Virus record (IMG/VR): IMGVR_UViG_2609459852_000016
Direction: 5' to 3' (one strand)
Length of the DNA stretch: 18,148 bases
Source: a virus
Taxonomy: Duplodnaviria; Heunggongvirae; Uroviricota; Caudoviricetes
The notes under the pieces: model-generated
What the model was told of the DNA's origin: nothing
The model's database searches: none
Seen by the model: only the letters and a program-made list of their open reading frames with translations
Translations under genes and position numbers: made by a program
In this document: positions 1-18,148 of the stretch, piece after piece
Layout: every line of letters starts with the position of its first letter
How positions within the stretch are numbered: position 1 is the first letter of the stretch

Positions 1-507
1 ATGGAAAAGTTTTCATTGGAGTTCAAAAAGGTAGTATCAGAAAAGTACCTGGAGGGAGAGTTGAGTCTGAAATCTGTAGCAAGGATGTACGGTATCAGTC
101 CCTGCACAGTAAGAAAATGGGCTTATGCCTATCGGGAACATGGGATAAGCATACTTACGGGTAAAAAAGGACGCTATTCTGCTGAGTTAAAACTCACAGT
201 AGTAAAAGAAGTCGTGGATGACTGTTTTTCTGTTCGTGAAGTAGCGGTAAAACACGGAATACCAGCCTTTGGTACTGTATGCAACTGGCTTGAAAAATAT
301 AGAAAATATGGCGAAGATGCTTTCATTCGAAAAAATAAAAAGAGTATTCCTGTACCGGATAAAAGCGCCATTTCAGCACCACCACTACCAACATTAACCA
401 AAGATGAGAGAGAAGAACTTGAACAACTCAGGGTCGAGAATGCCTACTTAAAAAAGCTGAAAGCCTTGGTTCAGCAGAAAACATGCTCAACGTTCAGGAA
501 AAAGTGA
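1..507 (+). CDS. IS3-family transposase OrfA (HTH DNA-binding, leucine-zipper-like C-terminus)
   Basis: ATG at 1, stop TGA 505..507. C-terminal LEQLRVENAYLKKLKAL heptad-like segment is typical of IS3 OrfA proteins. Confidence 0.85.
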   Translation: MEKFSLEFKKVVSEKYLEGELSLKSVARMYGISPCTVRKWAYAYREHGISILTGKKGRYSAELKLTVVKEVVDDCFSVREVAVKHGIPAFGTVCNWLEKYRKYGEDAFIRKNKKSIPVPDKSAISAPPLPTLTKDEREELEQLRVENAYLKKLKALVQQKTCSTFRKK

Positions 508-1346
508 GCATTGTGAATGAACTAAGGCAGGAATGGCCATTATCCCGATTGTTAATTGTTTCCGGGCTGCCCCGGAGTACATTTTACTATCATGTCAGAC
601 GGCTTGCTGCTCCTGACCGGTATCAGTCTGCCAGAGCGCTTGTGCTGAAAATTTATCACCAGCACAAAGGCCGCTATGGTTACAGACGCATCAGGCTGGC
701 ATGTCGTAACGAGGGGGTTTTACTTAATGGTAAAACCGTCAGAAAACTGATGAAGGAACTGGGTATTAGCAGCCTGATCCGCGTTAAAAAATACCGTTCA
801 TATAAAGGAGAACAAGGACGAATTTGCGATAATCTCCTGAAACGCAATTTTGATGCAAAACGCCCCAACGAGAAGTGGGTTACAGATGTCACTGAATTTA
901 AAGTGAATGGCAAGAAGCTGTATTTGTCGCCCATCATGGATCTTTATAATGGAGAAATAATTTCCTATAACCTCGCCACTCGCCCTCAACCTTCAATGGT
1001 GCAGACTATGCTTACGGATGCGCTGAAACAGCTGTCGAAAGATGAACACCCCATACTGCACAGCGATCAAGGTTGGCAATATCAGATGTCCCGGTGGCAA
1101 CGATGGTTAAAGGATAGCGGTATAGTCCAGAGTATGTCTCGCCGGGGAAATTGTCTTGATAATGCAGTTATAGAGAGCTTTTTTGGAACATTGAAATCAG
1201 AATGTTATTACCTCAATGAATATAAAAATGTGGAGGACTTAAAGCGAGACATCATTGATTACATAAACTATTATAATCAATTGAGGATAAAGGAAAAACT
1301 TGGCGGTCTTAGCCCGGTACAATATCGATTGAGTCAGGCTGCATAA
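483..1346 (+). CDS. IS3-family transposase OrfB (DDE catalytic domain), probably expressed as an OrfAB fusion by -1 frameshift
   Basis: ORF in the -1 frame relative to orfA. Slippery run G AAA AAG at 498..504 sits immediately before the orfA stop. DDE motif residues are present. Confidence 0.85.
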   Translation: MLNVQEKVSIVNELRQEWPLSRLLIVSGLPRSTFYYHVRRLAAPDRYQSARALVLKIYHQHKGRYGYRRIRLACRNEGVLLNGKTVRKLMKELGISSLIRVKKYRSYKGEQGRICDNLLKRNFDAKRPNEKWVTDVTEFKVNGKKLYLSPIMDLYNGEIISYNLATRPQPSMVQTMLTDALKQLSKDEHPILHSDQGWQYQMSRWQRWLKDSGIVQSMSRRGNCLDNAVIESFFGTLKSECYYLNEYKNVEDLKRDIIDYINYYNQLRIKEKLGGLSPVQYRLSQAA

Positions 1347-1373
1347 GTTGTCCAAGATCTGGGGCGCAGTTCA
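1347..1373 (+). repeat. Right terminal inverted repeat of the IS element
   Basis: Sequence gttgtccaagatctggggcgcagttca ends in CA; homology of the interrupted gene M breaks exactly here. Confidence 0.6.
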
Positions 1374-1586
1374 AAATGCGCGGACGCCACCGTGCCGTTC
1401 CAGAAAGGCTTTTAAAGATGGGTGTTCACATTTACGAACACGTATCGTCACGCTGTAAGTTGACAACTGGTTATTCAGTCCCGCCGCACGACGCTGTTCA
1501 TAACCATCGCCCAGCTTCACTGTCACCACTTTCGGCTCTGATACCACATTCATATCCGGGCGCACTTTCCAGTGAAACGTCTCCAT
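1371..1586 (-). pseudogene. M: Minor tail protein M (lambda gpM-like), truncated by the IS insertion
   Basis: Translation METFHWKVRPDMNVVSEPKVVTVKLGDGYEQRRAAGLNNQLSTYSVTIRVRK...HGGVRAF matches lambda gpM (MKTFRWKVKPGMDVASVPSVRKVRFGDGYSQRAPAGLNANLKTYSVTLSV...HGGWKSF, from memory). The reading frame ends in a TGA formed by the first three bases of the IS terminus. About 70 of roughly 109 codons remain. Confidence 0.7.
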
Positions 1587-4500
1587 TACCGATATGCTCC
1601 ACTTAACCGACCACCATCACGGGCCTGCTGTTGCATAAAGTCCGCTGCCGCTTTTTTCCCAAGGTCATAAACCACCTTCAGGGCAGCCGGACCTATCTGC
1701 CCGTTCGTGCCATCGTTATTGATCTCGATGTTGTACTGCGGGGCAAACATCGCCATACCTGAACCACCAATATCCGCCACAACCCCCAGCTTACCGTCAG
1801 CACCACGACGCAGAGGCAGAATGGCTTCAGGTCCCGCTTCACCCATCACACCCGCGCCTTTTGCAAAAGCAAAAAACGTCGGACGGTTAACCACCGTGCC
1901 ACTGTAACGACTCAAATCAGCAGACTGATAAATCCCCCCATTGGCATTCAGGGAAAGGCTGCTGAGATCAAATCCCAGTACACTGCCAATCCCTTTTATC
2001 GATTTCATCATGGTTGCCTGCGCCAGGATTTTCGCCATATCTGACAGCACAGAAGAGGTGAAGGATTTGAAATTGAGTTTGCCGGTAGTGACAAAAGTTG
2101 CCAGGCCATTTCCCATGTTGCTGAAGGCTGACGAGAACACCTGTTCTGCTGTTCCTGCCGTATTATCTGCATCCACGGTAAAATCCTGAAATGCACGCAG
2201 GACTCCGTTTTTCCAGTTACCCTGCACAACTTCAAGCTGTTGCCAGTAACGGCGATTCTCATTCAGTTGTCGGTTCAGGCTCTCCGTCAGCGCCTGCTCG
2301 GCCTTTCTGTAGTCATCCGTGTTATATGTCCCTTTCTGCTCACTATCCCGCCTCAACTGCTCCAGCTGTTGCTGGTATTTCTGGCGAAGACTCAGTTGTA
2401 CCTGATATCGCTGCCGCTGCTGATCACCCATACCCACCGTGGCGATATCCAGGTCATGTTGCTGACGCTGAGCGCGCTCTTCTTCAGCCAGTTGACTGGT
2501 CAGCTGAATTGTTTTTTTCTTCAGATCGTTGAGTGCCGTCTGTTTCTGAAGCTCCTGCTGTTTTACATCCAGCAGCGTCAGTGCCTGAATCAGTTCATCT
2601 TTACGGGCCAGCACACTCTTTTCATCTGCCGTCAGTTTTTTCCCGTCCAGATCGCTGATGCGCTGCTGCAGAGCCAGAAGCTGTTTATGCGCTTCTGTCA
2701 TCTTTTCAGTGGCAATGCCTGCTGACTGTCTTGCAGCAGCAATCTGTCCTTCCACCTGTGCCTGTTGCTGACTGTACTGCAGCAATAACCGGGTGGCCTC
2801 ATCATTACGGGTTTCGCGTGTTTTTTTCTTACCGGATGCCAGGGCTTTCTCGTAACGTTCATTTTCACGTTGTATCGCTGCATCCCTGACAGCCTGATCG
2901 GCGTACTGCATGGAATTAATACGCGCAATTTCACGCTGATGTCGTGCTGCTTCCGTTTCATTCATCCGGTTCAGTGCAGCATTTTCAGCATTACGTCGTT
3001 TCTGTTGCTCCTGATAATTCCGCTCTGCCTGCTCTTTTGCATCCTGCAAATCCTTCTGGCGTTTTTTCTCCTGAAGATCGTTAAGACGCTGCTGATCGTA
3101 TTCAACCTGAGAAGATGATGCCGTCCAGGGGAGTCTTTTCGCCCGCGACACTTTCTCCTGTAAAGCGGCAATCTGTTCATCCAGCGAGTCTTCACGACCA
3201 ATATTCATGGCCGCATCCCAGAAACGACTCCACAAATCAGACAGATACTTCAGCGTACTGCCAAGCGCATTGAGGTTATCATCAATATCCGCAGTACGCC
3301 GACCGGTTTCCTCTGCCAGTGCAGACATGGCTATCCGTGCAGCATCACTGGACCGTCCCTGATCCCCAAGGACACGTATCTGCTCAAGCTGAGTGGCAGT
3401 AAGAAAATGCAGCTCATTGTCCAGAGCCTTCGCGGCATTTACAGGATCATCCTTCAGCCGCTTAAACTGATTTATGGTATCGCTGACCGACTGGCCAACC
3501 GATCGCTCCATCTGTGCGGCAGCTCTCGCCACCATACCGATATCGTTTCCACGAAATGCACCACTCCCCACCACCTGAGCCAGCGCACCGGCTGCAGCAT
3601 GTTGCGTGATACCATTCCCGGAAATAGCACGACTGAGCGTCCACAGCTGCCCGGCAGTGACTCCGGCATAATGCCCCGTCAGCGACAACTGGCGGTTAAA
3701 TTCTTCCCCCTCCTTCTGACCGTCATACCAGGCTTTACCCAGACCATAGACGGACGCGGCAATACCGCCAATAACCCCGCCAAGCATCATGCCTTTCGGT
3801 GACATCAGAGTGTCTATCCATCCGGCACGGTTAGCCAGCGTTATCCCGGATCCCCTCAGCGCCCCTAAATTGCCGCGGGCCAGTTCACCTATCAGAACGC
3901 CTATCTCCTGGCGGGCCGCTGCACTTTTCAGACCCAGCGAATGCGTGGCTTTTCCTGCCTGCTCCATTTTGCGGATATACACTTCTGCAGCACTGCTTAC
4001 CCCCAGCTGGGCAGCCTTAGCACGAAGCAACTCAGAAGAAGAAAGATTCTGGCGGGTTGCCTGCTCTTTAAGCTGACGGATAAACGCCACTTTCTGTCGG
4101 GTAGCCTCTTCCTCAGCCTGCGTAAGAACACGGGTTTTCGCCGTAACCTCAGAAATCAGCGCCAGATAATCCTGCTGACCAATCCCGCCACTGTTTCTGG
4201 CCTGTCGGATCTGCTGCTGAATACGCTGTAATTCCTGCAGCCCCGCACTGGCCTGTTTCACACTGTCAATCTGACGATAAAACGCGGCAGCCGCTTTATC
4301 CTGAGCCTCCGCCAGAGCCATGGCCTGCGCCTGTTCCTCGCGCATTTTCTGGCTCAGTGCCTCCATACGCTGGCGGGTTTGCTCCACCTCGCGGGCCATG
4401 CGTTCATGAGCCTGTGCGCTCTTCTCCACCGTCTGCGCATGGACGGATGCGGCTGTTGCAGCCGAAGAAGCCGCCTGCATTGTCTGCCGGGCGGCCTGAG

Positions 4501-4651
4501 TCTGACGCTCCATAAAACGCTGCATACGGGCAGAAGACCGTTCTGCATCGCTGGCTGCACCATTCAGAAGGTTTTTGATACGGGGAATTTCATTTTTAAA
4601 CTCTGCCGCATCAATCCCCAAATCAATGACCAGGTTGGCTATCTGGTCCAT
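1586..4651 (-). CDS. H: Tail tape measure protein (lambda gpH-like)
   Basis: N-terminus MDQIANLVIDLGIDAAEFKNE and C-terminus EINNDGTNGQIGPAALKVVYDL resemble lambda gpH. ATG at 4651 is preceded by GGAGG; the track start at 4681 is a TTG. Stop TAA overlaps the M start (TAATG). Confidence 0.9.
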   Translation of the reverse strand: MDQIANLVIDLGIDAAEFKNEIPRIKNLLNGAASDAERSSARMQRFMERQTQAARQTMQAASSAATAASVHAQTVEKSAQAHERMAREVEQTRQRMEALSQKMREEQAQAMALAEAQDKAAAAFYRQIDSVKQASAGLQELQRIQQQIRQARNSGGIGQQDYLALISEVTAKTRVLTQAEEEATRQKVAFIRQLKEQATRQNLSSSELLRAKAAQLGVSSAAEVYIRKMEQAGKATHSLGLKSAAARQEIGVLIGELARGNLGALRGSGITLANRAGWIDTLMSPKGMMLGGVIGGIAASVYGLGKAWYDGQKEGEEFNRQLSLTGHYAGVTAGQLWTLSRAISGNGITQHAAAGALAQVVGSGAFRGNDIGMVARAAAQMERSVGQSVSDTINQFKRLKDDPVNAAKALDNELHFLTATQLEQIRVLGDQGRSSDAARIAMSALAEETGRRTADIDDNLNALGSTLKYLSDLWSRFWDAAMNIGREDSLDEQIAALQEKVSRAKRLPWTASSSQVEYDQQRLNDLQEKKRQKDLQDAKEQAERNYQEQQKRRNAENAALNRMNETEAARHQREIARINSMQYADQAVRDAAIQRENERYEKALASGKKKTRETRNDEATRLLLQYSQQQAQVEGQIAAARQSAGIATEKMTEAHKQLLALQQRISDLDGKKLTADEKSVLARKDELIQALTLLDVKQQELQKQTALNDLKKKTIQLTSQLAEEERAQRQQHDLDIATVGMGDQQRQRYQVQLSLRQKYQQQLEQLRRDSEQKGTYNTDDYRKAEQALTESLNRQLNENRRYWQQLEVVQGNWKNGVLRAFQDFTVDADNTAGTAEQVFSSAFSNMGNGLATFVTTGKLNFKSFTSSVLSDMAKILAQATMMKSIKGIGSVLGFDLSSLSLNANGGIYQSADLSRYSGTVVNRPTFFAFAKGAGVMGEAGPEAILPLRRGADGKLGVVADIGGSGMAMFAPQYNIEINNDGTNGQIGPAALKVVYDLGKKAAADFMQQQARDGGRLSGAYR

Positions 4652-5350
4652 AACGCACACCTCCGGAAATACCTTCCCCAAGATGCATCAGTTCTTCGTC
4701 CGTTCGCTCCGGTATCCCGTTCTCTTCCGGTAAAAGGCTGAAATCAGCCACCGCAGCATCACTGCTACCGGACACCATTCTCACGATCAATGCCTTCAGC
4801 GAGGCAAACTGCGCATCCATCCACACATCACTGAAGCTCTGCATCCGGAAATAATCGCCCCACTCACCAAGCTCAGTGGCCGACATTTCCGACAGCATCC
4901 GCCGCCAGTCTGCCCGCCGGAACTCCCGGGCAAGCCGCATGACAAACTGCATTTCCCGCGTCAGGACTTTTCCGGCGTCAGCACCTCATGCTCCAAATCC
5001 CCGGCATTCTCAATGACTCCCATACCGCTCAGCGACAGAACCATCTCCGCCCCCGCTCCCAGGGCATCATACGACCATGTTGTAATAACGGATGCGCAAA
5101 GCGTCTCAACATCCTGAGACTGTTCCGCATTCCACAGTGAGCGGGAAACCAGCCAGGCATTGATATCCATCCCCATCCGCAGAAAAGCAATCTGTCGTTC
5201 AGCCTCCGGCAGTTCTCCCTCTTCGGCATCAAACTTTGCCGTTCGCTGCTGAACAAACGCCAGATATTCAATTCTCTGCAGCCCGGACAGCTCACTGAGC
5301 ACCACGGACTGCTTTTCATAATTAAACGTGCCCTGTTTCAGAAACATCAT
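4623..5350 (-). CDS. Tail assembly chaperone GT fusion, made by programmed -1 frameshift near the end of G
   Basis: The T-frame ORF (4623..4952) lies in the -1 frame relative to G and overlaps its 3-prime end. Candidate slip site GGAAAAG (plus-strand 4967..4973, read on minus) is analogous to lambda GGGAAAG. The T frame is closed by a stop 13 nt upstream of the slip site. Confidence 0.6.
4961..5350 (-). CDS. G: Tail assembly chaperone G (lambda gpG-like)
   Basis: MMFLKQGTFNYEKQSVVLSELSGLQRIEYLA resembles lambda gpG (MFLKTESFEHNGVTVTLSELSALQRIEHLA). ATG at 5350 (or 5347) is preceded by GGTGGAG; the track start at 5389 is a TTG. Confidence 0.8.
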   Translation of the reverse strand: MMFLKQGTFNYEKQSVVLSELSGLQRIEYLAFVQQRTAKFDAEEGELPEAERQIAFLRMGMDINAWLVSRSLWNAEQSQDVETLCASVITTWSYDALGAGAEMVLSLSGMGVIENAGDLEHEVLTPEKS

Positions 5351-5363
5351 GTTCTCCACCTGC

Positions 5364-5387
5364 AAAAAAGCCCCGGATAACCGGGGC
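5364..5387 (-). terminator. Intrinsic terminator between major tail gene V and G
   Basis: On the minus strand: GCCCCGG-UUAU-CCGGGGC (7-bp GC stem) followed by UUUUUU, lying between the V stop (5408) and the G SD/start (5350). Confidence 0.65.
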
Positions 5388-5407
5388 AAATGATGAGTAT
5401 CGTCCTG

Positions 5408-6151
5408 TTAACCTGCGGCGCTGACAGCCACCGCAGCCACTGCCACAAAATCGCCGTCAGAAGTCATGCCCACAATGCTGACACTGCCCTGCTTCACGCC
5501 TTTCACCGTGGCCACAAGCCCGTTCAGGGTCACCGTGGCAGTCTGTGGATCTGTCGAATGCACACTGATCGCTTTGTCACTGGCTCCGTCAGGTTTTACT
5601 GTAAAGGTCAGCGTGGTGGTTGCTCCCACTTTTACACTGGCAGATGCCGGTGCCACCGTCAGCCCGGTAACGCTCACTGTTTCAGTGCCTTCCTCTGCCA
5701 GATACGGACGCCCCACACCGCTGATTTTCACTGTGCGGGTCATCACGTCTTTTGAGGCAATGGTTTTACCCAGTGAGCTCAGCCAGCCACGGAAAACATC
5801 AACAGTGCCGTTGGGATATTTGATACGAAACGCGCAGACTTCACCGGAGTCGAACAACTGAACCAGTTTTTTCTGCCCGCTGTCACCCGGACGCCAGGCC
5901 AGCGTCGCCGAAGTATCACCGACGGATTTCTGCCCCTGGGTTGTCGTTTTCCAGTCTGCATCTTCATCATCGAGATAAGTGTCATCTTCTGCATCAGCGG
6001 TCATTTCGCCAGGTTGCAGATCCTTCACCATCGCAAGACGCAGCCAGTCAGTGTCCGATAAAGGGTTCGCAAACGCATCGCCCTTGCCGGTGTACATCCA
6101 GAACGTCGTTCCCGCACCTTTCGTTTTTGCCAGTGGATTTGGTGTGGTCAT
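5408..6151 (-). CDS. V: Major tail protein V (lambda gpV-like) with C-terminal Ig-like domain
   Basis: MTTPNPLAKTKGAGTTFWMY...YLDDEDADW...NGTVDVFRGW matches lambda gpV. ATG at 6151 is preceded by AGGAGG; the track start at 6157 is a GTG. Confidence 0.9.
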   Translation of the reverse strand: MTTPNPLAKTKGAGTTFWMYTGKGDAFANPLSDTDWLRLAMVKDLQPGEMTADAEDDTYLDDEDADWKTTTQGQKSVGDTSATLAWRPGDSGQKKLVQLFDSGEVCAFRIKYPNGTVDVFRGWLSSLGKTIASKDVMTRTVKISGVGRPYLAEEGTETVSVTGLTVAPASASVKVGATTTLTFTVKPDGASDKAISVHSTDPQTATVTLNGLVATVKGVKQGSVSIVGMTSDGDFVAVAAVAVSAAG

Positions 6152-6162
6152 TGCCACCTCCT

Positions 6163-6564
6163 TTAATTCGTGTACGTGATCTGGTACGTGATTTCCGCCA
6201 TCGCCCAGGTGGCCATCTCATTATCACGTTGATAGTTAAAACCGAGAGGGATCAGGGTGTCGATGAGTCCGGAAAGTGCCGGTATATCATTCAGGGCCGG
6301 GAAAATGGTGCTCTCCATCCACATATCCAGCTCTGAATCCGGTGCCTGTGCCCGGATGAAGACAGCAATATGCAGAACAGCCTGCCAGTCATCTTCATCC
6401 GTCATTTTTCCGGTGTACTGAGCATCACTCAGCCACACCGCCACGGCAGGCAGTTCCTGCGCATCAATAAATGCCGGAAGCCCGTCAAAAAACGTGGCGC
6501 TGTCTCCACACTGTTCCCGAAGGCGTGCCAGTACGGCCTGGCGGATTTGTGTATGTCGGTTCAT
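6163..6564 (-). CDS. U: Tail terminator protein U (lambda gpU-like)
   Basis: MNRHTQIRQAVLARL...ATFFDG...PAVAVWL...DSELDMWMES matches lambda gpU. Start ATG overlaps the Z stop (ATGA). Confidence 0.85.
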   Translation of the reverse strand: MNRHTQIRQAVLARLREQCGDSATFFDGLPAFIDAQELPAVAVWLSDAQYTGKMTDEDDWQAVLHIAVFIRAQAPDSELDMWMESTIFPALNDIPALSGLIDTLIPLGFNYQRDNEMATWAMAEITYQITYTN

Positions 6565-7139
6565 CGGGTCAGCCATAACCTCAGTTGTTGTTTCAGTGCA
6601 TACCCCAGCTGTTTCGGCATTTCCGCAGCAATAATGCGGTCGCGGGCATCTTCAAATGCCTGTGTCAGCTGTCCGGACAGCGGGACTTTCACCACATCAA
6701 TGGGGTAACGATTTTTGCCATCAATACGCCGCATCACATGCCAGCGACCATTCGCCAGTTGCTGAATAAACGCATCCCGGAAAAGATATTTACCCACCTT
6801 CAGCACACTGCCACGGTACTGCAGTTTTCCACCACGCCGGGCCAGTCTGACCCGGGCTGTCCCCAGCTTAATAGCGGGCAGATTGCCCCGGTTAACGCGG
6901 ATCCTGGCCGTCATTTTTCCTGACGGACTGGCTTTAAACACCCGGACACGCTGACGTACCAGTTTCAGGGGGATCCCTTTCACCTGGTTATCTCCCGCAA
7001 CGGTATTCCCGGCAACCTGCCGGGTGGCGACCGAGACCGCTTTCTGTGCCACACGGTTTATCGCCCATGCGCTGGCCTGTGGCACCATACGGGTATCAAG
7101 GCTGTTCAGATTACGGATGGCATTCTCAAGCCCCTTCAT
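6561..7139 (-). CDS. Z: Tail completion protein Z (lambda gpZ-like)
   Basis: MKGLENAIRNLNSLDTRMVPQASAWAINRVA...NGRWHVMRRIDGKNRYPIDVVK matches lambda gpZ; SD AGAGGTG upstream. Confidence 0.9.
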   Translation of the reverse strand: MKGLENAIRNLNSLDTRMVPQASAWAINRVAQKAVSVATRQVAGNTVAGDNQVKGIPLKLVRQRVRVFKASPSGKMTARIRVNRGNLPAIKLGTARVRLARRGGKLQYRGSVLKVGKYLFRDAFIQQLANGRWHVMRRIDGKNRYPIDVVKVPLSGQLTQAFEDARDRIIAAEMPKQLGYALKQQLRLWLTR

Positions 7140-7150
7140 CCCACACCTCT

Positions 7151-7426
7151 TTACTCAATAAAGATCATTGGCTTACCGTTAAAACGTTCATGCCGTGTGA
7201 CCGTCCATTGTTGTCCGTCATAAACAACGCGATCCCCGCGCCGTGGGCGGTATCCCGAAGAAAACACCACCAGAGAGACCGCAGGTCCGGACAGAGCATT
7301 CAGCTCTGCCAGTGTTTCTCCCGGGATCACAGTCATATCGACATCATTAATCGAGGCTGTCTTTCCCATCTTTCTAACCGTGATAGCATCCATACGCGCT
7401 GCCAGCCGGGAAAAGGGATCAGACAT
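7151..7426 (-). CDS. Head-tail joining protein (lambda FII-like)
   Basis: Sits in the FII position (before Z), about 90 aa, with weak motif similarity to lambda FII. Overlaps the upstream gene by 8 nt. Confidence 0.55.
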   Translation of the reverse strand: MSDPFSRLAARMDAITVRKMGKTASINDVDMTVIPGETLAELNALSGPAVSLVVFSSGYRPRRGDRVVYDGQQWTVTRHERFNGKPMIFIE

Positions 7427-7742
7427 TGAGTTTTACCGGCACTTCTTCTGCACTGGTTCCGGCATCTGCCCAGACAACCCCGACCAGCGGATCAGAGCCG
7501 CTGTTAGTCAGCTGAACTTTTCCGGACTTCAGATAAACCTTCTTACCCGTTTTCATGTCATCCGTTTTCAGCTTAGGCAGCATAAACACACCTTCGGTCA
7601 TGCCGTCGCCTGTTTCACCCTGTGGAATATCGGTCAGCGCCACCGCAAAAACATCGCCCACCTGCACCAGATCTCCGCTGCTGATGGCTGCACTGGCAAC
7701 AATCGCCACCGTTTTTCCTTCTTCTACAAAATTCTTTGCCAT
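7419..7742 (-). CDS. Small head-associated protein (possible DUF2190-like / head decoration), in the FI position
   Basis: ATG at 7742 with GGAG SD; 107 aa, Gly/Val-rich. Function is inferred only from position after the capsid gene. Confidence 0.5.
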   Translation of the reverse strand: MAKNFVEEGKTVAIVASAAISSGDLVQVGDVFAVALTDIPQGETGDGMTEGVFMLPKLKTDDMKTGKKVYLKSGKVQLTNSGSDPLVGVVWADAGTSAEEVPVKLNV

Positions 7743-7785
7743 AACTGTCTCCGCACAGCCCCGTTCAGGGGCTGATTTCAGGTAC

Positions 7786-7804
7786 AAAAAAAGCCCTTAC
7801 GGGC
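7786..7804 (-). terminator. Putative intrinsic terminator/attenuator immediately after the capsid gene
   Basis: Minus strand: GCCC-GUAA-GGGC (GNRA loop) followed by UUUUUUU. A second 6-bp hairpin AGCCCC-UGAAC-GGGGCU lies at 7757..7773. Confidence 0.45.
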
Positions 7805-7828
7805 CATCAGAGTTGTTGTCTGCGACGT

Positions 7829-9787
7829 TTACGCCGTACATTTCACCAGACCGCGGTGATCAACTGGCGCGACACCGGCGTCAATACGCACTTTCGTTGT
7901 CACGCCATCCACACTGAAGCCCTCCATCTGATCAATATATGGCGTATCCACACCGTTGAGATAAGCCACTTCAATCGTATCGGAGCCTTTTGACGCAGCC
8001 AGGTAGAAGGTGGTCTGGCTGTTATCATCAAGACGAGGCTCTGCAATAACGGTCGCAAAATCTTTCACCGGGTTAATAATACCGGCGTTAATGTCAGCCC
8101 CCTTGACACTTGAGGAGCGAATGACCTGGTTAGCAACAGACTCCATCGCCGTCGGTACCAGTACGAACGCAGGACGAATATTCAGATGACGCTCCCCCTC
8201 TTTCTGAACGCGCATCAACTGGCGGGCTTTATCCAGCGATGCCACGTCCATTGCAGCGCTCTCCAGTACGTTTGCATGTTTCGCTTTATCGAACAGACTT
8301 ACATTATCTGTGGAGATTTTCGGGTTAGACGTCAGAATGGCATAAACCAGATCGGCAATAGTGGATTTCGCCGCACGGCCCAGTTTCATCGGGACATCGG
8401 TCAGCATATTCAGATCATCATTGATAATGGCCTGACGGGTGATACTGAACAGCTCGCCATAGGTCGCCAGTGCAATAGTGGCCTGTTTATCTCCGGTGGT
8501 GACGTATTTATATTCCGCCCCTTCACGCACCTGACGCAGAGCACTGAAGCCCCCCATACCCACACGATGGGCAATTTTAAAATCAGACAACTGACCTTTC
8601 CGCGTCCACTGTTCATAGGTTTCAGGGGCATCTTCCCAGCCCTGCAGAATGGCTTTGTTCGCAACATCCAGCAGAATATTACCGAAGTCAGACGTACTGT
8701 GTGTGAACGCCGCACCGACCATCTGCATCGGGTTATAACCGGAAACCCCAATACCCCGTTCAGTTAGTGACATACGGGCATATTCACGCAGGGTCATCCC
8801 GTTGTAGACATTATCACGTTCGGTTTTTTCAAATCCGGCACGCGCCATCAGCGCCTGGCGAATCCCGTCCCCCACAAAATTACCGTTACCGGCATAAATA
8901 TGAGCCGGGGTATTTTTATTGGATGGCGTGGACTCGCGCCCCATCTCGTTCAACAGCTTTTCACGGGCCTGCTCCAGCGAACATTCAGGATCGGCAAGAC
9001 ACTGGGCCTGCAGCGTCTGATAACGCCCACCAAACATGGCAAACAGATCATTAATACCGTTTACACGCGCTTTTTGCTCTGCCAGTACCTGCGCACGGAT
9101 ACTGTTTTCATCCACCACGGGTGCTGCTGCCTGCACTGGCGTCCGGGAGGCTGCAGGTTCATCATCCTGTACGCGTGGAGCACTGTTGCGTGGCGGAGTA
9201 ATCATGTTTCGAATGGATTCCGGCATCTTTTTAAATTCCTCTGTACGTTTTGACTGAATACATGCCATTGCCTTAACGGCTGGTGTCACCTGATCAGCAA
9301 ATCCCTGTGCCAGACATTCGGCACCGGACATCCAGGTCTCATCCGCCAGCATGGCAGCAATTTCATCGGTGGTTTTCCCGGTTTTCTGTGCATAAGCGGG
9401 TAACAGAACCGCCTCAACTTTATCGAGCAGGTCGGCATAGGTGCGCATGTCCTCCGCATCACCGCCCGTAAAGCCAAATGGTTTATGAATCATCATGAAG
9501 GAGTTTTCCGGCATAATGACCGGGTTTCCCACCATCGCAATGACCGACGCCATTGACGCCGCCACACCGTCGACATAAACGGTAATGGACGCACCATGTG
9601 TTTTCAGTGCATTAAAAATGGCGATGCCTTCAAAGACATCGCCACCCGGTGAATTAATATGGAGATTAATGTGGGTGATATCGCCCAGTGCATTCAGATC
9701 ACTGATAAACTGCTTCGCTGTAACACCCCAGAAACCAATCTCGTCATAAATATAAATATCCGCGTCACTCTGGTGACCTGCCTGCAT
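7829..9787 (-). CDS. Prohead protease (ClpP/S14-like) fused to major capsid protein (HK97-fold)
   Basis: N-terminal ClpP-like region (DIYIYDEIGFWG...INSPGGDV...GVAASMAS...MIHKPF), then an Ala/Pro-rich linker and a roughly 400-aa capsid-like C-terminal region. ATG at 9787 is 14 nt after the portal stop; the longer track ORF overlaps portal by about 250 nt. Confidence 0.75.
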   Translation of the reverse strand: MQAGHQSDADIYIYDEIGFWGVTAKQFISDLNALGDITHINLHINSPGGDVFEGIAIFNALKTHGASITVYVDGVAASMASVIAMVGNPVIMPENSFMMIHKPFGFTGGDAEDMRTYADLLDKVEAVLLPAYAQKTGKTTDEIAAMLADETWMSGAECLAQGFADQVTPAVKAMACIQSKRTEEFKKMPESIRNMITPPRNSAPRVQDDEPAASRTPVQAAAPVVDENSIRAQVLAEQKARVNGINDLFAMFGGRYQTLQAQCLADPECSLEQAREKLLNEMGRESTPSNKNTPAHIYAGNGNFVGDGIRQALMARAGFEKTERDNVYNGMTLREYARMSLTERGIGVSGYNPMQMVGAAFTHSTSDFGNILLDVANKAILQGWEDAPETYEQWTRKGQLSDFKIAHRVGMGGFSALRQVREGAEYKYVTTGDKQATIALATYGELFSITRQAIINDDLNMLTDVPMKLGRAAKSTIADLVYAILTSNPKISTDNVSLFDKAKHANVLESAAMDVASLDKARQLMRVQKEGERHLNIRPAFVLVPTAMESVANQVIRSSSVKGADINAGIINPVKDFATVIAEPRLDDNSQTTFYLAASKGSDTIEVAYLNGVDTPYIDQMEGFSVDGVTTKVRIDAGVAPVDHRGLVKCTA

Positions 9788-9800
9788 CCTGAACCAGGAA

Positions 9801-11309
9801 TTATTCTTCGGACTGGTCGTCGGTGTGCTGCGGCTCCTGTCGTTTCGTTGCGGCACTGCTGCCTCCTTTATCACTGGCCGGATCGGTATCAAATACCAGA
9901 TCCAGCTTGCGGTTTTCATCAATTTCGGCCTTGCGCCGACGTTTGACATCATCCGGATTACGACCACCTGCACGTACCCAGTCTGATTCTGTCGCCGCTC
10001 CACCACGAATCTGAATTTTCCAGGCCTCAGCCTCCTTAACAGGGTCAATCCACGGCATCACCGGTCCGGAATACACCGCGGTATACAGTGAAGAACGATC
10101 AAGATCGCGGGGTAGCCTGATAACACCGGATGCCACAGCCTGTTTCAGCCAGGCACGATACATCGGGCGGGTGACGGCACCAATAAACCAGTCCTGCAGG
10201 ATCAGGTAGCCATCAGTGGATTCAACCAGCTCCTGACGCTGGGCGCTGTAAGTGCCGTTATAGTTGCGTGCCGTACTGGAAAAACTCAGACGGCTGCCCG
10301 CCGCCACGGCACGCAACTGACCATTACGAAAAGTTTCAAGGTTAGGATTGGGACGATCCGACTTCACCATTCCGATTTCTTCGCCGGGTTTCAGATCGTC
10401 GTAAATAATGCCTGGCTGAATGGTAAGCTCGCGTTCATTCTCCTTGCTGCCATTACCATCCGGTTCATAGCTCTGCCCGTCGCCTTTCCGGATGTACATC
10501 CCCAGAGCAGCGGCGATCCTTGCTGCAGTCAGCTCAGAATCTTCATACTCTTTCAGGGCACTGAGGCGGATCAGCACACCGGACAACAAAGACGTCCCGC
10601 GCATCTGGTGCAGACGGCGAACAAATTTAAGATGCAGCATTCGCTCTGCATCCACTTCTTTGGTTTCCATCTGCCGCCCGGATACGGGACGGCTTTTATA
10701 CACCAGATATTTTTCGGGACGCCCCCAGTCATCAACAAACACGCCCTGATTCAGCCTGTTGCTCTCATCACTGGTCATGGGAATAAAGTCCGGCTCGAGC
10801 GCCTCCAGCCAGAAATGAACACCGGCAGAAGGCGTCAGGCTGTTTATGCGCCCGGAAACCATCTGGGCAAACACCTCACCATCGCGCAGCCAGGTACGCA
10901 GCATCAGACGTTCCAGCATCGGACGGGTAAACTGCCCGGTGACTTCCGGACTGACAGACCATTCACTCCATCGGGTGCGTATCTCCGCTGCCAGATCACG
11001 GGCAATGGCCCCATTGCGTAATACCGGATGTGGCTCGACAATAATCCCGTTTTTCCCCACCACCCGTTCTTCCAGCTTGTCAAATACACCAATAACCAGA
11101 TCGTGGTTGTTATCAAGGTAACGGGCCTGCTCACGTAACGACACGGCCCCGTACTGGCTTAACTGGTCGGCAGTTCGGTTTTCCCGCCGGGCTTTGTGTG
11201 TCCGTGTCGTTTTTACGGCCTCATAAGCCTGGATCACCGCACGGGAACGCAGCCTTGCCGCTTTCCATCCTGGTGAAAAAACGCCAATCACATCATCAAG
11301 AATTGCCAT
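9801..11309 (-). CDS. Portal protein (lambda gpB-like)
   Basis: About 500 aa, in the position between W and the protease/capsid gene. ATG at 11309 with GAGG SD, overlapping the W stop (TGATG). Confidence 0.8.
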   Translation of the reverse strand: MAILDDVIGVFSPGWKAARLRSRAVIQAYEAVKTTRTHKARRENRTADQLSQYGAVSLREQARYLDNNHDLVIGVFDKLEERVVGKNGIIVEPHPVLRNGAIARDLAAEIRTRWSEWSVSPEVTGQFTRPMLERLMLRTWLRDGEVFAQMVSGRINSLTPSAGVHFWLEALEPDFIPMTSDESNRLNQGVFVDDWGRPEKYLVYKSRPVSGRQMETKEVDAERMLHLKFVRRLHQMRGTSLLSGVLIRLSALKEYEDSELTAARIAAALGMYIRKGDGQSYEPDGNGSKENERELTIQPGIIYDDLKPGEEIGMVKSDRPNPNLETFRNGQLRAVAAGSRLSFSSTARNYNGTYSAQRQELVESTDGYLILQDWFIGAVTRPMYRAWLKQAVASGVIRLPRDLDRSSLYTAVYSGPVMPWIDPVKEAEAWKIQIRGGAATESDWVRAGGRNPDDVKRRRKAEIDENRKLDLVFDTDPASDKGGSSAATKRQEPQHTDDQSEE

Positions 11310-11521
11310 CAGAACCTCGCCAGCCGGTACCCGGGATGCCCCCGTCGTAGTGTAATCAGAGCCGCAAGGCGGCGCTCCCACTCCTGCCGTCCCTGCCGGA
11401 TCTCAGATAAGTTTTCCATGGTCATCTGCTGACCATTAAAGGTGACGGATTTTCCGTCCAGCACCGCCATTTCAGCTTCCGTATAACGCTGAATCATGGC
11501 TTCGATATCATTCTGGTTCAT
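11309..11521 (-). CDS. Head-tail joining protein W-like
   Basis: 70 aa, between terminase large subunit and portal as in lambda. ATG at 11521 overlaps the terminase stop (ATGA), with GGAGG 6 nt upstream. Confidence 0.5.
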   Translation of the reverse strand: MNQNDIEAMIQRYTEAEMAVLDGKSVTFNGQQMTMENLSEIRQGRQEWERRLAALITLRRGHPGYRLARF

Positions 11522-13620
11522 AACCATCCTCCGGAAGTCAGCCAGGGGTTAACATCGTCAGTTACTGTTTTCTTCCGTTTTTGTTTTTTAACAGGCGTGG
11601 ATACCGGTTCCGGTGTGGGTGACGGTTCGGTACTGTCCGGGACACACTCCAGCCAGGTTTCCCGGCTCGCCCACTCCGGTGCATCCGGCCAGCGGATCTT
11701 TTCGTATCCATGCAGAATGACCAGAGCCTCGGCATACACCATCAGGTCAAAAGCTTCGTTGGCACCGCGACCCGGCTTACTCCATTTCCCGTCACTGCTC
11801 CGCTCTTCATACGTCAGTTCGTCGTAAAACCAGCTCCCCAGCCAGTCAGGGAAATGCACATAGCCGGGACCTGGCGAGTCACGCCATAACGCGTTATTCA
11901 CCCGGTCTTTCAGGGCATCCGTCTGAAGAAGCCAGAGCGGCACATCACCTGCGGCCTGCGCCCGGCGGCCCGTTCGTCCGGTGTTATCAGGGAATGTACG
12001 GCTGATCAGTTTTGCGCGCCGGATGCTGTCACCCTTAAACAGGTAAATACGTTTACCAAGGCCATCACGACGGCAACGACGCCAGAATTTATAGGCATTA
12101 TCAGTGACCCCGTCTTCACCGCCGGAGTCCACCGCCATTGCCATCAGTCGCATTTGTTGAGAAGGATCGGAGGCCAGCGGCCAGCTTTTATGAAAAACAT
12201 CCGTCAGCAGGACATCCCAGTCTTCCGGATAGCTGGCCGGATCAATTCGCTGGCTCTCCCCGTCGCTGTCACCGCGCAATGACTGCGTGATGTTGTAACG
12301 ATCAATAATCCAGCGTTCGCCACGGCTGCCATAGCCCGTTACCTGAACCACAAAACGGCGATGACGTCCCGCCTGCACATCCACTGTCGCCACAAGGAAA
12401 TTAACGCCATCCGGCACACTGCGGGAAGGAACTGGCTCTGCCCGCTGCTCAAGCAATTCACTTTTTCGTTGATCCATGCTGGCGCGGGGAAGATAAGGTA
12501 ATCCCCAGTCGGTATTGATAACCGTCTTGAGTGTCTCTTCACTTCCGGTTGTCTCGTATTCCTGTTCTGCAGTAAGCAGTTTGTAAACGAGTTGCGAGAG
12601 TGTCTGATAAGCAGCTGCCGGACCCTCCATCCAGAATGACGCAATACGTGAACGCCGGGGATCACCATAACGACTGCCATCTGCATTGATGGATTCACCA
12701 TCCCGTAACCAGACCCCACGTCCGTTCAGCTCGCGTTTTTGTTCAGGCAAAATCCGTCCTGAACAGGAAGGACACTGAATATAAGCCGCCTCACTTGCCA
12801 GCACAGGATCGGCAATATCACGGAAACCAGCAACCACATCGCCGCAGGGCTGAAAATACTCACCACAGTGTGGACAGGGCCAGTACCAGCGACGGCGATC
12901 GCCACGGTTATAGAGCGACAGGATCCCCGTGGTTGGTGGAGCCTCATGCGGTGAAGTCCGTCGCCATTTCACATCCTTCACATCCCTGCCGGGGGAACTC
13001 TCCACCAGCGTCATACCACTGGACATAAATGTGGTGGTACGTTTTGAGGCAAGAGAGAAGGCATCCCCCTCACCATCAATATCTTCCGGAAAACGGTCAT
13101 AATCCGTCAGCGCCACGCATTTATAATCTGATGAAGACATGATATTGACTGACGGCCAGCCGATTTTCAGGTAGTTGCCAGCAAGGAATGTTCTGTCATA
13201 AACGTTGTTGTCATTTTTGTTCGGACTCAGGCGACTGACCACTTCCGGGCTGACGCGAAACGTTCTGGCGAGTCGTTTTTTGGAGTGTTCGCGGGCTTTT
13301 TCCTCCGTCATCTGAATGATCAGCATATCAGCAGGATCGCAAATCACGTTGTAAATCCCCCAGCCGTCAATCAGGCCGATAGTCTTGCCGGTTCGTGCCG
13401 GGCCAACAAATATCACTGCGTCGTATTCACGCGAGGCCAGGCAGTTCATAGGCTCAATAACATACGGTGCCACCAGCGGATCCCACGGGACTGAGTTCCC
13501 TGCCCCCATAGGCACCCGCATATACTGAGCAACGGCATCAGCAACCCGCATTCGTCTCGGTGCGCGAAGGATATAACCTGAATCGGTTCGTGCTGCCTTT
13601 GCGGTTTCCTGATTCAGCAT
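11518..13620 (-). CDS. Terminase large subunit (lambda gpA-like)
   Basis: 700 aa with Walker-A-like VGPARTGKT and Cys-rich CPHCG...CPSC segment as in gpA. AGGAGG SD 5 nt upstream; start overlaps the small-subunit stop (TAATG). Confidence 0.85.
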   Translation of the reverse strand: MLNQETAKAARTDSGYILRAPRRMRVADAVAQYMRVPMGAGNSVPWDPLVAPYVIEPMNCLASREYDAVIFVGPARTGKTIGLIDGWGIYNVICDPADMLIIQMTEEKAREHSKKRLARTFRVSPEVVSRLSPNKNDNNVYDRTFLAGNYLKIGWPSVNIMSSSDYKCVALTDYDRFPEDIDGEGDAFSLASKRTTTFMSSGMTLVESSPGRDVKDVKWRRTSPHEAPPTTGILSLYNRGDRRRWYWPCPHCGEYFQPCGDVVAGFRDIADPVLASEAAYIQCPSCSGRILPEQKRELNGRGVWLRDGESINADGSRYGDPRRSRIASFWMEGPAAAYQTLSQLVYKLLTAEQEYETTGSEETLKTVINTDWGLPYLPRASMDQRKSELLEQRAEPVPSRSVPDGVNFLVATVDVQAGRHRRFVVQVTGYGSRGERWIIDRYNITQSLRGDSDGESQRIDPASYPEDWDVLLTDVFHKSWPLASDPSQQMRLMAMAVDSGGEDGVTDNAYKFWRRCRRDGLGKRIYLFKGDSIRRAKLISRTFPDNTGRTGRRAQAAGDVPLWLLQTDALKDRVNNALWRDSPGPGYVHFPDWLGSWFYDELTYEERSSDGKWSKPGRGANEAFDLMVYAEALVILHGYEKIRWPDAPEWASRETWLECVPDSTEPSPTPEPVSTPVKKQKRKKTVTDDVNPWLTSGGWL

Positions 13621-14114
13621 TACTCCTCCTGCTGTAATTCCTCCTCATCATCCGCACCTGCTTCAGTCACCCGCAGGGCTTTCTGATCGCGCAGATCATC
13701 AATAATGGACTGAACACGGCTCACAGCGGCAGGCTGCAGACCGCAGTCACGTTCAAGAATATCCGGTAATGTCTCCAGCACCTGCACGACCGCTTTTGCC
13801 CAGATGGCAAACTCCCGTCTGACATCACTGGCCGGAATGAGTTGTGCCGTTTCCTGTTCGAACTTAAGACGCTCACGTTCAGACTGATACCAGGCTTTGC
13901 GCTCATGCGCGTCCATTTCGCCTTCTGCAACCGGCGGTGGTAATGCCAGAAATGCCGACACAATATCAACCACCCGATAAAGCTTGAGGTTGCTTTCATG
14001 CCCCCCTGCAACGGGTAGATTTTGCAGCCTTGCCGCAGCAGTCTGGCGATGTACACCTGACAATGCCGCCAGTTGACTGATATTCAGCGTCAGATTTTTT
14101 AACTCTCGATCCAT
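13620..14114 (-). CDS. Terminase small subunit (lambda Nu1-like)
   Basis: N-terminal HTH-like LNISQLAALSGVHRQTAAARLQ. The start lies 186 nt from the putative cohesive end (lambda Nu1 starts at about nt 191). GGAG SD. Confidence 0.75.
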   Translation of the reverse strand: MDRELKNLTLNISQLAALSGVHRQTAAARLQNLPVAGGHESNLKLYRVVDIVSAFLALPPPVAEGEMDAHERKAWYQSERERLKFEQETAQLIPASDVRREFAIWAKAVVQVLETLPDILERDCGLQPAAVSRVQSIIDDLRDQKALRVTEAGADDEEELQQEE

Positions 14115-14205
14115 ACCCGCTCCAGAATGTTTTAAACATGCATCTTGCGAACAACTTTAGGCAAACGGTGTTAGTGATGAACAAAAAACAATCAGAATCG
14201 ACACC

Positions 14206-14246
14206 ATAAAAATAAAACCACTGTAATATCAATCAATTACAGTGGT
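14206..14246 (-). other. Perfect 11-bp-stem hairpin plus U-tract in the cosB position (terminator-like or terminase/IHF site)
   Basis: Plus-strand accactgtaat-atcaatca-attacagtggt (14217..14246). On the minus strand it is followed by UUUAUUUUUAU (14206..14216). Confidence 0.4.
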
Positions 14247-14283
14247 GGTGATGACGAATAAAATTTCAAAAACTAGCCTTTTT

Positions 14284-14300
14284 CCGCGACGCTCCCGCCC
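14284..14300 (-). other. Candidate cos site (cosN-like cohesive-end sequence)
   Basis: Minus strand reads GGGCGGGAGCGT-CGCGG, against lambda left end GGGCGGCGACCT-CGCGG (from memory), followed by a GAAATTTTA...TTCGTCAT motif similar to the lambda cosB region. Confidence 0.5.
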
Positions 14301-14666
14301 CGTGGCAGGGACCCCCACTGGGAGGACCCGACAGCCTGACAACCGTGACGAGCATCTGAAACAGAGCTTTACATAATGGCATGGGGATAATTCAGAAGGA
14401 CATCACAGCATGCCCACACAAATTAGTGTGAGTGTCCTGTTTCTTACTACGCGCAGGACTGACGAGCATGAGGGGAAAATACGCGAACCGAAATGCCTTA
14501 TCTTCAGAAATGCAGCCGGCATCCGAACTGGACGATATTGTAAATTCACCTAAATACGAGGCATTGCTGTAGTTGAATTGCAGTACTGTATTAGCCTTAC
14601 AGTGACAGAATACGATATTGACTCTGTCACTTGTGAAATGGTCAGAATGGTTAGCAGTTATGGTGA

Positions 14667-14873
14667 TCAGTCAACCACCAGGGAATAATCCTTCGTATTC
14701 TTATCGTGCTTTACTAACGCGGCCTCAATTGCCCTGAATGCTTCCAGAGATACTTGATGTTCTATACATGCAATTACAACATCCGGGTAACCCATCGAAA
14801 TGGTGCTATTAAGCATAGTTTTTACACGAACCTGCTCCTGGGAGGGGGCATCAGTGTATTGATCTTTATGCAT
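14667..14873 (-). CDS. Hypothetical small protein (68 aa), cargo gene of unknown function
   Basis: ATG at 14873 with GGAG 9 nt upstream; balanced amino-acid composition; no motif recognised. Confidence 0.5.
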
Positions 14874-15168
14874 TTTGTCGCTCCATTCGTTTGCTCTTCA
14901 CTTGCGGCTAAAAATATAACGTCAAATCACTCAGCATGAAAGAGTGAAAGTTTCAGCGCGTTTCCCTCACATAATCTGTCGTTTGTATTCTCTTCAGGCA
15001 TACCGGAAAGACTAGGTATTGTCACACAACCAATACCATCGACAATCGAGATTTATATCTATTCGGTAATGTTTAAATATAACAAAACCCCGTAAAAACG
15101 AGGTTTATGGGTAATTTGTATTGTTGAATAGCATCTGATGAGAAATTGATGCTAATACTATAAACATG

Positions 15169-15342
15169 CTAGATTAAATCAATCTTGATATCATAGCTTT
15201 CAAGACCAGTCATTTTTTCCCGTGCAGTAAACTGGATACTGGTAACTTCTTTCCCGGTCTTTTTCTTAAGCTCAATGATTTTTTTTGTTATATATTCAGA
15301 AATATCTGCTTCTGTTTTTGTTTTTAACTCTTCAATGTTCAT
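15169..15342 (-). CDS. gnsB: GnsA/GnsB-family protein
   Basis: MNIEELKTKTEADISEYITKKIIELKKKTGKEVTSIQFTAREKMTGLESYDIKIDLI closely resembles E. coli GnsB (from memory). ATG at 15342 with AGAGGA SD. Confidence 0.75.
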   Translation of the reverse strand: MNIEELKTKTEADISEYITKKIIELKKKTGKEVTSIQFTAREKMTGLESYDIKIDLI

Positions 15343-15514
15343 CATTTCCTCTTTTAGTCTGTTATGACTGTCCTGGTACACAGTAGTGTCAATTATATGG
15401 AGCAAACGTATAAAAGATAAGATGAAACATCGCAATAATCAACATACGACGGTCTAAATTTCACACAAACAGATAAAGATGATTATCATTTATTATCAAT
15501 GCATTAGAATCAAA

Positions 15515-15745
15515 TCAATTCAAGAGTCTCATTGCTGCTTCCAGAATTTCTTCTGAAGTTACATGTCGATCCGCTGCTACATAAATGACTTTATGATCTC
15601 CGGTCAGAGATGGAAACCCTGCAGCCATTACAGTGAGGTGTGTTGTTTCGCCATTTGGATATTCACGCATGATGGTGTTAACTCCGGTCATCACTGGCAC
15701 TACCATTGCTGGTTCAGAGTTAAAAAAAACTATTATTTTTTTCAT
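15515..15745 (-). CDS. Hypothetical 76-aa protein (possibly YmcE/YnfN-like by position)
   Basis: ATG at 15745; the longer track ORF starts with GTG inside the upstream terminator hairpin. It sits between the gnsB-like and cspI-like genes. Confidence 0.5.
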   Translation of the reverse strand: MKKIIVFFNSEPAMVVPVMTGVNTIMREYPNGETTHLTVMAAGFPSLTGDHKVIYVAADRHVTSEEILEAAMRLLN

Positions 15746-15789
15746 AATGTTACCGTAATATGTGAGTATCCATCGACTAGACACTAAGC

Positions 15790-15809
15790 AAAAAAGCTCC
15801 CGAAGGAGC
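15790..15809 (-). terminator. Intrinsic terminator downstream of cspI
   Basis: Minus strand: GCUCC-UUCG-GGAGC followed by UUUUUU. Confidence 0.6.
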
Positions 15810-16016
15810 CTTCATTTTCACTTTCTTAAATCTAACGACAGATGGCTAACATTTAAGTATTGTGAAATATTATCAAATGTAATCATCATTGATTTACAAA
15901 AGATACATTTTGCCCCGAAAGGATTTCTGTCAGAAACATCAAAAGATGATGTTCTATACTGAGAACCATGGCAACACGGGCATCTAAAGTGAATATGGTT
16001 TGTAATATTTTCTACC

Positions 16017-16229
16017 TCAAAGTGCCACTACATGAACAGCTGCAGGGCCTTTAGGTCCGTTCTCAATACCAAATTCGACTTCCTGATTCTCAGTTAACGT
16101 TTTGAAATCGTTGCTCTGAATAGCTGAGAAATGCACAAACACATCTTTGCTACCATCTTTCGGCGTGATGAAACCAAAACCTTTTTCAGGGTTAAACCAT
16201 TTCACTAAACCAGTCATTTTGTTAGACAT
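16017..16229 (-). CDS. cspI: CspA-family cold-shock protein (CspI-like)
   Basis: [38 protein letters not shown]...: cold-shock domain with RNP motifs, near-identical to E. coli CspI as I recall it. AAGGTAATA SD-like leader. Confidence 0.9.
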
Positions 16230-16592
16230 CATTATTACCTTTTGAAGAAGTTAGCCCTTGGGCAGAATGGTCCGAAAAAAAATATCAGAGAGAAAAACCA
16301 ACAAGGAAATCTCAAGAGGTACAAATAATAAAATTATAACAATGACTGCTTCAGATAATTTTGTAACAAACCAGAACACCATTAACGCATGATTAACCAA
16401 CCATAGCAAGGATTACTTTTGTAAAGAAAAACACACGAATGAAACAATAGCTTTATTTATTAATAAAACGTGTCATTCTGTCTAATGACCTTTTATCTTA
16501 CCCTTAAGATTTCAAGGATTTTGACTCATGGAAGAGTCCTTTTTATTTAAATTTCACATTCAGCGCTAAAAATAATCCGATTTAATATTAAT
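16230..16592 (-). promoter_or_regulatory. AT-rich promoter and long 5-prime leader region upstream of cspI
   Basis: About 360 bp without ORFs between the Rz stop and cspI start. Contains a TATAAT on the minus strand (plus-strand 16333..16338). Cold-shock genes typically have long structured leaders. Exact promoter not resolved. Confidence 0.3.
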
Positions 16593-17616
<1,024 letters not shown>

Positions 17617-17620
<4 letters not shown>

Positions 17621-17928
17621 AGATATTTATGATGAGGACGCTCGTGCTTATTGGCAGGATTTTCAATCTTAAAGGAGTACTGATGCTGCAGATAAGACTC
17701 AACTTTTTCTGACAATTTTTCTGCTACTTCCAGGAAGACTTGCCGGACGCTCATTCTGGCTGCTGCCTCATAAAACTCCAGCGCAGCTCCTTCAACACGG
17801 TCCATGGCGACATCCAGGCCAAAAATTTCACTGTCAAAGCGTTCTTTGTCCTGTAAGGCTACAGTTACCGTAACTTTATTCTCAAAATTACGGACTCCTT
17901 TCACAACCAGTTCATAGTCTTGAGTCAT
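17617..17928 (-). CDS. ydfR: YdfR-like protein (DUF1327) between holin and endolysin
   Basis: 103 aa; matches E. coli Qin prophage YdfR as I recall it; same position as in Qin. Confidence 0.75.
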
Positions 17929-17932
17929 TGGA

Positions 17933-18148
17933 TTACTCTCCTCTCGCAGCCTTACGCCTGTCTTCTTTAATCTTGAAATAAAGATTTGTCAGATACGTCA
18001 GCATGCCAAATACCAGACTACCCAATACACCTATTGCCGCCCACTGTGAGGGCGTGACTTTATCGAGCAACTGTAAAAACCAGTAGCCAGCACTGCCTGC
18101 AGAGGTGCTGTAGGCGATGCCCGTTGTTAACTTATCCATGGATTTCAT
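17933..18148 (-). CDS. S: Phage-21-type pinholin (S21-like) with dual-start motif
   Basis: [71 protein letters not shown]: 71 aa, two transmembrane domains, Met1 and Met4 starts as in S21 antiholin/holin. The start codon is the last three bases of the window. Confidence 0.9.

Follow-up and report, generated by a model that had tools for sequence, protein, structure and literature searches.

The late region analysed here very probably belongs to a full-length lambdoid prophage whose tail gene M has been interrupted by a complete IS3-family element, and the element lies in a palindrome that it prefers and at which M has been struck repeatedly and independently. The window, by which we denote the whole stretch of 18,148 nucleotides that was analysed, begins inside the insertion sequence (IS) and runs on into the phage late genes. 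The features to which we refer throughout are located as follows.

1-507, plus strand: orfA, 168 amino acids, the helix-turn-helix part of the transposase (Pfam HTH_28, 4.5e-18; HTH_Tnp_1, 1.7e-17)
450-456, plus strand: slippery heptamer A AAA AAG in the orfA frame, a predicted programmed -1 frameshift signal read from the sequence
456-475, plus strand: hairpin GCTGAA-N8-TTCAGC downstream of the slippery heptamer, also scored as a terminator-like site of the minus strand
483-1346, plus strand: orfB, 287 amino acids, the DDE (rve) catalytic part of the transposase (Pfam rve, 1.1e-26; rve_2, rve_3 and HTH_21)
1350-1373, no strand assigned: right terminal inverted repeat GTCCAAGATCTGGGGCGCAGTTCA, of which the outer 14 bp repeat the left end TGAACTGCGCCCCA perfectly in inverted orientation
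1371-1373, minus strand: TGA stop codon of M′, the complement of the IS-terminal TCA and supplied by the tip of the IS
1371-1586, minus strand: M′, the truncated M reading frame of 71 amino acids, a lambda gpM homologue; its phage-derived codons 1-71 of 109 occupy 1374-1586
1374-1377, no strand assigned: AAAT, the right copy of the 4-bp target-site duplication, defined from the flanks in strain EC93
1374-1391, no strand assigned: right half of the palindromic target, AAAT GCGC GGACGCCACC, with empty sites in the loci L031 and L032
1586-4681, minus strand: tape measure gene H (Pfam TMP_2, TMP_4 and Tape_meas_lam_C), given for context only

Phages and prophages with an intact M gene align to the window from exactly position 1374 on, which marks the beginning of the phage DNA. 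The initial annotation, which had been made from the letters of the window, placed the end of the gpM homology at about 1374 next to a TG...CA-type terminus and ascribed it to an IS3-family element in M; the reading frames, the Pfam domains and the right repeat bear this out to within a base or two. M′ matches the Pfam family Phage_min_tail (PF05939) with 84 bits (cut-off 39), residues 2-71 of the protein covering profile positions 1-70 of 108, and its start codon overlaps the stop codon of H (TAATG). The full-length gpM domain of about 109 amino acids is absent from the gene in the window, which ends at residue 71, and the missing 38 residues are separated from it by the IS and lie outside the window. 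The 3′-end of M′ reads ...GGC GTC CGC GCA TTT TGA, with the TGA being the complement of positions 1371-1373. Thus, the IS terminus indeed provides the stop codon, as had been proposed, and the orientation opposite to the late operon was likewise read correctly, the IS being on the plus strand and H and M on the minus strand. An intact M elsewhere in the prophage had been named as grounds for doubting the insertion; a tblastn search revealed neither a second M homologue nor the 3′ remainder of M in the window.

Positions 1-1373 of the plus strand correspond to bases 48-1420 of a 1420-bp element, the intact form of which was delimited in EC93 (L001, 11954-13373). The left inverted repeat falls within the first 47 bp, which precede the window, and position 1 of the window is the A of the orfA start codon ATG. 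The IS begins with TGAACTGCGCCCCAAAGGTTAGAC on its left, and complementing the right end gives TGAACTGCGCCCCAGATCTTGGAC; the two agree throughout their outer 14 bp, and the element runs from 5′-TGAAC to GTTCA-3′. A -1 slip at the A AAA AAG heptamer, aided by the downstream hairpin, would fuse orfA and orfB to yield an OrfAB protein of 448 amino acids. In line with this prediction, the orfAB gene is labelled 'programmed frameshift' by PGAP (RefSeq annotation), and proteins of 447-448 amino acids present in the same protein cluster match the predicted length of the fusion. The copy in the window differs from the common copy of the element by two private synonymous changes at positions 354 and 542. 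Neither an outward promoter nor a strong terminator was detected in the IS above shuffled expectation. With the T6 that comes after it on the minus strand, the frameshift hairpin resembles a weak terminator, which we do not take as evidence for polarity.

The element belongs to the IS3 family, as indicated by the overlapping reading frames with orfB in the -1 frame, a helix-turn-helix OrfA and an rve OrfB (Pfam), the A AAA AAG heptamer with its downstream structure, imperfect repeats ending 5′-TG...CA-3′, a length of 1420 bp (family range about 1.2-1.55 kb) and duplications of 3-4 bp (family range 3-5 bp). With IS150, IS911 and IS3 (IS150-like group) it shares the layout of the reading frames, the frameshift signal, the TG...CA ends and the short duplications. 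PGAP and other annotations call its product 'IS3 family transposase', one UniRef entry bears the name 'IS150 conserved protein InsB', and OrfB is about 58-59% identical to that of the nearest named relatives, the ISBam1 and ISBcen9 families. A specific IS name was found neither in the cluster names nor in plasmid annotation nor among the homologues retrieved, and searching the literature with the IS end sequence or the target sequence returned no relevant description. The left-end 27-mer has no exact match in a collection comprising one genome per species, and the IS-end 27-mers occur in only 3 contigs of IMG/VR. In 5,426 complete E. coli genomes, by contrast, the element was located at some 2,500 places.

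Among 5,426 complete E. coli genomes, the same junction is present in strain EC93 only. In its closed chromosome the 1420-bp element lies between 4-bp direct repeats AAAT: the left flank reads ...CACTGAAAT up to the IS, the right flank continues from the IS with AAATGCACGG, and the corresponding empty site in L032 reads ...CCACTGAAATGCGCGG.... When the IS and one repeat are removed, the M frame is restored (...GVRAF-QWTPPYDW..., the hyphen denoting the junction). To the left of the IS, EC93 contains the remainder of M, L, a C40 peptidase gene (K), I, J, lom and tail fibre genes (stf), with J being frameshifted in this prophage copy. Hence, the second IS end, the target duplication and the 3′ remainder of M, which the initial annotation had suggested to seek further to the left, are all found in EC93, where terminal inverted repeats and a target duplication flank the element as anticipated. 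Only the predicted size of the duplication has to be corrected from 3 bp to 4 bp (AAAT) on the basis of this one complete copy of the junction. We envisage that an apparently active element with OrfA, OrfB, a -1 frameshift signal and 5′-TGAAC...GTTCA-3′ ends would have inserted after codon 71 of M by the standard copy-out/paste-in route of the IS3 family, thereby duplicating 4 bp (AAAT).

The exact 71-amino-acid product occurs in 60 blocks of the public collection, and the sequences examined comprise 10 loci among those listed. In 10 of 10 loci among the matches listed the IS is located at the same nucleotide of M. Since both ends of the element begin with 5′-TGA and the cut coincides with a codon boundary, either orientation of the IS results in the same in-frame stop and the same 71-residue fragment. 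Recurrence at one site therefore explains why an identical 'phage tail protein' fragment is encountered in unrelated assemblies. Among approximately 1,823 complete E. coli genomes that have this H-M region only 1 carries the insertion; given this occupancy, the term hot spot refers to site-precise recurrence and not to high occupancy. Searches for the junction patterns in IMG/VR and the JGI metagenomes yielded no match.

The sequences flanking the element define its target. The flanks were taken from chromosomes, plasmids and viral contigs and included an unbiased set of 10 contexts retrieved via the OrfB protein. The tetranucleotide GTCC is found 7-9 nucleotides from the tip of the IS in 19 of 22 distinct flanks, with a chance expectation of about 1.2% per flank; the three flanks that lack it represent one SNP allele and two poor half-sites. 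Anchored on GTCC, the half-site reads R-T-R-G-Y-G-T-C-C-R. When empty sites are reconstructed, they prove to be palindromes centred on the 3-4 duplicated bases, so that the preferred target is RTRGYGTCC-N4-[3-4 bp duplicated]-N4-GGACRCYAY, i.e. RTRGYGTCC-N11-12-GGACRCYAY. The site in M, GGTGGCGTCC GCGC ATTT CAGT GGACGCCACC, is a palindrome with 10-bp arms and an N12 spacer and represents a perfect fit to this target. A site between dadX and cvrA, ATAGTGTCC ATTA AAA GGAT GGACACTAT, contains the element in one orientation or the other, flanked each time by the same duplication. Further fitting sites are located in two IS66-family leaders (about 20 bp upstream of tnpA), in rhs, in ydcZ and next to aceK, and in total the GTCC...GGAC palindrome recurs at about 10 unrelated sites. 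The recorded duplications are AAAT, AAA, AAAA, AAT and TAT. The empty sites can be folded into hairpins of 12-13 pairs with the duplicated bases in the loop; for the M site, 12 pairs are formed and the insertion point lies in the loop. In the 44.5-kb genome of phage mEp460 two GTCC-N12-GGAC matches are present, of which only the M site fits the extended arms. Taken together, the target specificity of the element is well supported, and because the site in M is the preferred palindrome, M is struck repeatedly and independently. Moreover, a sequence similar to the arms (GGACAC/GGACGC) is present in the inner part of the inverted repeats of the element itself, GGACA/AGACAC (TTAGACACC, TTGGACAAC), a likeness which suggests that the target might be recognized by the DNA-binding domain of the transposase.

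A strict palindromic target, as observed for this element, is not a general trait of the IS3 family. Two members of the family, IS1397 and ISKpn1, are reported to insert into the loops of REP sequences or palindromic units (PMC1525189; for IS1397 also its supplement 13). The element studied here resembles them in that it inserts at the centre or loop of a palindrome, generates a short duplication and uses its sites repeatedly. In contrast to their REP/PU target (GGCGTG|AACGCC), it selects RTRGYGTCC-N11-12-GGACRCYAY, and its targets include coding sequences (M, rhs) and the leaders of IS66-family elements; the comparison with IS1397 concerns behaviour alone. We also considered whether the element is IS1397 itself and rejected this identity, as 0 of 22 flanks are REP sequences and there is no copy at the IS1397 REP site of CFT073, assuming that CFT073 is part of the collection. 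Tentatively, and with rather less than even confidence, we put forward that this unnamed and widespread E. coli element is a hitherto undescribed sequence-specific inserter, which enters a bipartite palindrome at its exact centre in either orientation and, by truncating the distal tail protein, repeatedly and predictably disarms prophages of the Qin/mEp460 type.

The recurrence in M could also be ascribed to selection for hosts that have disarmed their prophage, i.e. to adaptive domestication, and not to a sequence preference of the transposase. Disabling a lytic prophage while retaining cargo such as the cspI-like and gnsB-like genes could benefit the host, and the truncated allele is present in many samples, as reflected by the 60 blocks. 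Nevertheless, selection of this kind would accept an insertion in any essential late gene, whereas every copy is found at one phosphodiester bond, and the palindrome rule is obeyed equally between genes and within other IS elements, places at which selection of this sort does not operate. We therefore regard this explanation of the recurrence as unlikely, although selection may help the truncated allele to persist once the transposase has inserted at its preferred palindrome.

The initial annotation took the absence of the distal tail genes as a sign of a tail-defective prophage that was probably cryptic or recently inactivated. This leads to a second alternative, namely that the window derives from an old cryptic remnant devoid of L, K, I and J, in which the IS marks the edge of a deletion. 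It is true that the window contains neither the distal tail genes nor the 3′ remainder of M. However, the absence of L, K, I and J results from where the sequence ends: position 1 of the window falls inside the IS, and the source contig stops at the left tip of the element. Over 11,586 bp, contig JONE01000030.1 of GCA_000711605.1 matches the window with 100% identity, and it terminates precisely with the left IS tip, which lies 47 bp outside position 1 of the window; the draft contig L003 likewise terminates at an IS tip. Short-read draft assemblies usually break at repeats in this manner, and the lack of L to J is an edge effect that provides no evidence of gene loss. The distal tail genes most likely persist on a different contig, on the far side of the IS. 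If nothing has been deleted, the left side would read the left end of the IS, AAAT and CAGTGGACGCC..., followed by gene L; in terms of the flank, CCACTGAAAT would abut the IS and adjoin the M codons from 72 onwards and gene L. The left-tip stretch by which the left-junction contig in GCA_000711605.1 (JONE01) can be recognized is TGAACTGCGCCCCAAAGG.

Comparison with related prophages points in the same direction. Positions 1374-18148 of the window differ from a prophage of E. coli O166:H15 JNE21-003 at 2 of 16,775 positions (99.988% identity). The JNE21-003 prophage adjoins a truncated ydfJ gene, that is, the Qin locus, and harbours an intact M gene of 109 codons together with the complete distal tail region. 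Two differences from a sister prophage with intact M indicate that the insertion is very recent. The late region is moreover 98.7% identical to that of the functional phage mEp460. Judged by these alignments, the host prophage is most probably a full-length lambdoid prophage of the mEp460/cdtI type, with its nearest sequenced relative residing at the Qin (ydfJ) locus. The reading frames for head proteins, terminase, portal, capsid, the proximal tail and tail tube, and lysis are uninterrupted in the window; M is the only gene disrupted there, and the damage demonstrated is thus the knock-out of a single, essential tail gene.

IS elements can cause adjacent deletions, rearranged flanks are seen in the copy L026 and in a pair in VTB97420v, and J is frameshifted in EC93, all of which would be compatible with a decayed remnant. 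Yet, EC93 displays a clean 4-bp duplication and all distal genes, and the prophage that matches the window with 2 mismatches in 16.8 kb is complete. Together with the contig ends at IS tips and the integrity of the other late reading frames, these data render the remnant quite improbable. From the original statement we retain that the distal tail genes are missing from the window and that the inactivation is recent; their absence does not in itself signify loss, and the designation cryptic is not borne out by the window, in which only M is disrupted.

A third alternative holds that a single ancestral insertion was spread by recombination among prophages, in which case the recurrence would reflect inheritance without any site preference. 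The junction and the 71-residue product are identical everywhere, lambdoid prophages are mosaic and recombine, and only one complete genome carries the insertion. The orientation of the IS argues strongly against this explanation. The right end of the IS abuts M′ in 6 loci (L002, L004, L005, L006, L007 and L011), as it does in the window, whereas the left end abuts M′ in 4 loci (L003, L008, L009 and L010). Since both orientations occur at one nucleotide and there is no plausible mechanism by which an inherited IS could invert between its own flanks, at least two independent insertions are required. The pair L002 and L009, which carry the element in opposite orientations, differs at 1 of 1,500 flanking bases, and the four copies with the left end next to M′ represent four flank haplotypes, one of them in a prophage with lambda-type head genes. 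This near-identity on the one hand and the four haplotypes on the other make several independent events likely, with the count beyond two assuming little recombination. In addition, the dadX-cvrA site is occupied both ways with the same duplication, and some 10 unrelated sites contain the GTCC...GGAC palindrome. Spread of a single insertion is thus very unlikely to account for these findings, in contrast to repeated insertion at a preferred palindrome. Finally, although contigs that end at IS tips are the usual sign of repeat-limited short-read assembly, a chimeric IS-M junction arising from a collapsed repeat is scarcely credible, given that the closed EC93 chromosome contains the same junction with its duplication and both halves of M, and that the junction recurs in independently made NCBI, ENA and Logan assemblies. 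Being present in the closed EC93 genome and in 10 of 10 other assemblies listed, the junction is neither due to chance nor an assembly artefact.

The consequence of the insertion for the phage can be deduced from lambda. Residues 1-108 of the intact M allele (109 amino acids; L031, L032) align with the lambda Tail tip protein M (PDB 8iyk, E 1e-36). The intact allele has the same length of 109 amino acids as lambda gpM (PF05939; PDB 8iyk, 8iyl and 8k35) and lies in the same gene order H-M-L, whereas the window encodes residues 1-71 only. Structurally, gpM is a beta-sandwich that is ordered over all its 109 residues in the lambda virion, and six copies of this hexameric distal tail protein form the ring that links the tail tip to the tube (PMC10721106). 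Loss of residues 72-109 from such a ring protein should therefore cause tail assembly to fail. Upon induction, the prophage would lyse the cell and release tail-less heads, unless another prophage provides M. On its way to L-J, the late transcript would run antisense through the IS and would meet only the weak hairpin-plus-T6 motif. In summary, the prophage is probably incapable of producing its own tails, but otherwise almost pristine.

The insertion as such is an ordinary kind of event; the feature of some interest is its precise, recurrent and palindrome-directed nature. Lambdoid prophages of E. coli inactivated by IS elements are known, for instance through IS629 in O157 prophages, and the Qin prophage of K-12 is a decayed remnant. 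The prophage described here resembles such cases in that an IS knocks out a morphogenesis gene, the prophage at the Qin locus being complete in other respects. It differs from them by the recurrent insertion at the same nucleotide, brought about by target specificity, and by its minimal decay (2 differences in 16.8 kb).

For the annotation of this prophage our analysis implies that the missing distal tail genes are an effect of the assembly edge and should not be scored as gene loss. With the knock-out of M, the prophage would have begun to turn cryptic, while stable domestication of the cargo (cspI-like, gnsB-like) and the lysis genes has not yet been reached; the host might still be killed upon induction, and M could come from another lambdoid prophage in the same cell. 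With respect to the element itself, an E. coli IS common enough to occur in about 38% of complete genomes, the results establish a precise palindromic target, and they extend the few known IS3-family elements that target palindromes by one whose target is not a REP.

The insertion sequence that splits tail gene M brings with it a structure that could act beyond the disrupted gene. Its frameshift-stimulating hairpin is followed by a T-tract on the opposite strand, as given here:

456-475, minus strand: frameshift-stimulating hairpin of the IS, then TTTTTT on the opposite strand; scored terminator-like

This terminator-like site faces the phage late transcript, and a putative polar effect on L-J is therefore possible. 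Further differences were observed in prophages carrying the IS in M. In the closed E. coli genome EC93, the J gene of the prophage with the identical insertion is also frameshifted (L001, 6311-9770), and the EC93 copy is therefore more decayed than that in the window. Moreover, the tape measure protein differs in length between insertion-carrying prophages, with 703, 1018 and 1021 aa among them (loci L003, 7890-10001; L007; L010). The 703-aa form is devoid of the Tape_meas_lam_C domain and may represent a second lesion.

The cargo genes of the prophage are located as follows:

15169-15435, minus strand: ORF with a GnsA/GnsB-family toxin domain; gnsB in the sister prophage
15971-16387, minus strand: cspA thermoregulator (Rfam), full-length, scoring 110 bits (cut-off 78)
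16017-16232, minus strand: cold-shock protein gene (CSD), inside the span of the cspA thermoregulator; cspI by the annotation of the sister prophage

The cold-shock gene together with its thermoregulator is cargo of the Qin type. The GnsA/GnsB-family ORF is flanked by the terminase module on one side and the lysis module on the other, with small ynfN- and ymcF-like genes close by.

Outside gene M, IS66-family elements are frequent targets of the IS, which lies approximately 20 bp upstream of where their tnpA begins (contexts L015, L017, L019, L022, L025, L027, L037 and L040). These are ISCro1-, ISEc22- and ISEc47-like elements, and their leaders contain a palindrome matching the IS target. A second recurrent hot spot is the dadX-cvrA intergenic palindrome, in which copies of the IS from several E. 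coli genomes are inserted at a single nucleotide in either orientation (L033 and L038 versus L034, L036 and L042) with an identical AAA/TTT duplication; this is probably the commonest site of the IS. Likewise, a 90% identical relative with the tip TGTAGTGCGCCCC on the Enterobacter plasmid pJBIWA003_1 (L030) is located in a GTGTCCACTA...TAGTGGGAAC palindrome adjoining an IS66-type tnpA, which suggests that the clade of the IS has this target preference in common.

Lastly, E. coli VTB97420v harbors two copies of the IS (L016 and L021) in inverse orientation, approximately 300 kb apart. Their flanks are swapped: an rhs half-site borders each copy on one side and an IS66-leader half-site on the other, with the duplications TAT and TTTT divided between the copies. 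Such a pattern is characteristic of a chromosomal inversion via recombination between the two IS copies.

What the first reader, a model, noticed from the sequence alone, without database searches (positions are those of the whole stretch)
4623..5350. G/GT tail-chaperone frameshift with a non-canonical slippery sequence
The T frame is open only from a stop 13 nt upstream of GGAAAAG to the G stop, so the -1 shift must occur in a window of about 25 nt. The only candidate is G-GAA-AAG (plus-strand 4967..4973), not the canonical lambda G-GGA-AAG: the P-site codon GAA would re-pair imperfectly with GGA. This is a variant slip site in an otherwise lambda-like tail module.
Basis: partly seen in the sequence, partly recalled or inferred. 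Interest (0 to 1): 0.4.

Follow-up and report, generated by a model that had tools for sequence, protein, structure and literature searches.

The report
Known variant tail-chaperone frameshift site
The phage tail-assembly genes G and T in this prophage are joined by a real -1 ribosomal frameshift signal, GGAAAAG instead of lambda's GGGAAAG, but this variant is common in lambda-like phages and is already annotated in phages N15 and LLS, so it is ordinary.

Summary
On the minus strand, a lambda gpG homologue (5350/5347..4961) is overlapped in the -1 frame by a gpT homologue. The T frame is open only from 4985, so any shift must occur within 22 nt. That stretch holds G_GAA_AAG (4973..4967) in the correct phase.

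The heptamer is invariant, in phase and at the same place, in G genes only 31-45% identical in protein. Across lineages, the two frames' stop codons confine the shift to the heptamer plus 3 nt. No start codon for T is conserved.

It is not new. The N15 RefSeq record marks GGAAAAG as its -1 slippery sequence, and phage LLS annotates it with a joined CDS. GGAAAAG was the commonest form in my query-biased sample: 76 of 91 distinct junctions, against 14 GGGAAAG. A Pantoea lineage uses G_CAA_AAG, so the constant core is NNA_AAG.

One mild curiosity remains. In vitro work used G GAA AAG as the poorly slippery control, and I found no conserved stimulatory structure. The GenBank/RefSeq records I examined for this module annotate T as a separate gene, which is an annotation gap.

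The parts
4961..5350 (-). Gene G (tail assembly chaperone). Start ATG 5350 or, more likely, 5347. Stop TGA 4963-4961.
   Evidence: Translation. Pfam PF06894 Phage_TAC_2 E=7e-40. RefSeq annotates the start equivalent to 5347.
4967..4973 (-). Slip heptamer G_GAA_AAG (0 frame GAA AAG; -1 frame GGA AAA).
   Evidence: Sequence. Invariant and in phase in 76 of 91 distinct related junctions. The same heptamer is annotated as the slippery sequence in N15 and LLS.
4986..4988 (-). TGA in the -1 (T) frame. It closes that frame 12 nt upstream of the heptamer.
4623..4967 (-). T segment, read in the -1 frame from GTC (re-reading G 4967) to stop 4625-4623. It gives 114 aa, for a predicted GT fusion of 241/242 aa with junction ...LTPEK|VLTREMQF...
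   Evidence: Translation. Pfam PF06223 Phage_tail_T E=5e-15. The product is inferred, not observed.
4950..4952 (-). First ATG in the T frame, 8 nt after the G stop. Database records use it as the start of a stand-alone T CDS. It is not conserved in relatives.
   Evidence: annotated start. (CTG/CTT at this position in Gifsy-1, Fels-1, Gifsy-2).
4982..4987 (-). Shine-Dalgarno-like GAGGUG; its GAGG core lies 10 nt upstream of the heptamer. Candidate local stimulator, not conserved across the family.
   Evidence: Duplex with the anti-SD is -9.2 kcal/mol, in the top 6% of windows in the gene. Absent in N15 and others.
5364..5387 (-). Intrinsic terminator hairpin plus T-run between V and G.
   Evidence: Sequence. 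Annotated as a terminator in Ayreon and mEp460, and as a stem-loop in N15.
5408..6157 (-). Major tail protein V (upstream neighbour).
   Evidence: Pfam Phage_TTP_12 E=6e-67 plus Big_2.
1586..4651 (-). Tape measure protein H (downstream neighbour). Its annotated start overlaps the end of T.
   Evidence: Pfam TMP_2, TMP_4 and Tape_meas_lam_C. Start position taken from the annotation of relatives.

Best explanation
This is the G/GT tail-assembly-chaperone recoding site of a lambda-like siphovirus tail module. Most ribosomes read G to its TGA and make gpG. A minority slip back one nucleotide on G_GAA_AAG (4973..4967), miss the G stop and continue in the T frame to make a 241/242-aa GT fusion. By homology with lambda, that fusion tethers the tape-measure-bound G domain to a T domain that recruits the major tail protein.

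The driver is the E. coli tRNA-Lys moving from AAG to AAA, the A_AAG core. The P-site tRNA-Glu can re-pair GAA to GGA only with a G.U pair at the second position. I rate tandem slippage with this imperfect P-site re-pairing at about 60%. I rate a slip carried essentially by tRNA-Lys alone at about 40%.

Shown: the anatomy, the phase and the conservation. Inferred: that the shift happens, its efficiency and its mechanism.
For: Anatomy: V-G-T-H order and Pfam assignments. The T frame is open only 22 nt before the G stop, with GGAAAAG in phase.

Conservation: the heptamer is identical in Gifsy-1, Gifsy-2 and Fels-1 at 68-70% nt identity with diverged flanks. It is also identical in Citrobacter, Superficieibacter, Atlantibacter, Phytobacter, Pluralibacter, Providencia phage PSTCR8lys, N15 and LLS. 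Information content is 2.0 bits at all 7 positions and mostly below 1.5 bits in the flanks.

Comparative mapping: in L209 the T frame opens 3 nt before the heptamer. In PSTCR8lys the G stop follows it directly.

Synonymous choices: the codon before GAA ends in G in all 24 junction clusters, across six different codons. GAA (not GAG) and the rarer AAG (not AAA) are always used.

Protein conservation in the -1 frame starts right after the heptamer, as K[VA][LF]...EL.F..KLARE.

Viable phages (Ayreon, mEp460, cdtI, Tritos, phi458) carry this module at 97.6-99.7% identity. The junction was read in four of them (Ayreon, mEp460, cdtI, Tritos): the heptamer, the TCC TGA and the downstream sequence are identical.

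The N15 and LLS records annotate GGAAAAG as the -1 slip site.

A_AAG is the most shift-prone tetramer in E. coli, and NNA_AAG hexamers are used by IS1222.
Against: There is no experimental product for this module. In a reconstituted E. coli system, AUG GAA AAG gave mainly 0-frame product and was described as unfavourable because of the second-position mismatch (PMC6924986). A_AAG without a stimulator is barely above background in vivo, about 0.15% (PMC4066793). I found no significant or conserved downstream structure and no Rfam element. The upstream SD-like motif is present here but not family-wide. A Pantoea lineage uses G_CAA_AAG, where P-site re-pairing is impossible. That argues against strict tandem re-pairing being required.
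Confidence: 0.85

Rival explanations
1. The shift is a pure single-tRNA event of the NNA_AAG hexamer or A_AAG tetramer type. Only tRNA-Lys re-pairs (AAG to AAA), and the GG preceding it plays no pairing role.
For: [quoted passage not shown] The P-site codon varies in the family: GGA, GAA, CAA and once GCA. IS1222 (G_CGA_AAG) and B. subtilis cdd (A_CGA_AAG) use such sites.
Against: Heptamer position 1 is a synonymous third position in the 0 frame and is not decoded in the -1 frame after a tandem slip. Yet it is G in all 24 junction clusters behind six different codons. According to the review summary, tRNAs with greater wobble propensity favour hexamer shifting. From my own knowledge, tRNA-Glu carries the restrictive mnm5s2U34, so GAA would be a poor choice for a pure hexamer. 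Yet it was the commonest form in my sample.
Confidence: 0.3
2. T is made as a separate protein from ATG 4952, by ordinary initiation or by termination-reinitiation 8 nt after the G stop, as the database annotations imply. No frameshift is needed.
For: An ATG exists at 4952 and would give nearly the whole Pfam T domain. All records of this module that I examined annotate it that way.
Against: The ATG is CTG or CTT in Gifsy-1, Fels-1 and Gifsy-2, and is absent in lambda and others. No proper SD precedes it: GGGA sits only 2 nt upstream. This reading does not explain the invariant in-phase heptamer or the -1 frame being kept open exactly across it. [quoted passage not shown]
Confidence: 0.07
3. 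The site is a decayed lambda-type GGGAAAG (G to A mutation) in a defective prophage and no longer works.
For: It differs from lambda's site by one base. This prophage copy has an IS3-family element truncating tail gene M.
Against: In plaque-forming phages Ayreon, mEp460, cdtI and Tritos, the heptamer, the stop and the sequence downstream of it are identical to the window. The heptamer was the commonest form across deep lineages in my sample.
Confidence: 0.02
4. RNA polymerase slippage on the A-run, rather than ribosomal slippage, produces a shifted mRNA.
For: None specific. The heptamer contains AAAA.
Against: The run is only 4 A. From general knowledge, productive transcriptional slippage needs runs of roughly 6-9 or more identical bases. 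The strict conservation of the codon phase and of AAG as the last codon is expected for ribosomal slippage, not for polymerase slippage.
Confidence: 0.02

Closest known systems
Bacteriophage lambda G/GT -1 programmed frameshift (G_GGA_AAG)
   Same: Homologous G (PF06894) and T (PF06223) between V and H. T lies in the -1 frame. The slip site is near the 3' end of G. The A-site codon AAG slips to AAA. No stimulatory structure is detectable. In lambda the shift is about 4%, with the 0 frame kept about 96% of the time.
   Different: Position 3 of the heptamer is A, not G. The P-site codon is therefore GAA (Glu) and re-pairs with GGA through a second-position G.U. The G stop is 3 nt after the heptamer, against 15 nt in lambda.
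Phage N15 genes 14/15 and phage LLS genes 11/12
   Same: Same gene family, and the same heptamer GGAAAAG at the homologous place. It is explicitly annotated as 'slippery sequence for -1 translational frameshift' in N15 and as 'minus-one programmed translational frameshift site GGAAAAG' with a joined CDS in LLS.
   Different: The G proteins are about 32% identical to this one. Their G stop is 15 nt downstream rather than 3 nt.
Gifsy-1, Gifsy-2 and Fels-1 prophages of Salmonella
   Same: Nearest diverged relatives (68-70% nt identity). They have identical ccGGAAAAG(t/c)cc TGA junctions. The Gifsy-1 and Gifsy-2 product names state that T is made by frameshifting from G.
   Different: Different flanking sequence. 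The coordinates of the slip site are not annotated.
NNA_AAG hexamer / A_AAG tetramer sites (IS1222 G_CGA_AAG; B. subtilis cdd A_CGA_AAG)
   Same: The -1 shift is carried by tRNA-Lys AAG to AAA, with a P-site tRNA that cannot re-pair canonically (PMC5009743).
   Different: Here positions 1-2 (GG) are conserved and allow a near-cognate G-C / G.U / A-U re-pairing. As a general expectation (not checked for these two cases), such weak sites rely on a downstream stimulator: A_AAG needed the IS3 pseudoknot to reach 5.6%. None is evident here.
GGGGGAA 'fivetwo' motif of actinobacteriophage tail assembly chaperones (PRFect)
   Same: It proposes the same GAA to GGA re-pairing through G:U. That paper also lists a 'twofour' motif class, which GGAAAA fits by name (PMC10885494).
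   Different: Different phage group and different register. It is a computational proposal only. I could not see the figure that defines the motifs.

Membership tests
Lambda-type G/GT tail assembly chaperone pair with -1 PRF | Upstream ORF is a gpG homologue | tested here: met
   PF06894 E=7e-40, covering residues 2-118. 33% identity to lambda G.
Lambda-type G/GT tail assembly chaperone pair with -1 PRF | Downstream segment is a gpT homologue in the -1 frame, overlapping the 3' end of G | tested here: met
   PF06223 E=5e-15. The frame relation is shown.
Lambda-type G/GT tail assembly chaperone pair with -1 PRF | Located between the major tail protein and tape measure genes | tested here: met
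   V at 5408-6157 and H at 1586-4651/4681.
Lambda-type G/GT tail assembly chaperone pair with -1 PRF | A conserved slip site lies in phase inside the overlap | tested here: met
   G_GAA_AAG is invariant in 76 of 91 distinct junctions. Frame boundaries in L209 and L168 pin the shift to it.
Lambda-type G/GT tail assembly chaperone pair with -1 PRF | T has no independent translation start | tested here: inconclusive
   This window has ATG 4952 without a good SD. It is not conserved in relatives.
Lambda-type G/GT tail assembly chaperone pair with -1 PRF | A GT fusion protein is produced at a low ratio to G | not testable with these tools
   Needs expression with western blot or mass spectrometry, or a reporter assay.
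Canonical X_XXY_YYZ tandem-slippage heptamer | Positions 1-3 are identical, so the P-site tRNA keeps its first two base pairs after the slip | tested here: not met
   Positions 1-3 are G, G, A. tRNA-Glu on GGA has a second-position G.U (described as a mismatch in PMC6924986).
Canonical X_XXY_YYZ tandem-slippage heptamer | Positions 4-6 are identical and the A-site tRNA re-pairs (A_AAG in E. coli) | tested here: met
   AAAG at 4970-4967. The AAG codon is invariant in all relatives.
NNA_AAG hexamer / A_AAG tetramer shift sites | Only the A_AAG core is constrained, and the upstream bases are free | tested here: inconclusive
   The P-site codon varies in the family: GGA, GAA, CAA, GCA. Position 1 is nevertheless always G.
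dnaX / IS-type stimulated -1 PRF | A conserved downstream hairpin or pseudoknot and/or an upstream SD-like stimulator | tested here: not met
   Downstream folds have z-scores between -1.7 and +1.7 and no shared structure. No Rfam hit. An SD-like motif is present in this lineage only, with weak family-wide enrichment at p about 0.02 from non-independent lineages.

The most novel reading that the evidence does not exclude
G_GAA_AAG, not lambda's textbook G_GGA_AAG, may be the prevailing and possibly ancestral slip site of lambda-type G/GT genes. It would work in vivo at a useful level even though biophysical work treats it as a non-slippery control. That would imply either efficient second-position G.U re-pairing by tRNA-Glu(mnm5s2UUC) or an unrecognised stimulator, such as the acidic nascent tail of G, the 3' CC context or a nearby stop codon. 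Because both slipping tRNAs (Glu and Lys) would be 2-thiouridine-modified, the G:GT ratio of these phages would be more tightly coupled to the host Tus/MnmA sulfur-relay pathway than lambda's is.
Probability: 0.2. Interest if true: 0.45.

Novelty: already known. Interest (0 to 1): 0.2.

Why it matters
There are two practical points. First, this module occurs in 1849 of 5426 complete E. coli genomes. In the RefSeq record examined, and in the Ayreon, mEp460, cdtI and Tritos records, T is annotated as a stand-alone 109-aa (Ayreon: shorter) protein and the GT fusion is missing. Annotation pipelines that look only for X_XXY_YYZ will miss it.

Second, in G_GAA_AAG the two frames encode different residues at the shift point, Glu-Lys against Gly-Lys. 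In lambda both frames read Gly-Lys. A junction peptide from this site would therefore show directly which codon the shift occurs on. The contrast with in vitro data, where the same sequence is the poorly slippery control, makes it a convenient natural test case for P-site mismatch tolerance. None of this changes what is known about how the tail is assembled.

Tried and rejected
Downstream stimulatory RNA structure. I folded 111-114 nt around and after the site (z = -0.97 and -0.48), and 60 nt downstream in 22 non-redundant lineages (z from -1.7 to +1.7, no common fold). Rejected.

Known RNA families. Rfam gave nothing relevant at gathering threshold or at E<=10.

Upstream SD-like stimulator. 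It is strong in this lineage (GAGGUG, -9.2 kcal/mol) but absent in N15 and several others. I keep it only as a lineage-specific candidate.

In-frame G-T fusions in relatives. L010-L012 have indels elsewhere and keep the heptamer. P0039 and P0092 are single-member deletion products. These do not count as evidence against frameshifting.

Chance occurrence. The heptamer is not rare in the window, so I did not rely on its presence alone.

Literature. Xu, Hendrix & Duda 2004 and Licznar et al. 2003 are not held in the library. I could not check whether GGAAAAG was listed or tested there. Full-text searches for GGAAAAG or 'G GAA AAG' with frameshift terms found only Peng et al. 2019 as relevant.

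Census bias. My queries were mostly from GGAAAAG lineages, so the ratios 76:14 and 106:1 overstate its share. The one-genome-per-species scan gave roughly 7 GGAAAAG lineages against 5 GGGAAAG lineages.

Full report
**Observation**

The genes of interest lie on the minus strand.

- An ORF from ATG 5350 (or 5347) to TGA 4963-4961 encodes a 129/128-aa protein. It matches Pfam Phage_TAC_2, the lambda gpG family, at E=7e-40.
- The frame one nucleotide back carries a TGA at 4988-4986. It is then open for 120 codons to a stop at 4625-4623, and matches Pfam Phage_tail_T at E=5e-15.
- Upstream is a lambda-type major tail protein (5408-6157). Downstream is a tape measure protein (1586-4651/4681).
- The two frames overlap only between 4985 and 4964, a stretch of 22 nt. 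In the G frame this reads G GTG CTG ACG CCG GAA AAG TCC, followed by TGA.
- GGAAAAG sits at 4973..4967, phased as G_GAA_AAG in the G frame and GGA AAA G in the T frame.

The spacer to the T-frame stop is 12 nt rather than 13. The heptamer alone is not rare in this window: 6 copies against 3.1 expected. The case therefore rests on phase, position and conservation.

**Where the module occurs**

- The 861-nt G/T region is 97.6-99.7% identical to 17 phage records. These include the plaque-forming phages Ayreon, mEp460, cdtI, Tritos and phi458.
- It is present in 1849 of 5426 complete E. coli genomes.
- In the five records of this module that I examined, T is annotated as a separate CDS. In mEp460, cdtI, Tritos and RefSeq it starts at the equivalent of ATG 4952; Ayreon uses a later start. 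No ribosomal slippage is annotated.

**Conservation in relatives**

The nearest diverged relatives are Gifsy-1, Fels-1 and Gifsy-2, at 68-70% nucleotide identity. All keep ccGGAAAAG(t/c)cc TGA although the flanks differ. The Gifsy-1 and Gifsy-2 product names already state that T is made by frameshifting.

I then collected more loci from three sources:
- a one-genome-per-species scan;
- several viral-contig scans;
- individual phage records.

In 234 loci with intact G and T frames there are 91 distinct 67-nt junctions: 76 with GGAAAAG, 14 with GGGAAAG and 1 with GGCAAAG. After clustering the flanks at below 80% identity there are 21 GGAAAAG clusters and 3 GGGAAAG clusters.

The heptamer is always in the same phase. 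G proteins carrying it are as little as 31-45% identical to one another. They come from Citrobacter, Superficieibacter, Atlantibacter, Phytobacter, Pluralibacter, a Providencia phage, N15 and LLS.

Information content is 2.0 bits at each of the seven positions and mostly below 1.5 bits in the flanks.

My queries were biased towards GGAAAAG lineages. The per-species scan gives roughly 7 GGAAAAG against 5 GGGAAAG lineages. So both forms are common, and GGAAAAG is at least as common as lambda's.

On a neighbour-joining tree of G proteins, GGGAAAG falls in two non-sister clades. One is lambda/E. albertii and the other is Serratia/Symbiopectobacterium. The two heptamers have therefore been exchanged more than once.

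**Evidence that the heptamer is the shift site**

- In one lineage (L209) the T frame opens only 3 nt before the heptamer. In Providencia phage PSTCR8lys the G stop follows it directly, as GGAAAAG TAG. Taken together, the shift is confined to the heptamer plus 3 nt.
- The T-frame peptide is conserved from just after the heptamer, as K-[VA]-[LF]-...-E-L-x-F-...-K-L-A-R-E. It is not conserved upstream of it.
- The ATG at 4952 is CTG or CTT in the Salmonella relatives and absent in lambda and others.
- Synonymous choices are fixed. The codon before GAA ends in G in all 24 clusters, although it is CCG, GCG, CTG, GTG, ACG or GAG. Glu is always GAA, and Lys is always the rarer AAG. Naive probabilities from the codon usage of these same genes are about 3e-9 and 1e-16. 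These are overstated because the lineages are related.
- The only in-frame G-T fusions found are two singletons created by deletions. Three draft contigs with indels elsewhere keep the heptamer.

**Mechanism**

The best-supported explanation is a -1 ribosomal frameshift that yields a 241/242-aa GT fusion with junction ...LTPEK|VLTREMQF.... This rests on homology with lambda. There, about 4% of ribosomes shift at G_GGA_AAG, and the G:GT ratio matters for phage production (PMC5009743 and PMC3296357).

The A_AAG core is the most shift-prone tetramer in E. coli. It is barely above background without a stimulator (about 0.15%) and reaches 5.6% with the IS3 pseudoknot (PMC4066793). NNA_AAG hexamers are used by IS1222 and occur in B. 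subtilis cdd.

After a -1 slip, tRNA-Glu (anticodon UUC) would face GGA. That gives G-C, G.U and A-U pairs.

Peng et al. used exactly AUG GAA AAG as the unfavourable control next to G GGA AAG. They obtained mainly 0-frame product at all EF-G concentrations, although EF-G domain 4 mutants raised shifting on both sequences (PMC6924986).

The invariant G at position 1 argues that P-site re-pairing contributes. Against a strict requirement, a Pantoea lineage has CTG CAA AAG CCC TGA at the homologous site. There tRNA-Gln cannot re-pair with GCA. One contig has G_GCA_AAG.

The constant feature of the family is therefore NNA_AAG with G at position 1. I rate tandem slippage with imperfect P-site pairing at about 60%, and a slip carried by tRNA-Lys alone at about 40%.

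**Stimulators**

- No significant downstream structure exists in this window (z = -0.97 and -0.48).
- None was found in 22 non-redundant lineages, with z from -1.7 to +1.7 and no shared fold.
- No Rfam family matches.
- This lineage has GAGGUG, with its GAGG core 10 nt upstream. It pairs with the anti-Shine-Dalgarno at -9.2 kcal/mol, in the top 6% of windows in the gene. The spacing is like that of dnaX.
- N15 and others lack such a motif, and the family-wide enrichment is weak (p about 0.02, from non-independent lineages).
- The base after the heptamer is always a pyrimidine. It is CC in 12 of 21 GGAAAAG clusters, the context reported as most shift-prone for A_AAA_AAG. That base also encodes Val or Ala in the T frame, so this is only suggestive.

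**Comparison with what is known**

The N15 RefSeq record carries a misc_feature 'slippery sequence for -1 translational frameshift' at 10027-10033. I read that sequence as GGAAAAG. Phage LLS annotates 'minus-one programmed translational frameshift site GGAAAAG' with a joined CDS.

The PRFect paper lists a 'twofour' motif class. It also discusses GAA to GGA re-pairing through G:U in actinophage chaperone genes.

The variant is thus already recognised by phage annotators. In the searchable open-access literature, I found it discussed as a slip sequence only as the in vitro control. I could not read Xu et al. 2004 or Licznar et al. 2003.

**Verdict**

- The feature is an ordinary and widespread member of a known recoding system, and the variant is already known.
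- Two residual points of interest remain. One is the mismatch between its natural prevalence and its in vitro reputation as poorly slippery. The other is that the junction peptide (PEKV against PGKV) could reveal the shifting codon, which lambda's site cannot.

Noticed in passing
window 1-1376 (+), with 1371-1586 (-): An IS3-family insertion sequence (orfA 1-507 with HTH/transposase domains; orfB 483-1346 with rve integrase core) abuts a 71-aa remnant of the tail gene downstream of H, which RefSeq annotates only as 'phage tail protein' (the gene M position in lambda's order). This prophage copy therefore has an interrupted tail module. The same junction at 99.8% identity is in E. coli EC93 (NZ_CP061329).
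   Followed up: partly
window 450-456 (+): The IS3-family element carries a canonical A_AAA_AAG heptamer in phase in orfA (TTA AAA AAG), upstream of the -1-frame orfB. This is a second, textbook -1 frameshift site in the same window.
   Followed up: partly
window 15971-16387 (-): Rfam cspA thermoregulator (RF01766) match at 110 bits against a gathering score of 78. It covers a 71-aa ORF (16017-16232) and looks like a cold-shock protein gene with its 5' UTR, carried in the prophage late region.
   Followed up: no
window 5364-5387 (-): A GC-rich hairpin plus T6 lies between V and G. It is annotated as a terminator in Ayreon and mEp460, with an equivalent stem-loop after N15 gene 13. It probably lowers transcription of G, T and H relative to the major tail protein.
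   Followed up: partly
window 7829-10048 (-): A 739-aa ORF combines a ClpP-type protease domain (residues 95-255) with a phage capsid domain (441-736). It overlaps the lambda-family portal ORF (9801-11381) by about 250 nt. It may be a protease-scaffold-capsid fusion, or its TTG start may be over-extended.
   Followed up: no
L249-L251 (Pantoea cypripedii lineage; heptamer at about 1602-1608 in L249/L251 and 1611-1617 in L250): The homologous G/T junction reads CTG CAA AAG (C/T)CC TGA, that is G_CAA_AAG. This is a third slip-site variant, in which the P-site tRNA cannot re-pair at all.
   Followed up: partly
L189 (metagenomic viral contig; heptamer at about 1096-1102): A single N15-like contig has G_GCA_AAG (GCG GCA AAG) in place of G_GAA_AAG. 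It could be a natural variant or a sequencing error.
   Followed up: no
window 4623-4952 (-) and its equivalents in public records: The RefSeq record examined and mEp460, cdtI and Tritos annotate T as a stand-alone 109-aa CDS, and Ayreon as a shorter one; none gives a GT fusion. The module is present in 1849 of 5426 complete E. coli genomes, so this looks like a systematic annotation gap.
   Followed up: yes
P0039 (Salmonella Typhimurium, 212 aa) and P0092 (ENA metagenome, 233 aa): Two single-member proteins are in-frame G-T fusions produced by internal deletions. One joins ...TPEK to the middle of T. The other joins G to the T frame upstream of the heptamer. They are likely decayed prophages or assembly errors.
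   Followed up: partly

Follow-up and report, generated by a model that had tools for sequence, protein, structure and literature searches.

A GC hairpin and U tract between the tail tube gene V and the chaperone gene G of an mEp460-type prophage: a candidate leaky terminator

A very stable GC hairpin followed by six U residues lies between the major tail tube gene V and the tail assembly chaperone gene G in the window, by which we mean the whole 18,148-nt stretch of viral DNA analysed here. On balance we lean towards its being a leaky or antiterminated terminator that would also serve as a protective 3' hairpin for the V mRNA, favouring V over G, GT and H. The terminator reading, put forward in an earlier note on this DNA, gains from the sequence features of the element, its position between V and G, its conservation and its annotation by others as a rho-independent terminator, and a terminator after the abundant V fits a known design (the capsid-gene hairpin, Cluster O mycobacteriophages, T7). 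The same reading is weakened by the sister lineages, in which GC hairpins without a U-run occupy the same site and suggest a function of the RNA hairpin itself, be it in protecting the 3' end or in differential decay, no less than one in termination.

The V-G junction and its hairpin

All late genes of the window are on the minus strand. The gene names V, G, T and H used in the earlier note were borne out by Pfam, which also identified U (Phage_tail_U) and a head gene that is a ClpP-protease/capsid fusion. The junction and the genes around it comprise the following features.

5408..6151, minus strand: gene V, major tail tube protein of 247 aa, with the stop TAA at 5410..5408 (Pfam Phage_TTP_12, 6e-67, and a C-terminal Big_2)
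5387..5370, minus strand: stem-loop GCCCCGG-UUAU-CCGGGGC, seven G-C pairs and a 4-nt loop (sequence, consensus scan, folding)
5369..5364, minus strand: U6 tract directly 3' of the stem, with the predicted RNA 3' ends (sequence, consensus scan)
5360..5354, minus strand: Shine-Dalgarno sequence GGUGGAG of G, beginning 4 nt past the U tract with three intervening bases, GCA (sequence)
4961..5350, minus strand: gene G, tail assembly chaperone of 129 aa (Pfam Phage_TAC_2, 7e-40)
4623..4973, minus strand: T reading frame (Pfam Phage_tail_T, frame analysis)
1586..4681, minus strand: gene H, tape measure, downstream of the hairpin and presumably dependent on read-through (Pfam TMP_2 and Tape_meas_lam_C)

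Read along the minus strand, the order is GCA GGT TAA (the V stop, 5410..5408), 20 nt, the hairpin, TTTTTT, GCA, GGTGGAG, AAC and ATG ATG, so that the hairpin begins 20 nt past the TAA of V in a V-G spacer of 57 nt. The 7-bp all-GC stem, the U6 tract, the 20 nt that separate them from the end of V and the location just ahead of the Shine-Dalgarno sequence of G had all been described exactly in the earlier note. The length given here for V agrees with the mEp460 annotation, and the ORF listing runs on to a GTG at 6157. Two start codons are present for G, ATG 5350 and ATG 5347, of which ATG 5347 aligns with the start of lambda G (MFLK). By analogy with G and GT of lambda, ribosomes translating G presumably slip into the T frame (-1) at the heptamer G GAA AAG (4973..4967) to give GT. 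This apparent slip heptamer on the minus strand differs from the G GGA AAG of lambda; the C-terminus of G, PEK(S), is common to Gifsy-2 and PLEK to the Providencia homologue, and the variant heptamer may therefore be conserved in this branch.

The site has the sequence features of an intrinsic (Rho-independent) terminator: a GC stem within the range of about 5-14 bp, a loop within that of 3-8 nt, a U tract immediately 3' of the stem, the sense orientation and a location in non-coding RNA downstream of a stop codon. It ranked first among the 34 terminator-like matches that the consensus scan returned for the window. Folded in isolation, the hairpin has a dG of -16.2 kcal/mol, an ensemble frequency of 99% and a z of -4.5 against dinucleotide shuffles, and the fold of its 81-nt context reaches a z of only -1.7, so the significance is that of the local hairpin and not of the context. 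A perfect 7-bp all-GC stem with T6 appeared in none of 1000 dinucleotide-preserving shuffles of the whole window, both strands included, and the same stem with five of six T allowed appeared in 2 of 1000.

On the plus strand, the palindrome is followed by AAATGATG, which is without a T-run, and the element is thus unidirectional and directed only in the sense direction; the ideas of a bidirectional and of an antisense terminator were rejected on this ground. We also considered an outer helix in which UC-A-UCAUUU, upstream of the hairpin, would pair with the Shine-Dalgarno sequence of G, and rejected it as a conserved feature because three of its pairs are G-U and relatives whose Shine-Dalgarno sequence differs (L091-L094) do not have it. 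The hairpin occurs once in the window and at a median of one place per E. coli genome, and it is not of the REP/BIME type. An Rfam scan of the whole window gave no match at the hairpin; its sole hit was the cspA thermoregulator at 15971..16387.

Occurrence of the hairpin in close and diverged relatives

The V-G region is 97-99.7% identical to that of phages vB_EcoS-569R4, Ayreon, phi458, cdtI and mEp460, and judged by such matches the window belongs, from position 1374 on, to a very common prophage of E. coli, a lambdoid of the mEp460/cdtI type. The 91-nt V-G junction was found at an identity of at least 95% in 1789 of 5426 complete E. coli genomes, or about a third. When rows were sampled across the ranking, the junction lay under tail-gene annotations in 25 of 25, and in all 24 full-length sampled rows it lay between a tail-tube gene and gpG. 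Among 85 close relatives, 67 have an identical V-G spacer; variation in the stem is confined to single substitutions of the apical pair, which leave a stem of at least 6 bp, and to one record with a 1-nt loss at the boundary between the stem and the U tract. In mEp460 one apical C-to-U change gives a G-U wobble. We found no compensatory base changes in the stem among these 85 alignable relatives, and the structural argument therefore rests on the lineages that are not alignable.

Position 1374 is the point from which other E. coli genomes match the window. An insertion sequence of the IS3 family (1..1373, plus strand), with transposase ORFs at 1..507 and 483..1346 (rve / HTH_21), interrupts the tail operon just after H and cuts the M gene (Phage_min_tail; 1371..1586, minus strand) at 71 of about 109 aa. 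Given this truncation and the extent of the genome matches, the present copy of the prophage is probably defective.

The element is not new, as it is already annotated in near-identical phages by calls that are themselves computational: in GenBank, mEp460 (JQ182728) and Ayreon (MF807953) each have the V-G site entered as a regulatory feature labelled 'rho-independent terminator' or 'terminator', and a second annotated terminator directly 3' of the protease/capsid gene. A functional study of the V-G terminator in lambdoid phages was not found in the literature searched. The remark in the earlier note that lambda is not known to have this arrangement is right, the lambda V-G spacer being 15 nt (TAATCCGGAGAGTCAGCGATG) without a hairpin; the novelty which it implied holds with respect to lambda and fails for lambdoid phages in general.

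For the wider comparison, G homologues were gathered from phage records (tblastn) and from 79 genome loci (alignment-based scan), and every V-G junction was extracted; a search of viral contigs with a single G protein returned only relatives of 99-100% identity. The junctions fall into three classes. Class (i) has no hairpin and a distance of -1 to 15 nt between V and G, with TGATG overlaps and a Shine-Dalgarno sequence within or just past the V stop, and it includes lambda, Stx phages, N15-like (Ravinvirus-like) phages, Proteus, Xenorhabdus and Pantoea. Class (ii) has a GC hairpin followed by a T-run, in sequences unrelated to one another, and includes the mEp460-type family of the window. 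In class (iii) the GC hairpin closes on a 4-nt loop (UUCG, GNRA-like and others) and is not followed by a T-run. The members of the latter two classes are as follows.

Providencia, class (ii): AGCCACA..UGUGGCU-U7
Ewingella, class (ii): AGCCCC..GGGGCU-U7
Kluyvera, class (ii): GGCUCC..GGAGCC-U5
Edwardsiella, class (ii): CCCGCC..GGCGGG-U6
Symbiopectobacterium and Serratia, class (ii): two hairpins
Gifsy-2, class (ii): a weak version, a 5-bp stem with two G-U pairs and -5.5 kcal/mol
Class (iii), examples: CGGGGC-UUCG-GCCCCG and GGGGGC-GUGA-GCCCCC
Class (iii), hosts: Kluyvera, Buttiauxella, Atlantibacter, Leclercia, Kosakonia and Trabulsiella

A perfect GC-rich hairpin of at least 5 bp was present in 21 of the 22 distinct V-G spacers of 30-100 nt, as against 1.1 expected from composition-matched shuffles, where the 22 spacers are not all independent (at least about ten unrelated hairpin sequences are among them) and mononucleotide shuffles of short GC-rich spacers are individually weak tests. 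The presence of at least about ten different hairpin sequences at one site indicates that the structure is maintained and the sequence is not. About half of the hairpin-bearing spacers have no U-run. Across the lambda-type family, as far as the junction sequences tell, the V-G hairpin is facultative, and so is the U tract. Many relatives manage with junctions of 9-15 nt or with overlapping genes, which means that the hairpin is dispensable for a working tail module, and tail stoichiometry can be set by translation alone.

Two further observations were made on these junctions. The spacers of Serratia marcescens (L110) and Symbiopectobacterium (L108) have the first hairpin in common, as they do the two halves of the second; in L110 the halves of the second hairpin are about 160 nt further apart than in L108 (spacer of 236 versus 77 nt), as if by an insertion in the loop. 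Short low-coverage contigs about 100% identical to the lambda V-G region (L143-L155 and L163-L168) came from assemblies of unrelated organisms, including Neobacillus, Pseudomonas, Kitasatospora, Shewanella and Bradyrhizobium, and these are most likely contamination of the sequencing libraries by lambda control DNA.

Presumed read-through and possible roles of the hairpin

Downstream of the hairpin, intact relatives carry G, GT, H, M, L, K, I and J, all of them essential (mEp460 and Ayreon records). Between 5364 and 1586 (the end of H), the promoter scan of the minus strand gave no sigma-70-like site, and an internal promoter for G to H was rejected on that basis. The arrangement is thus one of a high-copy product, V, encoded upstream and essential lower-copy ones downstream without a promoter-like site, as at T-phi of T7. 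From the viability of isolated phages that carry the hairpin, such as mEp460, Ayreon and cdtI, we take it that they read through it and that it cannot be an efficient end-of-operon terminator in lytic growth.

The hairpin at V-G is not the only one that the late transcript would meet. Two hairpins lie after the capsid gene of the window.

7805..7786, minus strand: terminator-like hairpin GGCCC-GUAA-GGGCU followed by a U-run, dG -8.8 (scan, folding)
7774..7756, minus strand: GC hairpin CAGCCCC-UGAAC-GGGGCUG without a U-run, -13.9 kcal/mol, z -2.9 (folding)

The first is located 23 nt past the stop of the ClpP-protease/major-capsid fusion gene, at the capsid-side terminator of the mEp460 and Ayreon annotations, and the second directly before the Shine-Dalgarno sequence of the cement-protein gene (ATG 7742). 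This pair (7756..7805) has the same arrangement as the double hairpin after V in Symbiopectobacterium L108. In lambda, the hairpin ATGGCCC-UUCG-GGGCCAU begins 3 nt past the stop of the capsid gene E (lambda 7163..7180; L003 2164..2181), with -12.9 kcal/mol, a z of -3.2 and a weak U-run (UGUUUCUCU). The consensus scan also found terminator-like hairpins in the same transcript path ahead of terminase and head genes, which are essential. Some 100 nt before the small terminase gene, the late transcript would meet a further terminator-like site, an AT-rich hairpin of 11 bp (ACCACTGTAAT...ATTACAGTGGT) with a T-rich run behind it (14217..14246, minus strand).

Between the lysis cassette and the terminase genes there is in addition a moron-like insertion on the minus strand. 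It consists of a cold-shock protein gene (16017..16232) with a cspA-type thermoregulator 5' UTR (15971..16387; Rfam RF01766, 110 bits) and a gene of the GnsA/GnsB family (15169..15435), and it has promoter-like and terminator-like sites of its own (15974..15946 and 15106..15085).

The Q protein of lambda renders the late polymerase resistant to terminators. A Q-like 'late gene regulator' is encoded in the complete genome of mEp460, and the window ends before that region. This regulator together with the hairpins ahead of the terminase genes argues that the late polymerase of the present phage is terminator-resistant as well. Considering the presumed read-through, the Q-like antiterminator and the other hairpins to be passed, the real drop in transcription at the V-G site may be small, and processive Q antitermination could make termination there negligible. 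The V-G junction occurs in an O157:H7 strain (Z1486), and Term-seq and dRNA-seq data exist for O157 Sakai (GEO GSE143631).

With these points in mind, the reading of a leaky or antiterminated terminator that also protects the V mRNA can be put as follows. During late transcription, the 7-bp G-C hairpin and the U6 tract would form in the RNA exit channel. An unmodified polymerase, in the lysogen or in leaky transcription, would stop there, and a Q-modified polymerase would mostly pass on to G, GT, H and the remaining tail genes, with a fraction terminating. RNAs terminated at the hairpin, or cut in the U-rich single strand downstream of it, would end in a very stable 3' hairpin which would block 3'-to-5' exonucleases, and the RNA for V and the upstream genes would then outlast and outnumber that for G, GT and H. 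Together with the capsid-gene hairpin, the predicted outcome is a stepwise fall in message across the head, tail-tube and minor tail genes.

The class (iii) hairpins and the post-E hairpin of lambda suggest that what these junctions have in common may be the protective hairpin, with termination added to it. Carried further, this becomes a separate reading, tentative and in our judgement somewhat doubtful, in which the GC hairpins that follow the tail-tube gene (as well as the capsid gene) are a recurrent and repeatedly reinvented element whose primary function is that of a barrier to 3'-end decay, not termination. The ratio of V to G/GT/H message would then be set even under processive Q antitermination and the U-run would be optional, which would explain why about half of the lineages have the hairpin without a U tract.

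We find it rather unlikely that the hairpin is a terminator for the lysogen only, an insulator against stray or read-in unmodified polymerase which the Q-modified polymerase ignores, leaving the V:G:H ratios unaffected. Such a role would suit the canonical terminator shape, the Q-like antiterminator of mEp460, the several terminator-like hairpins that must be passed before essential late genes, and the presence of the module, as prophage, in one E. coli genome out of three. It leaves unexplained, however, the placement specifically after the two most abundant structural genes, as well as the U-run-less hairpins of the sister lineages, which could not insulate.

The junctions of the hairpin-less lineages, with their -1 to 15 nt, are typical of translational coupling, and where a hairpin is present it stands between the stop and the Shine-Dalgarno sequence, ending 3-9 nt before the latter in lineages that lack the U-run, and at 4 nt in the window's family. 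The hairpin might accordingly be taken for a translational decoupler, stopping V ribosomes from re-initiating on G so that G and GT would be set by the Shine-Dalgarno sequence of G itself. We regard this as improbable: the U6 tract would be unneeded for that role and yet is conserved in the window's family, and the predicted pairing of the flank with the Shine-Dalgarno sequence is weak (three G-U pairs) and disappears in relatives in which the latter differs. Other U-run lineages have a less clear Shine-Dalgarno sequence, and there 17-40 nt separate the end of the hairpin from the start codon of G. Finally, a functionless relic of modular exchange (for example, of a V that once ended an operon) or a chance palindrome would agree with the absence of the hairpin from many functional relatives, lambda included, and with the degenerate look of the Gifsy-2 version, but is made highly unlikely by the shuffles (0 of 1000), by the near-perfect conservation of the core stem in the 85 close relatives and of the junction in 1789 complete genomes, and by the recurrence of hairpins of different sequence at the site (21 of 22 against 1.1).

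Comparison with known systems

Lambdoid late operons are usually described as one uniformly antiterminated transcript in which protein ratios are set by translation. If the V-G hairpin is active as a leaky terminator and protective 3' end, these operons would also rely, downstream of the capsid and tail-tube genes, on partial termination or differential decay as steps at the RNA level. This would be a modest refinement of the design of phage gene expression and not a new mechanism, and it could be of use in engineering phage operons and in interpreting prophage RNA-seq. The value added here is small and lies in the comparative picture of a facultative, sequence-variable V-G hairpin, with or without a U-run, and a matching hairpin at the capsid gene.

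The closest counterpart is the element annotated in mEp460 and Ayreon, which is 97.5-99.6% identical over V-G, is located likewise between the genes for the major tail protein and gpG, and differs in nothing substantive. With canonical intrinsic terminators of E. coli (the trp attenuator, the lambda tR' type) the V-G hairpin shares the 7-bp GC stem, the tetraloop, the immediate U6 and the position on the sense strand after a stop codon; unlike them, it lies inside an operon, upstream of essential genes without a promoter-like site. Intercistronic stabiliser hairpins set differential mRNA decay in the malE-malF (REP), Rhodobacter puf and pap operons. These too are stable hairpins 3' of a highly expressed cistron, and the U-run-less V-G hairpins as well as the post-E hairpin of lambda fit the type, whereas the element of the window has a full U tract and is single-copy, not a REP-type repeat.

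In phage T7, a leaky terminator, T-phi, follows the major capsid gene 10. The likeness to the V-G hairpin, where the arrangement is a predicted one, is that of a partial terminator after an abundant structural gene with essential lower-copy genes that need read-through. T-phi, in contrast, is a terminator of measured efficiency for T7 RNA polymerase, and the V-G hairpin would act on the host polymerase, presumably modified by Q. Inefficient terminators have been reported to balance expression in T7. In Cluster O mycobacteriophages, a stem-loop terminator has been predicted after the major tail subunit gene (PMC4351075). The tail operon of these siphophages has the same elements (major tail subunit, stem-loop, chaperone genes) and was given the same interpretation, likewise as a prediction, although the sequence and the host are unrelated, the stem is of 12 bp and bulged, and the T-run is weak. 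Viewed alongside these systems, the V-G hairpin is, in its predicted activity, an ordinary kind of operon-tuning signal of a familiar design.

Follow-up and report, generated by a model that had tools for sequence, protein, structure and literature searches.

Tandem hairpins and a conserved linker between the capsid and cement genes of a lambdoid Escherichia coli prophage and its enterobacterial relatives

Results

Genes and RNA features at the capsid–cement junction

The DNA analysed here, an 18,148-nucleotide stretch that we refer to throughout as the window, corresponds to the late region of an E. coli prophage of the lambdoid group, in which genes for lysis, head and tail are transcribed on the minus strand. 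Across the region of interest the window is at least 99% identical to the phages mEp460, Ayreon and cdtI, of which mEp460 and Ayreon form plaques on K-12. Its head genes include a fusion of a ClpP-like protease, a scaffold and the major capsid protein (7829..9787, minus strand; stop codon TAA at 7831-7829), which PGAP names ‘ClpP-like prohead protease/major capsid protein fusion protein’ and which matches the Pfam families CLP_protease (3.4e-36) and Phage_capsid_4 (8e-55). The mechanically called reading frame of this gene reaches 10048, and the start annotated in mEp460 corresponds to the ATG at 9787. The next gene on the same strand (7419..7742; ATG at 7742-7740) encodes a cement, or decoration, protein of 107 aa that begins MAKNF and matches Pfam Phage_cement_2 (DUF2190) at 9e-21. 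Homologues of this protein are encoded at the same place, after the capsid gene, in all of the relatives, and the genes that lie beyond it in the window are those for a Gifsy-2-family head-tail protein, Z, U, V, G, T and the tape measure protein.

Between the capsid and cement genes, the minus strand carries an ordered series of elements. The capsid stop codon is followed by a poorly conserved spacer of 23 nt (7806..7828), a first hairpin with the sequence GGCCC-GUAA-GGGCU (hairpin 1; 7792..7805), a tract of seven T (U7; 7786..7792), a single-stranded linker of 11 nt, GUACCUGAAAU (7775..7785), and a second hairpin, CAGCCCC-UGAAC-GGGGCUG (hairpin 2; 7756..7774). Only three nucleotides (UGC) past hairpin 2 lies the GGAG Shine-Dalgarno (SD) sequence of the cement gene (7749..7752), itself 6 nt before the ATG. 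An initial annotation of the window had described tandem hairpins following the capsid gene, and we found all of their elements at the positions it gave on the minus strand; the second stem, which it took to be 6 bp long, counts 7 bp. A folding-energy calculation, suggested there as a check, agrees with this description, as both hairpins are present in the minimum-energy and centroid folds generated by RNAfold for the minus strand of 7735-7835 (-34.8 kcal/mol, z = -2.1), and reach -8.5 kcal/mol (hairpin 1) and -13.9 kcal/mol (hairpin 2) when folded alone. An alternative start for the cement gene at a TTG at 7787, which would mechanically extend its reading frame through the U tract and hairpin 2, was rejected: this extension is not conserved, and the Gifsy-2 spacer, read by eye, holds an in-frame stop against an extension of the TTG type.

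The initial annotation had also drawn a parallel with a terminator located between the major tail gene V and gene G. This parallel is a real one: a hairpin, GCCCCGG-UUAU-CCGGGGC, followed by U6, lies at 5370..5387 on the minus strand, and HK97, too, has annotated terminators at the corresponding points, behind its capsid and tail-tube genes. The V–G junction has this single hairpin, with an SD directly after it and no second hairpin.

Conservation of the junction across the Enterobacterales

To assemble a comparison set, junctions were gathered by three routes: from phages matched at 38-63% identity by tblastn with the cement protein; from contigs, at one genome per species, matched by a protein pattern; and from a scan of IMG/VR with a DNA pattern requiring GGGC-T7-N4-CTGAA, a route that is motif-biased and in which about 40 of the 120 loci were unrelated, ordinary terminators without hairpin 2. 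A search of viral contigs for related loci returned near-identical loci only. The comparison set comprises 60 distinct capsid–cement junctions from Enterobacterales phages and prophages. Amongst the Enterobacterales relatives that came from the protein searches, which are free of DNA-motif bias, the cement proteins are 38-66% identical to that of the window.

The same layout was present in every Enterobacterales junction that we found, across the genera Escherichia, Salmonella, Klebsiella, Citrobacter, Enterobacter, Rahnella, Pantoea, Ewingella, Edwardsiella, Sodalis, Proteus, Providencia and Yokenella. Conservation, on which the initial annotation had in part let its proposal stand or fall, extends to both hairpins. 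The module as a whole is 67-84% identical to that of the window in most relatives, and 56-60% identical in the two most distant ones; with identities of 57-81% in the coding flanks, the module is conserved at least as well as the genes on either side of it. The stretch that separates hairpin 1 from the capsid stop codon is less well conserved than the coding flanks, being 39-65% identical in most relatives, 78% in Fels-1 and 17% in Chris1. Outside the Enterobacterales the layout is simpler. Relatives in the Pasteurellaceae possess one terminator and an A/U-rich, linker-like stretch that adjoins the SD directly, with no hairpin 2, and more distant proteobacterial relatives possess a single GC hairpin that in many cases lacks a good U tract. 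The Pasteurellaceae layout suggests that hairpin 2 is an Enterobacterales-specific insertion between the linker and the SD, and, since these phages manage without it, that hairpin 2 is not essential to the capsid–cement arrangement.

A covariance model of the module (R1) finds one strong copy per phage locus, scoring 47-85 bits (27 bits for the divergent copy in Chris1). All other matches score 21 bits or less, including a weak, partial match at the V–G junction that covers the hairpin 1 part only (20.5 bits). This single strong copy per locus rules out a repeat of the REP/BIME type. Rfam gave no match to the module at the gathering threshold or at E <= 10, the best sub-threshold hit scoring 15.5 bits against a cut-off of 35. 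Two kinds of prophage sRNA were considered and treated as unrelated: the Pas sRNAs, which are located in the antiterminator-Q/RusA/holin-lysozyme region of their prophages, and HnrS, a separate 66-nt sRNA within prophage late genes; none of the Rfam families matched the junction.

Of 5426 complete E. coli genomes, 1822 carry the window's exact module, and related versions are found in the Stx phages of EHEC, in the Salmonella prophages Gifsy-2 and Fels-1, and in Klebsiella. In the lambdoid prophages of E. coli Sakai the junctions read TGCCCGAAAGGGCTTTTTTTATGCCTGAAAAACAGCCCCACAGGGGCTG.

Hairpin 1 and the U tract form a putative terminator under sequence constraint

Hairpin 1 is built from G7805 and GCCC (7804-7801), a GUAA loop (7800-7797), and GGGC (7796-7793) with U7792, giving four G-C pairs and a closing G·U pair. 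Together with U7, which lies immediately 3' of the stem-loop on the transcribed strand, this GC stem-loop has the anatomy of an intrinsic terminator. A terminator scan picks up 7805-7792, and the window contains a single match to the pattern GCCC-N4-GGGC-T6, for which 200 shuffles gave none. The T run flanks the hairpin on one side only. Hairpin 1 sits 23 nt past the TAA, outside the reach of a terminating ribosome, a distance that is 19-30 nt in 18 of 19 relatives and 4 nt in Chris1.

Across the family this part of the junction is held constant in sequence. The GCCC/GGGC stem is invariant in 58-61 of the 61 aligned junctions, and seven T make up the U tract in all of the enterobacterial junctions except that of Sodalis, which has eight. 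The tetraloop varies freely: the GNRA loop pointed out in the initial annotation is present in the window (GUAA) and is not a conserved feature, relatives having GUCA, UGAC, AUCA, UAAC and others. No covariation was detected in hairpin 1 among the 61 aligned junctions, so that the case for its pairing comes from thermodynamics (mean folding energy -8.0 kcal/mol for the family) and from analogy. Four G-C pairs and a G·U pair, 4-5 bp in all, place it towards the weak end of the range for a terminator or an exonuclease barrier.

The site is already annotated as a rho-independent terminator in the record of mEp460 (JQ182728, at 6334-6353), where the V–G terminator is annotated too, and the records of Ayreon (MF807953) and mEp043 (JQ182734) likewise carry a rho-independent terminator at this point. 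By its predicted structure, then, hairpin 1 is an ordinary, previously annotated rho-independent terminator, and it is from this anatomy that we infer termination.

What such a terminator might do depends in part on the gene that follows. The initial annotation had the hairpins setting the stoichiometry of capsid versus accessory head protein. This proposal is not supported, given that the next gene is one for a Phage_cement_2/DUF2190 cement protein in a phage type that encodes Q. The Gifsy-2 homologue of the cement protein is described as a trimer at every capsid 3-fold axis in a passage of PMC8538268 that cites Effantin et al. 2010. By our own arithmetic, a trimer at every 3-fold axis of a T=7 shell amounts to about one cement subunit per capsid subunit, a ratio (about 1:1) that would call for as much cement protein as capsid and would make it no low-copy accessory. 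In addition, a gene for the Q antiterminator is present in mEp460, and Q keeps transcription of the late operon from terminating (PMC7547250). Since this type of phage encodes Q, late transcription should be largely blind to the weak hairpin 1 terminator. For both of these reasons, a simple attenuator that lowers the amount of an accessory protein fits poorly.

The same considerations bear on the plainest explanation of the junction, that hairpin 1 and U7 end a fixed fraction of late transcripts and so reduce the output of all genes past the capsid gene, with hairpin 2 as an incidental or back-up structure. The canonical terminator anatomy and its existing annotation would be accounted for, as would the occurrence of terminator-like hairpins after capsid and V, the two structural genes with the most abundant products, and partial termination is one of the possible roles of intra-operon terminators put forward in PMC8022706. 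However, a protein required at about 1:1 with capsid is a poor target for attenuation, Q-modified polymerase ignores terminators (PMC7547250), and this explanation leaves the covariation of hairpin 2, its selection in the sense strand, its spacing from the SD and the conserved linker unexplained. We therefore consider a plain attenuator somewhat unlikely.

Two ways in which the junction could act as a switchable attenuator were tried and rejected. In one, GGGC of hairpin 1 would pair with GCCC of hairpin 2; in the other, the foot of hairpin 2 would contribute AUCAG as the partner of an upstream CUGAU. Both pairings were seen by eye in the window, and their absence from the Gifsy-2, mEp043 and Klebsiella versions leads us to reject the switch. 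Thus, of the attenuator or processing site envisaged in the initial annotation, the terminator anatomy stands, and a role in processing or stability is compatible with the linker and with the covariation described below, but an attenuator that switches is not supported by any conserved alternative pairing.

Hairpin 2 is conserved as a sense-strand RNA structure next to the Shine-Dalgarno sequence

Hairpin 2 consists of CAGCCCC (7774-7768), a UGAAC loop (7767-7763) and GGGGCUG (7762-7756). The 52 distinct hairpin 2 sequences of the family have a mean folding energy of -13.2 kcal/mol (z = -3.4). In a covariance-model alignment, five of the seven pairs show compensatory changes and 91% of cells are paired; the number of compensatory (double-change) cells is 45, against 12.3±2.9 in shuffled alignments, none of 500 shuffles reaching 45 and slid controls giving at most 14, statistics that overstate independence because the junctions are phylogenetically related and the set is partly motif-biased. 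In a MAFFT alignment that had not been fitted to the structure, five of the seven pairs are again changed on both sides, with 31 such cells against 12.2±2.6 in shuffles. With the MAFFT alignment as input, RNAalifold found hairpin 1 and, of hairpin 2, just the three inner pairs, the outer pairs being missed because of register shifts in that alignment; the full helix is seen only when the structure is given or when the covariance-model alignment is used.

The junctions that were derived from protein searches already provide multiple independent compensatory replacements by themselves, in the form of distinct stem types. Within the family, the stem reads CCGGCAC/GUGCCGG in Gifsy-2, CCGGUCA/UGACCGG in the Fels-1 type, GGCCUCUC/GAGAGGCC in Edwardsiella, CAGGCUUC/GAGGCCUG in Sodalis and CGCCCC/GGGGCG in Rahnella.

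The substitutions also reveal which strand is under selection. In the sense orientation, wobble cells of the G·U/U·G type number 30, against 3 of the A·C/C·A type, and the loops are often GNRA or UUCG, as which they can be read in the sense strand only. This excess of G·U pairs, together with the stable loops, argues for selection on a stable sense-RNA structure, rather than on DNA or on antisense RNA. The same observations make it scarcely credible that hairpin 2 acts on the plus strand, as an antisense terminator forming a back-to-back pair with hairpin 1, or as a DNA palindrome, even though hairpin 2 is followed on that strand by AUUUC... and, in the Stx-type and Sodalis junctions, by as many as five U. 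On the minus strand, hairpin 2 runs into UGCGGAG in the window, and no relative has a U tract 3' of it, which rules out hairpin 2 itself as a rho-independent terminator.

The position of hairpin 2 relative to the ribosome-binding site of the cement gene is also tightly kept. The gap between hairpin 2 and the SD measures 0-5 nt in 58 of the 60 sequences (9 nt in the two outliers), and the alignment shows GGAG to be invariant or close to it. This arrangement would fit a translation-initiation module, in which hairpin 2 insulates the SD and AUG of the cement gene from long-range pairing, and in which its fold-back brings U7 and the A/U-rich linker up to the SD as an S1 landing or standby site, allowing a high level of uncoupled translation. 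Besides the invariant SD and the tight gap, this explanation would account for the Pasteurellaceae layout, where the linker adjoins the SD, so that hairpin 2 looks like an insertion that preserves their proximity; it matches a cement protein that must be made in capsid-like amounts; and the stable tetraloops suggest a purely structural role. Against this, a hairpin so close to the SD might just as well impede binding of the 30S subunit, and relatives without hairpin 2 exist. A translational role for hairpin 2 is, in our assessment, unlikely as the whole explanation; it is nevertheless the main rival to the decay-insulator reading set out in the Discussion, with which it is compatible.

A position immediately 5' of an SD is also typical of translational operators, and we considered whether the junction could be bound by a trans-acting regulator, with the cement or capsid protein acting as a repressor at hairpin 2, or with an sRNA or Hfq acting at the linker, whose sequence is conserved. 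The stem and loop of hairpin 2, however, vary freely, and its loops are generic (GNRA, UUCG and other), which argues against sequence-specific recognition of the hairpin; nor does this idea come with a candidate regulator. We regard an operator of this kind as very unlikely.

The linker is conserved in sequence and carries a minimal RNase E-type motif in many junctions

Between the two hairpins, the linker keeps its sequence across the family, forming conserved alignment columns with the consensus AUACCUGAAAUC. It is unpaired, and is 9-13 nt long in 56 of the 60 junctions. A minimal RNase E-type motif, RN|WU, lies within 5 nt of hairpin 2 in 39 of the 60 linkers, but just 9 carry the complete RN|WUU motif, and the U at +2 is missing from linkers of the mEp043 (GAAACC) and Stx (GAAAAAC) types; a putative cleavage step in the linker is thus compatible with the data. 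In the window, cutting at AA|AU would put hairpin 2 about 2-3 unpaired nt from the new 5' end. In Salmonella, an RNase E map records no cleavage site at the Gifsy-2 junction, which is expressed at a very low level.

The linker might instead belong to a promoter, such that a terminator ends the capsid transcript and a cement transcript starts within the linker, with hairpin 2 at its 5' end. This possibility is raised by Gifsy-2, in which STM1034-8, a set that begins with the cement homologue and excludes the capsid gene, is listed as likely HilA-regulated in a lysogen (Smith et al. 2016, PMC5013294), and for which a Rockhopper table places a transcript stop at the end of the capsid gene (PMC5013294). 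The read counts in those tables are, however, very low. Moreover, neither the window nor the Gifsy-2 spacer contains a sigma-70-like site (-35 and -10 elements at a spacing of 16-18 nt); the would-be -10 element of the window is TGTACC, the last position of which is never T in the family, and the corresponding -35 position would fall within the invariant hairpin 1. By-eye comparison of the linker with the sigma-E, sigma-32 and extended -10 consensus sequences yielded no matching partner element. An internal promoter is for these reasons highly improbable.

Discussion

The capsid–cement junction described here combines a putative terminator of long standing with a conserved linker and a covarying, SD-adjoining hairpin 2, which appear to be a new, undescribed part of the junction. 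Taking its features together, the reading that we favour, at a probability of roughly 45%, is that of a leaky terminator for polymerase that lacks Q, coupled to a two-way insulator of decay and processing and to a strong ribosome-binding site that serves the cement gene independently.

According to this decay-insulator reading, hairpin 1 and U7 would act as a short, weak terminator that stops or thins polymerase unmodified by Q, so that it would affect stray transcripts in the lysogen and, perhaps, part of the late transcription. On the Q-antiterminated late transcript, both hairpins would probably work post-transcriptionally. Exonucleases that enter on the downstream side and move 3' to 5' would be held up by hairpin 2, the strong one, as well as by hairpin 1, and the capsid message could in this way outlive the tail message, in the manner of malE-malF or puf. 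In the other direction, an RNase E-type cut within the A/U-rich linker would leave hairpin 2 as a 5'-terminal stem-loop, and such a stem-loop, with few unpaired nucleotides and placed just before a ribosome-covered SD, may shield the segment from the cement gene to the tail genes, as in papBA or ompA. The cement gene would be translated from its own strong, uncoupled ribosome-binding site, by which its product could reach about 1:1 with capsid. We infer cleavage, and any effect on half-life or translation, from the arrangement and conservation of the elements.

This proposal has precedents in the host. In E. coli, protective structures at 3' ends and RNase E cuts made in unstructured RNA a short way upstream of stable structures shape the stoichiometry of operons, and both kinds of structure are conserved (PMC5927463). 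A short, fixed terminator, an A/U-rich linker, a hairpin of arbitrary sequence and a near-abutting ribosome-binding site would fit this logic of differential operon decay. A role as a decay barrier alone would not obviously explain why the sequence of the linker is conserved.

A more ambitious possibility, which we hold to be doubtful, is that the terminator, the CCUGAAAUC linker and hairpin 2 together form a dedicated, hitherto undescribed cis-acting RNA element whose conserved linker would be recognised by a host factor and at which late mRNA would be cut. The phages concerned would be those of the Gifsy-2, cdtI and mEp460 types, and RNase E, S1, Hfq and ProQ are candidates for the factor. 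If true, such an element would yield separately stabilised capsid and cement-tail messages, fixing capsid and cement at about 1:1, and would possibly free a fragment of the capsid 3'-UTR. It would also give a concrete function to lambdoid intra-operon terminators whose role has been listed as unknown.

For more than 20 years, terminator-like hairpins have been annotated in Q-dependent late operons, typically behind the genes for capsid and tail tube. The junction studied here is an unusually clean case amongst them, with one half constrained in sequence and the other in structure. If its hairpins set the stability of the capsid message relative to that of the post-capsid message, they could reflect a general rule for structural-protein stoichiometry in such phages, and would constitute a compact natural part for operon design, made up of a terminator, an insulator hairpin and a ribosome-binding site. 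If they are merely a leaky terminator and a stabilising hairpin, the junction is an ordinary one. For E. coli Sakai, which carries the module, public data sets already exist from dRNA-seq and Term-seq (GSE143631) and from UV cross-linking of RNase E and Hfq (PRJNA310426, PRJNA197291), all of them cited in PMC7547250.

How, then, does the junction compare with known systems? Among its nearest counterparts are the intra-operon terminators of lambdoid phages (HK97, mEp460, mEp043, Ayreon and the P22-like phage L). These resemble it in placing a GC hairpin and a T run after the major head gene, and a second terminator after the major tail gene, within a single Q-dependent late operon; the reference record of HK97, for example, lists a putative terminator directly behind each of the major head and major tail genes. 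For the P22-like phage L, a terminator after the procapsid module was described in 2020, and the roles of such terminators were given as unknown, with partial termination, or the stopping of transcription begun without antitermination, as suggestions (PMC8022706). The conserved linker and the covarying, SD-adjoining hairpin 2 set the capsid–cement junction apart from HK97, from lambda and from the window's own V–G junction, none of which has them. In lambda, hairpins flank the capsid gene E, with GCCGC-CUGU-GCGGC and U7 in the D-E gap and GGCCC-UUCG-GGGCC in the E-FI gap. There, however, the decoration gene precedes the capsid gene, and each gap has one hairpin, with neither the CCUGAAAUC linker nor a second hairpin on the SD side.

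Systems that act on mRNA decay share other features with the junction. Like the malE-malF REP element and the ‘mRNA decay terminator’ of puf, hairpin 2 is a stable intercistronic hairpin that lacks a U tract, follows the gene whose product is most needed, and is conserved as a structure. Unlike the malE-malF element, it does not match the REP consensus and is present once per phage, and it differs from both systems in having a terminator as its upstream partner and in being locked 0-5 nt from the next SD. With papBA processing and the ompA 5' stem-loop, the junction shares a single-stranded, A/U-rich stretch followed at once by a strong hairpin. In cases of the papBA type these structures lie mostly inside coding sequence, whereas at the capsid–cement junction they are intercistronic, and the full RN|WUU motif is confined to the minority of linkers noted above.

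The capsid-cement junction and its natural variants

The open reading frame list extends the cement gene, which lies directly downstream of the capsid gene on the minus strand, to a TTG at 7787 (giving a product of 122 amino acids). This start is a mechanical artefact, since the added stretch (7743-7787, minus strand) crosses the U tract and the second hairpin of the post-capsid module and is not conserved in Gifsy-2; the true start is the ATG at 7742.

Among the relatives that carry a module of the window type, three (L021, L045 and L077; junction at ~1435-1503 of their sequences) have natural alleles that weaken the hairpins. These include a GUCCC variant of hairpin 1, which raises its energy to -4.1 kcal/mol, together with changes to hairpin 2 by GGGGCAG and by AGCCUC, the latter introducing a G·U pair. 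Such variants represent ready-made alleles with which the function of the module can be probed.

A study of the Salmonella invasion regulon identified Gifsy-2 STM1034-STM1038 as likely HilA targets, with expression correlated with that of SPI-1, and the set listed begins exactly at the cement homologue, leaving out the capsid gene (Smith et al. 2016, PMC5013294). A separate RNA species could thus start at the Gifsy-2 capsid-cement junction in lysogens, though the counts of reads are very low.

Putative moron genes and an insertion sequence in the late region

Between the lysis genes and terS, the window carries a gene for a cold-shock-domain protein of 71 amino acids (16017-16232, minus strand; Pfam CSD, 1.7e-31). 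An Rfam match to the cspA thermoregulator (15971-16387, minus strand; 110 bits, E = 8e-28) spans both this gene and its 5' UTR, so that the locus looks like a Csp moron with its own predicted RNA thermosensor within the late region. It is adjoined by an open reading frame of 88 amino acids with a GnsA/GnsB domain (15169-15435, minus strand; 8e-33), a pair that we take to correspond to the cspI-gnsB order of the K-12 Qin prophage. Two terminator-like hairpins, one with an 11-bp AT-rich stem and a U-rich tail and one with a 9-bp stem, are found on the late strand of this moron region upstream of terS (14217-14246 and 15085-15106, minus strand). The interval from Rz to terS is far shorter in mEp460, a phage near-identical to the window around the capsid-cement junction.

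Just past the point where the tape-measure gene (1586-4681) ends, and on the strand opposite to the tail genes, lie two overlapping open reading frames of an IS3-family transposase (1-1346, plus strand), the first with HTH_Tnp_1/HTH_28 and the second with an rve integrase core. It thus appears that an insertion sequence has disrupted the tail module, possibly leaving the prophage defective.

Counterparts in other phages

In the Pasteurellaceae relatives (L104, L115-L117 and L125, at ~1440-1480; L010, at ~1150-1185), the capsid gene is followed by a single terminator, ACCGCACUU...AAGUGCGGU plus U6, with no second hairpin after it; it corresponds to an inverted pair of Haemophilus USS (uptake-signal)-like sequences. 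Lambda (L261), for which the NC_001416 annotation table lists no regulatory feature at either site, carries GCCGC-CUGU-GCGGC plus U7, a hairpin resembling a terminator, in the D-E gap (~1095-1135) and a second hairpin, GGCCC-UUCG-GGGCC, directly 3' of E (~2163-2185).

Follow-up and report, generated by a model that had tools for sequence, protein, structure and literature searches.

How many proteins does a phage obtain from a single reading frame that carries the protease, the scaffold and the shell protein of its head, and where does such a gene begin? The question is raised by a locus on the minus strand of the window (the whole stretch of 18,148 nucleotides that was analysed), where an uninterrupted open reading frame extends from an ATG at position 9787 to a stop codon at 7829-7831 and encodes 652 amino acids, the same frame remaining open 5′ of this ATG as far as 10048. 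The initial annotation had interpreted it as a ClpP/S14-like prohead protease fused to the major capsid protein, and the domain search that it had proposed as a check supported both parts: Pfam recognises CLP_protease (PF00574, E 4.6e-36) at residues 23-168 and Phage_capsid_4 (PF25209, E 1.4e-54) at residues 357-649 of the 652-residue form. The protein is also described by the curated model NF045540 (scaf_prot_MCP1, [quoted passage not shown]), which reaches 986 bits, its cutoff being 475, and aligns residues 9-651 with profile positions 2-651 of 652; phrog_133 is matched over the full length. The gene is an ordinary member of NF045540, and the fusion is already known, not new. The locus is very probably the head gene of a lambdoid E. 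coli prophage of the Gifsy-2/mEp460 type, encoding a 675-residue polyprotein in which a protease, a hinge, a helical scaffold-like module and a capsid domain follow one another (Table 1); domain content, intact frame, conservation of the catalytic residues, family membership and synteny are direct observations.

Table 1. Features of the fusion gene and of its surroundings in the window; residue numbers refer to the 675-residue form.
Feature	Position	Strand	Basis or remark
Fused protease-scaffold-major capsid gene	7829-9856	minus	675 aa, 73.5 kDa; stop 7829-7831; ORF, PGAP, NF045540, phrog_133
Shine-Dalgarno sequence AAGGAGG	9862-9868	minus	5 nt ahead of the GTG start, 9856-9854
ATG of the initial annotation and of GenBank mEp460 (Met24)	9785-9787	minus	Role as start improbable
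ClpP-like serine protease domain, residues ~46-191	9284-9721	minus	PF00574, NF045542, ClpP structures
Catalytic Ser101 codon, motif AASMAS	9554-9556	minus	Pairs with ClpP active-site motif GxAASM
Catalytic His124 codon, motif MIHKP	9485-9487	minus	Pairs with MIHQP of ClpP
Glu173 codon, at the position of the third catalytic residue (Asp) of ClpP	9338-9340	minus	Alignment of “adETW” with “erDNW”
Internal Shine-Dalgarno-like GAGGA (core AGGA)	9237-9241	minus	10 nt before the internal ATG; core at 9237-9240
Internal in-frame ATG, Met211 followed by Pro212	9224-9226	minus	Candidate start of a nested 465-aa (50.7 kDa) protein
Variable Pro/Ala/Val-rich hinge, residues 219-249	9110-9202	minus	Composition; length variation
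Conserved helical module, residues 250-311, scaffold/delta-domain candidate	8924-9109	minus	Conservation, helices, lambda gpC alignment
Major capsid protein domain, residues ~320-675	7832-8899	minus	PF25209, PF10124, profile matches to solved capsids
Portal protein gene, lambda family	9801-11309	minus	PF05136, 7.1e-82; PGAP coordinates
Terminator-like hairpin and T-run	7782-7805	minus	Downstream of the fusion gene, before the cement gene
Capsid cement/decoration protein gene, 107 aa	7419-7742	minus	PF09956 Phage_cement_2, 1.4e-20; PGAP coordinates

The DNA is 100% identical to prophage genes of E. coli, which PGAP names as NF045540, and about 99% identical to that of the viable phages mEp460, cdtI, phi458 and Ayreon; of 5426 complete E. 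coli genomes, 2136 carry the gene, 2017 of them over its full length. A scan of viral contigs returned near-identical E. coli prophage copies only and hence was not used for conservation; the diverse relatives come from a scan of genome contigs, which gave 80 species-level loci from different bacteria, residue conservation being scored in 79 relatives. At about 75 of the 80 loci the gene is kept as a single ORF (47-99% identity), as it is in 74 phage genomes, plaque-forming phages among them. A frameshift or stop codon hidden between the two halves was looked for and is absent; in the 80 loci no stop separates the domains, save for a few N-terminally truncated matches. These comparative data refute an artefactual origin, i.e., that separate protease and capsid genes were joined by sequencing error or by mutation in a defective prophage. 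In the window prophage a tail gene is indeed interrupted by an IS3 element, and the databases do hold clearly artefactual longer fusions (portal, protease and capsid, 1158-1159 aa) arising from scattered indels; however, the number of species, phages and E. coli genomes that share the single frame, and the curated model that spans its whole length, leave this explanation with practically no probability. Programmed frameshifting from the portal into the protease-capsid frame was also considered, because the fusion frame reaches back into the portal gene by 64 codons without a stop and entries of 1158-1159 residues are many; it was rejected, since the junctions are scattered over the overlap and the entries are singletons, some of them with further frameshifts.

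The stop codon at 7829 given by the initial annotation stands, but its start at 9787 probably has to be moved: the gene limits are most likely 7829-9856, with translation beginning at a GTG 69 nt 5′ of that ATG. A start at ATG 9787, giving the 652-residue protein, is the choice of several GenBank phage records, mEp460 and cdtI among them, and it agrees with the NF045540 match, which begins near residue 9 of the shorter form; it is nonetheless unlikely. No usable Shine-Dalgarno sequence was found upstream of this ATG, while a strong one, AAGGAGG, precedes the GTG by 5 nt; the latter arrangement is kept in mEp213 and 1720a-02, and F10 has GGAGG with an ATG at the equivalent place. Conservation points the same way, as methionine occupies the Met24 position in 45 of the 79 relatives and isoleucine or leucine in the other 34, and Gifsy-2, Fels-1 and F10 lack the equivalent of ATG 9787. 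Moreover, a SW[FY] motif encoded 5′ of this ATG and 3′ of the portal stop codon, and thus not portal-coding, persists in relatives of as little as 57% identity, and when stand-alone proteases from Vibrio and Gordonia phages are aligned by tblastn, the alignments start with the first residue of the long form. PGAP also chooses the GTG, at the same coordinates in the 100% identical DNA of E. coli L725.

The protease domain matches NF045542 (“head maturation protease, ClpP-related”, 1.3e-64) and, in a sequence-profile comparison, solved ClpP structures (E 3e-22). Ser101, His124 and Glu173 are each invariant in 79 of 79 relatives, and the alignment with ClpP suggests that Glu173 is the third member of the triad. 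Downstream of this domain, a low-complexity Ala/Pro/Gln linker had been noted and regarded as a possible scaffold or delta domain; the low-complexity stretch indeed lies between the two domains, but the scaffold role suits it less well. The stretch is a hinge with little conservation, 9-60 aa long among relatives, and the helical module that follows, which is conserved across relatives, is the better scaffold candidate. In the AlphaFold models no region other than this module reached moderate confidence; three helices were predicted in it (pLDDT 60-80). A weak alignment also links the module to the Nu3 part of lambda gpC, at the C-terminus of the latter.

In the capsid domain, besides PF25209, the Mu-like gpT family PF10124 is matched at 3.7e-8. 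A family profile of 58 sequences, compared with PDB sequences, retrieved the solved capsid proteins 8rkc/8rkx (6e-10) and 9jod (4e-8), and phmmer with the single C-terminal sequence gave a marginal capsid match (6.6e-4). AlphaFold2 models had a mean pLDDT of 36.8 for the C-terminal 475 aa and of 35.6 for the full 675 aa; they are of low confidence because the alignments, of 23 sequences with 75-100% identity, taken from the best 120 homologues listed (all at least 75% identical), are too shallow. Because of these mean values of 36-37, the fold was assigned from sequence and profile homology, which points to a capsid protein of the Mu gpT type within the HK97-fold family. The N-terminal boundary of the domain is a variable hinge at residues 312-319, the site of 8-9 extra residues in the comparison with Gifsy-2. 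By analogy, cleavage near residue 318, a site bracketed by this hinge, would give the mature capsid protein a mass of about 39 kDa.

Does the gene also give a second, shorter protein? At the sequence level, an in-frame internal ribosome-binding site with a start codon is present 3′ of the protease domain; its Shine-Dalgarno element has a core of 4-5 nt, and the spacer, about 10 nt, is rather long. The ATG-CCN that encodes Met211-Pro212 occurs in 79 of 79 relatives, and so does the AGGA core, though the residues that it encodes change (E-E, Q-E, K-D, E-D, G-D). In addition, hhalign places Met211 opposite Met309 of lambda gpC, which has AGGAGG 4 nt upstream. The conserved AGGA and the ATG at 9226 make it somewhat probable that a nested, protease-less scaffold-capsid protein of 465 aa is produced, as in lambda C/Nu3.

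The alternative is that the 675-residue polyprotein is the only product, each subunit having its own protease and scaffold, and that the AGGA…ATG-CCN arrangement reflects a constraint on protein or RNA. It has some arguments on its side: according to a rough volume estimate, about 415 copies of the internal part of about 37 kDa could fit inside a T=7 procapsid; the core is short and the spacer long; Met211-Pro212 is invariant also as residues, and may serve protein structure or recognition instead; and the published descriptions found, PMC8508860 among them and Effantin et al. 2010 outside their number, mention no second product. It accounts less well for the codon that precedes GA in the core. 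The residue there varies (E, K, Q), and yet 77 of 77 sequences have G in the third position of this NAG codon, while 14 control columns have G at frequencies of 0.18-0.76; the lineage-corrected chance of the pattern is 7.6e-4 to 7e-12. The 77 include AT-rich Pasteurellaceae, in which G closes about 20% of comparable codons, and two sequences retain AGGA through a one-base shift, with other amino acids (Leu-Gly-Asp). A third base that is fixed while the residue varies suggests selection on the nucleotides and not on the protein; a polyprotein as the only product is thus possible but doubtful, and production of the nested protein is the reading preferred here.

The fusion gene lies in a conserved neighbourhood. 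The order terminase, portal, fusion gene, cement protein and gpZ/U/V-type tail genes is that of Gifsy-2; the fusion gene also follows the portal and precedes the cement gene in F10, mEp213 and Fels-1, the cement gene being at the same position in Gifsy-2, F10 and mEp213. The last 56 nt of the portal gene overlap the start of the fusion gene, and at the place of the hairpin downstream a rho-independent terminator is annotated in mEp460 and mEp213. The head module had been proposed to be mosaic relative to the lambda-like tail genes, and this applies in part: only the capsid domain, of the Mu gpT type, and the Phage_cement_2 protein differ in kind from lambda E and D. The families of the large terminase (GpA) and of the portal are those of lambda, and the protease-scaffold part is weakly colinear with gpC. 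Because of the IS3 element in its tail gene, the prophage of this strain may never use the fusion gene for infectious particles.

Gifsy-2 is a published case of a fused protease-capsid product, cited as such in PMC12315714. The product of its “tripartite capsid gene” (STM1034.3n, YP_001700678) has 70% protein identity over residues 18-674 and likewise runs from a ClpP protease through a middle domain to a capsid domain; the neighbours are also alike, with a lambda-type terminase and portal upstream and cement and gpZ/U/V-type genes downstream. The differences lie in the host (Salmonella), in a longer N-terminal extension and in the extra hinge residues before the capsid domain. The Gifsy-2 gene is said to have been examined structurally by Effantin et al. 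in 2010; their work, on Gifsy-2 and not on the E. coli version, reportedly described a T=7 capsid with gpD-like trimers, in which the protease and scaffold parts are removed by proteolysis and the mature capsid protein forms the shell.

The gp5 proteins of Pseudomonas phages MD8 and F10 follow the same three-part plan at 56.5% identity; they are more distant, come from a GC-rich host, start at an ATG with GGAGG, and have CAG GAG as internal motif where the window gene has GAG GAA. For MD8 gp5, a single gene for protease, scaffold and major capsid protein was described, with HHpred matches to lambda C (99.9% for gpC), HK97 and the Mu major capsid protein (PMC8508860). The model NF045541 (scaf_prot_MCP2) scores 402 bits over residues 197-649, under its cutoff of 525, and leaves the protease part unmatched; it and the Paracoccus prophages, in which a protease is likewise fused to a capsid protein of the Mu gpT type (ClpP and gpT fusions of about 700 aa; PMC6536676), represent a sister family and not that of the window gene.

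Lambda has C/Nu3, E and D in the same order after a portal of the same family, and hhalign finds the protease-scaffold part of the window protein colinear with gpC residues 123-396 over 233 columns, a weak match (probability 36%, E 3.8e-4). The in-frame start of nu3 after the lambda protease domain would have its counterpart in the internal ATG described above. However, lambda encodes E by a gene apart, and the protein falls in another Pfam family, whereas in the window gene scaffold and capsid protein form one polypeptide chain; gpC is typed S49 and the window protease S14/ClpP, and lambda D, unlike the window cement protein, is not a Phage_cement_2 protein. HK97 gp5 offers a functional analogy, as its scaffold forms the N-terminal part of the capsid protein, from which the phage protease removes it inside the procapsid; the HK97 protease, gp4, is encoded by a separate gene and belongs to the herpesvirus-like S78 family, whereas that of the window is fused and ClpP-like. 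The proposed nested product would have an N-terminal part of 107 aa, against the 102 aa of the HK97 delta domain (PMC8508860), the likeness being one of size and predicted helical character.

From the precedents of Gifsy-2 and of HK97/lambda, an order of assembly and cleavage can be proposed. A procapsid would first form on the lambda-type portal from the capsid domains, enclosing the scaffold and the protease; the latter would then cut away, by self-processing, all that is N-terminal of about residue 318, leaving the mature capsid protein. DNA packaging and expansion would follow, after which the shell would be bound by the cement protein encoded just downstream. If the internal start is used, the nested product would be a precursor resembling HK97 gp5, with a delta-like N-terminal part, and the full-length form a minority “protease carrier” that co-assembles via its capsid domain; only a minority of subunits would have a protease. 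The ratio of protease to capsid protein would be set by translation initiation, the lambda C/Nu3 logic being carried through the capsid protein.

As a discovery the fusion is of little weight, being a curated, named family and already in print for Pseudomonas and Paracoccus phages. Many GenBank records of phages, however, label the gene just “protease”, “Nu3” or “scaffold” and give it what is probably a wrong start codon, and capsid genes therefore go unrecognised; in an automated survey the major capsid protein of Gifsy-2 was not found (PMC8814770). The fusion gene is present in about 37% of complete E. coli genomes, more than one in three, and it offers a useful case from nature in which protease, scaffold and shell are combined in one reading frame; the internal start, if true, would explain how one protease per capsid subunit is avoided.

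On the minus strand, 652 uninterrupted sense codons run from the ATG at 9787 to the stop at 7829-7831, and the same frame is open upstream as far as 10048. The initial annotation had read this ORF as a ClpP-like protease fused to the major capsid protein; a Pfam search placed a CLP_protease domain within its first 200 residues (residues 23-168 of the 652-aa form, 4.6e-36) and a Phage_capsid_4 domain in its C-terminal half (residues 357-649, 1.4e-54), with an additional, weaker match to Mu-like gpT, and no hidden frameshift or stop was found between the two parts. Given these two domains in one unbroken frame, the fusion was correctly and well read. It is also an ordinary, already known feature, belonging to a curated family and already published: the protein matches over its full length both NF045540 of NCBIfam (986 bits, curated cutoff 475) and phrog_133 of PHROGs.

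The stop and the frame of the roughly 650-aa ORF proposed at 7829-9787 stand, while its start is more likely the GTG at 9856, which is the one chosen by PGAP and lies 5 nt 3′ of AAGGAGG. No ribosome-binding site precedes the ATG at 9787; of 79 relatives, just 45 have Met at this codon, and the ATG has no counterpart in Gifsy-2, Fels-1 and F10; furthermore, a SW[FY] motif is conserved upstream of it, downstream of the portal stop, and the Shine-Dalgarno plus GTG arrangement is kept also in mEp213 and 1720a-02. Its product is thus most likely a 675-aa protein of 73.5 kDa, in which the former first residue is Met24.

Coordinates of the fusion gene, its parts and other features (residues refer to the 675-aa form)
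Feature	Position	Strand	Remarks
Fusion gene, most likely extent	7829-9856	-	shares 56 nt with the 3′ end of the portal gene
Upstream open frame	9856-10048	-	64 codons before the start; overlaps portal 3′ end
Conserved segment	after the protease, up to invariant Met211-Pro212	-	relatives' alignment
Pro/Ala/Val-rich hinge	residues 219-249	-	9-60 residues long in relatives
Conserved module	residues 250-311	-	conservation; three helices predicted
Second hinge, short, variable	residues 312-319	-	variability among relatives
Capsid domain	~residue 320 to C-terminal end	-	profile homology
Terminator-like hairpin	7782-7805	-	GGCCCGTAAGGGCT + T-run, between fusion gene stop and cement-protein gene
PF13856 ('Gifsy-2') protein, 91 aa	7151-7426	-	after the cement protein
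Lysis cassette plus cold-shock/small-protein genes	~14600-18148	-	right end; cold-shock and small-protein genes between lysis and packaging
IS3-family element	1-1346 (orfA 1-507, orfB 483-1346)	+	inserted in gpM-like tail gene
Tail gene remnant	1371-1586	-	71 codons

Two other readings of the locus were rejected. At least 10 database "proteins" of 1158-1159 aa join portal, protease and capsid, as programmed frameshifting from the portal into the fusion gene would do; all are singletons and their junctions are scattered across the overlap, so these entries are indel artefacts. That two genes had been artefactually fused is ruled out by comparative data: with each species represented by a single genome, the single-ORF form was present in about 75 of the 80 loci scanned, which come from Enterobacterales, Pasteurellaceae, Pseudomonas and Shewanella.

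The protease domain aligns in profile searches with solved ClpP structures (E 3e-22), its AASM serine and MIHxP histidine motifs being in register with ClpP. Ser101, His124 and Glu173 are invariant in all 79 relatives; Glu173 (codon 9338-9340) occupies the position of the catalytic Asp of ClpP, and the residue preceding it varies (D/E/A/S), which suggests a family with a Ser-His-Glu arrangement. In the middle region, the module at residues 250-311 is the only part of the protein modelled by AlphaFold with moderate confidence. A C-terminal profile of 58 sequences matches solved capsid proteins of the Mu gpT type (8rkc/8rkx, 6e-10; 9jod, 4e-8).

Several E. coli strains carry chromosomal DNA 100% identical to the 2.7-kb region, in which PGAP gives the gene the NF045540 name, ClpP-like prohead protease/major capsid protein fusion protein. 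Of 5426 complete E. coli genomes, 2136 have the gene (nearly full-length in 2017). Phages mEp460, cdtI, phi458, Ayreon, Tritos and HannyBb show ~99% identity. Full-length protein relatives occur in 74 phage genomes, including Stx-converting phages (~76%), mEp213/LLS (73%), Fels-1 (72%), Gifsy-2 (70%), one Providencia phage (63%) and ~30 phages of Pseudomonas, F10 and MD8 among them (56-57%); a database search returned 3998 relatives at E ≤ 1e-20, with thousands of members in single clusters. Effantin et al. reportedly described T=7 capsids for Gifsy-2, the shell density being modelled with the HK97 capsid protein and lambda gpD. The fused gene of Gifsy-2 is cited as a published case in PMC12315714. 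In Pseudomonas phage MD8, a single gene encodes protease, scaffold and capsid protein; its product gp5, 56.5% identical to the protein described here, has HHpred matches to the lambda protease/scaffold protein, HK97 and the Mu capsid protein (PMC8508860). Paracoccus prophages have ClpP and gpT fusions of ~700 aa (PMC6536676).

The gene module comprises, in an order identical to that of Gifsy-2, a DUF1441 small-terminase candidate, a GpA-type large terminase, a small gene at the W position, a lambda-family portal, the fusion gene, the hairpin, a Phage_cement_2 protein, the PF13856 protein, gpZ, gpU, a gpV-type tail tube, G/T and the tape measure. Since this order is shared and both terminase and portal are lambda-family, the description of the head module as mosaic relative to the lambda-like tail genes holds for the capsid and decoration proteins only. 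The hairpin, at whose equivalent place a rho-independent terminator is annotated in mEp460 and mEp213, may reduce read-through into the genes downstream. The PF13856 protein is described by Pfam as an ATP-binding sugar transporter and named "DNA breaking-rejoining protein" by PGAP; given the head-tail joining position of its gene, both names look wrong. At the right end, the identical region of E. coli L725 carries Qin-prophage-style RefSeq names (essD, ydfR, rrrQ, rzpQ, cspI, ymcF, ynfN, gnsB).

The tail gene interrupted by the IS3 element adjoins the tape-measure gene, just downstream. E. coli EC93 has the identical junction, with the tail gene halves annotated by PGAP as pseudogenes and gpJ as frameshifted; therefore this prophage copy is probably defective, its fusion gene being intact.

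An AGGA core is found at a fixed distance of ~10 nt 5′ of the invariant Met211 ATG in all 79 relatives. The codon giving its first two bases is NAG in 77 of 77 sequences, with the amino acid varying among Glu, Lys and Gln, and the remaining two retain AGGA through a one-base shift, with different amino acids. At 14 control columns, the others in which Glu, Lys and Gln make up at least 95%, G accounts for a fraction of 0.18-0.76, and in the Pasteurellaceae members G-ending codons make up only about 20%; with each sequence cluster counted as one independent lineage, the probability of the third-base pattern is 7.6e-4 (9 clusters, 70% identity) or 7e-12 (31 clusters, 80%). The pattern looks like a conserved internal Shine-Dalgarno. 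Met211-Pro212 could instead be invariant for a role of the protein itself, and the AGGA-to-ATG spacer is somewhat long for a start. In lambda, Nu3 is described as the C-terminal third of C. The alignment of the protease-scaffold part to residues 123-396 of lambda gpC is colinear, though weak (probability 36% and E 3.8e-4 in hhalign), and places gpC Met309 opposite Met211; an AGGAGG lies 4 nt upstream of Met309 (lambda 5324-5344), and the RefSeq nu3 start is an earlier ATG, at gpC residue 239, with no obvious Shine-Dalgarno. From the conserved AGGA and ATG and this lambda counterpart, we propose that internal initiation at Met211 may yield a second product from the same frame, a 465-aa (50.7 kDa) scaffold-capsid protein. 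The full-length protein would then be the protease carrier, and the 465-aa product, with a 107-aa N-terminal part preceding the predicted mature capsid protein (residues 318-675, ~39 kDa), would be a scaffold-capsid precursor resembling that of HK97 gp5.

Follow-up and report, generated by a model that had tools for sequence, protein, structure and literature searches.

A polymorphic inverted repeat overlying the predicted cos packaging signal of a lambda-like Escherichia coli prophage

In lambda-like phages, the elements of cosB follow the order R3-I1-R2-R1 (PMC4669245, PMC9026076), and the right halves of the cohesive ends vary from phage to phage (Feiss et al., PMC4669245). In lambda itself, R3 spans bp 50-65 (PMC9026076). 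For Ayreon, which along with mEp460 and phi458 belongs to the E. coli lambdoid phages, the authors merely expected cos to lie upstream of terS (PMC5764929), and the published records of mEp460 and Ayreon open at arbitrary positions. In the literature searched, the protein family DUF1441 is named only in passing, in three phage papers. The DNA analysed here, hereafter the window, is a stretch of 18,148 nt in which all of the cos features are present and all lie on the minus strand; bp numbers are counted along that strand, with bp 1 at position 14300. We read the segment as the probable cos of an intact-looking lambda-like E. coli prophage of the mEp460/cdtI/Gifsy-2 type, in which a palindrome would be laid over the packaging signal, and we assign this reading a probability of about 75%. 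The finding is real, yet most of the biology that it touches is already known.

Cohesive end and terminase genes

The predicted 12-nt 5' cohesive end at the core of cosN, GGGCGGGAGCGT (14289..14300, minus strand), is identical to the first 12 nt of the phage Tritos and cdtI records. Both records (OV696610.1 and AB285204.1, respectively) open with GGGCGGGAGCGTCGCGGAAAAAGGCTAGTTTTT, and the other terminus of the Tritos record, ...CCACG, coincides with a CCACG in the window at the predicted left nick. The original prediction had proposed an alignment with the cos regions of related prophages as a check; the starts of these two phage records fall exactly here, though both sets of termini may have been fixed partly by homology. 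In the record of the sibling phage LLS, the 12 nt equivalent to this end are annotated as a '5' extended single-strand cohesive site GGGCGGCGCGCT', at a distance of 129 nt from the following terS, which is of the DUF1441 family. Of the records with the same cosB type, mEp460_4F5 is the only one to open near cos; its start lies 5 nt early, and 3 nt of the end are missing from it. A literature search for the 12-mer, on either strand, returned nothing relevant.

Compared with the lambda end GGGCGGCGACCTCGCGGG (J02459), the predicted end is mismatched at positions 7, 8, 9 and 11, so that 8/12 positions are identical and the four differences first noted hold. Like lambda, the window has a G-rich 12-nt end with the left half GGGCGG, the flanking CGCGG and a similar spacer between cosN and R3. 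The end is not unusual: the same 12 nt open the cdtI and Tritos records, and many variants occur in the right half among the relatives. The CGCGG (14288..14284) and the conserved cosN-cosB spacer, together CGCGGAAAAAGGCTAGTTTTT (14268..14288, minus strand), are invariant in 75 loci, are common to three different cosB/terS modules and resemble bp 13-33 of lambda. The heptamer GGGTCCT (14323..14329, minus strand), which we take to be that of cosQ, occurs once in the window, is conserved in relatives and lies 22 nt upstream of the cohesive-end sequence, compared with 23 nt in lambda. The cos call is thus supported by the starts of the cdtI and Tritos records, the cosQ-like heptamer and the gpA-type large terminase gene downstream.

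The large terminase gene, terL (11518..13620, minus strand), encodes a gpA-type protein of 700 amino acids with ATPase and endonuclease parts (PF05876, 1.1e-70; PF20454, 1.8e-85), and a gpA-type TerL is likewise encoded downstream of cos in lambda. The small subunit gene, terS (13620..14114, minus strand), encodes 164 amino acids, and its only Pfam match is DUF1441 (PF07278, 1.4e-40), whereas the small subunit of lambda belongs to Phage_Nu1. BLASTP against lambda Nu1 detected no similarity (E = 19), and the name Nu1, given at first to this gene, was therefore dropped. The terS ATG at 14114 corresponds to bp 187, and nu1 of lambda starts at 191. The distance of 186 nt from the start of the cohesive end had been described as conserved; the distance itself is correct, but its agreement with lambda is a coincidence, because terS starts at bp 128-141 (127-140 nt) in most relatives of the same terminase family. 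A PDB sequence search with TerS gave chance matches only. Its AlphaFold2 model (pLDDT 74; 74-84 in residues 1-60) has an N-terminal strand-helix-helix-wing-helix arrangement, and the Foldseek matches were all weak (E >= 0.026). The best was 6hn7_B (E = 0.026, TM 0.56 on the target), a chain whose molecule was not named in the output, from an entry of the Rpp/terminase study 'Hijacking the hijackers', and the next were winged helix-turn-helix (wHTH) proteins of the MerR family. The TerS N-terminus is thus predicted from the model to be a winged HTH.

In the arrangement that we propose, cosQ would lie 22 nt to the left of cosN and cosB to its right, in lambda's order, and the gpA-type TerL, held in place by the DUF1441 small subunit, would make staggered nicks at predicted positions, leaving the 12-nt 5' end.

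R repeats and IHF-type site of cosB

Three repeats with the order and orientation of those of lambda lie between cosN and terS. The R3-like repeat GTCATCACCACCACTG (14240..14255, bp 46-61, minus strand) is direct and occupies the position that R3 has in lambda, the R2-like repeat ATGGTGTCGAT (14197..14207, bp 94-104, minus strand) is inverted relative to it, and the R1-like repeat GTTCATCACTAACACC (14167..14182, bp 119-134, minus strand) is again direct. By direct reading, the R3 core TCATCACCACCAC matches TCATCACTAACAC of R1 at 11/13 positions. The boundaries of the R sites are ambiguous because R3 is a run of CAC/CAT triplets that allows several registers. A block homologous to R3, CATCATCATCAT, occurs at the same position in relatives, the R2 block GTGTCGAT / GATGTCGAA is conserved across genera, and the R1 equivalent in relatives is a TTCA(T/C)CATCATG block that there overlaps the terS ATG. 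Covariation was also observed: R3 and R2 pair in inverted orientation at 91% in the register i+j=153, and bp 58 and 95 change together from A-T to G-C in 6 haplotypes, never passing through G·T (MI 0.375). The R3/R2 covariation score was reached by 0/500 shuffles, a control that related sequences can exceed without any structure, and the sequences compared here are closely related. We thus regard the three blocks as equivalents of R3, inverted R2 and R1 that are predicted to be bound by TerS.

The R sequences themselves are unrelated to those of lambda, beginning TCATCACC.. in the window and CGTTTCC.. in lambda. The octamer TTCGTCAT, found at bp 66-73 in lambda and at bp 43-50 in the window, was considered as a homologous segment and rejected, because the two positions relative to cosN differ by 23 bp.

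Between R3 and R2 lies an I1-like core for integration host factor (IHF), TATCAATCAATTA (14227..14239, bp 62-74, plus strand), which matches the consensus WATCAANNNNTTR without mismatch and is one of two perfect matches in the 18 kb (0.78 expected). Across 51 haplotypes, the consensus positions TAA (bp 62-64), TTGAT (bp 69-73) and A74 either do not vary or are conserved to at least 90%, whereas variation in the region peaks at the N positions bp 66 and 67 (minor-allele fractions 0.61 and 0.28, respectively). Furthermore, 41 anchored, distinct cos regions were compared, which came from E. coli, Citrobacter, Klebsiella, Enterobacter, Pantoea, Serratia and others, and only 2 had no match with 0-2 mismatches that starts at bp 61-64 on the same strand. 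The consensus match and its conserved position and strand together point to a predicted IHF site between R3 and R2. Compared with lambda, the core is a perfect consensus and lies about 12 bp closer to cosN than the best matches there.

A T-tract, TTTTATTTTT (14208..14217, bp 84-93, minus strand), follows; on the other strand, it is an A-tract on the 5' side of the IHF core, where direct reading of the plus strand gives the A/T-rich tract AAAAATAAAA 9 nt from the core. The tract is nearly invariant, is also present in the hairpin-less relatives L007, L009 and Tritos, and corresponds to the T-run TTTTTATTTA of lambda at the same bp 84-93. The U-rich tail that had seemed a novelty of the hairpin is thus a run found at lambda's own coordinates. 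We presume that the layout of core and A-tract resembles that of the IHF H' site, which is a lead and not a test, and on the H' site structure the IHF dyad would lie at about bp 75.

These observations suggest the following scenario. I1 would consist of the core (bp 62-74) and the T/A-tract (bp 84-93), and IHF would bend the DNA there such that R3 and R2, whose symmetry centre at about bp 76 is close to the presumed IHF dyad at about bp 75, face each other and may be bound by the wHTH domains of TerS. The architecture observed is that of lambda cosB: first a direct repeat (about bp 46-61), then an IHF-type site and a T-tract, and finally an inverted repeat and a second direct repeat.

The same comparison was extended to phages with DUF1441 small subunits. 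The phages cdtI and Tritos share with the window the cosQ region, the cohesive end and an identical first 33 bp, and they have an IHF consensus on the same strand at bp 64-76. However, their cosB differs from about bp 34 onwards, with TTTCACCTG-type repeats and with neither a palindrome nor a terminator-like site, and their TerS proteins are only about 42% identical to that of the window. The difference between cdtI/Tritos and the window is a module exchange, like that between lambda and phage 21. Gifsy-2 of Salmonella has a DUF1441 TerS that is 47.5% identical to that of the window, three R-like repeats, CAGCACTGAAAA, TTTTCAGTGTCGAA and TTCGACACTGAACG, in the same order and orientation, an ATCAA-type site between R3 and R2, and the TGTCGAA block of R2 in common with the window. 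It differs in that its IHF-like core, which has one mismatch, lies on the opposite strand, it has no tight palindrome, and the sequence preceding its CGCGG is not of the GGGCGG type. By contrast, the TerS proteins of mEp460, Ayreon and phi458 are 98.8-99.4% identical to that of the window, and mEp460_4F5 has the same cosB, with a hairpin in which one C-to-T change gives a G·U/G·T pair.

Inverted repeat and its possible roles

The left arm ACCACTGTAAT (14236..14246, bp 55-65, minus strand) and the right arm ATTACAGTGGT (14217..14227, bp 74-84, minus strand) form an inverted repeat of 11 bp with fully complementary arms, an 8-nt spacer TGATTGAT and then TTTTATTTTTA, so that the perfect repeat, the loop and the U-rich tail that had been described about 55..85 nt into the region are all present, on the minus strand. 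The original prediction further held that the hairpin takes the place of R3 and I1 of lambda, and here the analysis disagrees: equivalents of R3, I1, R2 and R1 are recognisable in lambda's order and orientation, the left arm is the 3' half of R3, and the centre is the IHF consensus, which the palindrome brackets in the window and not in lambda. Its suggestion of a recognition structure for terminase or IHF was, in contrast, essentially right on sequence grounds, given the IHF consensus in the centre and the left arm within the R3-like repeat. The hairpin would thus consist of three pieces: the R3 3' half, the IHF core and, between this core and the T-tract, an inverted copy of the R3 half. The palindrome is not centred on the IHF dyad, an arrangement that was considered and rejected, as its centre lies at bp 69.5, compared with about bp 75 for the presumed dyad and 76.5 for R3/R2.

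When the 187-nt cos region was shuffled 20,000 times, 12 shuffles contained a perfect repeat that was 11 bp or longer and had a loop of 3-16 nt (P = 0.0006, 0.06%). RNA folding of the hairpin region gave -20.9 kcal/mol (z = -4.5), with 0/200 shuffles as good, and -15.0 kcal/mol for the hairpin stem. The CACC/GGUG helix on the outside of the minimum-free-energy fold (register i+j=150) was rejected as a relevant pairing, since positions 58/95 and 57/96, which covary, belong to the register 153 of the R3/R2 repeat. Searches of all Rfam families at E up to 1 over 13900-14900 gave no match. Sigma-70 promoter-like matches within cosB (TTGATA-18-TATGGT in sense; ATTACA-17-TAAAAT in antisense) were discarded, as 4 were found in the region compared with 3.1 expected.

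The palindrome is perfect in just 5/51 haplotypes, and no segment of the cos region varies more than its right arm. In locus L007, whose TerS is 99% identical, the palindrome is absent, without any right arm, while R3, the IHF core, the T-tract, R2 and R1 are kept. Being polymorphic and absent from L007, the palindrome is not essential for packaging; on this sequence comparison, it is a dispensable overlay on the predicted packaging signal and not a separate replacement element.

The same polymorphism bears on whether the palindrome has any function. It may instead be a by-product of local turnover at unconstrained cosB positions, brought about by quasi-palindrome template switching or by recombination of short patches between alleles; the perfect form in the window would then be a transient allele. 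The region is a hot spot, with 15/66 positions polymorphic compared with about 1% in terS (in loci that were ascertained via TerS), the perfect form is a minority allele, and L087 looks like a recombinant between window-type and L007-type sequences. Template switching is an established mutational mechanism, and it would itself produce apparent compensatory changes. However, 92% of cells are still paired, the 7-bp core CTGTAAT/ATTACAG, which is only partly IHF consensus, is kept in nearly all haplotypes, and a perfect 11-bp repeat is improbable by chance at the P value given above. We consider an absence of function rather doubtful.

A further explanation is that the arms are closely spaced inverted half-sites for TerS, R3 and an additional 'R3-prime', to which a wHTH dimer would bind on unbent DNA for IHF-independent recognition of cos, comparable tight inverted pairs beside R2 doing the same job in other genera. 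The left arm at bp 55-65 agrees with the contacts of lambda TerS with R3 at bp 55-63 (PMC9026076), and the arms, CACTGTAAT, resemble the Gifsy-2 R repeats CACTGAAAA / TTTTCAGTG. Perfect inverted repeats, 5-9 bp in length, are found in several genera; their sequences are unrelated, they have no T-run, and they stop exactly at the TGTCGAA of R2. Repeats of at least 9 bp arise in <1% of shuffles. Nevertheless, the hypervariable right arm is set against an invariant TerS, Watson-Crick symmetry is perfect only in the 5 haplotypes mentioned, and L007 lacks the right arm altogether. Spacing also varies by lineage, at 19 bp centre to centre here and about 11 bp in L020, and TerS and IHF would compete, because the IHF site lies between and over the arms. 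Half-sites of this kind are unlikely.

The reading of the hairpin as an intrinsic terminator has more in its favour. A terminator scan calls the region, with 11 pairs including 4 G-C, an 8-nt loop and the tail TTTATTTTTA with 9 U in 10 nt, and it found no other terminator-like site on the same strand from the last upstream ORF, which ends at 14667, to terS, making the hairpin the first such site after that ORF. Its shape is thus canonical, with an immediate U-rich run and the sense orientation of the late operon. Were the palindrome primarily a Rho-independent terminator and its overlap with cosB incidental, it would prevent transcription that begins in the lysogen at the cargo genes (cspI, ynfN, gnsB and ybcW-like) from extending into terS/terL; expressed terminase would nick the chromosomal cos. 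In lytic growth, Q-modified polymerase would read through. The hairpin is more stable on the sense than on the antisense strand (means of -11.3 and -8.8 kcal/mol, respectively), the sense strand being favoured in about 27/40 haplotypes and the antisense strand in 4. Pairs 2, 3 and 4 show compensatory or wobble changes; three pairs are changed on both sides (8/500 shuffles), and the covariation score was reached by 2/500 shuffles, controls read with the same caution as those for R3/R2. Non-Watson-Crick cells include 40 G·U and 12 A·C, but counted by change type these are 5 and 4, such that a single inherited polymorphism may account for the surplus of G·U.

On the other hand, the conservation of the loop ATTGAT and of the closing TAAT/ATTA follows the IHF consensus, so that loop and inner stem are constrained as for protein binding, a constraint that termination does not require. 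The U-run predates the stem and is conserved with or without the hairpin, and thus provides no independent evidence for a terminator. The stem base is weakened in many haplotypes, its second pair being broken in 19/51, which moves the stem away from the U-run. Sibling cosB types with the same upstream region, namely L007 and those of Tritos and cdtI, have no terminator-like site, and the L009 type has just a weak one elsewhere. A terminator as the primary function is a tentative possibility that we hold to be somewhat improbable. A secondary role for the hairpin as an intrinsic terminator is plausible, in view of the modest covariation and the G·U-tolerant bias towards the sense strand. The most likely added effect of the palindromy would be that a stem in the sense RNA, together with the pre-existing U-run, forms a weak-to-moderate intrinsic terminator, which would shield terS/terL from un-antiterminated transcription out of the upstream cargo genes.

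Implications for packaging in lambdoid prophages

It is also conceivable, though improbable, that cosB is both dual-use and fast-evolving. The same 40 bp would then serve as an IHF/TerS packaging signal in DNA and as a terminator silencing the terminase genes of the lysogen in RNA, with hypervariable non-contact positions in R3/I1/R2 and equivalent positions of R3 and R2 changing together in a localized cassette. If true, the variability of the cassette could stem from selection on packaging specificity, as when cross-packaging by co-resident prophages or by satellites that carry cos is disfavoured; alternatively, it could result from palindrome-driven template-switch mutagenesis.

For the preferred reading, in which the palindrome would overlie a lambda-type packaging signal, the consequences are mainly those of annotation. 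A 306-nt query comprising cosQ, cosN and cosB (14115-14420) matched 2113/5426 complete E. coli genomes, and the call assigns a predicted packaging site, together with likely ends of the genome, to a prophage group that is very common in E. coli. The hairpin would matter only if it insulates the terminase genes or if the local hypervariability represents selection on packaging specificity. The predicted sites would extend the R3-I1-R2-R1 logic of lambda to terminases with a DUF1441 small subunit, which has no sequence similarity to Nu1, and may be useful for predicting packaging specificity, the mobilisation of cos plasmids or satellites, and transduction.

Identity of the cos site and its terminase genes

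The window is a Qin-region-like lambdoid prophage of E. coli, and its 306-nt cos region showed 100% identity to several complete genomes and matched 2113 of 5426 E. coli genomes. All genes around cos lie on the minus strand; positions in cos are numbered on this strand from 14300 (bp 1). In EC-107, the Q antiterminator and lysis cassette are followed by cspI, ynfN and gnsB, a small hypothetical ORF and noncoding cos, beyond which come genes for a 'DUF1441 family protein', the large terminase, the portal, a ClpP/capsid fusion and the tail. In the window, the ATG at cos bp 187 opens a 164-aa ORF (14114..13620, minus strand), which overlaps by 1 base a 700-aa ORF (13620..11518, minus strand) with gpA ATPase and nuclease domains by Pfam. 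A terminator-like hairpin on both strands at 15085–15111 (AAACCTCGTTTTTACGGGGTTT, with a T-run on the minus strand), in the cargo region upstream of cos, is probably a bidirectional terminator.

The original prediction named the small terminase Nu1. However, Pfam assigned the 164-aa protein to DUF1441, and searches against lambda Nu1 (E = 19) and PDB sequences detected no similarity. The N-terminus of its AlphaFold2 model (32-sequence alignment, pLDDT 74) was folded as strand-helix-helix-wing-helix; the top Foldseek match was 6HN7 chain B, from the Rpp/terminase 'Hijacking the hijackers' study (molecule not named in the output), followed by MerR-type winged-HTH proteins, with every E-value weak (≥ 0.026). 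Judging from this winged-HTH-like model, the DUF1441 TerS probably works like Nu1, though the lack of sequence similarity places it outside the Nu1 sequence family.

Phage records lend good indirect support to the identification of the site in the 14300 region as cos. The predicted cohesive end GGGCGGGAGCGT (bp 1–12) adjoins CGCGG (bp 13–17), and the window has a single GGGTCCT, the cosQ heptamer, 22 nt to the left of the 12-mer, compared to 23 nt from the right end in lambda. The linear record of Tritos starts GGGCGGGAGCGTCGCGGAAAAAGGCTAGTTTTT and ends ...CCCCTGCCACG, giving a junction exactly as in the window, and the cdtI phage record opens with the same 33 nt. Phage LLS, whose TerS is a DUF1441 protein with 58% identity to that of the window, carries the annotation '5' extended single-strand cohesive site GGGCGGCGCGCT' 129 nt ahead of terS. 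The Hafnia phage yong2 record begins at the CGCGG next after the 12-mer. The mEp460_4F5 record (LR595868.1; L004/L158) opens 5 nt to the left of the predicted nick (CCACG|GGGCGG...), is 3 nt short in the cohesive end (GGGCGGGAGCG-CGG) and terminates ...GGTGGCCTG; its ends look like an assembly artefact at the physical genome ends, weakly supporting the predicted site. The cos of the mEp460 group is unmapped; its position upstream of terS was only 'expected' by the authors of the Ayreon report (PMC5764929). Our literature search for the 12-mer found no paper with this sequence.

The cohesive end had also been described as divergent. It does mismatch lambda (J02459) at positions 7, 8, 9 and 11, CGCGG being common to both, but such variation is usual in the family. 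Right halves included GGGCGGCGGACT, ..CGGGGT, ..CGCGCT, ..CGAACT, ..CGAGGT and ..GGGACT across the family, and ..GAGCGG, ..TAGCGG, ..CAGCGG, ..GAGCAT and ..GAGCAG within the window cosB/TerS type, in which GGGCGGGAGCGT is the majority end. Polymorphism in the latter (loci L072–L151, L007 and L085) lay at bp 7, 11 and 12, with the ..GAGCGG variant reaching 17% at bp 12. Differences at bp 7–12 are common among lambda-like phages, and Gifsy-1 differs at 8, 9 and 11 (Feiss et al., PMC4669245). From these alignments, the end is thus ordinary for its group.

Organization of cosB under the hairpin

The cos region contains a perfect inverted repeat with left arm ACCACTGTAAT (bp 55–65), spacer TGATTGAT and right arm ATTACAGTGGT (bp 74–84), and the T-tract TTTTATTTTT at bp 84–93, all on the minus strand. 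The features originally observed were present, and as only 0.06% of shuffles of the 187-nt cos region yielded a perfect inverted repeat of at least 11 bp with a 3–16-nt loop and its RNA fold had z = −4.5, that observation was confirmed.

The accompanying claim, that this hairpin with its U-rich tail replaces R3 and I1 of lambda, was not supported. When 66 loci from genomes of other species, 80 viral contigs and named phages were compared, a clear family order emerged. After cosQ, cosN and CGCGG comes the conserved spacer AAAAcGGCTaGTTTTT, then a direct repeat at approximately bp 46–60 (CATCATCATCAT; CATCACCACCAC in the window). An IHF core of ATCAA type, read on the opposite strand, and a T-rich tract follow, and beyond them lie an inverted block (GATGTCGAA; GGTGTCGAT in the window) and, last, a second direct repeat that overlaps the terS ATG in short versions. 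The window accordingly has R3 at bp 46–61, the core of the predicted IHF site I1 at bp 62–74 on the other strand (alignment and consensus), R2, the inverted block, at bp 94–104 and R1, the second direct repeat, at bp 119–134. The IHF core TATCAATCAATTA perfectly matches the consensus WATCAANNNNTTR, of which the whole 18-kb window holds 2 perfect matches (0.78 expected). The other one, TATCAATGCATTA, lies among the cargo genes upstream of cos (15494–15506, plus strand). Of the 41 anchored, distinct cos regions compared, only 2 lack an IHF match with 0–2 mismatches that starts at bp 61–64 on the same strand. Among 51 haplotypes of the window cosB type, the IHF consensus positions were invariant or at least 90% conserved, and variation was greatest at bp 66 and 67, both of them N positions. 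The T-tract is kept in relatives without the hairpin and stands in lambda at the same coordinates. Because equivalents of R3, I1 and the T-tract are recognizable in both the window and its relatives, the alignment indicates that the hairpin overlies R3 and I1 instead of replacing them.

R3 and R1 were alike at 11 of 13 positions, and R3 (bp 49–59) and R2 (bp 94–104) are inverted copies (register i+j = 153, 91% of cells paired). In these, bp 58 and bp 95 (window 14243 and 14206) covary: 42 haplotypes have A-T, 6 have G-C and none has G·T (MI 0.375, the strongest relevant value in the region), and the R3/R2 covariation score was reached by 0 of 500 shuffles. The joint change could be co-evolution of two sites read by one protein or gene conversion between them. 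The centre of the R3/R2 repeat, bp 76.5, is near the predicted IHF dyad, which by the structure of the IHF-H' site would lie at approximately bp 75. This would fit the lambda model, in which folding of the DNA by IHF lets R3 and R2 be contacted by a TerS dimer (PMC4669245, PMC9026076).

In short cos versions (127–131 bp; L016–L059, L153, L154), an R1-like TTCA(T/C)CATCATG lies over the terS start codon at approximately bp 118–131; speculatively, TerS at R1 could occlude its own translation start there.

Module exchange among relatives

The function and layout of the window cos are lambda-type. Tritos and cdtI share its cosQ, cosN and first 33 bp, and the mEp460 group shares its cosB/terS module. 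One cosQ, cosN and first 33 bp is joined to at least three cosB and terS modules, namely the window/mEp460 type, the L009/PhiR40 type (86% TerS identity) and the Tritos/cdtI/HannyBb type (42%), with a breakpoint at approximately 14267 (bp ~34) seen with L003, L005, L009 and L152; the case of lambda versus phage 21 is analogous.

The viral contig L128 (IMGVR_UViG_2778261579_000007) carries two cos sites on one strand, at 2315 and 3720, separated by 1.4 kb. The first, of window type, is joined to terS; the second, of Tritos type, follows approximately 725 nt past terS, with no large terminase between them. Possible explanations are rearrangement of a prophage, a remnant that bears cos, or chimeric assembly. 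The genome contigs L006 and L007, labelled 'MAG: Bacillota bacterium' and 'MAG: Proteobacteria bacterium', have E. coli-type cos/terS at 99% identity, probably through binning contamination.

Variability and possible role of the palindrome

In the 75 loci, bp 1–40 and bp 107–680 were almost invariant, terS synonymous sites included. The minor-allele fraction exceeded 0.1 at 15 of 66 positions in bp 41–106 (window 14195–14260; L072–L151), listed positions being bp 57, 58, 66, 67, 77, 82, 83, 94–96 and 106, compared to 5 of 495 in terS and none in bp 13–40, though the contrast is partly ascertainment, as the loci were the best TerS matches.

Among the 51 haplotypes, 92% of palindrome cells were paired; 3 pairs were altered on both sides (8 of 500 shuffles as good), and the covariation score was reached by 2 of 500 shuffles. 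G·U cells outnumbered A·C cells (40 versus 12), but counted by type of change (5 versus 4 site types) this excess was gone. The mean RNA hairpin was more stable on the sense than on the antisense strand (−11.3 versus −8.8 kcal/mol). These findings together point to some constraint on the palindrome. However, it was perfect in only 5 of 51 haplotypes, variability is highest along its right arm, 19 haplotypes break the second pair at the base of the stem, and L007, whose TerS is 99% identical, lacks it while keeping R3, the IHF core, the T-tract, R2 and R1. From these comparisons, the palindrome was concluded to be an overlay that is both polymorphic and dispensable.

Its most plausible added effect, to which we assign a probability of roughly 35%, would be intrinsic termination of un-antiterminated transcripts from the cargo genes, as it is the first terminator-like site past the ORF ending at 14667. 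However, with the same upstream region, no terminator-like site was found in the cosB of the Tritos type and L007, and the L009 type has only a weak one, at R1. That the arms are instead a tight inverted pair of TerS half-sites is unlikely, and that the palindrome has no function at all is rather doubtful.

In other genera, perfect inverted repeats of 5–9 bp with unrelated arms end exactly at the R2 TGTCGAA and have no T-run behind them. Those of 6–9 bp, at approximately bp 65–100 of their own cos, were found in Citrobacter, Enterobacter, Escherichia sp., Phytobacter, Pantoea and Hafnia elements (L020–L023, L028, L032, L059, L154); none of these is followed by a T-run, ruling them out as terminators. 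Inverted repeats of at least 9 bp arose in less than 1% of shuffles.

The lambda-type cos is known, and the mildly unexpected features are limited to the palindrome bracketing the IHF core and the locally high variability. The hypervariable patch and the repeats ending at R2 elsewhere suggest for the inverted repeats within cosB a role, or a mutational origin, that lies outside the lambda model.

Follow-up and report, generated by a model that had tools for sequence, protein, structure and literature searches.

A lambda-type cosQ heptamer and a mosaic spacer, probably non-coding, between ybcW and cosN in a lambdoid prophage with a DUF1441-family small terminase

The closest described relatives of the cos site considered here are the lambda-like systems of the Feiss laboratory (lambda, 21, N15 and gifsy-1). 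Their 5′ cohesive end is 12 nt long, conserved in its left half and variable in the right; CG borders the nicks, a 7-bp cosQ lies upstream, and a cosB with an IHF consensus precedes the small terminase gene (TerS). Across lambda-like phages, the variable half of the cohesive end covers positions 7-12 (PMC4669245), and the 7-bp cosQ is highly conserved and needed for packaging termination (PMC4669245). In lambda, the only phage for which the function of cosQ is known, it enables the moving terminase to recognise the downstream cosN and nick it, which ends packaging (PMC4669245).

The DNA on the other side of cosQ is also occupied in the best-known members of the group. Between ybcW and cos, lambda, DLP12 and Qin carry a DUF3950 gene of 64-77 codons, named ylcI in DLP12 and ynfO in Qin, that runs antisense to the late operon. 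The lambda copy (complement of 48112-48303, between p79 and cos) is a 64-codon ORF identical to E. coli YlcI, a DUF3950 protein of ribbon-helix-helix-like type, and is not annotated in J02459.

We analysed a window of 18,148 nt from a virus of the Caudoviricetes (IMGVR_UViG_2609459852_000016), and within it the interval 14301-14666 (366 nt). The window comes from a lambdoid prophage and covers its late region, with the genes read on the minus strand. From the high-coordinate end, the order on this strand is lysis genes, accessory genes of the cspI, gnsB and ybcW types, the gap under study, cosN, cosB, TerS and the large terminase gene (TerL). The lysis end contains a lysozyme gene and a DUF2514 Rz-like gene (minus strand). 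Between the lysis cassette and ybcW lie a cold-shock gene (cspI-like) with a cspA-type leader, and ynfN- and gnsB-like genes, all on the minus strand. The leader, a cspA-type thermoregulator (15971-16387, minus strand; Rfam RF01766, 110 bits), precedes the cspI-like gene, and the pair belongs to the accessory genes found between the lysis cassette and cos.

The final gene ahead of cos is a ybcW-like gene (14667..14873, minus strand) encoding 68 aa, a homolog of lambda p79 with 80% amino-acid identity; it matches phrog_657 (E = 4.6e-48) and is annotated as YbcW in relatives. Beyond cos are a small terminase of the DUF1441 family (13620..14114, minus strand; Pfam DUF1441, E = 1.4e-40), a gpA-type large terminase (11518-13620, minus strand; GpA_ATPase and GpA_nuclease) and a lambda-family portal (9801-11381, minus strand). 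The interval therefore has the same position and orientation, between ybcW/p79 and cosN, as the right end of lambda (47945-48502).

No ORF of at least 60 codons was found inside 14301-14666 on either strand, in agreement with the sequence-only reading, which had described the segment as ORF-poor. For comparison, 66 genome loci representing many genera were used together with 160 viral contigs. The gap proved to be a mosaic of four pieces (14301-14330, 14331-14489, 14490-14521 and 14522-14666), and breakpoints among the 160 viral contigs lie at about 14489, 14330 and 14267. We regard the interval, with good confidence, as the non-coding tail of a lambda-like prophage right arm, running from the ybcW stop codon (14667) to cosN. 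As to its content, cosQ is in all likelihood the sole part with an assignable mechanism, and the remainder a spacer built by recombination. The region is of an ordinary, already understood kind.

The cohesive-end 12-mer of cosN, GGGCGGGAGCGT (14289..14300, minus strand), lies just outside the interval and is flanked by CG on each side. Aligned to its lambda counterpart GGGCGGCGACCT, it differs only at positions 7, 8, 9 and 11, all of them in the reportedly variable half (7-12) of lambda-like cohesive ends. Upstream of it, away from the cosB and terminase side, is the heptamer GGGTCCT (14329..14323, minus strand), which is identical to lambda cosQ (48473-48479) and occurs as a single copy in the whole 18-kb window. 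Its distance to the nick is 22 nt, against 23 in lambda, and the order of elements is cosQ-cosN-cosB-TerS. By analogy with lambda, GGGTCCT would act here as cosQ, the packaging-termination subsite.

Prophages with a DUF1441 TerS from Klebsiella, Kosakonia, Phytobacter, Enterobacter, Ewingella, Serratia and further genera have GGGTCCT at the corresponding position too. It is in place at most of the 21 genome loci with a locatable cosN, a minority having GGTACTC. The cos-proximal segment made up of cosQ and the cosQ-cosN spacer (14301..14330, minus strand) is the sole part of the interval conserved across genera. Cross-genus blastn matches begin at query positions 568-573, corresponding to window positions 14333-14328, so that conservation ends about 30 nt upstream of the nick; recombination breakpoints among 80 viral contigs also cluster at about 14330. 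Packaging signals resembling cosQ had been suggested from the sequence, and a true cosQ does lie within the interval; it was not located in that reading, though, and none of the repeats listed there belongs to it. The sequence around those repeats shows no conservation outside Escherichia.

The cosB region (14115..14288, minus strand) lies between cosN and the small terminase gene and is conserved with relatives of several genera. It contains an exact IHF consensus, TATCAATCAATTA, at 14227-14239 on the plus strand, which may be the counterpart of the lambda I1 site. Also in cosB is a perfect inverted repeat of 11 bp (14246-14217, minus strand); with the T-rich run that comes after it, it was called as terminator-like in the direction of the late transcript; the IHF consensus occupies the loop and one arm of this hairpin, and the hairpin is not conserved in the O157-type cosB. 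The features shared with the Feiss-laboratory systems are the 12-nt cohesive end with its conserved left half, the CG at the nicks, the upstream 7-bp cosQ and the IHF consensus before TerS. The TerS family here is a different one (DUF1441; Nu1 in lambda), and the packaging function of this cos is predicted from its sequence.

A sharp recombination breakpoint was observed at 14267, within cosB and about 22 nt past cosN. Among 80 viral contigs with an identical ybcW, 41 match the window as far as cosQ-cosN and carry another cosB and another DUF1441 TerS allele beyond it (HannyBb type). This indicates that cosQ-cosN and cosB-TerS are exchanged as separate modules.

If packaging proceeds as in lambda, the interval would be the last DNA to enter the capsid: the terminase motor would come from the ybcW side, reach cosQ and then nick cosN. 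A late transcript, Q-antiterminated as in lambda, would traverse the region and cross cos into the terminase genes. In lambda, CRISPRi on p79 scores it as essential (PMC10695390), whereas p79 is non-essential according to literature cited in that paper, whose authors attribute similar discrepancies elsewhere in lambda to polarity (PMC10695390). Our own reading is that the p79 result may likewise reflect polarity on late genes beyond cos, and we take it as a sign of transcription through the homologous region.

The part of the interval next to ybcW (14522..14666, minus strand) is homologous to lambda 47945-48090 and to the ybcW-ylcI intergenic region of DLP12, with 81-85% identity to lambda and DLP12. 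It is the probable 3′ UTR of ybcW. Its divergence from lambda (27/144, 18.8%) equals the divergence at the third codon positions of ybcW (13/69), so the segment as a whole appears to be roughly neutral. Lambda homology ends near 14522. The following 14490..14521, not assigned to a strand, is a recombination junction between the lambda-homologous part and the block that adjoins cosQ. It is common to PhiR30_1-type phages, where it follows a plus-strand 64-codon CDS that is a positional counterpart of ylcI in lambda.

Within the ybcW flank is a hairpin or palindrome (14601..14631, minus strand) with a 9-bp stem, AGTGACAGA/TCTGTCACT (14601-14609 and 14623-14631), and a 13-nt loop, exactly as described from the sequence. 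Its stem, GTGACAGA...TCTGTCAC in the stretch shared with lambda at 81-85% identity, does not vary in any allele, that of lambda among them. Five versions of the loop occur (GTCAATATCGTAT, GTCAATATCGCAT, GTCAATGTCGCAT, GTCAGTATCGCAT and GCCAACACGCAG), one of them with an indel. In 1000 dinucleotide-preserving shuffles of the 366 nt, an inverted repeat of at least 9 bp with a loop of 3-20 nt was reached in 13, which places this repeat above chance; it is the sole feature of the earlier list that beats the shuffles. The stem may be the one feature of the interval under selection, going by its conservation among the aligned alleles.

We considered whether the hairpin is a functional RNA element of the ybcW or late mRNA, such as a 3′ stabiliser, an RNase III or other processing site, or a site resolving the convergent ybcW and ylcI transcripts in lambda-type phages. 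This idea concerns only 14601-14631 and is compatible with a spacer in the rest of the interval. An invariant stem with a loop that varies across five variants including lambda is what it would produce, and besides exceeding the shuffles, the hairpin lies 36 nt beyond the ybcW stop codon. Since ybcW-ylcI is listed in K-12 as a convergent overlapping transcript pair (PMC12288877), a role in the stability or processing of 3′ ends is plausible. There are, however, no compensatory changes to support pairing, a DNA palindrome bound by a protein would fit equally well, and the hairpin has no U/T tract on either strand and was not called as a terminator. Moreover, 18 bases left unchanged at a divergence of 18.8% have a probability of about 2%, to be read with the several such windows that were implicitly examined. 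We therefore hold the RNA element to be possible, on the doubtful side. In either form, an RNA 3′ hairpin or a small protein-binding palindrome, the element appears to be tied to ybcW, and in lambda-type phages its counterpart would also be tied to the convergent ybcW/ylcI transcripts. In the viral-contig scan the palindrome occurs essentially only downstream of ybcW; a wider family was rejected, the other viral-contig matches being unrelated.

The two other repeats described from the sequence fared less well. The 10-nt direct repeat TGACGAGCAT is present, but at 14346-14355 and 14460-14469, one base lower than had been given. The exact 10-mer is specific to the allele of the window, the O157-type copies being ATGCTCGCCA and ACGTTCGTCA, which are 7/10 alike, and a direct repeat of at least 10 nt was reached in 52/1000 shuffles, a borderline value. 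The 8-nt palindrome CAGTACTG was confirmed at 14581-14588; at least one such palindrome was reached in 738/1000 shuffles, as expected by chance, and relatives have CAGCAATG, CAGAACTA, CAGAGCTG or TAAAACTG in its place. Conservation of the repeats in relatives thus holds for the stem of the inverted repeat, but neither the exact direct repeat nor the palindrome is kept. A hammerhead ribozyme, considered from CTGACGAG...GAAA in the repeats, was rejected: no hammerhead or other Rfam family was matched at E up to 10.

Adjoining cosQ is a non-coding block of about 160 bp (14331..14489, not assigned to a strand), for which no homologs were found outside Escherichia-like records. HannyBb and mEp460_ev081 have an identical block at the same place next to cosQ-cosN, and in the mEp460-type and O157:H7 Sp prophages (Sakai Sp3 903124-903797; mEp460, Ayreon, HannyBb) the block also lies beside cosQ-cosN, the second allele being about 78% identical. 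Overall, the two alleles, the window type and the O157/mEp460 type, are about 78-85% identical and differ by frame-breaking 1-nt indels, by the length of a poly-G tract and by the number of 8-nt repeats. Two tandem copies of the 8-nt unit, GGTTGTCA GGCTGTC (14330..14345, minus strand), abut cosQ in the window, and among four near-identical relatives the unit (GGCTGTCA; GGYTGTCA) is present in 2 to 4 tandem copies. Steps of 8 nt in copy number are incompatible with coding. Beyond the outer, ybcW-side edge of the block (about 14489), at least three different sequences are found.

Two hairpins lie within the block, GTCCTG/CAGGAC (14434-14459) and CACAC/GTGTG (14415-14430). In the second allele, the variable-length poly-G tract sits in the loop of the GTCCTG/CAGGAC hairpin. 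RNAalifold over 38 distinct block alleles returned two invariant 6-bp stems, GTCCTG/CAGGAC, with a loop of varying length, and CTCACA/TGTGGG. Covariation across homologous prophages, which had been proposed as a check on the segment, was not convincing over these 38 alleles, with only isolated double changes in helices of 2-3 bp.

The block could be a cis-acting DNA element of this cos type, in which terminase or a host protein binds or bends the DNA at an array of loosely defined sites (GGYTGTCA units, ATGCTCGTCA-like repeats), slowing or positioning the motor before cosQ or aiding the recognition of cos in concatemers. The block does adjoin cosQ directly, and it is kept with cosQ-cosN in the 41 of the 80 contigs with identical ybcW that exchange cosB and terminase at 14267. 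It also contains short direct repeats, one of them in tandem beside cosQ, and the second allele still shows both ATGCTCGTCA-like copies. On the other hand, the block is wholly replaced, with unrelated sequence immediately upstream of cosQ, in about one quarter of the contigs with a 99% identical TerS, and prophages of other genera with the same TerS family carry a Fur-box-like palindrome at this site instead. The copy number and sequence of the repeats drift freely, and nothing upstream of lambda cosQ is described as needed for packaging (PMC4669245). Such an element is in our judgement unlikely.

Some observations nevertheless sit uneasily with a spacer. Phages seldom retain 340 bp without function, the block is present in most of the relatives sampled, its two alleles are still about 80% identical and share two invariant 6-bp stems, and the invariant stem and variable loop at 14601-14631 suggest selection. 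Retention at about 80% identity with invariant stems leaves room for a function tolerant of indels: the DNA might set a spacing, bend, or form a loose array for binding. We give little probability to the block being an uncharacterised cis module that replaces the Fur box and ylcI, or else giving rise to an unpredicted antisense RNA that crosses the late operon's end. As a cis module it could act as an array, bound by protein or bending the DNA, through which packaging termination is adjusted. The mosaic spacer remains our preferred reading of the block.

What the block replaces can be seen in lambda, DLP12 and Qin, where the same slot holds a Fur box and the antisense ylcI/ynfO. A search by tblastn with YlcI/YnfO found nothing in the window or in any DUF1441-type locus, and no ORF of the region matched DUF3950 in Pfam, a profile that YlcI itself matches at 1.9e-20; a degenerate ylcI/ynfO gene in the gap was excluded on these two results. 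A Fur-box-like palindrome, AATGATAATCATTATC, was found 3-6 nt upstream of cosQ in other phages, matching the 19-bp Fur consensus at 14-17/19 positions (16/19 in lambda, Qin and DLP12; 14-17/19 in other genera). In the window region the best match is 11/19, the level of shuffled sequence. The window thus differs from lambda, DLP12 and Qin in having neither ylcI/ynfO nor a Fur box: where lambda has the antisense YlcI ORF and the Fur-box-like palindrome by cosQ, the window has an unrelated 160-bp non-coding block. The flanks compare differently, with the ybcW-side stem in common and GGGTCCT identical, while the small terminases and cohesive-end positions 7, 8, 9 and 11 differ.

The Fur-box-like site is at 48449-48467 in lambda and precedes nohA/nohD in Qin and DLP12; in DUF1441-terminase prophages (Klebsiella, Kosakonia, Phytobacter, Enterobacter, Serratia and further genera) it is found some 25-45 nt from cosN on the upstream side. 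A published gel shift shows that Fur binds upstream of nohA, and nohB has a strong predicted site ahead of it (PMC2189734). We found no discussion of the constant adjacency of Fur box and cosQ across genera in the literature examined.

The sequence-only reading had put forward a small protein antisense to the late operon, and YlcI/YnfO of DLP12, Qin and lambda is exactly such an arrangement: a small antisense gene in the ybcW-cos slot. The idea therefore has a real parallel in this slot, but what fills it in this phage is different and non-coding. The candidate was a 47-codon ORF (14410..14553, plus strand) starting with ATG, and both the ORF and the AGAAGGA at 14394-14400, 9 nt before the ATG, are present as described. 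Its position and orientation match those of ylcI, the AGAAGGA resembles a Shine-Dalgarno sequence, and the first 27-28 codons are open in most alleles, aided by an in-frame 3-nt insertion. A plus-strand small protein or antisense RNA that functionally replaces the ylcI/ynfO module would account for these points.

The ORF is not conserved in frame, however, being truncated or startless in diverged alleles. It is of full length only in alleles at least 98% identical, has 27 codons in alleles of 91-95% identity and 28 codons in the second (O157-type) allele, and stops after 27-28 codons in all alleles below about 96% identity. In the O157-type allele the ATG is replaced by GTG, GTA, CGA or GCG, and many alleles of this type have GTA, CGA or GCG, which stand against a start codon there. 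Most differences between the two alleles are non-synonymous, variation in poly-G length shifts the frame in several relatives, and the mosaic junction at 14489 falls inside the ORF. Neither Pfam nor PHROG gave a match to it, no promoter was predicted for it, and an ATG ORF of at least 47 codons was reached in 601/1000 shuffles (60%), as expected by chance. We judge that it is not a gene, and consider a small protein or antisense RNA from the plus strand very improbable.

Two further short ORFs of the gap were examined and set aside. A plus-strand 46-codon ORF (14432-14572), which matches phrog_4035, has an in-frame stop (CAG to TAG) in one allele and a 1-nt indel near its end, and its changes are mostly non-synonymous. 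A minus-strand 48-codon ORF (14403-14549) is annotated in HannyBb and was judged an ORF-calling artefact.

A small RNA had been named as another candidate product of the interval, and none of the signals examined speaks for one. No Rfam family was matched in the interval even at E up to 10, no promoter or intrinsic terminator was predicted in 14301-14666 on either strand, and fold z-scores of -1.07 and -1.05 for the two strands are no more stable than shuffles; covariation was equally unconvincing. Published surveys list no sRNA at homologous places: there is no Hfq-CRAC peak (EcOnc set) in the homologous gap of Sakai Sp3 (903423-903792), and no new sRNA is listed at the homologous position (PP4) in the EPEC table for E2348/69, the Hfq-CRAC and RIL-seq surveys covering only Hfq-bound RNAs in uninduced cells. 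Known prophage RNAs were also compared and rejected as counterparts: the AsxR/AgvB anti-sRNAs are located 3′ of PR′, the PasA-D sRNAs have other coordinates in E2348/69, and the EcOnc sRNAs are at other loci, with no peak in the Sakai Sp3 gap.

Deposited ORFs span cosN in Ayreon (127-411), mEp460 (134-382) and HannyBb (659-814), the coordinates being those of the extracted loci. Both the Ayreon ORF, annotated as a 'putative late gene regulator', and the mEp460 ORF cross cosN and were judged ORF-calling artefacts. The PHROG matches of the Ayreon ORF (phrog_127, Q-like, and phrog_141, TerS) fall on translated cosB-cosN-cosQ DNA, which suggests that those profiles contain over-extended ORF calls. 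Short ORFs are often annotated across this gap, and in some cases span cosN; they are probably spurious, and annotators should treat them with caution.

For the widespread mEp460/O157-type cos with a DUF1441 terminase, cosQ has now been placed, which helps to define the ends of these prophage genomes. The main result in itself matters little. Of greater use may be a second observation, namely that sequences are exchanged upstream of cosQ, in a slot that holds a Fur box and ylcI in some phages and unrelated non-coding DNA in others.

Follow-up and report, generated by a model that had tools for sequence, protein, structure and literature searches.

A Qin-type cspI-ynfQ-ynfN-gnsB cassette in the cargo slot between Rz and ybcW of a lambdoid prophage

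INTRODUCTION

One of the closest relatives of the locus studied here is the rzpQ-cspI-ynfQ-ynfR-ynfN-gnsB segment of the defective Qin prophage of Escherichia coli K-12. Cold-shock induction of K-12 cspI is attributed to Wang et al. 1999, as cited in PMC7406224, and in K-12 a 21-aa YnfR-SPA fusion is strongly cold-induced (PMC6001520). In K-12 treated with AZT, cspI, ynfQ, and ynfN are co-induced 6.5-, 5.9-, and 5.8-fold with matching SspA dependence. During long-term stationary phase, cspI and ynfN shift in parallel, and loss of cspI lowers competitive survival.

K-12 carries a second relative, the chromosomal cspH / cspG-ymcF-ymcE-gnsA locus, in which gnsA encodes a homolog of GnsB. The poor cold growth of a relA fadR mutant is relieved by gnsA and gnsB carried on plasmids, a relA spoT fadR strain regains its 16:1 and 18:1 fatty acids with gnsA, and overexpressed gnsA affects unsaturated fatty acids most when the temperature is low. 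GnsA and YmcE have also been listed as a toxin-antitoxin pair; the only published claim is that of Wei et al. 2015, as cited in PMC8484670, and the database label "addiction module toxin" on gnsB rests on it.

In phage lambda, whose right end reads Rz - bor - lambdap78 - lambdap79 - cos, the DNA between Rz and the last gene before cos is a cargo slot. Phage Tritos of E. coli LF82 carries cspI there, and cspI and a neighboring gene of Tritos have been experimentally scored as morons. Here, we analyzed an 18,148-nt stretch of Caudoviricetes DNA (IMG/VR record IMGVR_UViG_2609459852_000016; the window), in which an AT-rich cargo island at 14667-16229, with a cold-shock gene and a possible toxin-antitoxin pair, had been predicted. 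The cassette is already known: it is the intact-phage version of cspI-ynfQ-ynfR-ynfN-gnsB of K-12 Qin. The locus is therefore an ordinary one, a well-known Qin/mEp460-type cassette best read as lysogen-expressed cold-adaptation genes and not as a toxin-antitoxin pair. Its discovery value is small, as all genes are in RefSeq, the locus is textbook K-12 Qin, and related phages have been sequenced and profiled.

RESULTS AND DISCUSSION

Extent and composition of the island

The gene identities, RNA element, hairpins, boundaries, and conservation described below were established in this analysis (Table 1). cspI, ynfN, gnsB, and the 68-aa open reading frame (ORF) all lie on the minus strand, which is the late-gene strand, and the island genes stand directly downstream of holin, endolysin, and Rz and ahead of cos. 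The cos site had been assumed to lie nearby and can be placed at about 14300, where the mEp460_4F5 record starts. The stretch GGGGCGGGAGCGTCGCGG at 14285..14305 is one that we take to resemble the left end of lambda.

Table 1. Features of the island and its surroundings (coordinates are those of the window)
Feature	Coordinates	Strand	Basis
Putative cspI promoter	16381..16409	-	-35 TTGCTA at 16409..16404, 17-nt spacer, -10 GTTAAT at 16386..16381; read from sequence
cspA-type thermoregulator, cspI 5'-UTR and coding region	15971..16387	-	Rfam RF01766, 110.1 bits, gathering score 78, E = 8e-28, full model 1-428
cspI, cold-shock protein, 70 aa	16017..16229	-	Pfam CSD; RefSeq annotation cspI
ynfQ/ymcF-type small protein, 62 aa, CxxC...CxxC zinc ribbon	15818..16006	-	ATT start; RefSeq "cold shock small protein YmcF"
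Truncated ynfR small ORF, 12 codons	15777..15815	-	RefSeq pseudogene, "too short"; overlaps terminator hairpin
Intrinsic terminator 3' of ynfQ	15790..15812	-	AAGGCUCC-UUCG-GGAGCUUU, then U run; -14.8 kcal/mol, z = -2.6
ynfN, full-length, 76 aa	15515..15745	-	RefSeq name YnfN; phrog_3425 match 76/76
Promoter-like block upstream of gnsB	15410..15442	-	TTGATTATTGCGATGTTTCATCTTATCTTTTATAC; one reading is -35 TTGATT, 17 nt, -10 TATCTT
gnsB, 57 aa, GnsA/GnsB family	15169..15342	-	PF08178 at 2.1e-33, residues 1-54 of 54
Intrinsic terminator closing the cargo block	15085..15106	-	Terminator scan; -11 kcal/mol, z = -2.4
Lambda-backbone block with the 68-aa ybcW/lambdap79 homolog and its upstream region	14522..15039	-	81% nucleotide identity to lambda 47579..48090
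68-aa ybcW/lambdap79 homolog	14873..14667	-	phrog_657 match 68/68
Probable cos region	14285..14305	-	Linear phage mEp460_4F5 record begins at window 14305, beside lambda-like GGGCGGGAGCGTCGCGG

The island proper runs from about 16592 to 15040. Its upstream end had been put at 16229, but the island reaches further: the cspA-type 5'-UTR element extends to 16387, and the AT-rich spacer upstream of cspI continues to the Rz-type gene rzpQ, whose end is at 16593. At the other edge, sequence comparison showed that homology to K-12 Qin stops at 15032 and homology to lambda picks up at 15039. The 68-aa protein, initially regarded as an orphan within the cargo, accordingly falls outside it. It is YbcW/lambdap79 (the name YbcW is used in some records), the product of the last lambda gene, with which it shares 79% identity, strand, and position, and it is encoded on lambda-backbone DNA. 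Its structural model, a three-helix bundle with a pLDDT of 77, gave generic fold matches only. The predicted gene content thus held for cspI, the 76-aa ORF, and gnsB; ynfQ and the truncated ynfR had been overlooked, and the 68-aa gene belongs to the lambda backbone.

The island is markedly more AT-rich than the flanking structural genes, as had been predicted: GC content was 0.370 for 14667-16229 and fell to 0.341 in the true cargo block (15040-16592), against 0.504-0.569 in 220 size-matched windows of the structural genes. The slot lies in a lambdoid (mEp460/Qin-type) prophage, flanked by the spanin gene on one side and the ybcW-cos backbone on the other; in lambda it holds bor and lambdap78, which lie on the opposite strand where the present phage has cspI-ynfQ-ynfN-gnsB. 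The island also has the structure of a moron: one edge falls where rzpQ ends (16593) and the other near 15040, GC content is 0.34 versus 0.54, and the block contains two terminators, a promoter-like element, and a leader of the thermosensor type. Mobile cargo with a cold-shock gene between the lysis cassette and cos, the core of the original prediction, is therefore supported.

cspI and its downstream genes

The cold-shock gene is cspI itself, as its predicted resemblance had suggested: the product is 100% identical to K-12 CspI and 79% identical to CspG (BLASTP), and consists of a single cold-shock domain (PF00313 at 1.7e-31, residues 6-70). Upstream, the putative promoter resembles that of cspA, and the transcript would start near 16374, about 145 nt before the cspI ATG. 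A permissive Rfam scan returned nothing credible besides the cspA element.

CspI also shows weak similarity to the effector model of retron Se72 (2e-13, short of the cut-off) and to CSD_V of PADLOC (3e-15), and defense genes are frequent in prophage cargo slots, which could point to an anti-phage defense or superinfection-exclusion module built on a cold-shock-domain effector. We consider this extremely unlikely. CspI is identical to a characterized cold-shock protein, the CspG, CspA, and CspE models score far higher, the other island proteins are without a PADLOC match, and neither a retron reverse transcriptase nor a retron noncoding RNA is present. The defense-system reading was rejected on account of the identity of CspI and the absence of partner genes.

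ynfQ starts 10 nt past the cspI stop codon, which its GAGGT Shine-Dalgarno sequence overlaps. Its product is 94% identical to K-12 YnfQ and 69% identical to YmcF, and the gene was kept in every Citrobacter locus examined. ynfR is cut to 12 codons here, and an ATG was absent at its position in the Citrobacter loci. The GC-rich hairpin after ynfQ was retained in 13 of 13 related loci with compensatory stem changes, and the U run that follows it in 12 of 13, having decayed to AUAUUU in locus L015. This terminator nevertheless appears to be leaky: in the published RNA-seq of an LF82 lysogen, which carries a 93%-identical island, ynfN RNA amounted to 3-14% of cspI RNA.

The 76-aa protein had been proposed to be a YmcE/YnfN homolog. 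The YnfN part of the proposal stood, with residues 26-76 being 94% identical to K-12 YnfN over all 51 of its residues; the YmcE part did not, as permissive BLASTP (E up to 10, word size 2) gave no alignment with YmcE, and the two do not form a single family. What the phage encodes is YnfN at its full length of 76 aa, and the 51-aa form of K-12 is a frameshift remnant: one base is missing from a T8 run in K-12 ynfN, and the remnant is annotated beside an intact gnsB. YnfN is conserved end to end in Citrobacter, and pN/pS is about 0.2 for codons 1-25 and 26-76 alike. Both the 76-aa and the 68-aa proteins matched PHROGs families of unknown function only, with nothing in Pfam, NCBIfam, or PADLOC and no matches in a sequence search of solved structures. 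The AlphaFold2 model of YnfN has five beta-strands and a C-terminal helix (pLDDT 89); this confidently predicted fold appears to match nothing solved, and none of the known antitoxin folds resembles it.

gnsB and its upstream spacer

The prediction of a GnsB-like 57-aa protein was borne out by the PF08178 match and by 93% identity to K-12 GnsB (63% to GnsA), and the protein also matches the solved GnsA structures 4XO1 and 4XO2 (4XO2 at 7.9e-20). The GnsB lipid phenotypes described to date are overexpression phenotypes.

The gap between ynfN and gnsB measures 172 nt here and 205-335 nt in Citrobacter. Its most conserved stretch across Escherichia and Citrobacter is the promoter-like block, which also occurs upstream of K-12 gnsA, within the ymcE ORF. 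The block fits 8 of 12 consensus positions, which is below the threshold of the consensus promoter scan; that scan gave a site count no higher than in shuffled sequence and missed this conserved block. Its conservation, together with the independent expression of gnsB, suggests that it drives gnsB as a promoter.

Expression in lysogens

Expression was taken from published RNA-seq of the LF82(Tritos) lysogen, which we re-read by coordinates, identifying genes by length and order; the other expression data come from K-12. The Tritos island is 93% identical to the present one, with ybcV (DUF1398) inserted between gnsB and ybcW. In this lysogen, log2 fpkm values were 9.0-12.7 for cspI, 4.8-8.4 for ynfN, and 7.6-12.3 for gnsB, whereas the lysis and terminase genes reached about 2.3-4.5, so that cspI and gnsB stood 5-9 log2 units higher. 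The lysogen transcription expected of a moron was thus found on the 93%-identical Tritos island, cspI and gnsB being on and the neighboring phage genes silent. ynfN RNA tracked cspI, while gnsB varied independently and exceeded ynfN RNA 2.6- to 72-fold in 10 of 10 samples. Lysogen expression and the uncoupling of gnsB from ynfN are therefore drawn from others' data on that related island.

Taken together, we regard it as probable that the island is a cold-responsive moron cassette, i.e., host-type cargo with its own promoters and terminators, organized in two transcription units and of benefit to the host in the lysogen. The first unit would comprise cspI-ynfQ-(ynfR')-ynfN, read from a cspA-like promoter through a cspA-type thermosensor leader, with ynfQ presumably translated from its ATT start immediately 3' of cspI and the hairpin terminator after ynfQ letting perhaps a few percent of transcripts through into ynfN. 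The second would be gnsB, preceded by its own promoter-like block and a strong Shine-Dalgarno sequence and closed by a separate terminator. In the lysogen, the cassette genes would be on while the phage late genes stay silent; CspI would act as an RNA chaperone, and GnsB would make membrane lipids more unsaturated, an effect that should count most at low temperature. Given the chaperone, the lipid shift, and the lysogen expression, the host, and hence the prophage, may benefit when cold or otherwise stressed. Promoter positions, the mode of read-through, and the gain in fitness are likewise put forward as what these features suggest. If correct, this would be a tidy case of a prophage whose cargo of host stress-response genes is regulated in the manner of the host.

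In lytic growth, Q-antiterminated late transcription would run through the cassette as well. An alternative is that the cassette is mainly lytic and transcribed from the late promoter under Q antitermination; CspI would then assist antitermination or the translation of late mRNA, and GnsB would remodel lipids for holin/spanin function or for infection at low temperature. All genes do lie on the late-gene strand, directly after holin, endolysin, and Rz and before cos, this position is conserved in Escherichia and Citrobacter phages, and phage cold-shock proteins form a PHROG family of their own (phrog_729). A mainly lytic role nonetheless seems unlikely to us: in the lysogen its genes are transcribed at high levels with the lysis genes next to them silent, and the block also persists outside prophages and in the defective Qin prophage of K-12. 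The cassette also appears dispensable for the lytic cycle, because lambda and many close relatives have other cargo in the slot.

Relatives and distribution

Among the matches listed, the island was 100% identical in E. coli genomes, and 343 records matched at at least 99%; in E. coli the RefSeq labels read cspI / ymcF(ynfQ) / ynfN / gnsB. Phage records with the block were mEp460_ev081, 2H10, HannyBb, PhiR63_1, Tritos, and PhiR42_1. In mEp460_ev081, 2H10, and HannyBb, which are viable phages, the island is identical to the present one. The mEp460 type strain shares the head and tail genes of the present phage and has no match to its island. The genome search for the GnsB locus, like the two protein searches, covered Escherichia, Shigella, and Citrobacter only, and within this range YnfN was seen in Escherichia and Citrobacter. 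Citrobacter prophages carry the same block between Rz and terS, and other Citrobacter genomes have it in non-prophage contexts.

K-12 Qin shares the gene set, order, strand, and post-lysis position, with 91% nucleotide identity over 16700..15032. The differences are that ynfN is intact (76 aa) and ynfR truncated in the present phage, whereas ynfN is frameshifted in K-12, and that the genes downstream are ybcW-cos-terminase here and ydfO/ynfO with a decayed nohA in K-12. The island had also been said to mirror the cspG/cspH-ymcE-gnsA locus. This is true of its two ends, cspG plus ymcF (74% nucleotide identity) and gnsA (73%), as well as of the terminator that follows ymcF and the promoter-like block ahead of gnsA. 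It does not extend to the middle segment, where the island has ynfN and the K-12 locus ymcE: the cspG locus is without ynfN, its ymcF and gnsA are 195 nt apart, and the DNA between ynfQ/ymcF and gnsA/B could not be aligned between the two.

Is gnsB part of a toxin-antitoxin module?

A possible GnsA/YmcE-type toxin-antitoxin module had been put forward as a hypothesis in the original prediction. In the phage, this would be a prophage-stabilizing addiction module with GnsB as the toxin and the 76-aa YnfN as the antitoxin, YnfN having replaced YmcE without homology. Several observations are in line with it. Pfam (PF08178) and NCBI apply the name toxin to the GnsA/GnsB family, Wei et al. 2015 is the source for listing GnsA-YmcE as a pair, and YnfN lies immediately upstream of GnsB, in the position of YmcE. 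As expected of a functional pair, ynfN and gnsB also show near-perfect co-occurrence, being found in 2141 and 2139, respectively, of 5426 E. coli genomes, and together in 9 of 11 Citrobacter loci.

We nevertheless consider such a module very unlikely, and the spacer, the uncoupled RNA, and the lack of an antitoxin-like fold leave the prediction unsupported. (i) The genes are separated by a spacer that contains the conserved promoter-like block, whereas the genes of type II modules overlap or lie a few bases apart. (ii) In a healthy lysogen, ynfN RNA follows cspI, with gnsB RNA many-fold above it, and in K-12 data too ynfN goes with cspI and gnsB changes on its own. (iii) Despite the linkage just noted, the partner may be exchangeable or dispensable: GnsA/B occurs with a YmcE-like sequence in K-12 and locus L015 and with neither partner in locus L017, YnfN occurs without GnsB in phage PHB10, and K-12 has an intact gnsB beside the frameshifted ynfN. 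(iv) In several studies, gnsA and gnsB expressed from plasmids in multicopy served as suppressors that restore growth. (v) YnfN has no similarity to YmcE, and its model suggests no antitoxin-like fold. The GnsA-YmcE claim does not extend to the phage locus by homology.

A related idea casts YnfN as an antidote or modulator of GnsB that has no kinship with YmcE and is produced through leaky read-through of the cold-shock operon. In a milder variant, the ynfQ-ynfN terminator would act as a Csp-responsive antitermination switch, raising ynfN in the cold. We give this little credence too; if the partnership were real, it would be a new kind of addiction-like pair. The K-12 ymcE ORF, unrelated to YnfN, runs across the terminator of ymcF and both the promoter block and the Shine-Dalgarno sequence of gnsA, a composition that argues against the pair and makes the ORF look like an overprint of regulatory DNA.

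Layout of the island

The phage genes of this E. coli lambdoid prophage all lie on the minus strand and run, from 18148 to 13620, through a P21-type holin, a DUF1327 protein (YdfR), lysozyme, a DUF2514 Rz-type protein, the island, a DUF1441 small terminase and the large terminase, with cos near 14300. The original prediction of an AT-rich cargo island at 14667-16229 holds in its main point, as the block between the Rz-type gene and the lambda-type backbone has a GC content of 0.34 (15040-16592) versus 0.504-0.569 in 220 same-sized windows of structural genes. The four small ORFs that had been listed are present by ORF listing and homology; CspI is 100% identical to K-12 CspI, and the 57-aa GnsB-like protein is 93% identical to GnsB with a full-length match to PF08178. 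The inventory was incomplete in that it missed ynfQ, whose ATT start escapes an ORF lister accepting ATG, GTG and TTG only. The limits also shift: the cargo block proper spans ~16592 to ~15040, because the cspI regulatory region reaches past 16229 (Rfam match to 16387) and the 68-aa gene at the other end, taken before as an orphan and as cargo, belongs to the lambda-type backbone. This gene is a homologue of lambdap79, called YbcW in some records, and window 15039..14522 aligns with lambda 47579..48090 at 81% identity, which places the end of the cargo at ~15040 on nucleotide comparison. In lambda, bor and lambdap78 stand where the island stands here. Overall, the earlier observation was largely right but incomplete, and the island genes and their arrangement are already annotated and described.

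The K-12 Qin prophage has the same arrangement, rzpQ-cspI-ynfQ-ynfR-ynfN-gnsB, with 91% nucleotide identity over window 16700..15032. By megablast, 14300-16700 has 100%-identical copies in the E. coli chromosomes listed, 343 records match at 99% identity or more, and RefSeq labels on matching copies read cspI, ymcF/ynfQ, a "too short" pseudo-CDS, ynfN, gnsB and hypothetical protein. An ORF in another frame inside the Rz-type gene rzpQ carries a lipoprotein-like signal and occupies the position of K-12 rzoQ, an Rz1-type outer-membrane spanin. At the other end of the window, an IS3-family element (1..1374) adjoins the tape-measure gene at its 3' end, and matches to related phages end at 1374; the tail genes may be disrupted here, and the prophage may be defective.

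Features of the island and its surroundings in window coordinates
Feature	Position	Strand	Remarks
IS3 orfA	1..507	+	HTH_Tnp_1
IS3 orfB	483..1346	+	rve
Tape-measure gene	1586..4681	-	
ybcW/lambdap79 homologue	14667..14873	-	68 aa; 79% identical to lambdap79, lambda's last gene before cos
gnsB terminator	15106..15085	-	
Promoter-like block upstream of gnsB	15442..15410	-	TTGATTATTGA...TTATA; conserved
ynfN	15515..15745	-	76 aa; compared with 3955..4185 of K-12 Qin (L003)
ynfR sORF	15777..15815	-	truncated; overlies terminator hairpin; 4189..4254 in K-12 Qin (L003)
ynfQ	16006..15818	-	62 aa; CxxC...CxxC; ATT start
cspI regulatory element	16387..15971	-	Rfam cspA thermoregulator; 110 bits (gathering score 78)
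Putative cspA-like cspI promoter	16409..16381	-	read from sequence
rzoQ-position ORF	16643..16939	-	inside rzpQ

Proposed expression units

The island is most likely a moron cassette of two host-type transcription units. In the first, a cspA-like promoter and thermosensor leader would drive cspI together with translationally coupled ynfQ, and a leaky terminator would pass a few percent of transcripts on to ynfN. In the second, gnsB would be expressed from its own promoter up to its own terminator, and Q-dependent late transcription would presumably cross the whole cassette during lytic growth.

The ynfQ start lies 10 nt past the cspI stop, which its GAGGT Shine-Dalgarno overlaps, and the ATT codon and its context are kept in K-12 ymcF/ynfQ and in Citrobacter. 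IF3 discriminates against AUU starts; therefore, translation of ynfQ could be tied through this codon to cold-shock shifts in initiation factors. Directly 3' of ymcF/ynfQ stands a GC-rich hairpin with a U run after it. All 13 of the 13 loci retain the hairpin, with compensatory substitutions in its stem; one of them (L015, Citrobacter sp. NCU1) has a degenerate U run. The ynfR codons KAPSGAF form the stem-loop of this hairpin. In the window ynfR is cut to 12 codons, and in Citrobacter it lacks an ATG; what is conserved here is the hairpin and not the peptide. A ribosome on ynfR, or one that ends translation of ynfQ 2 nt upstream, could hinder termination. YnfR-SPA is cold-induced in K-12 (PMC6001520); therefore, cold-induced expression extends to this point.

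The 76-aa protein

The 76-aa protein, which had been suggested to be a YmcE/YnfN homologue, is a genuine full-length YnfN and shows no sequence similarity to YmcE. Its C-terminal 51 residues are 94% identical to K-12 YnfN, whose 51-aa annotation begins at internal Met26 because one T lost from a T8 run frameshifts codon 8 in MG1655. The window, phage Tritos and Citrobacter (66-77% identity) all have the 76-aa frame intact, and pN/pS is ~0.2 in codons 1-25 and 26-76 alike. The AlphaFold2 model (pLDDT 89, 14-sequence alignment) has five strands and a helix, with the N-terminal residues forming the first strands. The family is narrow, with 52 clusters whose named sources are all Escherichia or Citrobacter, and YnfN gave no match in Pfam, NCBIfam and PADLOC profile searches or in fold searches of solved and viral structures.

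Is ynfN-gnsB a toxin-antitoxin pair?

GnsB and the 76-aa protein had been proposed to form a toxin-antitoxin module, and the labels "GnsAB_toxin" (Pfam) and "addiction module toxin" (NCBI) point the same way; these labels go back to Wei et al. 2015, a study of GnsA-YmcE. YnfN lies upstream of GnsB, as YmcE does of GnsA; the two genes co-occur almost perfectly in E. coli (ynfN in 2141 and gnsB in 2139 of 5426 genomes) and lie next to each other in 9 of 11 Citrobacter loci. However, en-bloc inheritance of the 1.5-kb cassette accounts for position, co-occurrence and adjacency equally well, and the module reading is not supported by spacing, expression or predicted fold. A gap of 172 nt separates the genes in the window (205-335 nt in Citrobacter); it contains the conserved promoter-like block, which sits ~70-200 nt 5' of gnsA/B in the compared loci.

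Published RNA-seq of E. coli LF82 lysogenic for Tritos, whose island is 93% identical to the window's (PMC9928086), shows that their RNAs are uncoupled. Genes were matched to the Tritos record (L023) by their coordinates and lengths. On this assignment, cspI (LF82_0377, 213 nt) ranged over log2 fpkm 9.0-12.7 in ten samples and ynfN (LF82_3578, 156 nt) over 4.8-8.4, always 2.8-4.9 log2 units below cspI (3-14%). In contrast, gnsB (LF82_0907, 174 nt; 7.6-12.3) varied independently of cspI at 2.6-72 times ynfN, and the lysis and terminase genes were silent (2.3-4.5). Product names in the Tritos sheet of the S1 Table of that study are one row out against coordinates because the LF82 annotation lacks ynfQ; by position and length, the moron "YnfN, 27-fold" of its Table 1 is gnsB, and the true ynfN is labelled "cold-shock protein". 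In K-12 treated with AZT, cspI, ynfQ and ynfN rose 6.5-, 5.9- and 5.8-fold with matching SspA dependence and gnsB was not listed, and cspI and ynfN change together in long-term stationary phase (PMC7406224).

The two genes are also not always paired. A YmcE-like sequence takes the place of YnfN beside K-12 gnsA and in Citrobacter sp. NCU1, Citrobacter locus L017 has neither, and K-12 retains an intact gnsB beside its frameshifted ynfN. Phage PHB10 carries a 60%-identical YnfN with csp genes and no GnsB, which ties YnfN to csp genes and not to GnsB. The predicted YnfN fold does not resemble antitoxins in the fold search, and gnsA and gnsB expressed from plasmids restore growth in a number of genetic backgrounds. 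The PHB10 region (1728..3740 of locus L020, from MK524177.1), a second csp cassette type beside umuDC and integrase, holds a divergent cspH-like gene, a cspG-like gene and an unrelated 112-aa protein, and lacks ynfQ.

The proposed mirroring of the chromosomal cspG-ymcF-ymcE-gnsA locus stands for cspG plus ymcF and for gnsA, where DNA homology is found, and fails for ynfN, which the K-12 locus lacks entirely; both kinds of locus share the hairpin past ymcF/ynfQ and the promoter-like block. The K-12 ymcE ORF (L002, 2348..2578) crosses the terminator of ymcF (hairpin plus U run), whose translation is residues IRLPRGAFF, and then spans the gnsA promoter-like block, Shine-Dalgarno and start codon, its C-terminal RPEEVNSEY being the translated AGAGG-to-GTG region. 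Citrobacter sp. NCU1 does not keep the ORF whole, only a 25-codon fragment staying open. Therefore, YmcE is doubtful as a conserved antitoxin gene, and ymcE more likely overprints regulatory DNA than encodes a conserved partner.

Possible role and spread of the cassette

A two-unit cold and stress adaptation package of benefit to the lysogen is plausible, because CspI is an RNA chaperone and unsaturated fatty acids increase, especially in the cold, when gnsA or gnsB is overexpressed. The block is found between Rz and terS in prophages and also in non-prophage contexts in Citrobacter and so has passed between chromosomal and phage DNA.

In lambda-like phages, the final gene ahead of cos may itself be a moron. 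In the LF82 lysogen, the ybcW homologue (LF82_2580, 207 nt) is expressed and strongly induced in DMEM and macrophages (log2 fpkm ~5 to ~10; reported log2 fold change 4.9; PMC9928086). The YbcW model is a three-helix bundle. The YbcW/lambdap79 protein search returned hundreds of near-identical clusters from ENA contigs of ~3.5 kb, with phage records OR974317-OR974325 named alongside; these seem to be reads or assemblies with errors that stem from a lambda right-end fragment of 3.3-3.6 kb (probably control DNA) rather than natural diversity. Mis-binning or contamination also seems to explain JAGZPX010000007.1, a contig bearing a Veillonella parvula MAG label that contains part of a Qin-type E. 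coli prophage, and "Campylobacter phage CJLB-4" (MW057783.1), whose identity to the query is exactly that of lambda (79.4%).

Follow-up and report, generated by a model that had tools for sequence, protein, structure and literature searches.

The small gene upstream of cos in a lambdoid Escherichia phage: an allele of the conserved, uncharacterised lambda gene p79/ybcW

Reported properties of lambda p79 and K-12 YbcW

The closest described counterparts of the gene analysed here are p79 of phage lambda (47738-47944, hypothetical protein; also written lambdap79) and ybcW (b0559) of DLP12, a cryptic prophage of Escherichia coli K-12, whose protein sequence is identical to that of lambda p79. What has been reported on the prophage gene concerns its transcription. 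In K-12, ybcW mRNA is detectable in growing cells and is 8.9-fold lower in a pdhR deletion mutant, and a PdhR site has been reported in the ybcV-ybcW intergenic region (PMC7660256); the same spacer, upstream of ybcW, is an FNR ChIP target with a consensus site (PMC1802558), and overproduction of Hha raises ybcW 17-fold (PMC2408971). Strong induction on perturbed H-NS silencing and a convergent transcript overlap of ybcW with ylcI are also described in the literature on K-12 and its DLP12 prophage.

The phage gene has been approached from lytic infection. CRISPRi on lambdap79 brings the efficiency of plating (EOP) down to 3e-4, the gene being nonetheless listed as non-essential, and the same authors document the polarity of CRISPRi in phage operons (PMC10695390); the loss of EOP despite non-essentiality thus fits polarity on downstream late genes. 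A study of coevolution between lambda and E. coli flagged a pair of mutations in the intergenic DNA past lambdap79 as lowering infection efficiency (bioRxiv 10.1101/2024.01.08.574707). More recently, the gene has been connected with Vulcan, a defence protein made of an N-terminal NIR NADase and C-terminal HEAT repeats: seven of seven lambda-vir escapers of Vulcan had lost lambdap79, probably by recombination with Qin, co-expression of lambdap79 and Vulcan was toxic, and plasmid-borne lambdap79 alone activated Vulcan, with NAD+ depletion (bioRxiv 10.64898/2026.09.04.749371, September 2026). The Vulcan data concern the lambda allele, from which the allele studied here differs at 14 of 68 residues.

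Identity, conservation and genomic setting of the gene

The window, as we will call the whole stretch of DNA analysed (18,148 nucleotides, virus record IMGVR_UViG_2609459852_000016), contains an ORF of 68 codons, from ATG to TGA, at 14667..14873 of its minus strand. Its protein matches the PHROG 657 profile from end to end (residues 1-68 aligned with all 68 profile positions, E 4.6e-48), a family annotated as of unknown function. By tblastn it is 79.4% identical in amino acids to lambda 47738-47941, that is, lambdap79; at the DNA level, megablast of 14000-15500 aligns 14522-14989 with 47629-48090 of lambda J02459 (82.6% over 462 bp), and identity over this stretch is 82.6-83.1% for lambda and K-12. 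Matches in E. coli genomes are annotated as “hypothetical protein” or “ybcW: protein YbcW”, and the p79/YbcW identity held both in reciprocal best match and in synteny. The ORF had been presented in the preliminary description as an orphan to which no family could be assigned; since a word-indexed protein search returned 1336 relatives, lambda p79 among them, and the full-length PHROG 657 match leads to lambda p79/YbcW, both statements have to be withdrawn. Identical copies are also on record: phages HannyBb and mEp460 are 99-100% identical to the window over 14000-15500 (megablast), the module of ~470 bp described below being 100% identical, and this region is likewise 100% identical in the prophage of E. 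coli L725 and in Escherichia ruysiae.

The gene and its immediate surroundings are as follows:
14881..14884, minus strand: Shine-Dalgarno GGAG, 7 nt 5' of the ATG, within a 16-nt block invariant in seven alleles
14667..14873, minus strand: coding sequence of 68 amino acids, lambda p79/E. coli YbcW orthologue (PHROG 657), assigned by profile, identity and alignment
14874..14989, minus strand: 5' flank of the module, ~78% identical to lambda in the alignment, with no sigma-70-like promoter detected on the minus strand
14522..14666, minus strand: 3' flank of the module, 80% identical to lambda (42% beyond), holding the hairpin and the invariant 20-nt block GTGAATTTACAATATCGTCC
14601..14631, no strand assigned: perfect 9-bp inverted repeat AGTGACAGA-N13-TCTGTCACT (arms 14601-14609 and 14623-14631, 13-nt loop)

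An alignment of seven alleles, extended by 200 nt on the upstream side and by 380 nt on the downstream side, shows the reading frame intact in every one. The GGAG noted in the preliminary description stands, at 14884..14881, with a spacing to the ATG of 7 nt and not 9; motif and start codon are both invariant in the seven-allele alignment, and the stretch ATGGAGCGACAAAATG is unchanged in every allele aligned. Over residues 16-68, dN is 0.041 and dS 0.277 between the window and lambda (dN/dS 0.15), and 0.025 and 0.195 between the window and Tritos (dN/dS 0.13), while the first 15 codons give dN/dS values of 0.8-1.2 in both comparisons. These values point to a constrained core, with residues 16-68 under purifying selection, and to a free N-terminal tail, the first 15 residues varying freely. 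The view of this ORF as a genuine small protein gene is thus borne out by the end-to-end PHROG match, the frame kept in all aligned alleles and a dN/dS of ~0.1-0.15 in residues 16-68. Frame disruption in relatives, which had been named as a sign against a real gene, was not what the comparison returned: the ORF is intact across alleles up to 21% apart in protein, with a few decayed copies (P0004, with a replaced C-terminus, and the truncated P0034).

Between the window and lambda, identity is 78% in the 120 nt upstream of the ATG, 73% in the first 45 nt of the ORF, 92% in the rest of it, 80% in the 150 nt past the stop and 42% farther on, a profile that delimits, as judged from this alignment, a mosaic module of ~470 bp which includes non-coding flanks. 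Lambda p79 has the same length (68 aa) and is ~91% identical over residues 16-68, so that of the 14 differing residues five fall in the core and nine among the first 15; lambda also shares the Shine-Dalgarno block, the place at the end of the late-strand genes ahead of cos, the conserved 3' flank and the core of the hairpin. The surroundings differ: the upstream neighbours are the divergent ybcV-like p78 and bor in lambda, but gnsB, on the same strand as the ORF, in the window; a ylcI-like ORF lies between p79 and cos in lambda, whereas no ylcI homologue was found between the ORF and cos in the window; and the small terminase is Nu1 in lambda and a DUF1441 protein here. In K-12, the DLP12 order essD-rrrD-rzpD-bor-ybcV-ybcW-(ylcI)-nohD shares its synteny with the ORF of the window, whereas two features of ybcW have no counterpart there: the ybcV-ybcW intergenic region, from which the reported PdhR, FNR and Hha inputs come, and ylcI, with which its transcript overlaps convergently.

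For the neighbouring genes, coordinates were transferred from the identical prophage of E. coli L725, as annotated in RefSeq:
18148-17933, minus strand: holin
17928-17617, minus strand: YdfR/DUF1327
17620-17087, minus strand: endolysin
17090-16593, minus strand: Rz with embedded Rz1
16229-16017, minus strand: CspI
16006-15818, minus strand: YmcF
15745-15515, minus strand: YnfN
15342-15169, minus strand: GnsB
15085..15106, minus strand: terminator-like hairpin of nine pairs with the T-rich tail TGTTATATTT, directly after gnsB and upstream of the ORF
14289..14300, minus strand: cosN-like cohesive-end 12-mer GGGCGGGAGCGT (lambda: GGGCGGCGACCT), matching the ends of the phage Tritos linear record
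14114-13620, minus strand: DUF1441 small terminase
13620-11518, minus strand: large terminase

For GnsB, an ORF call from a TTG start (15169-15435) is over-extended, the annotated gene being 15169-15342. The linear record of phage Tritos ends in ...CCCTGCCACG and starts with GGGCGGGAGCGTCGCGG; since both are contiguous in the window, the cohesive-end 12-mer is placed at 14300..14289, 366 nt past the ORF stop and 175 nt before the start of the small terminase (14114), and the proximity to cos given in the preliminary description is confirmed. Between cosN and the small-terminase start lies an 11-bp perfect inverted repeat (ACCACTGTAAT/ATTACAGTGGT, 8-nt loop, 14217-14246) followed on the minus strand by TTTATTTTTA; it has a terminator-like score and sits at the place expected for a cosB-type terminase or IHF site.

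Synteny was compared in 11 loci: mEp460, Tritos, lambda 4W, PhiR30_1, K-12 DLP12, O157:H7, APEC O78, L725 and three other E. coli prophages. In every one, the ybcW-like gene occupies the same slot, closing the series of late-strand genes ahead of cos and the small terminase; its upstream neighbour is gnsB or the divergent ybcV (DUF1398), what follows downstream is ylcI or nothing, and at least three types of small terminase stand beside it (Nu1/NohD, DUF1441 and another). Phage vB_EcoS-569R4 has the same terS/terL/cos region and no ybcW. The assignment to a cargo or accessory region is therefore upheld, given that the lambda orthologue is non-essential (PMC10695390) and that phages with the same terminase and cos occur without the gene. 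K-12 has a single copy of the module, annotated beside DLP12 genes, so Qin is without it. The lysis and cargo region of the window (15169-18148) is of the Qin type (essD, ydfR, rrrQ, rzpQ, cspI, ymcF, ynfN, gnsB), joined here to a ybcW module that is absent from K-12 Qin and to a DUF1441 small terminase, with a clear mosaic junction near 14990.

The family is widespread within a narrow range. A 501-bp region is present in 2013 of 5426 complete E. coli genomes (37%), and by tblastn the gene is carried by only 40 of 50,697 phage records, all of them Escherichia lambdoids or lambda itself. An exhaustive profile search of 1.84 billion representatives (50% clustering) gave 219 matches, and nearly all of the seemingly divergent ones turned out on inspection to be frameshifted, error-ridden copies of lambda p79. 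A wider taxonomic range was considered and rejected, the matches outside Escherichia in a GTDB species scan being lambda control-DNA contaminants. Lambda-type ybcW/p79 is found on contigs or “plasmids” of ~3.5 kb, as well as on larger contigs of ~48.4 kb (loci L012-L045; P0055, P0110, P0121-P0264; H87-H96) assigned to Staphylococcus, Synechocystis, Acinetobacter, Cohnella, Pseudomonas and various MAGs, many with frameshift-like errors; these off-taxon copies almost certainly come from lambda DNA used as a control or spike-in and left in public assemblies, and they make the family look more diverse and wider in host range than it is. The only truly distant homologue is P0162 (63 aa, 56% identical), and a search seeded with it gave no further relatives. 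With contaminants and degraded p79 copies set aside, the family is thus narrow, essentially that of Escherichia/Shigella lambdoid prophages, and highly conserved.

P0162 retains a 25-residue stretch and the C-terminal YSLLVD although its flanking DNA is unrelated. It lies at positions 273-464 of locus L004 (also in L005), at the end of a 26-kb contig of non-lambdoid, enterobacterial character; on the opposite strand, its neighbours are UCP030791, two DUF7828/Zn-ribbon proteins and a weak REP_ORF2-G2P match, and the locus shows no adjoining cos/terminase region, no downstream hairpin and no match among the phage records. Another variant, P0210, begins with the N-terminal 43 residues of a YnfN-like protein, nearly matching the window ORF 15515-15745, and continues in the same frame with the last 25 residues of YbcW; a deletion joining the YnfN and YbcW genes at a shared LEA motif seems to have produced it. 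A relationship between YbcW and YnfN, prompted by this fusion, was discarded, with an hhalign probability of 0.4%.

Expression and the inverted repeat past the stop codon

The ORF shares its strand with the lysis and terminase genes. In lambdoid phages, the Q-antiterminated late transcript runs from the lysis genes through the joined cos into the head genes, and the ORF would be translated from such a transcript as it crosses cos into the terminase genes. Because a terminator-like hairpin stands directly after gnsB, read-through into the ORF would need antitermination. A mirror-image terminator candidate is found on the plus strand at 15089-15111, so the gnsB cargo unit may end in a terminator that works in both directions. 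A consensus scan, which is an insensitive method, detected nothing promoter-like from gnsB to the ATG on the minus strand (14874-15106), where a weak or activator-dependent promoter may lie within 14874-15085; a scan of the same strand between the ORF stop and cosN found no terminator-like site. In the alignment, the lambda and K-12 alleles have the FNR site TGTTGATGATTTATGTCAAATATT and the window does not. Transcription of K-12 ybcW in a cryptic prophage and its response to PdhR, FNR and Hha favour a role in the prophage state in at least some contexts. Judging identity and expression route jointly, we regard it as highly probable that the ORF is the lambda p79/YbcW allele of this phage, read from the late transcript.

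A 9-bp inverted repeat 36 nt past the stop had also been described, as something other than a U-tract terminator and possibly a protein-binding site. The repeat is confirmed at 14601-14631, and so is its lack of a U-run on either strand; the terminator scan did not report it. In dinucleotide shuffles, a 9-bp repeat appears in 1.5% of cases within 100 nt of the stop and in 19.5% anywhere in the 1.1-kb region, so that the repeat by itself is only mildly unusual. Its 8-bp core GTGACAGA/TCTGTCAC is invariant in seven of seven alleles and its loop varies (the 13-nt loop has five differences from lambda and an indel); since other blocks of 19-20 nt in the 3' flank are just as invariant, the arms do not stand out in conservation. 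Folded as RNA, the hairpin reaches -14.9 kcal/mol in the window (z = -4.8) and -12.5 kcal/mol in lambda, and the whole 151-nt flank folds only marginally better than its shuffles (z = -1.9).

Several identities were considered for this element and set aside. An intrinsic (Rho-independent) terminator was rejected, as there is no U-run, the stem is not rich in G+C (four of nine pairs are G-C; on the minus strand it is followed by GUAAGGCUAAUAC, on the plus strand by UGUGAAAUGG) and the element is absent from the terminator scan. The lambda cosQ-cosN-cosB unit measures roughly 200 bp. The hairpin lies outside such a unit, ~300 nt from cosN in the window and ~500 nt in lambda (by arithmetic from the p79 stop at 47944 and the genome end at 48502), and from the module with the hairpin to cosN the two phages have unrelated sequences (42% identity); with a distance to cosN that is not fixed, the hairpin is not a cos subsite. 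CRP, FNR and LexA half-sites were likewise dismissed, the spacing of the repeat misfitting their consensus when judged by eye. The simplest reading is that the hairpin is probably a stem-loop of the 3'-UTR in RNA form, acting as a stabiliser or as a processing site; the repeat may also be a candidate protein-binding site in DNA.

Proposed role and competing explanations

The protein has 7.7 kDa, a mildly acidic pI of 5.4 and a GRAVY of -0.29; reading of the sequence alone reveals no evident signal peptide or transmembrane segment, and the protein is predicted to be cytoplasmic. The AlphaFold2 model (pLDDT 67, pTM 0.42), computed from a shallow input alignment of 13 sequences, has helices at 12-27, 30-38 and 43-58 and a disordered N-terminal tail at 1-11; the moderate confidence of the model and its small alignment make the notion of a “helical adaptor” a weak one. 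The C-terminal YSLVVD is invariant in 12 close alleles, the counterpart of YSLLVD in P0162. Family scans with Pfam, NCBIfam and PADLOC gave no match, nor did a sequence-profile search of the PDB, and a fold search with the predicted structure gave no usable match; known DNA-binding or enzyme folds (Pfam, NCBIfam, PDB) showed no significant similarity in sequence or structure. Rather than working as an enzyme or binding DNA, the protein would probably act as a small adaptor or inhibitor that binds other proteins.

The Vulcan escapers and the toxicity of co-expression show that lambda p79 is produced during the lytic cycle, can be dispensed with and is detected, directly or indirectly, by a protein-interaction module, hence its reading as a late-expressed, non-essential, protein-binding accessory factor. 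As its most plausible native role, we tentatively suggest a non-essential host-modulating or counter-defence function in late infection, a proposal that has clearly less than an even chance of being right. The earlier suggestion of host takeover would agree with the finding that lambda p79 triggers Vulcan. Defences of this kind also respond to structural and replication proteins, and the status of trigger is no proof of a counter-defence role.

A more specific form of this proposal, which we regard as speculative and rather doubtful, is that YbcW/p79 is a late counter-defence or host-takeover protein of Escherichia lambdoids and that the HEAT repeats of Vulcan evolved as a bait or guard that binds it directly. 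If so, the dN/dS of ~1 in the N-terminal tail, next to ~0.13 in the core, would reflect an arms race with sensors, and the conserved 3' hairpin would tune the protein yield from the late transcript. By way of analogy only, lambda p79 resembles T7 Ocr, which triggers PARIS, and T4 Stp, which triggers PrrC, in being small, dispensable and acidic-leaning; like proteins of this type, it is sufficient on its own to activate a suicidal defence (here an NAD+-depleting one), and phages escape by losing the gene. Ocr and Stp have known native anti-defence activity. They act early, whereas p79/YbcW is expressed late, and they have no similarity to it in sequence or fold.

Among the competing explanations, an unlikely one is that of a lysogenic-conversion moron, expressed from the prophage under host regulators to the benefit of the lysogen, like the neighbouring bor in lambda. 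The ORF shares with morons (bor, lom and the gnsB/cspI cargo of the window) the variable region between the lysis genes and cos, and its ~470-bp unit is, as they are, a non-essential and separate mosaic module; furthermore, the mRNA of ybcW in growing K-12 cells with its fall in the absence of pdhR (PMC7660256), the FNR target upstream of it (PMC1802558), its induction by Hha (PMC2408971) and a module kept intact in 37% of complete E. coli genomes, many times in decayed prophages such as DLP12, speak for a gene serving the lysogen. Against this, the FNR site and the ybcV-ybcW intergenic region that holds it are absent from the window, and on the minus strand neither a promoter-like site from gnsB to the ATG nor an intrinsic terminator past the gene was detected, so the anatomy of a moron was not found; bor and ybcV are on the opposite strand, whereas the ORF of the window is on the late one, the protein is predicted to be cytoplasmic, with no export signal evident by reading, unlike Bor and Lom, and Vulcan is triggered in lytic infection by lambda-vir.

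The constant slot directly upstream of cos and terS, kept in 11 of 11 loci despite changing neighbours, would be explained by an accessory role in DNA packaging, with the protein or the 3' hairpin assisting terminase or cos recognition, and the conserved 3' flank with its inverted repeat and the infection-lowering mutations downstream of lambdap79 (bioRxiv 10.1101/2024.01.08.574707) agree with it; yet lambda without p79 forms plaques (the Vulcan escapers, and its listing as non-essential, PMC10695390), vB_EcoS-569R4 has the same terS, terL and cos region without the gene, at least three unrelated small-terminase types stand beside it, and the hairpin, ~300 nt (window) or ~500 nt (lambda) from cosN, falls outside the ~200-bp cos unit, all of which makes packaging an improbable explanation. 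Finally, the ORF could be incidental to a conserved non-coding DNA or RNA element, such as a recombination linker or an sRNA, seeing that the flanks come close to the ORF in conservation (78-80%, the ORF having 92%) and that the first 15 codons are neutral. This we hold to be extremely improbable: changes over residues 16-68 are mostly synonymous, with a dN/dS of ~0.13-0.15, the Shine-Dalgarno and ATG are invariant, P0162 keeps frame and core motifs at 56% identity and with unrelated flanks, plasmid-expressed lambdap79 alone activates Vulcan (bioRxiv 10.64898/2026.09.04.749371), and Rfam gave no match at E <= 1 over 14100-15500.

The ORF is thus real but ordinary, a known conserved gene that had been mislabelled as an orphan, and a false “orphan” can be struck from the list; the gene, its family and the exact allele are already in public records, and the lambda orthologue has a recently published phenotype. 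At the same time, it is among the most widespread uncharacterised genes of lambdoid phages: lambda and K-12 DLP12 have it, and so do 37% of complete E. coli genomes. Mapping of what Vulcan recognises can start from the allele series and from the division into a constrained core and a free tail. Prophages that carry the ybcW module, that of the window included, may be sensitive to Vulcan-type immunity, from which escape by gene loss is easy, through recombination with ybcW-less prophages such as Qin.
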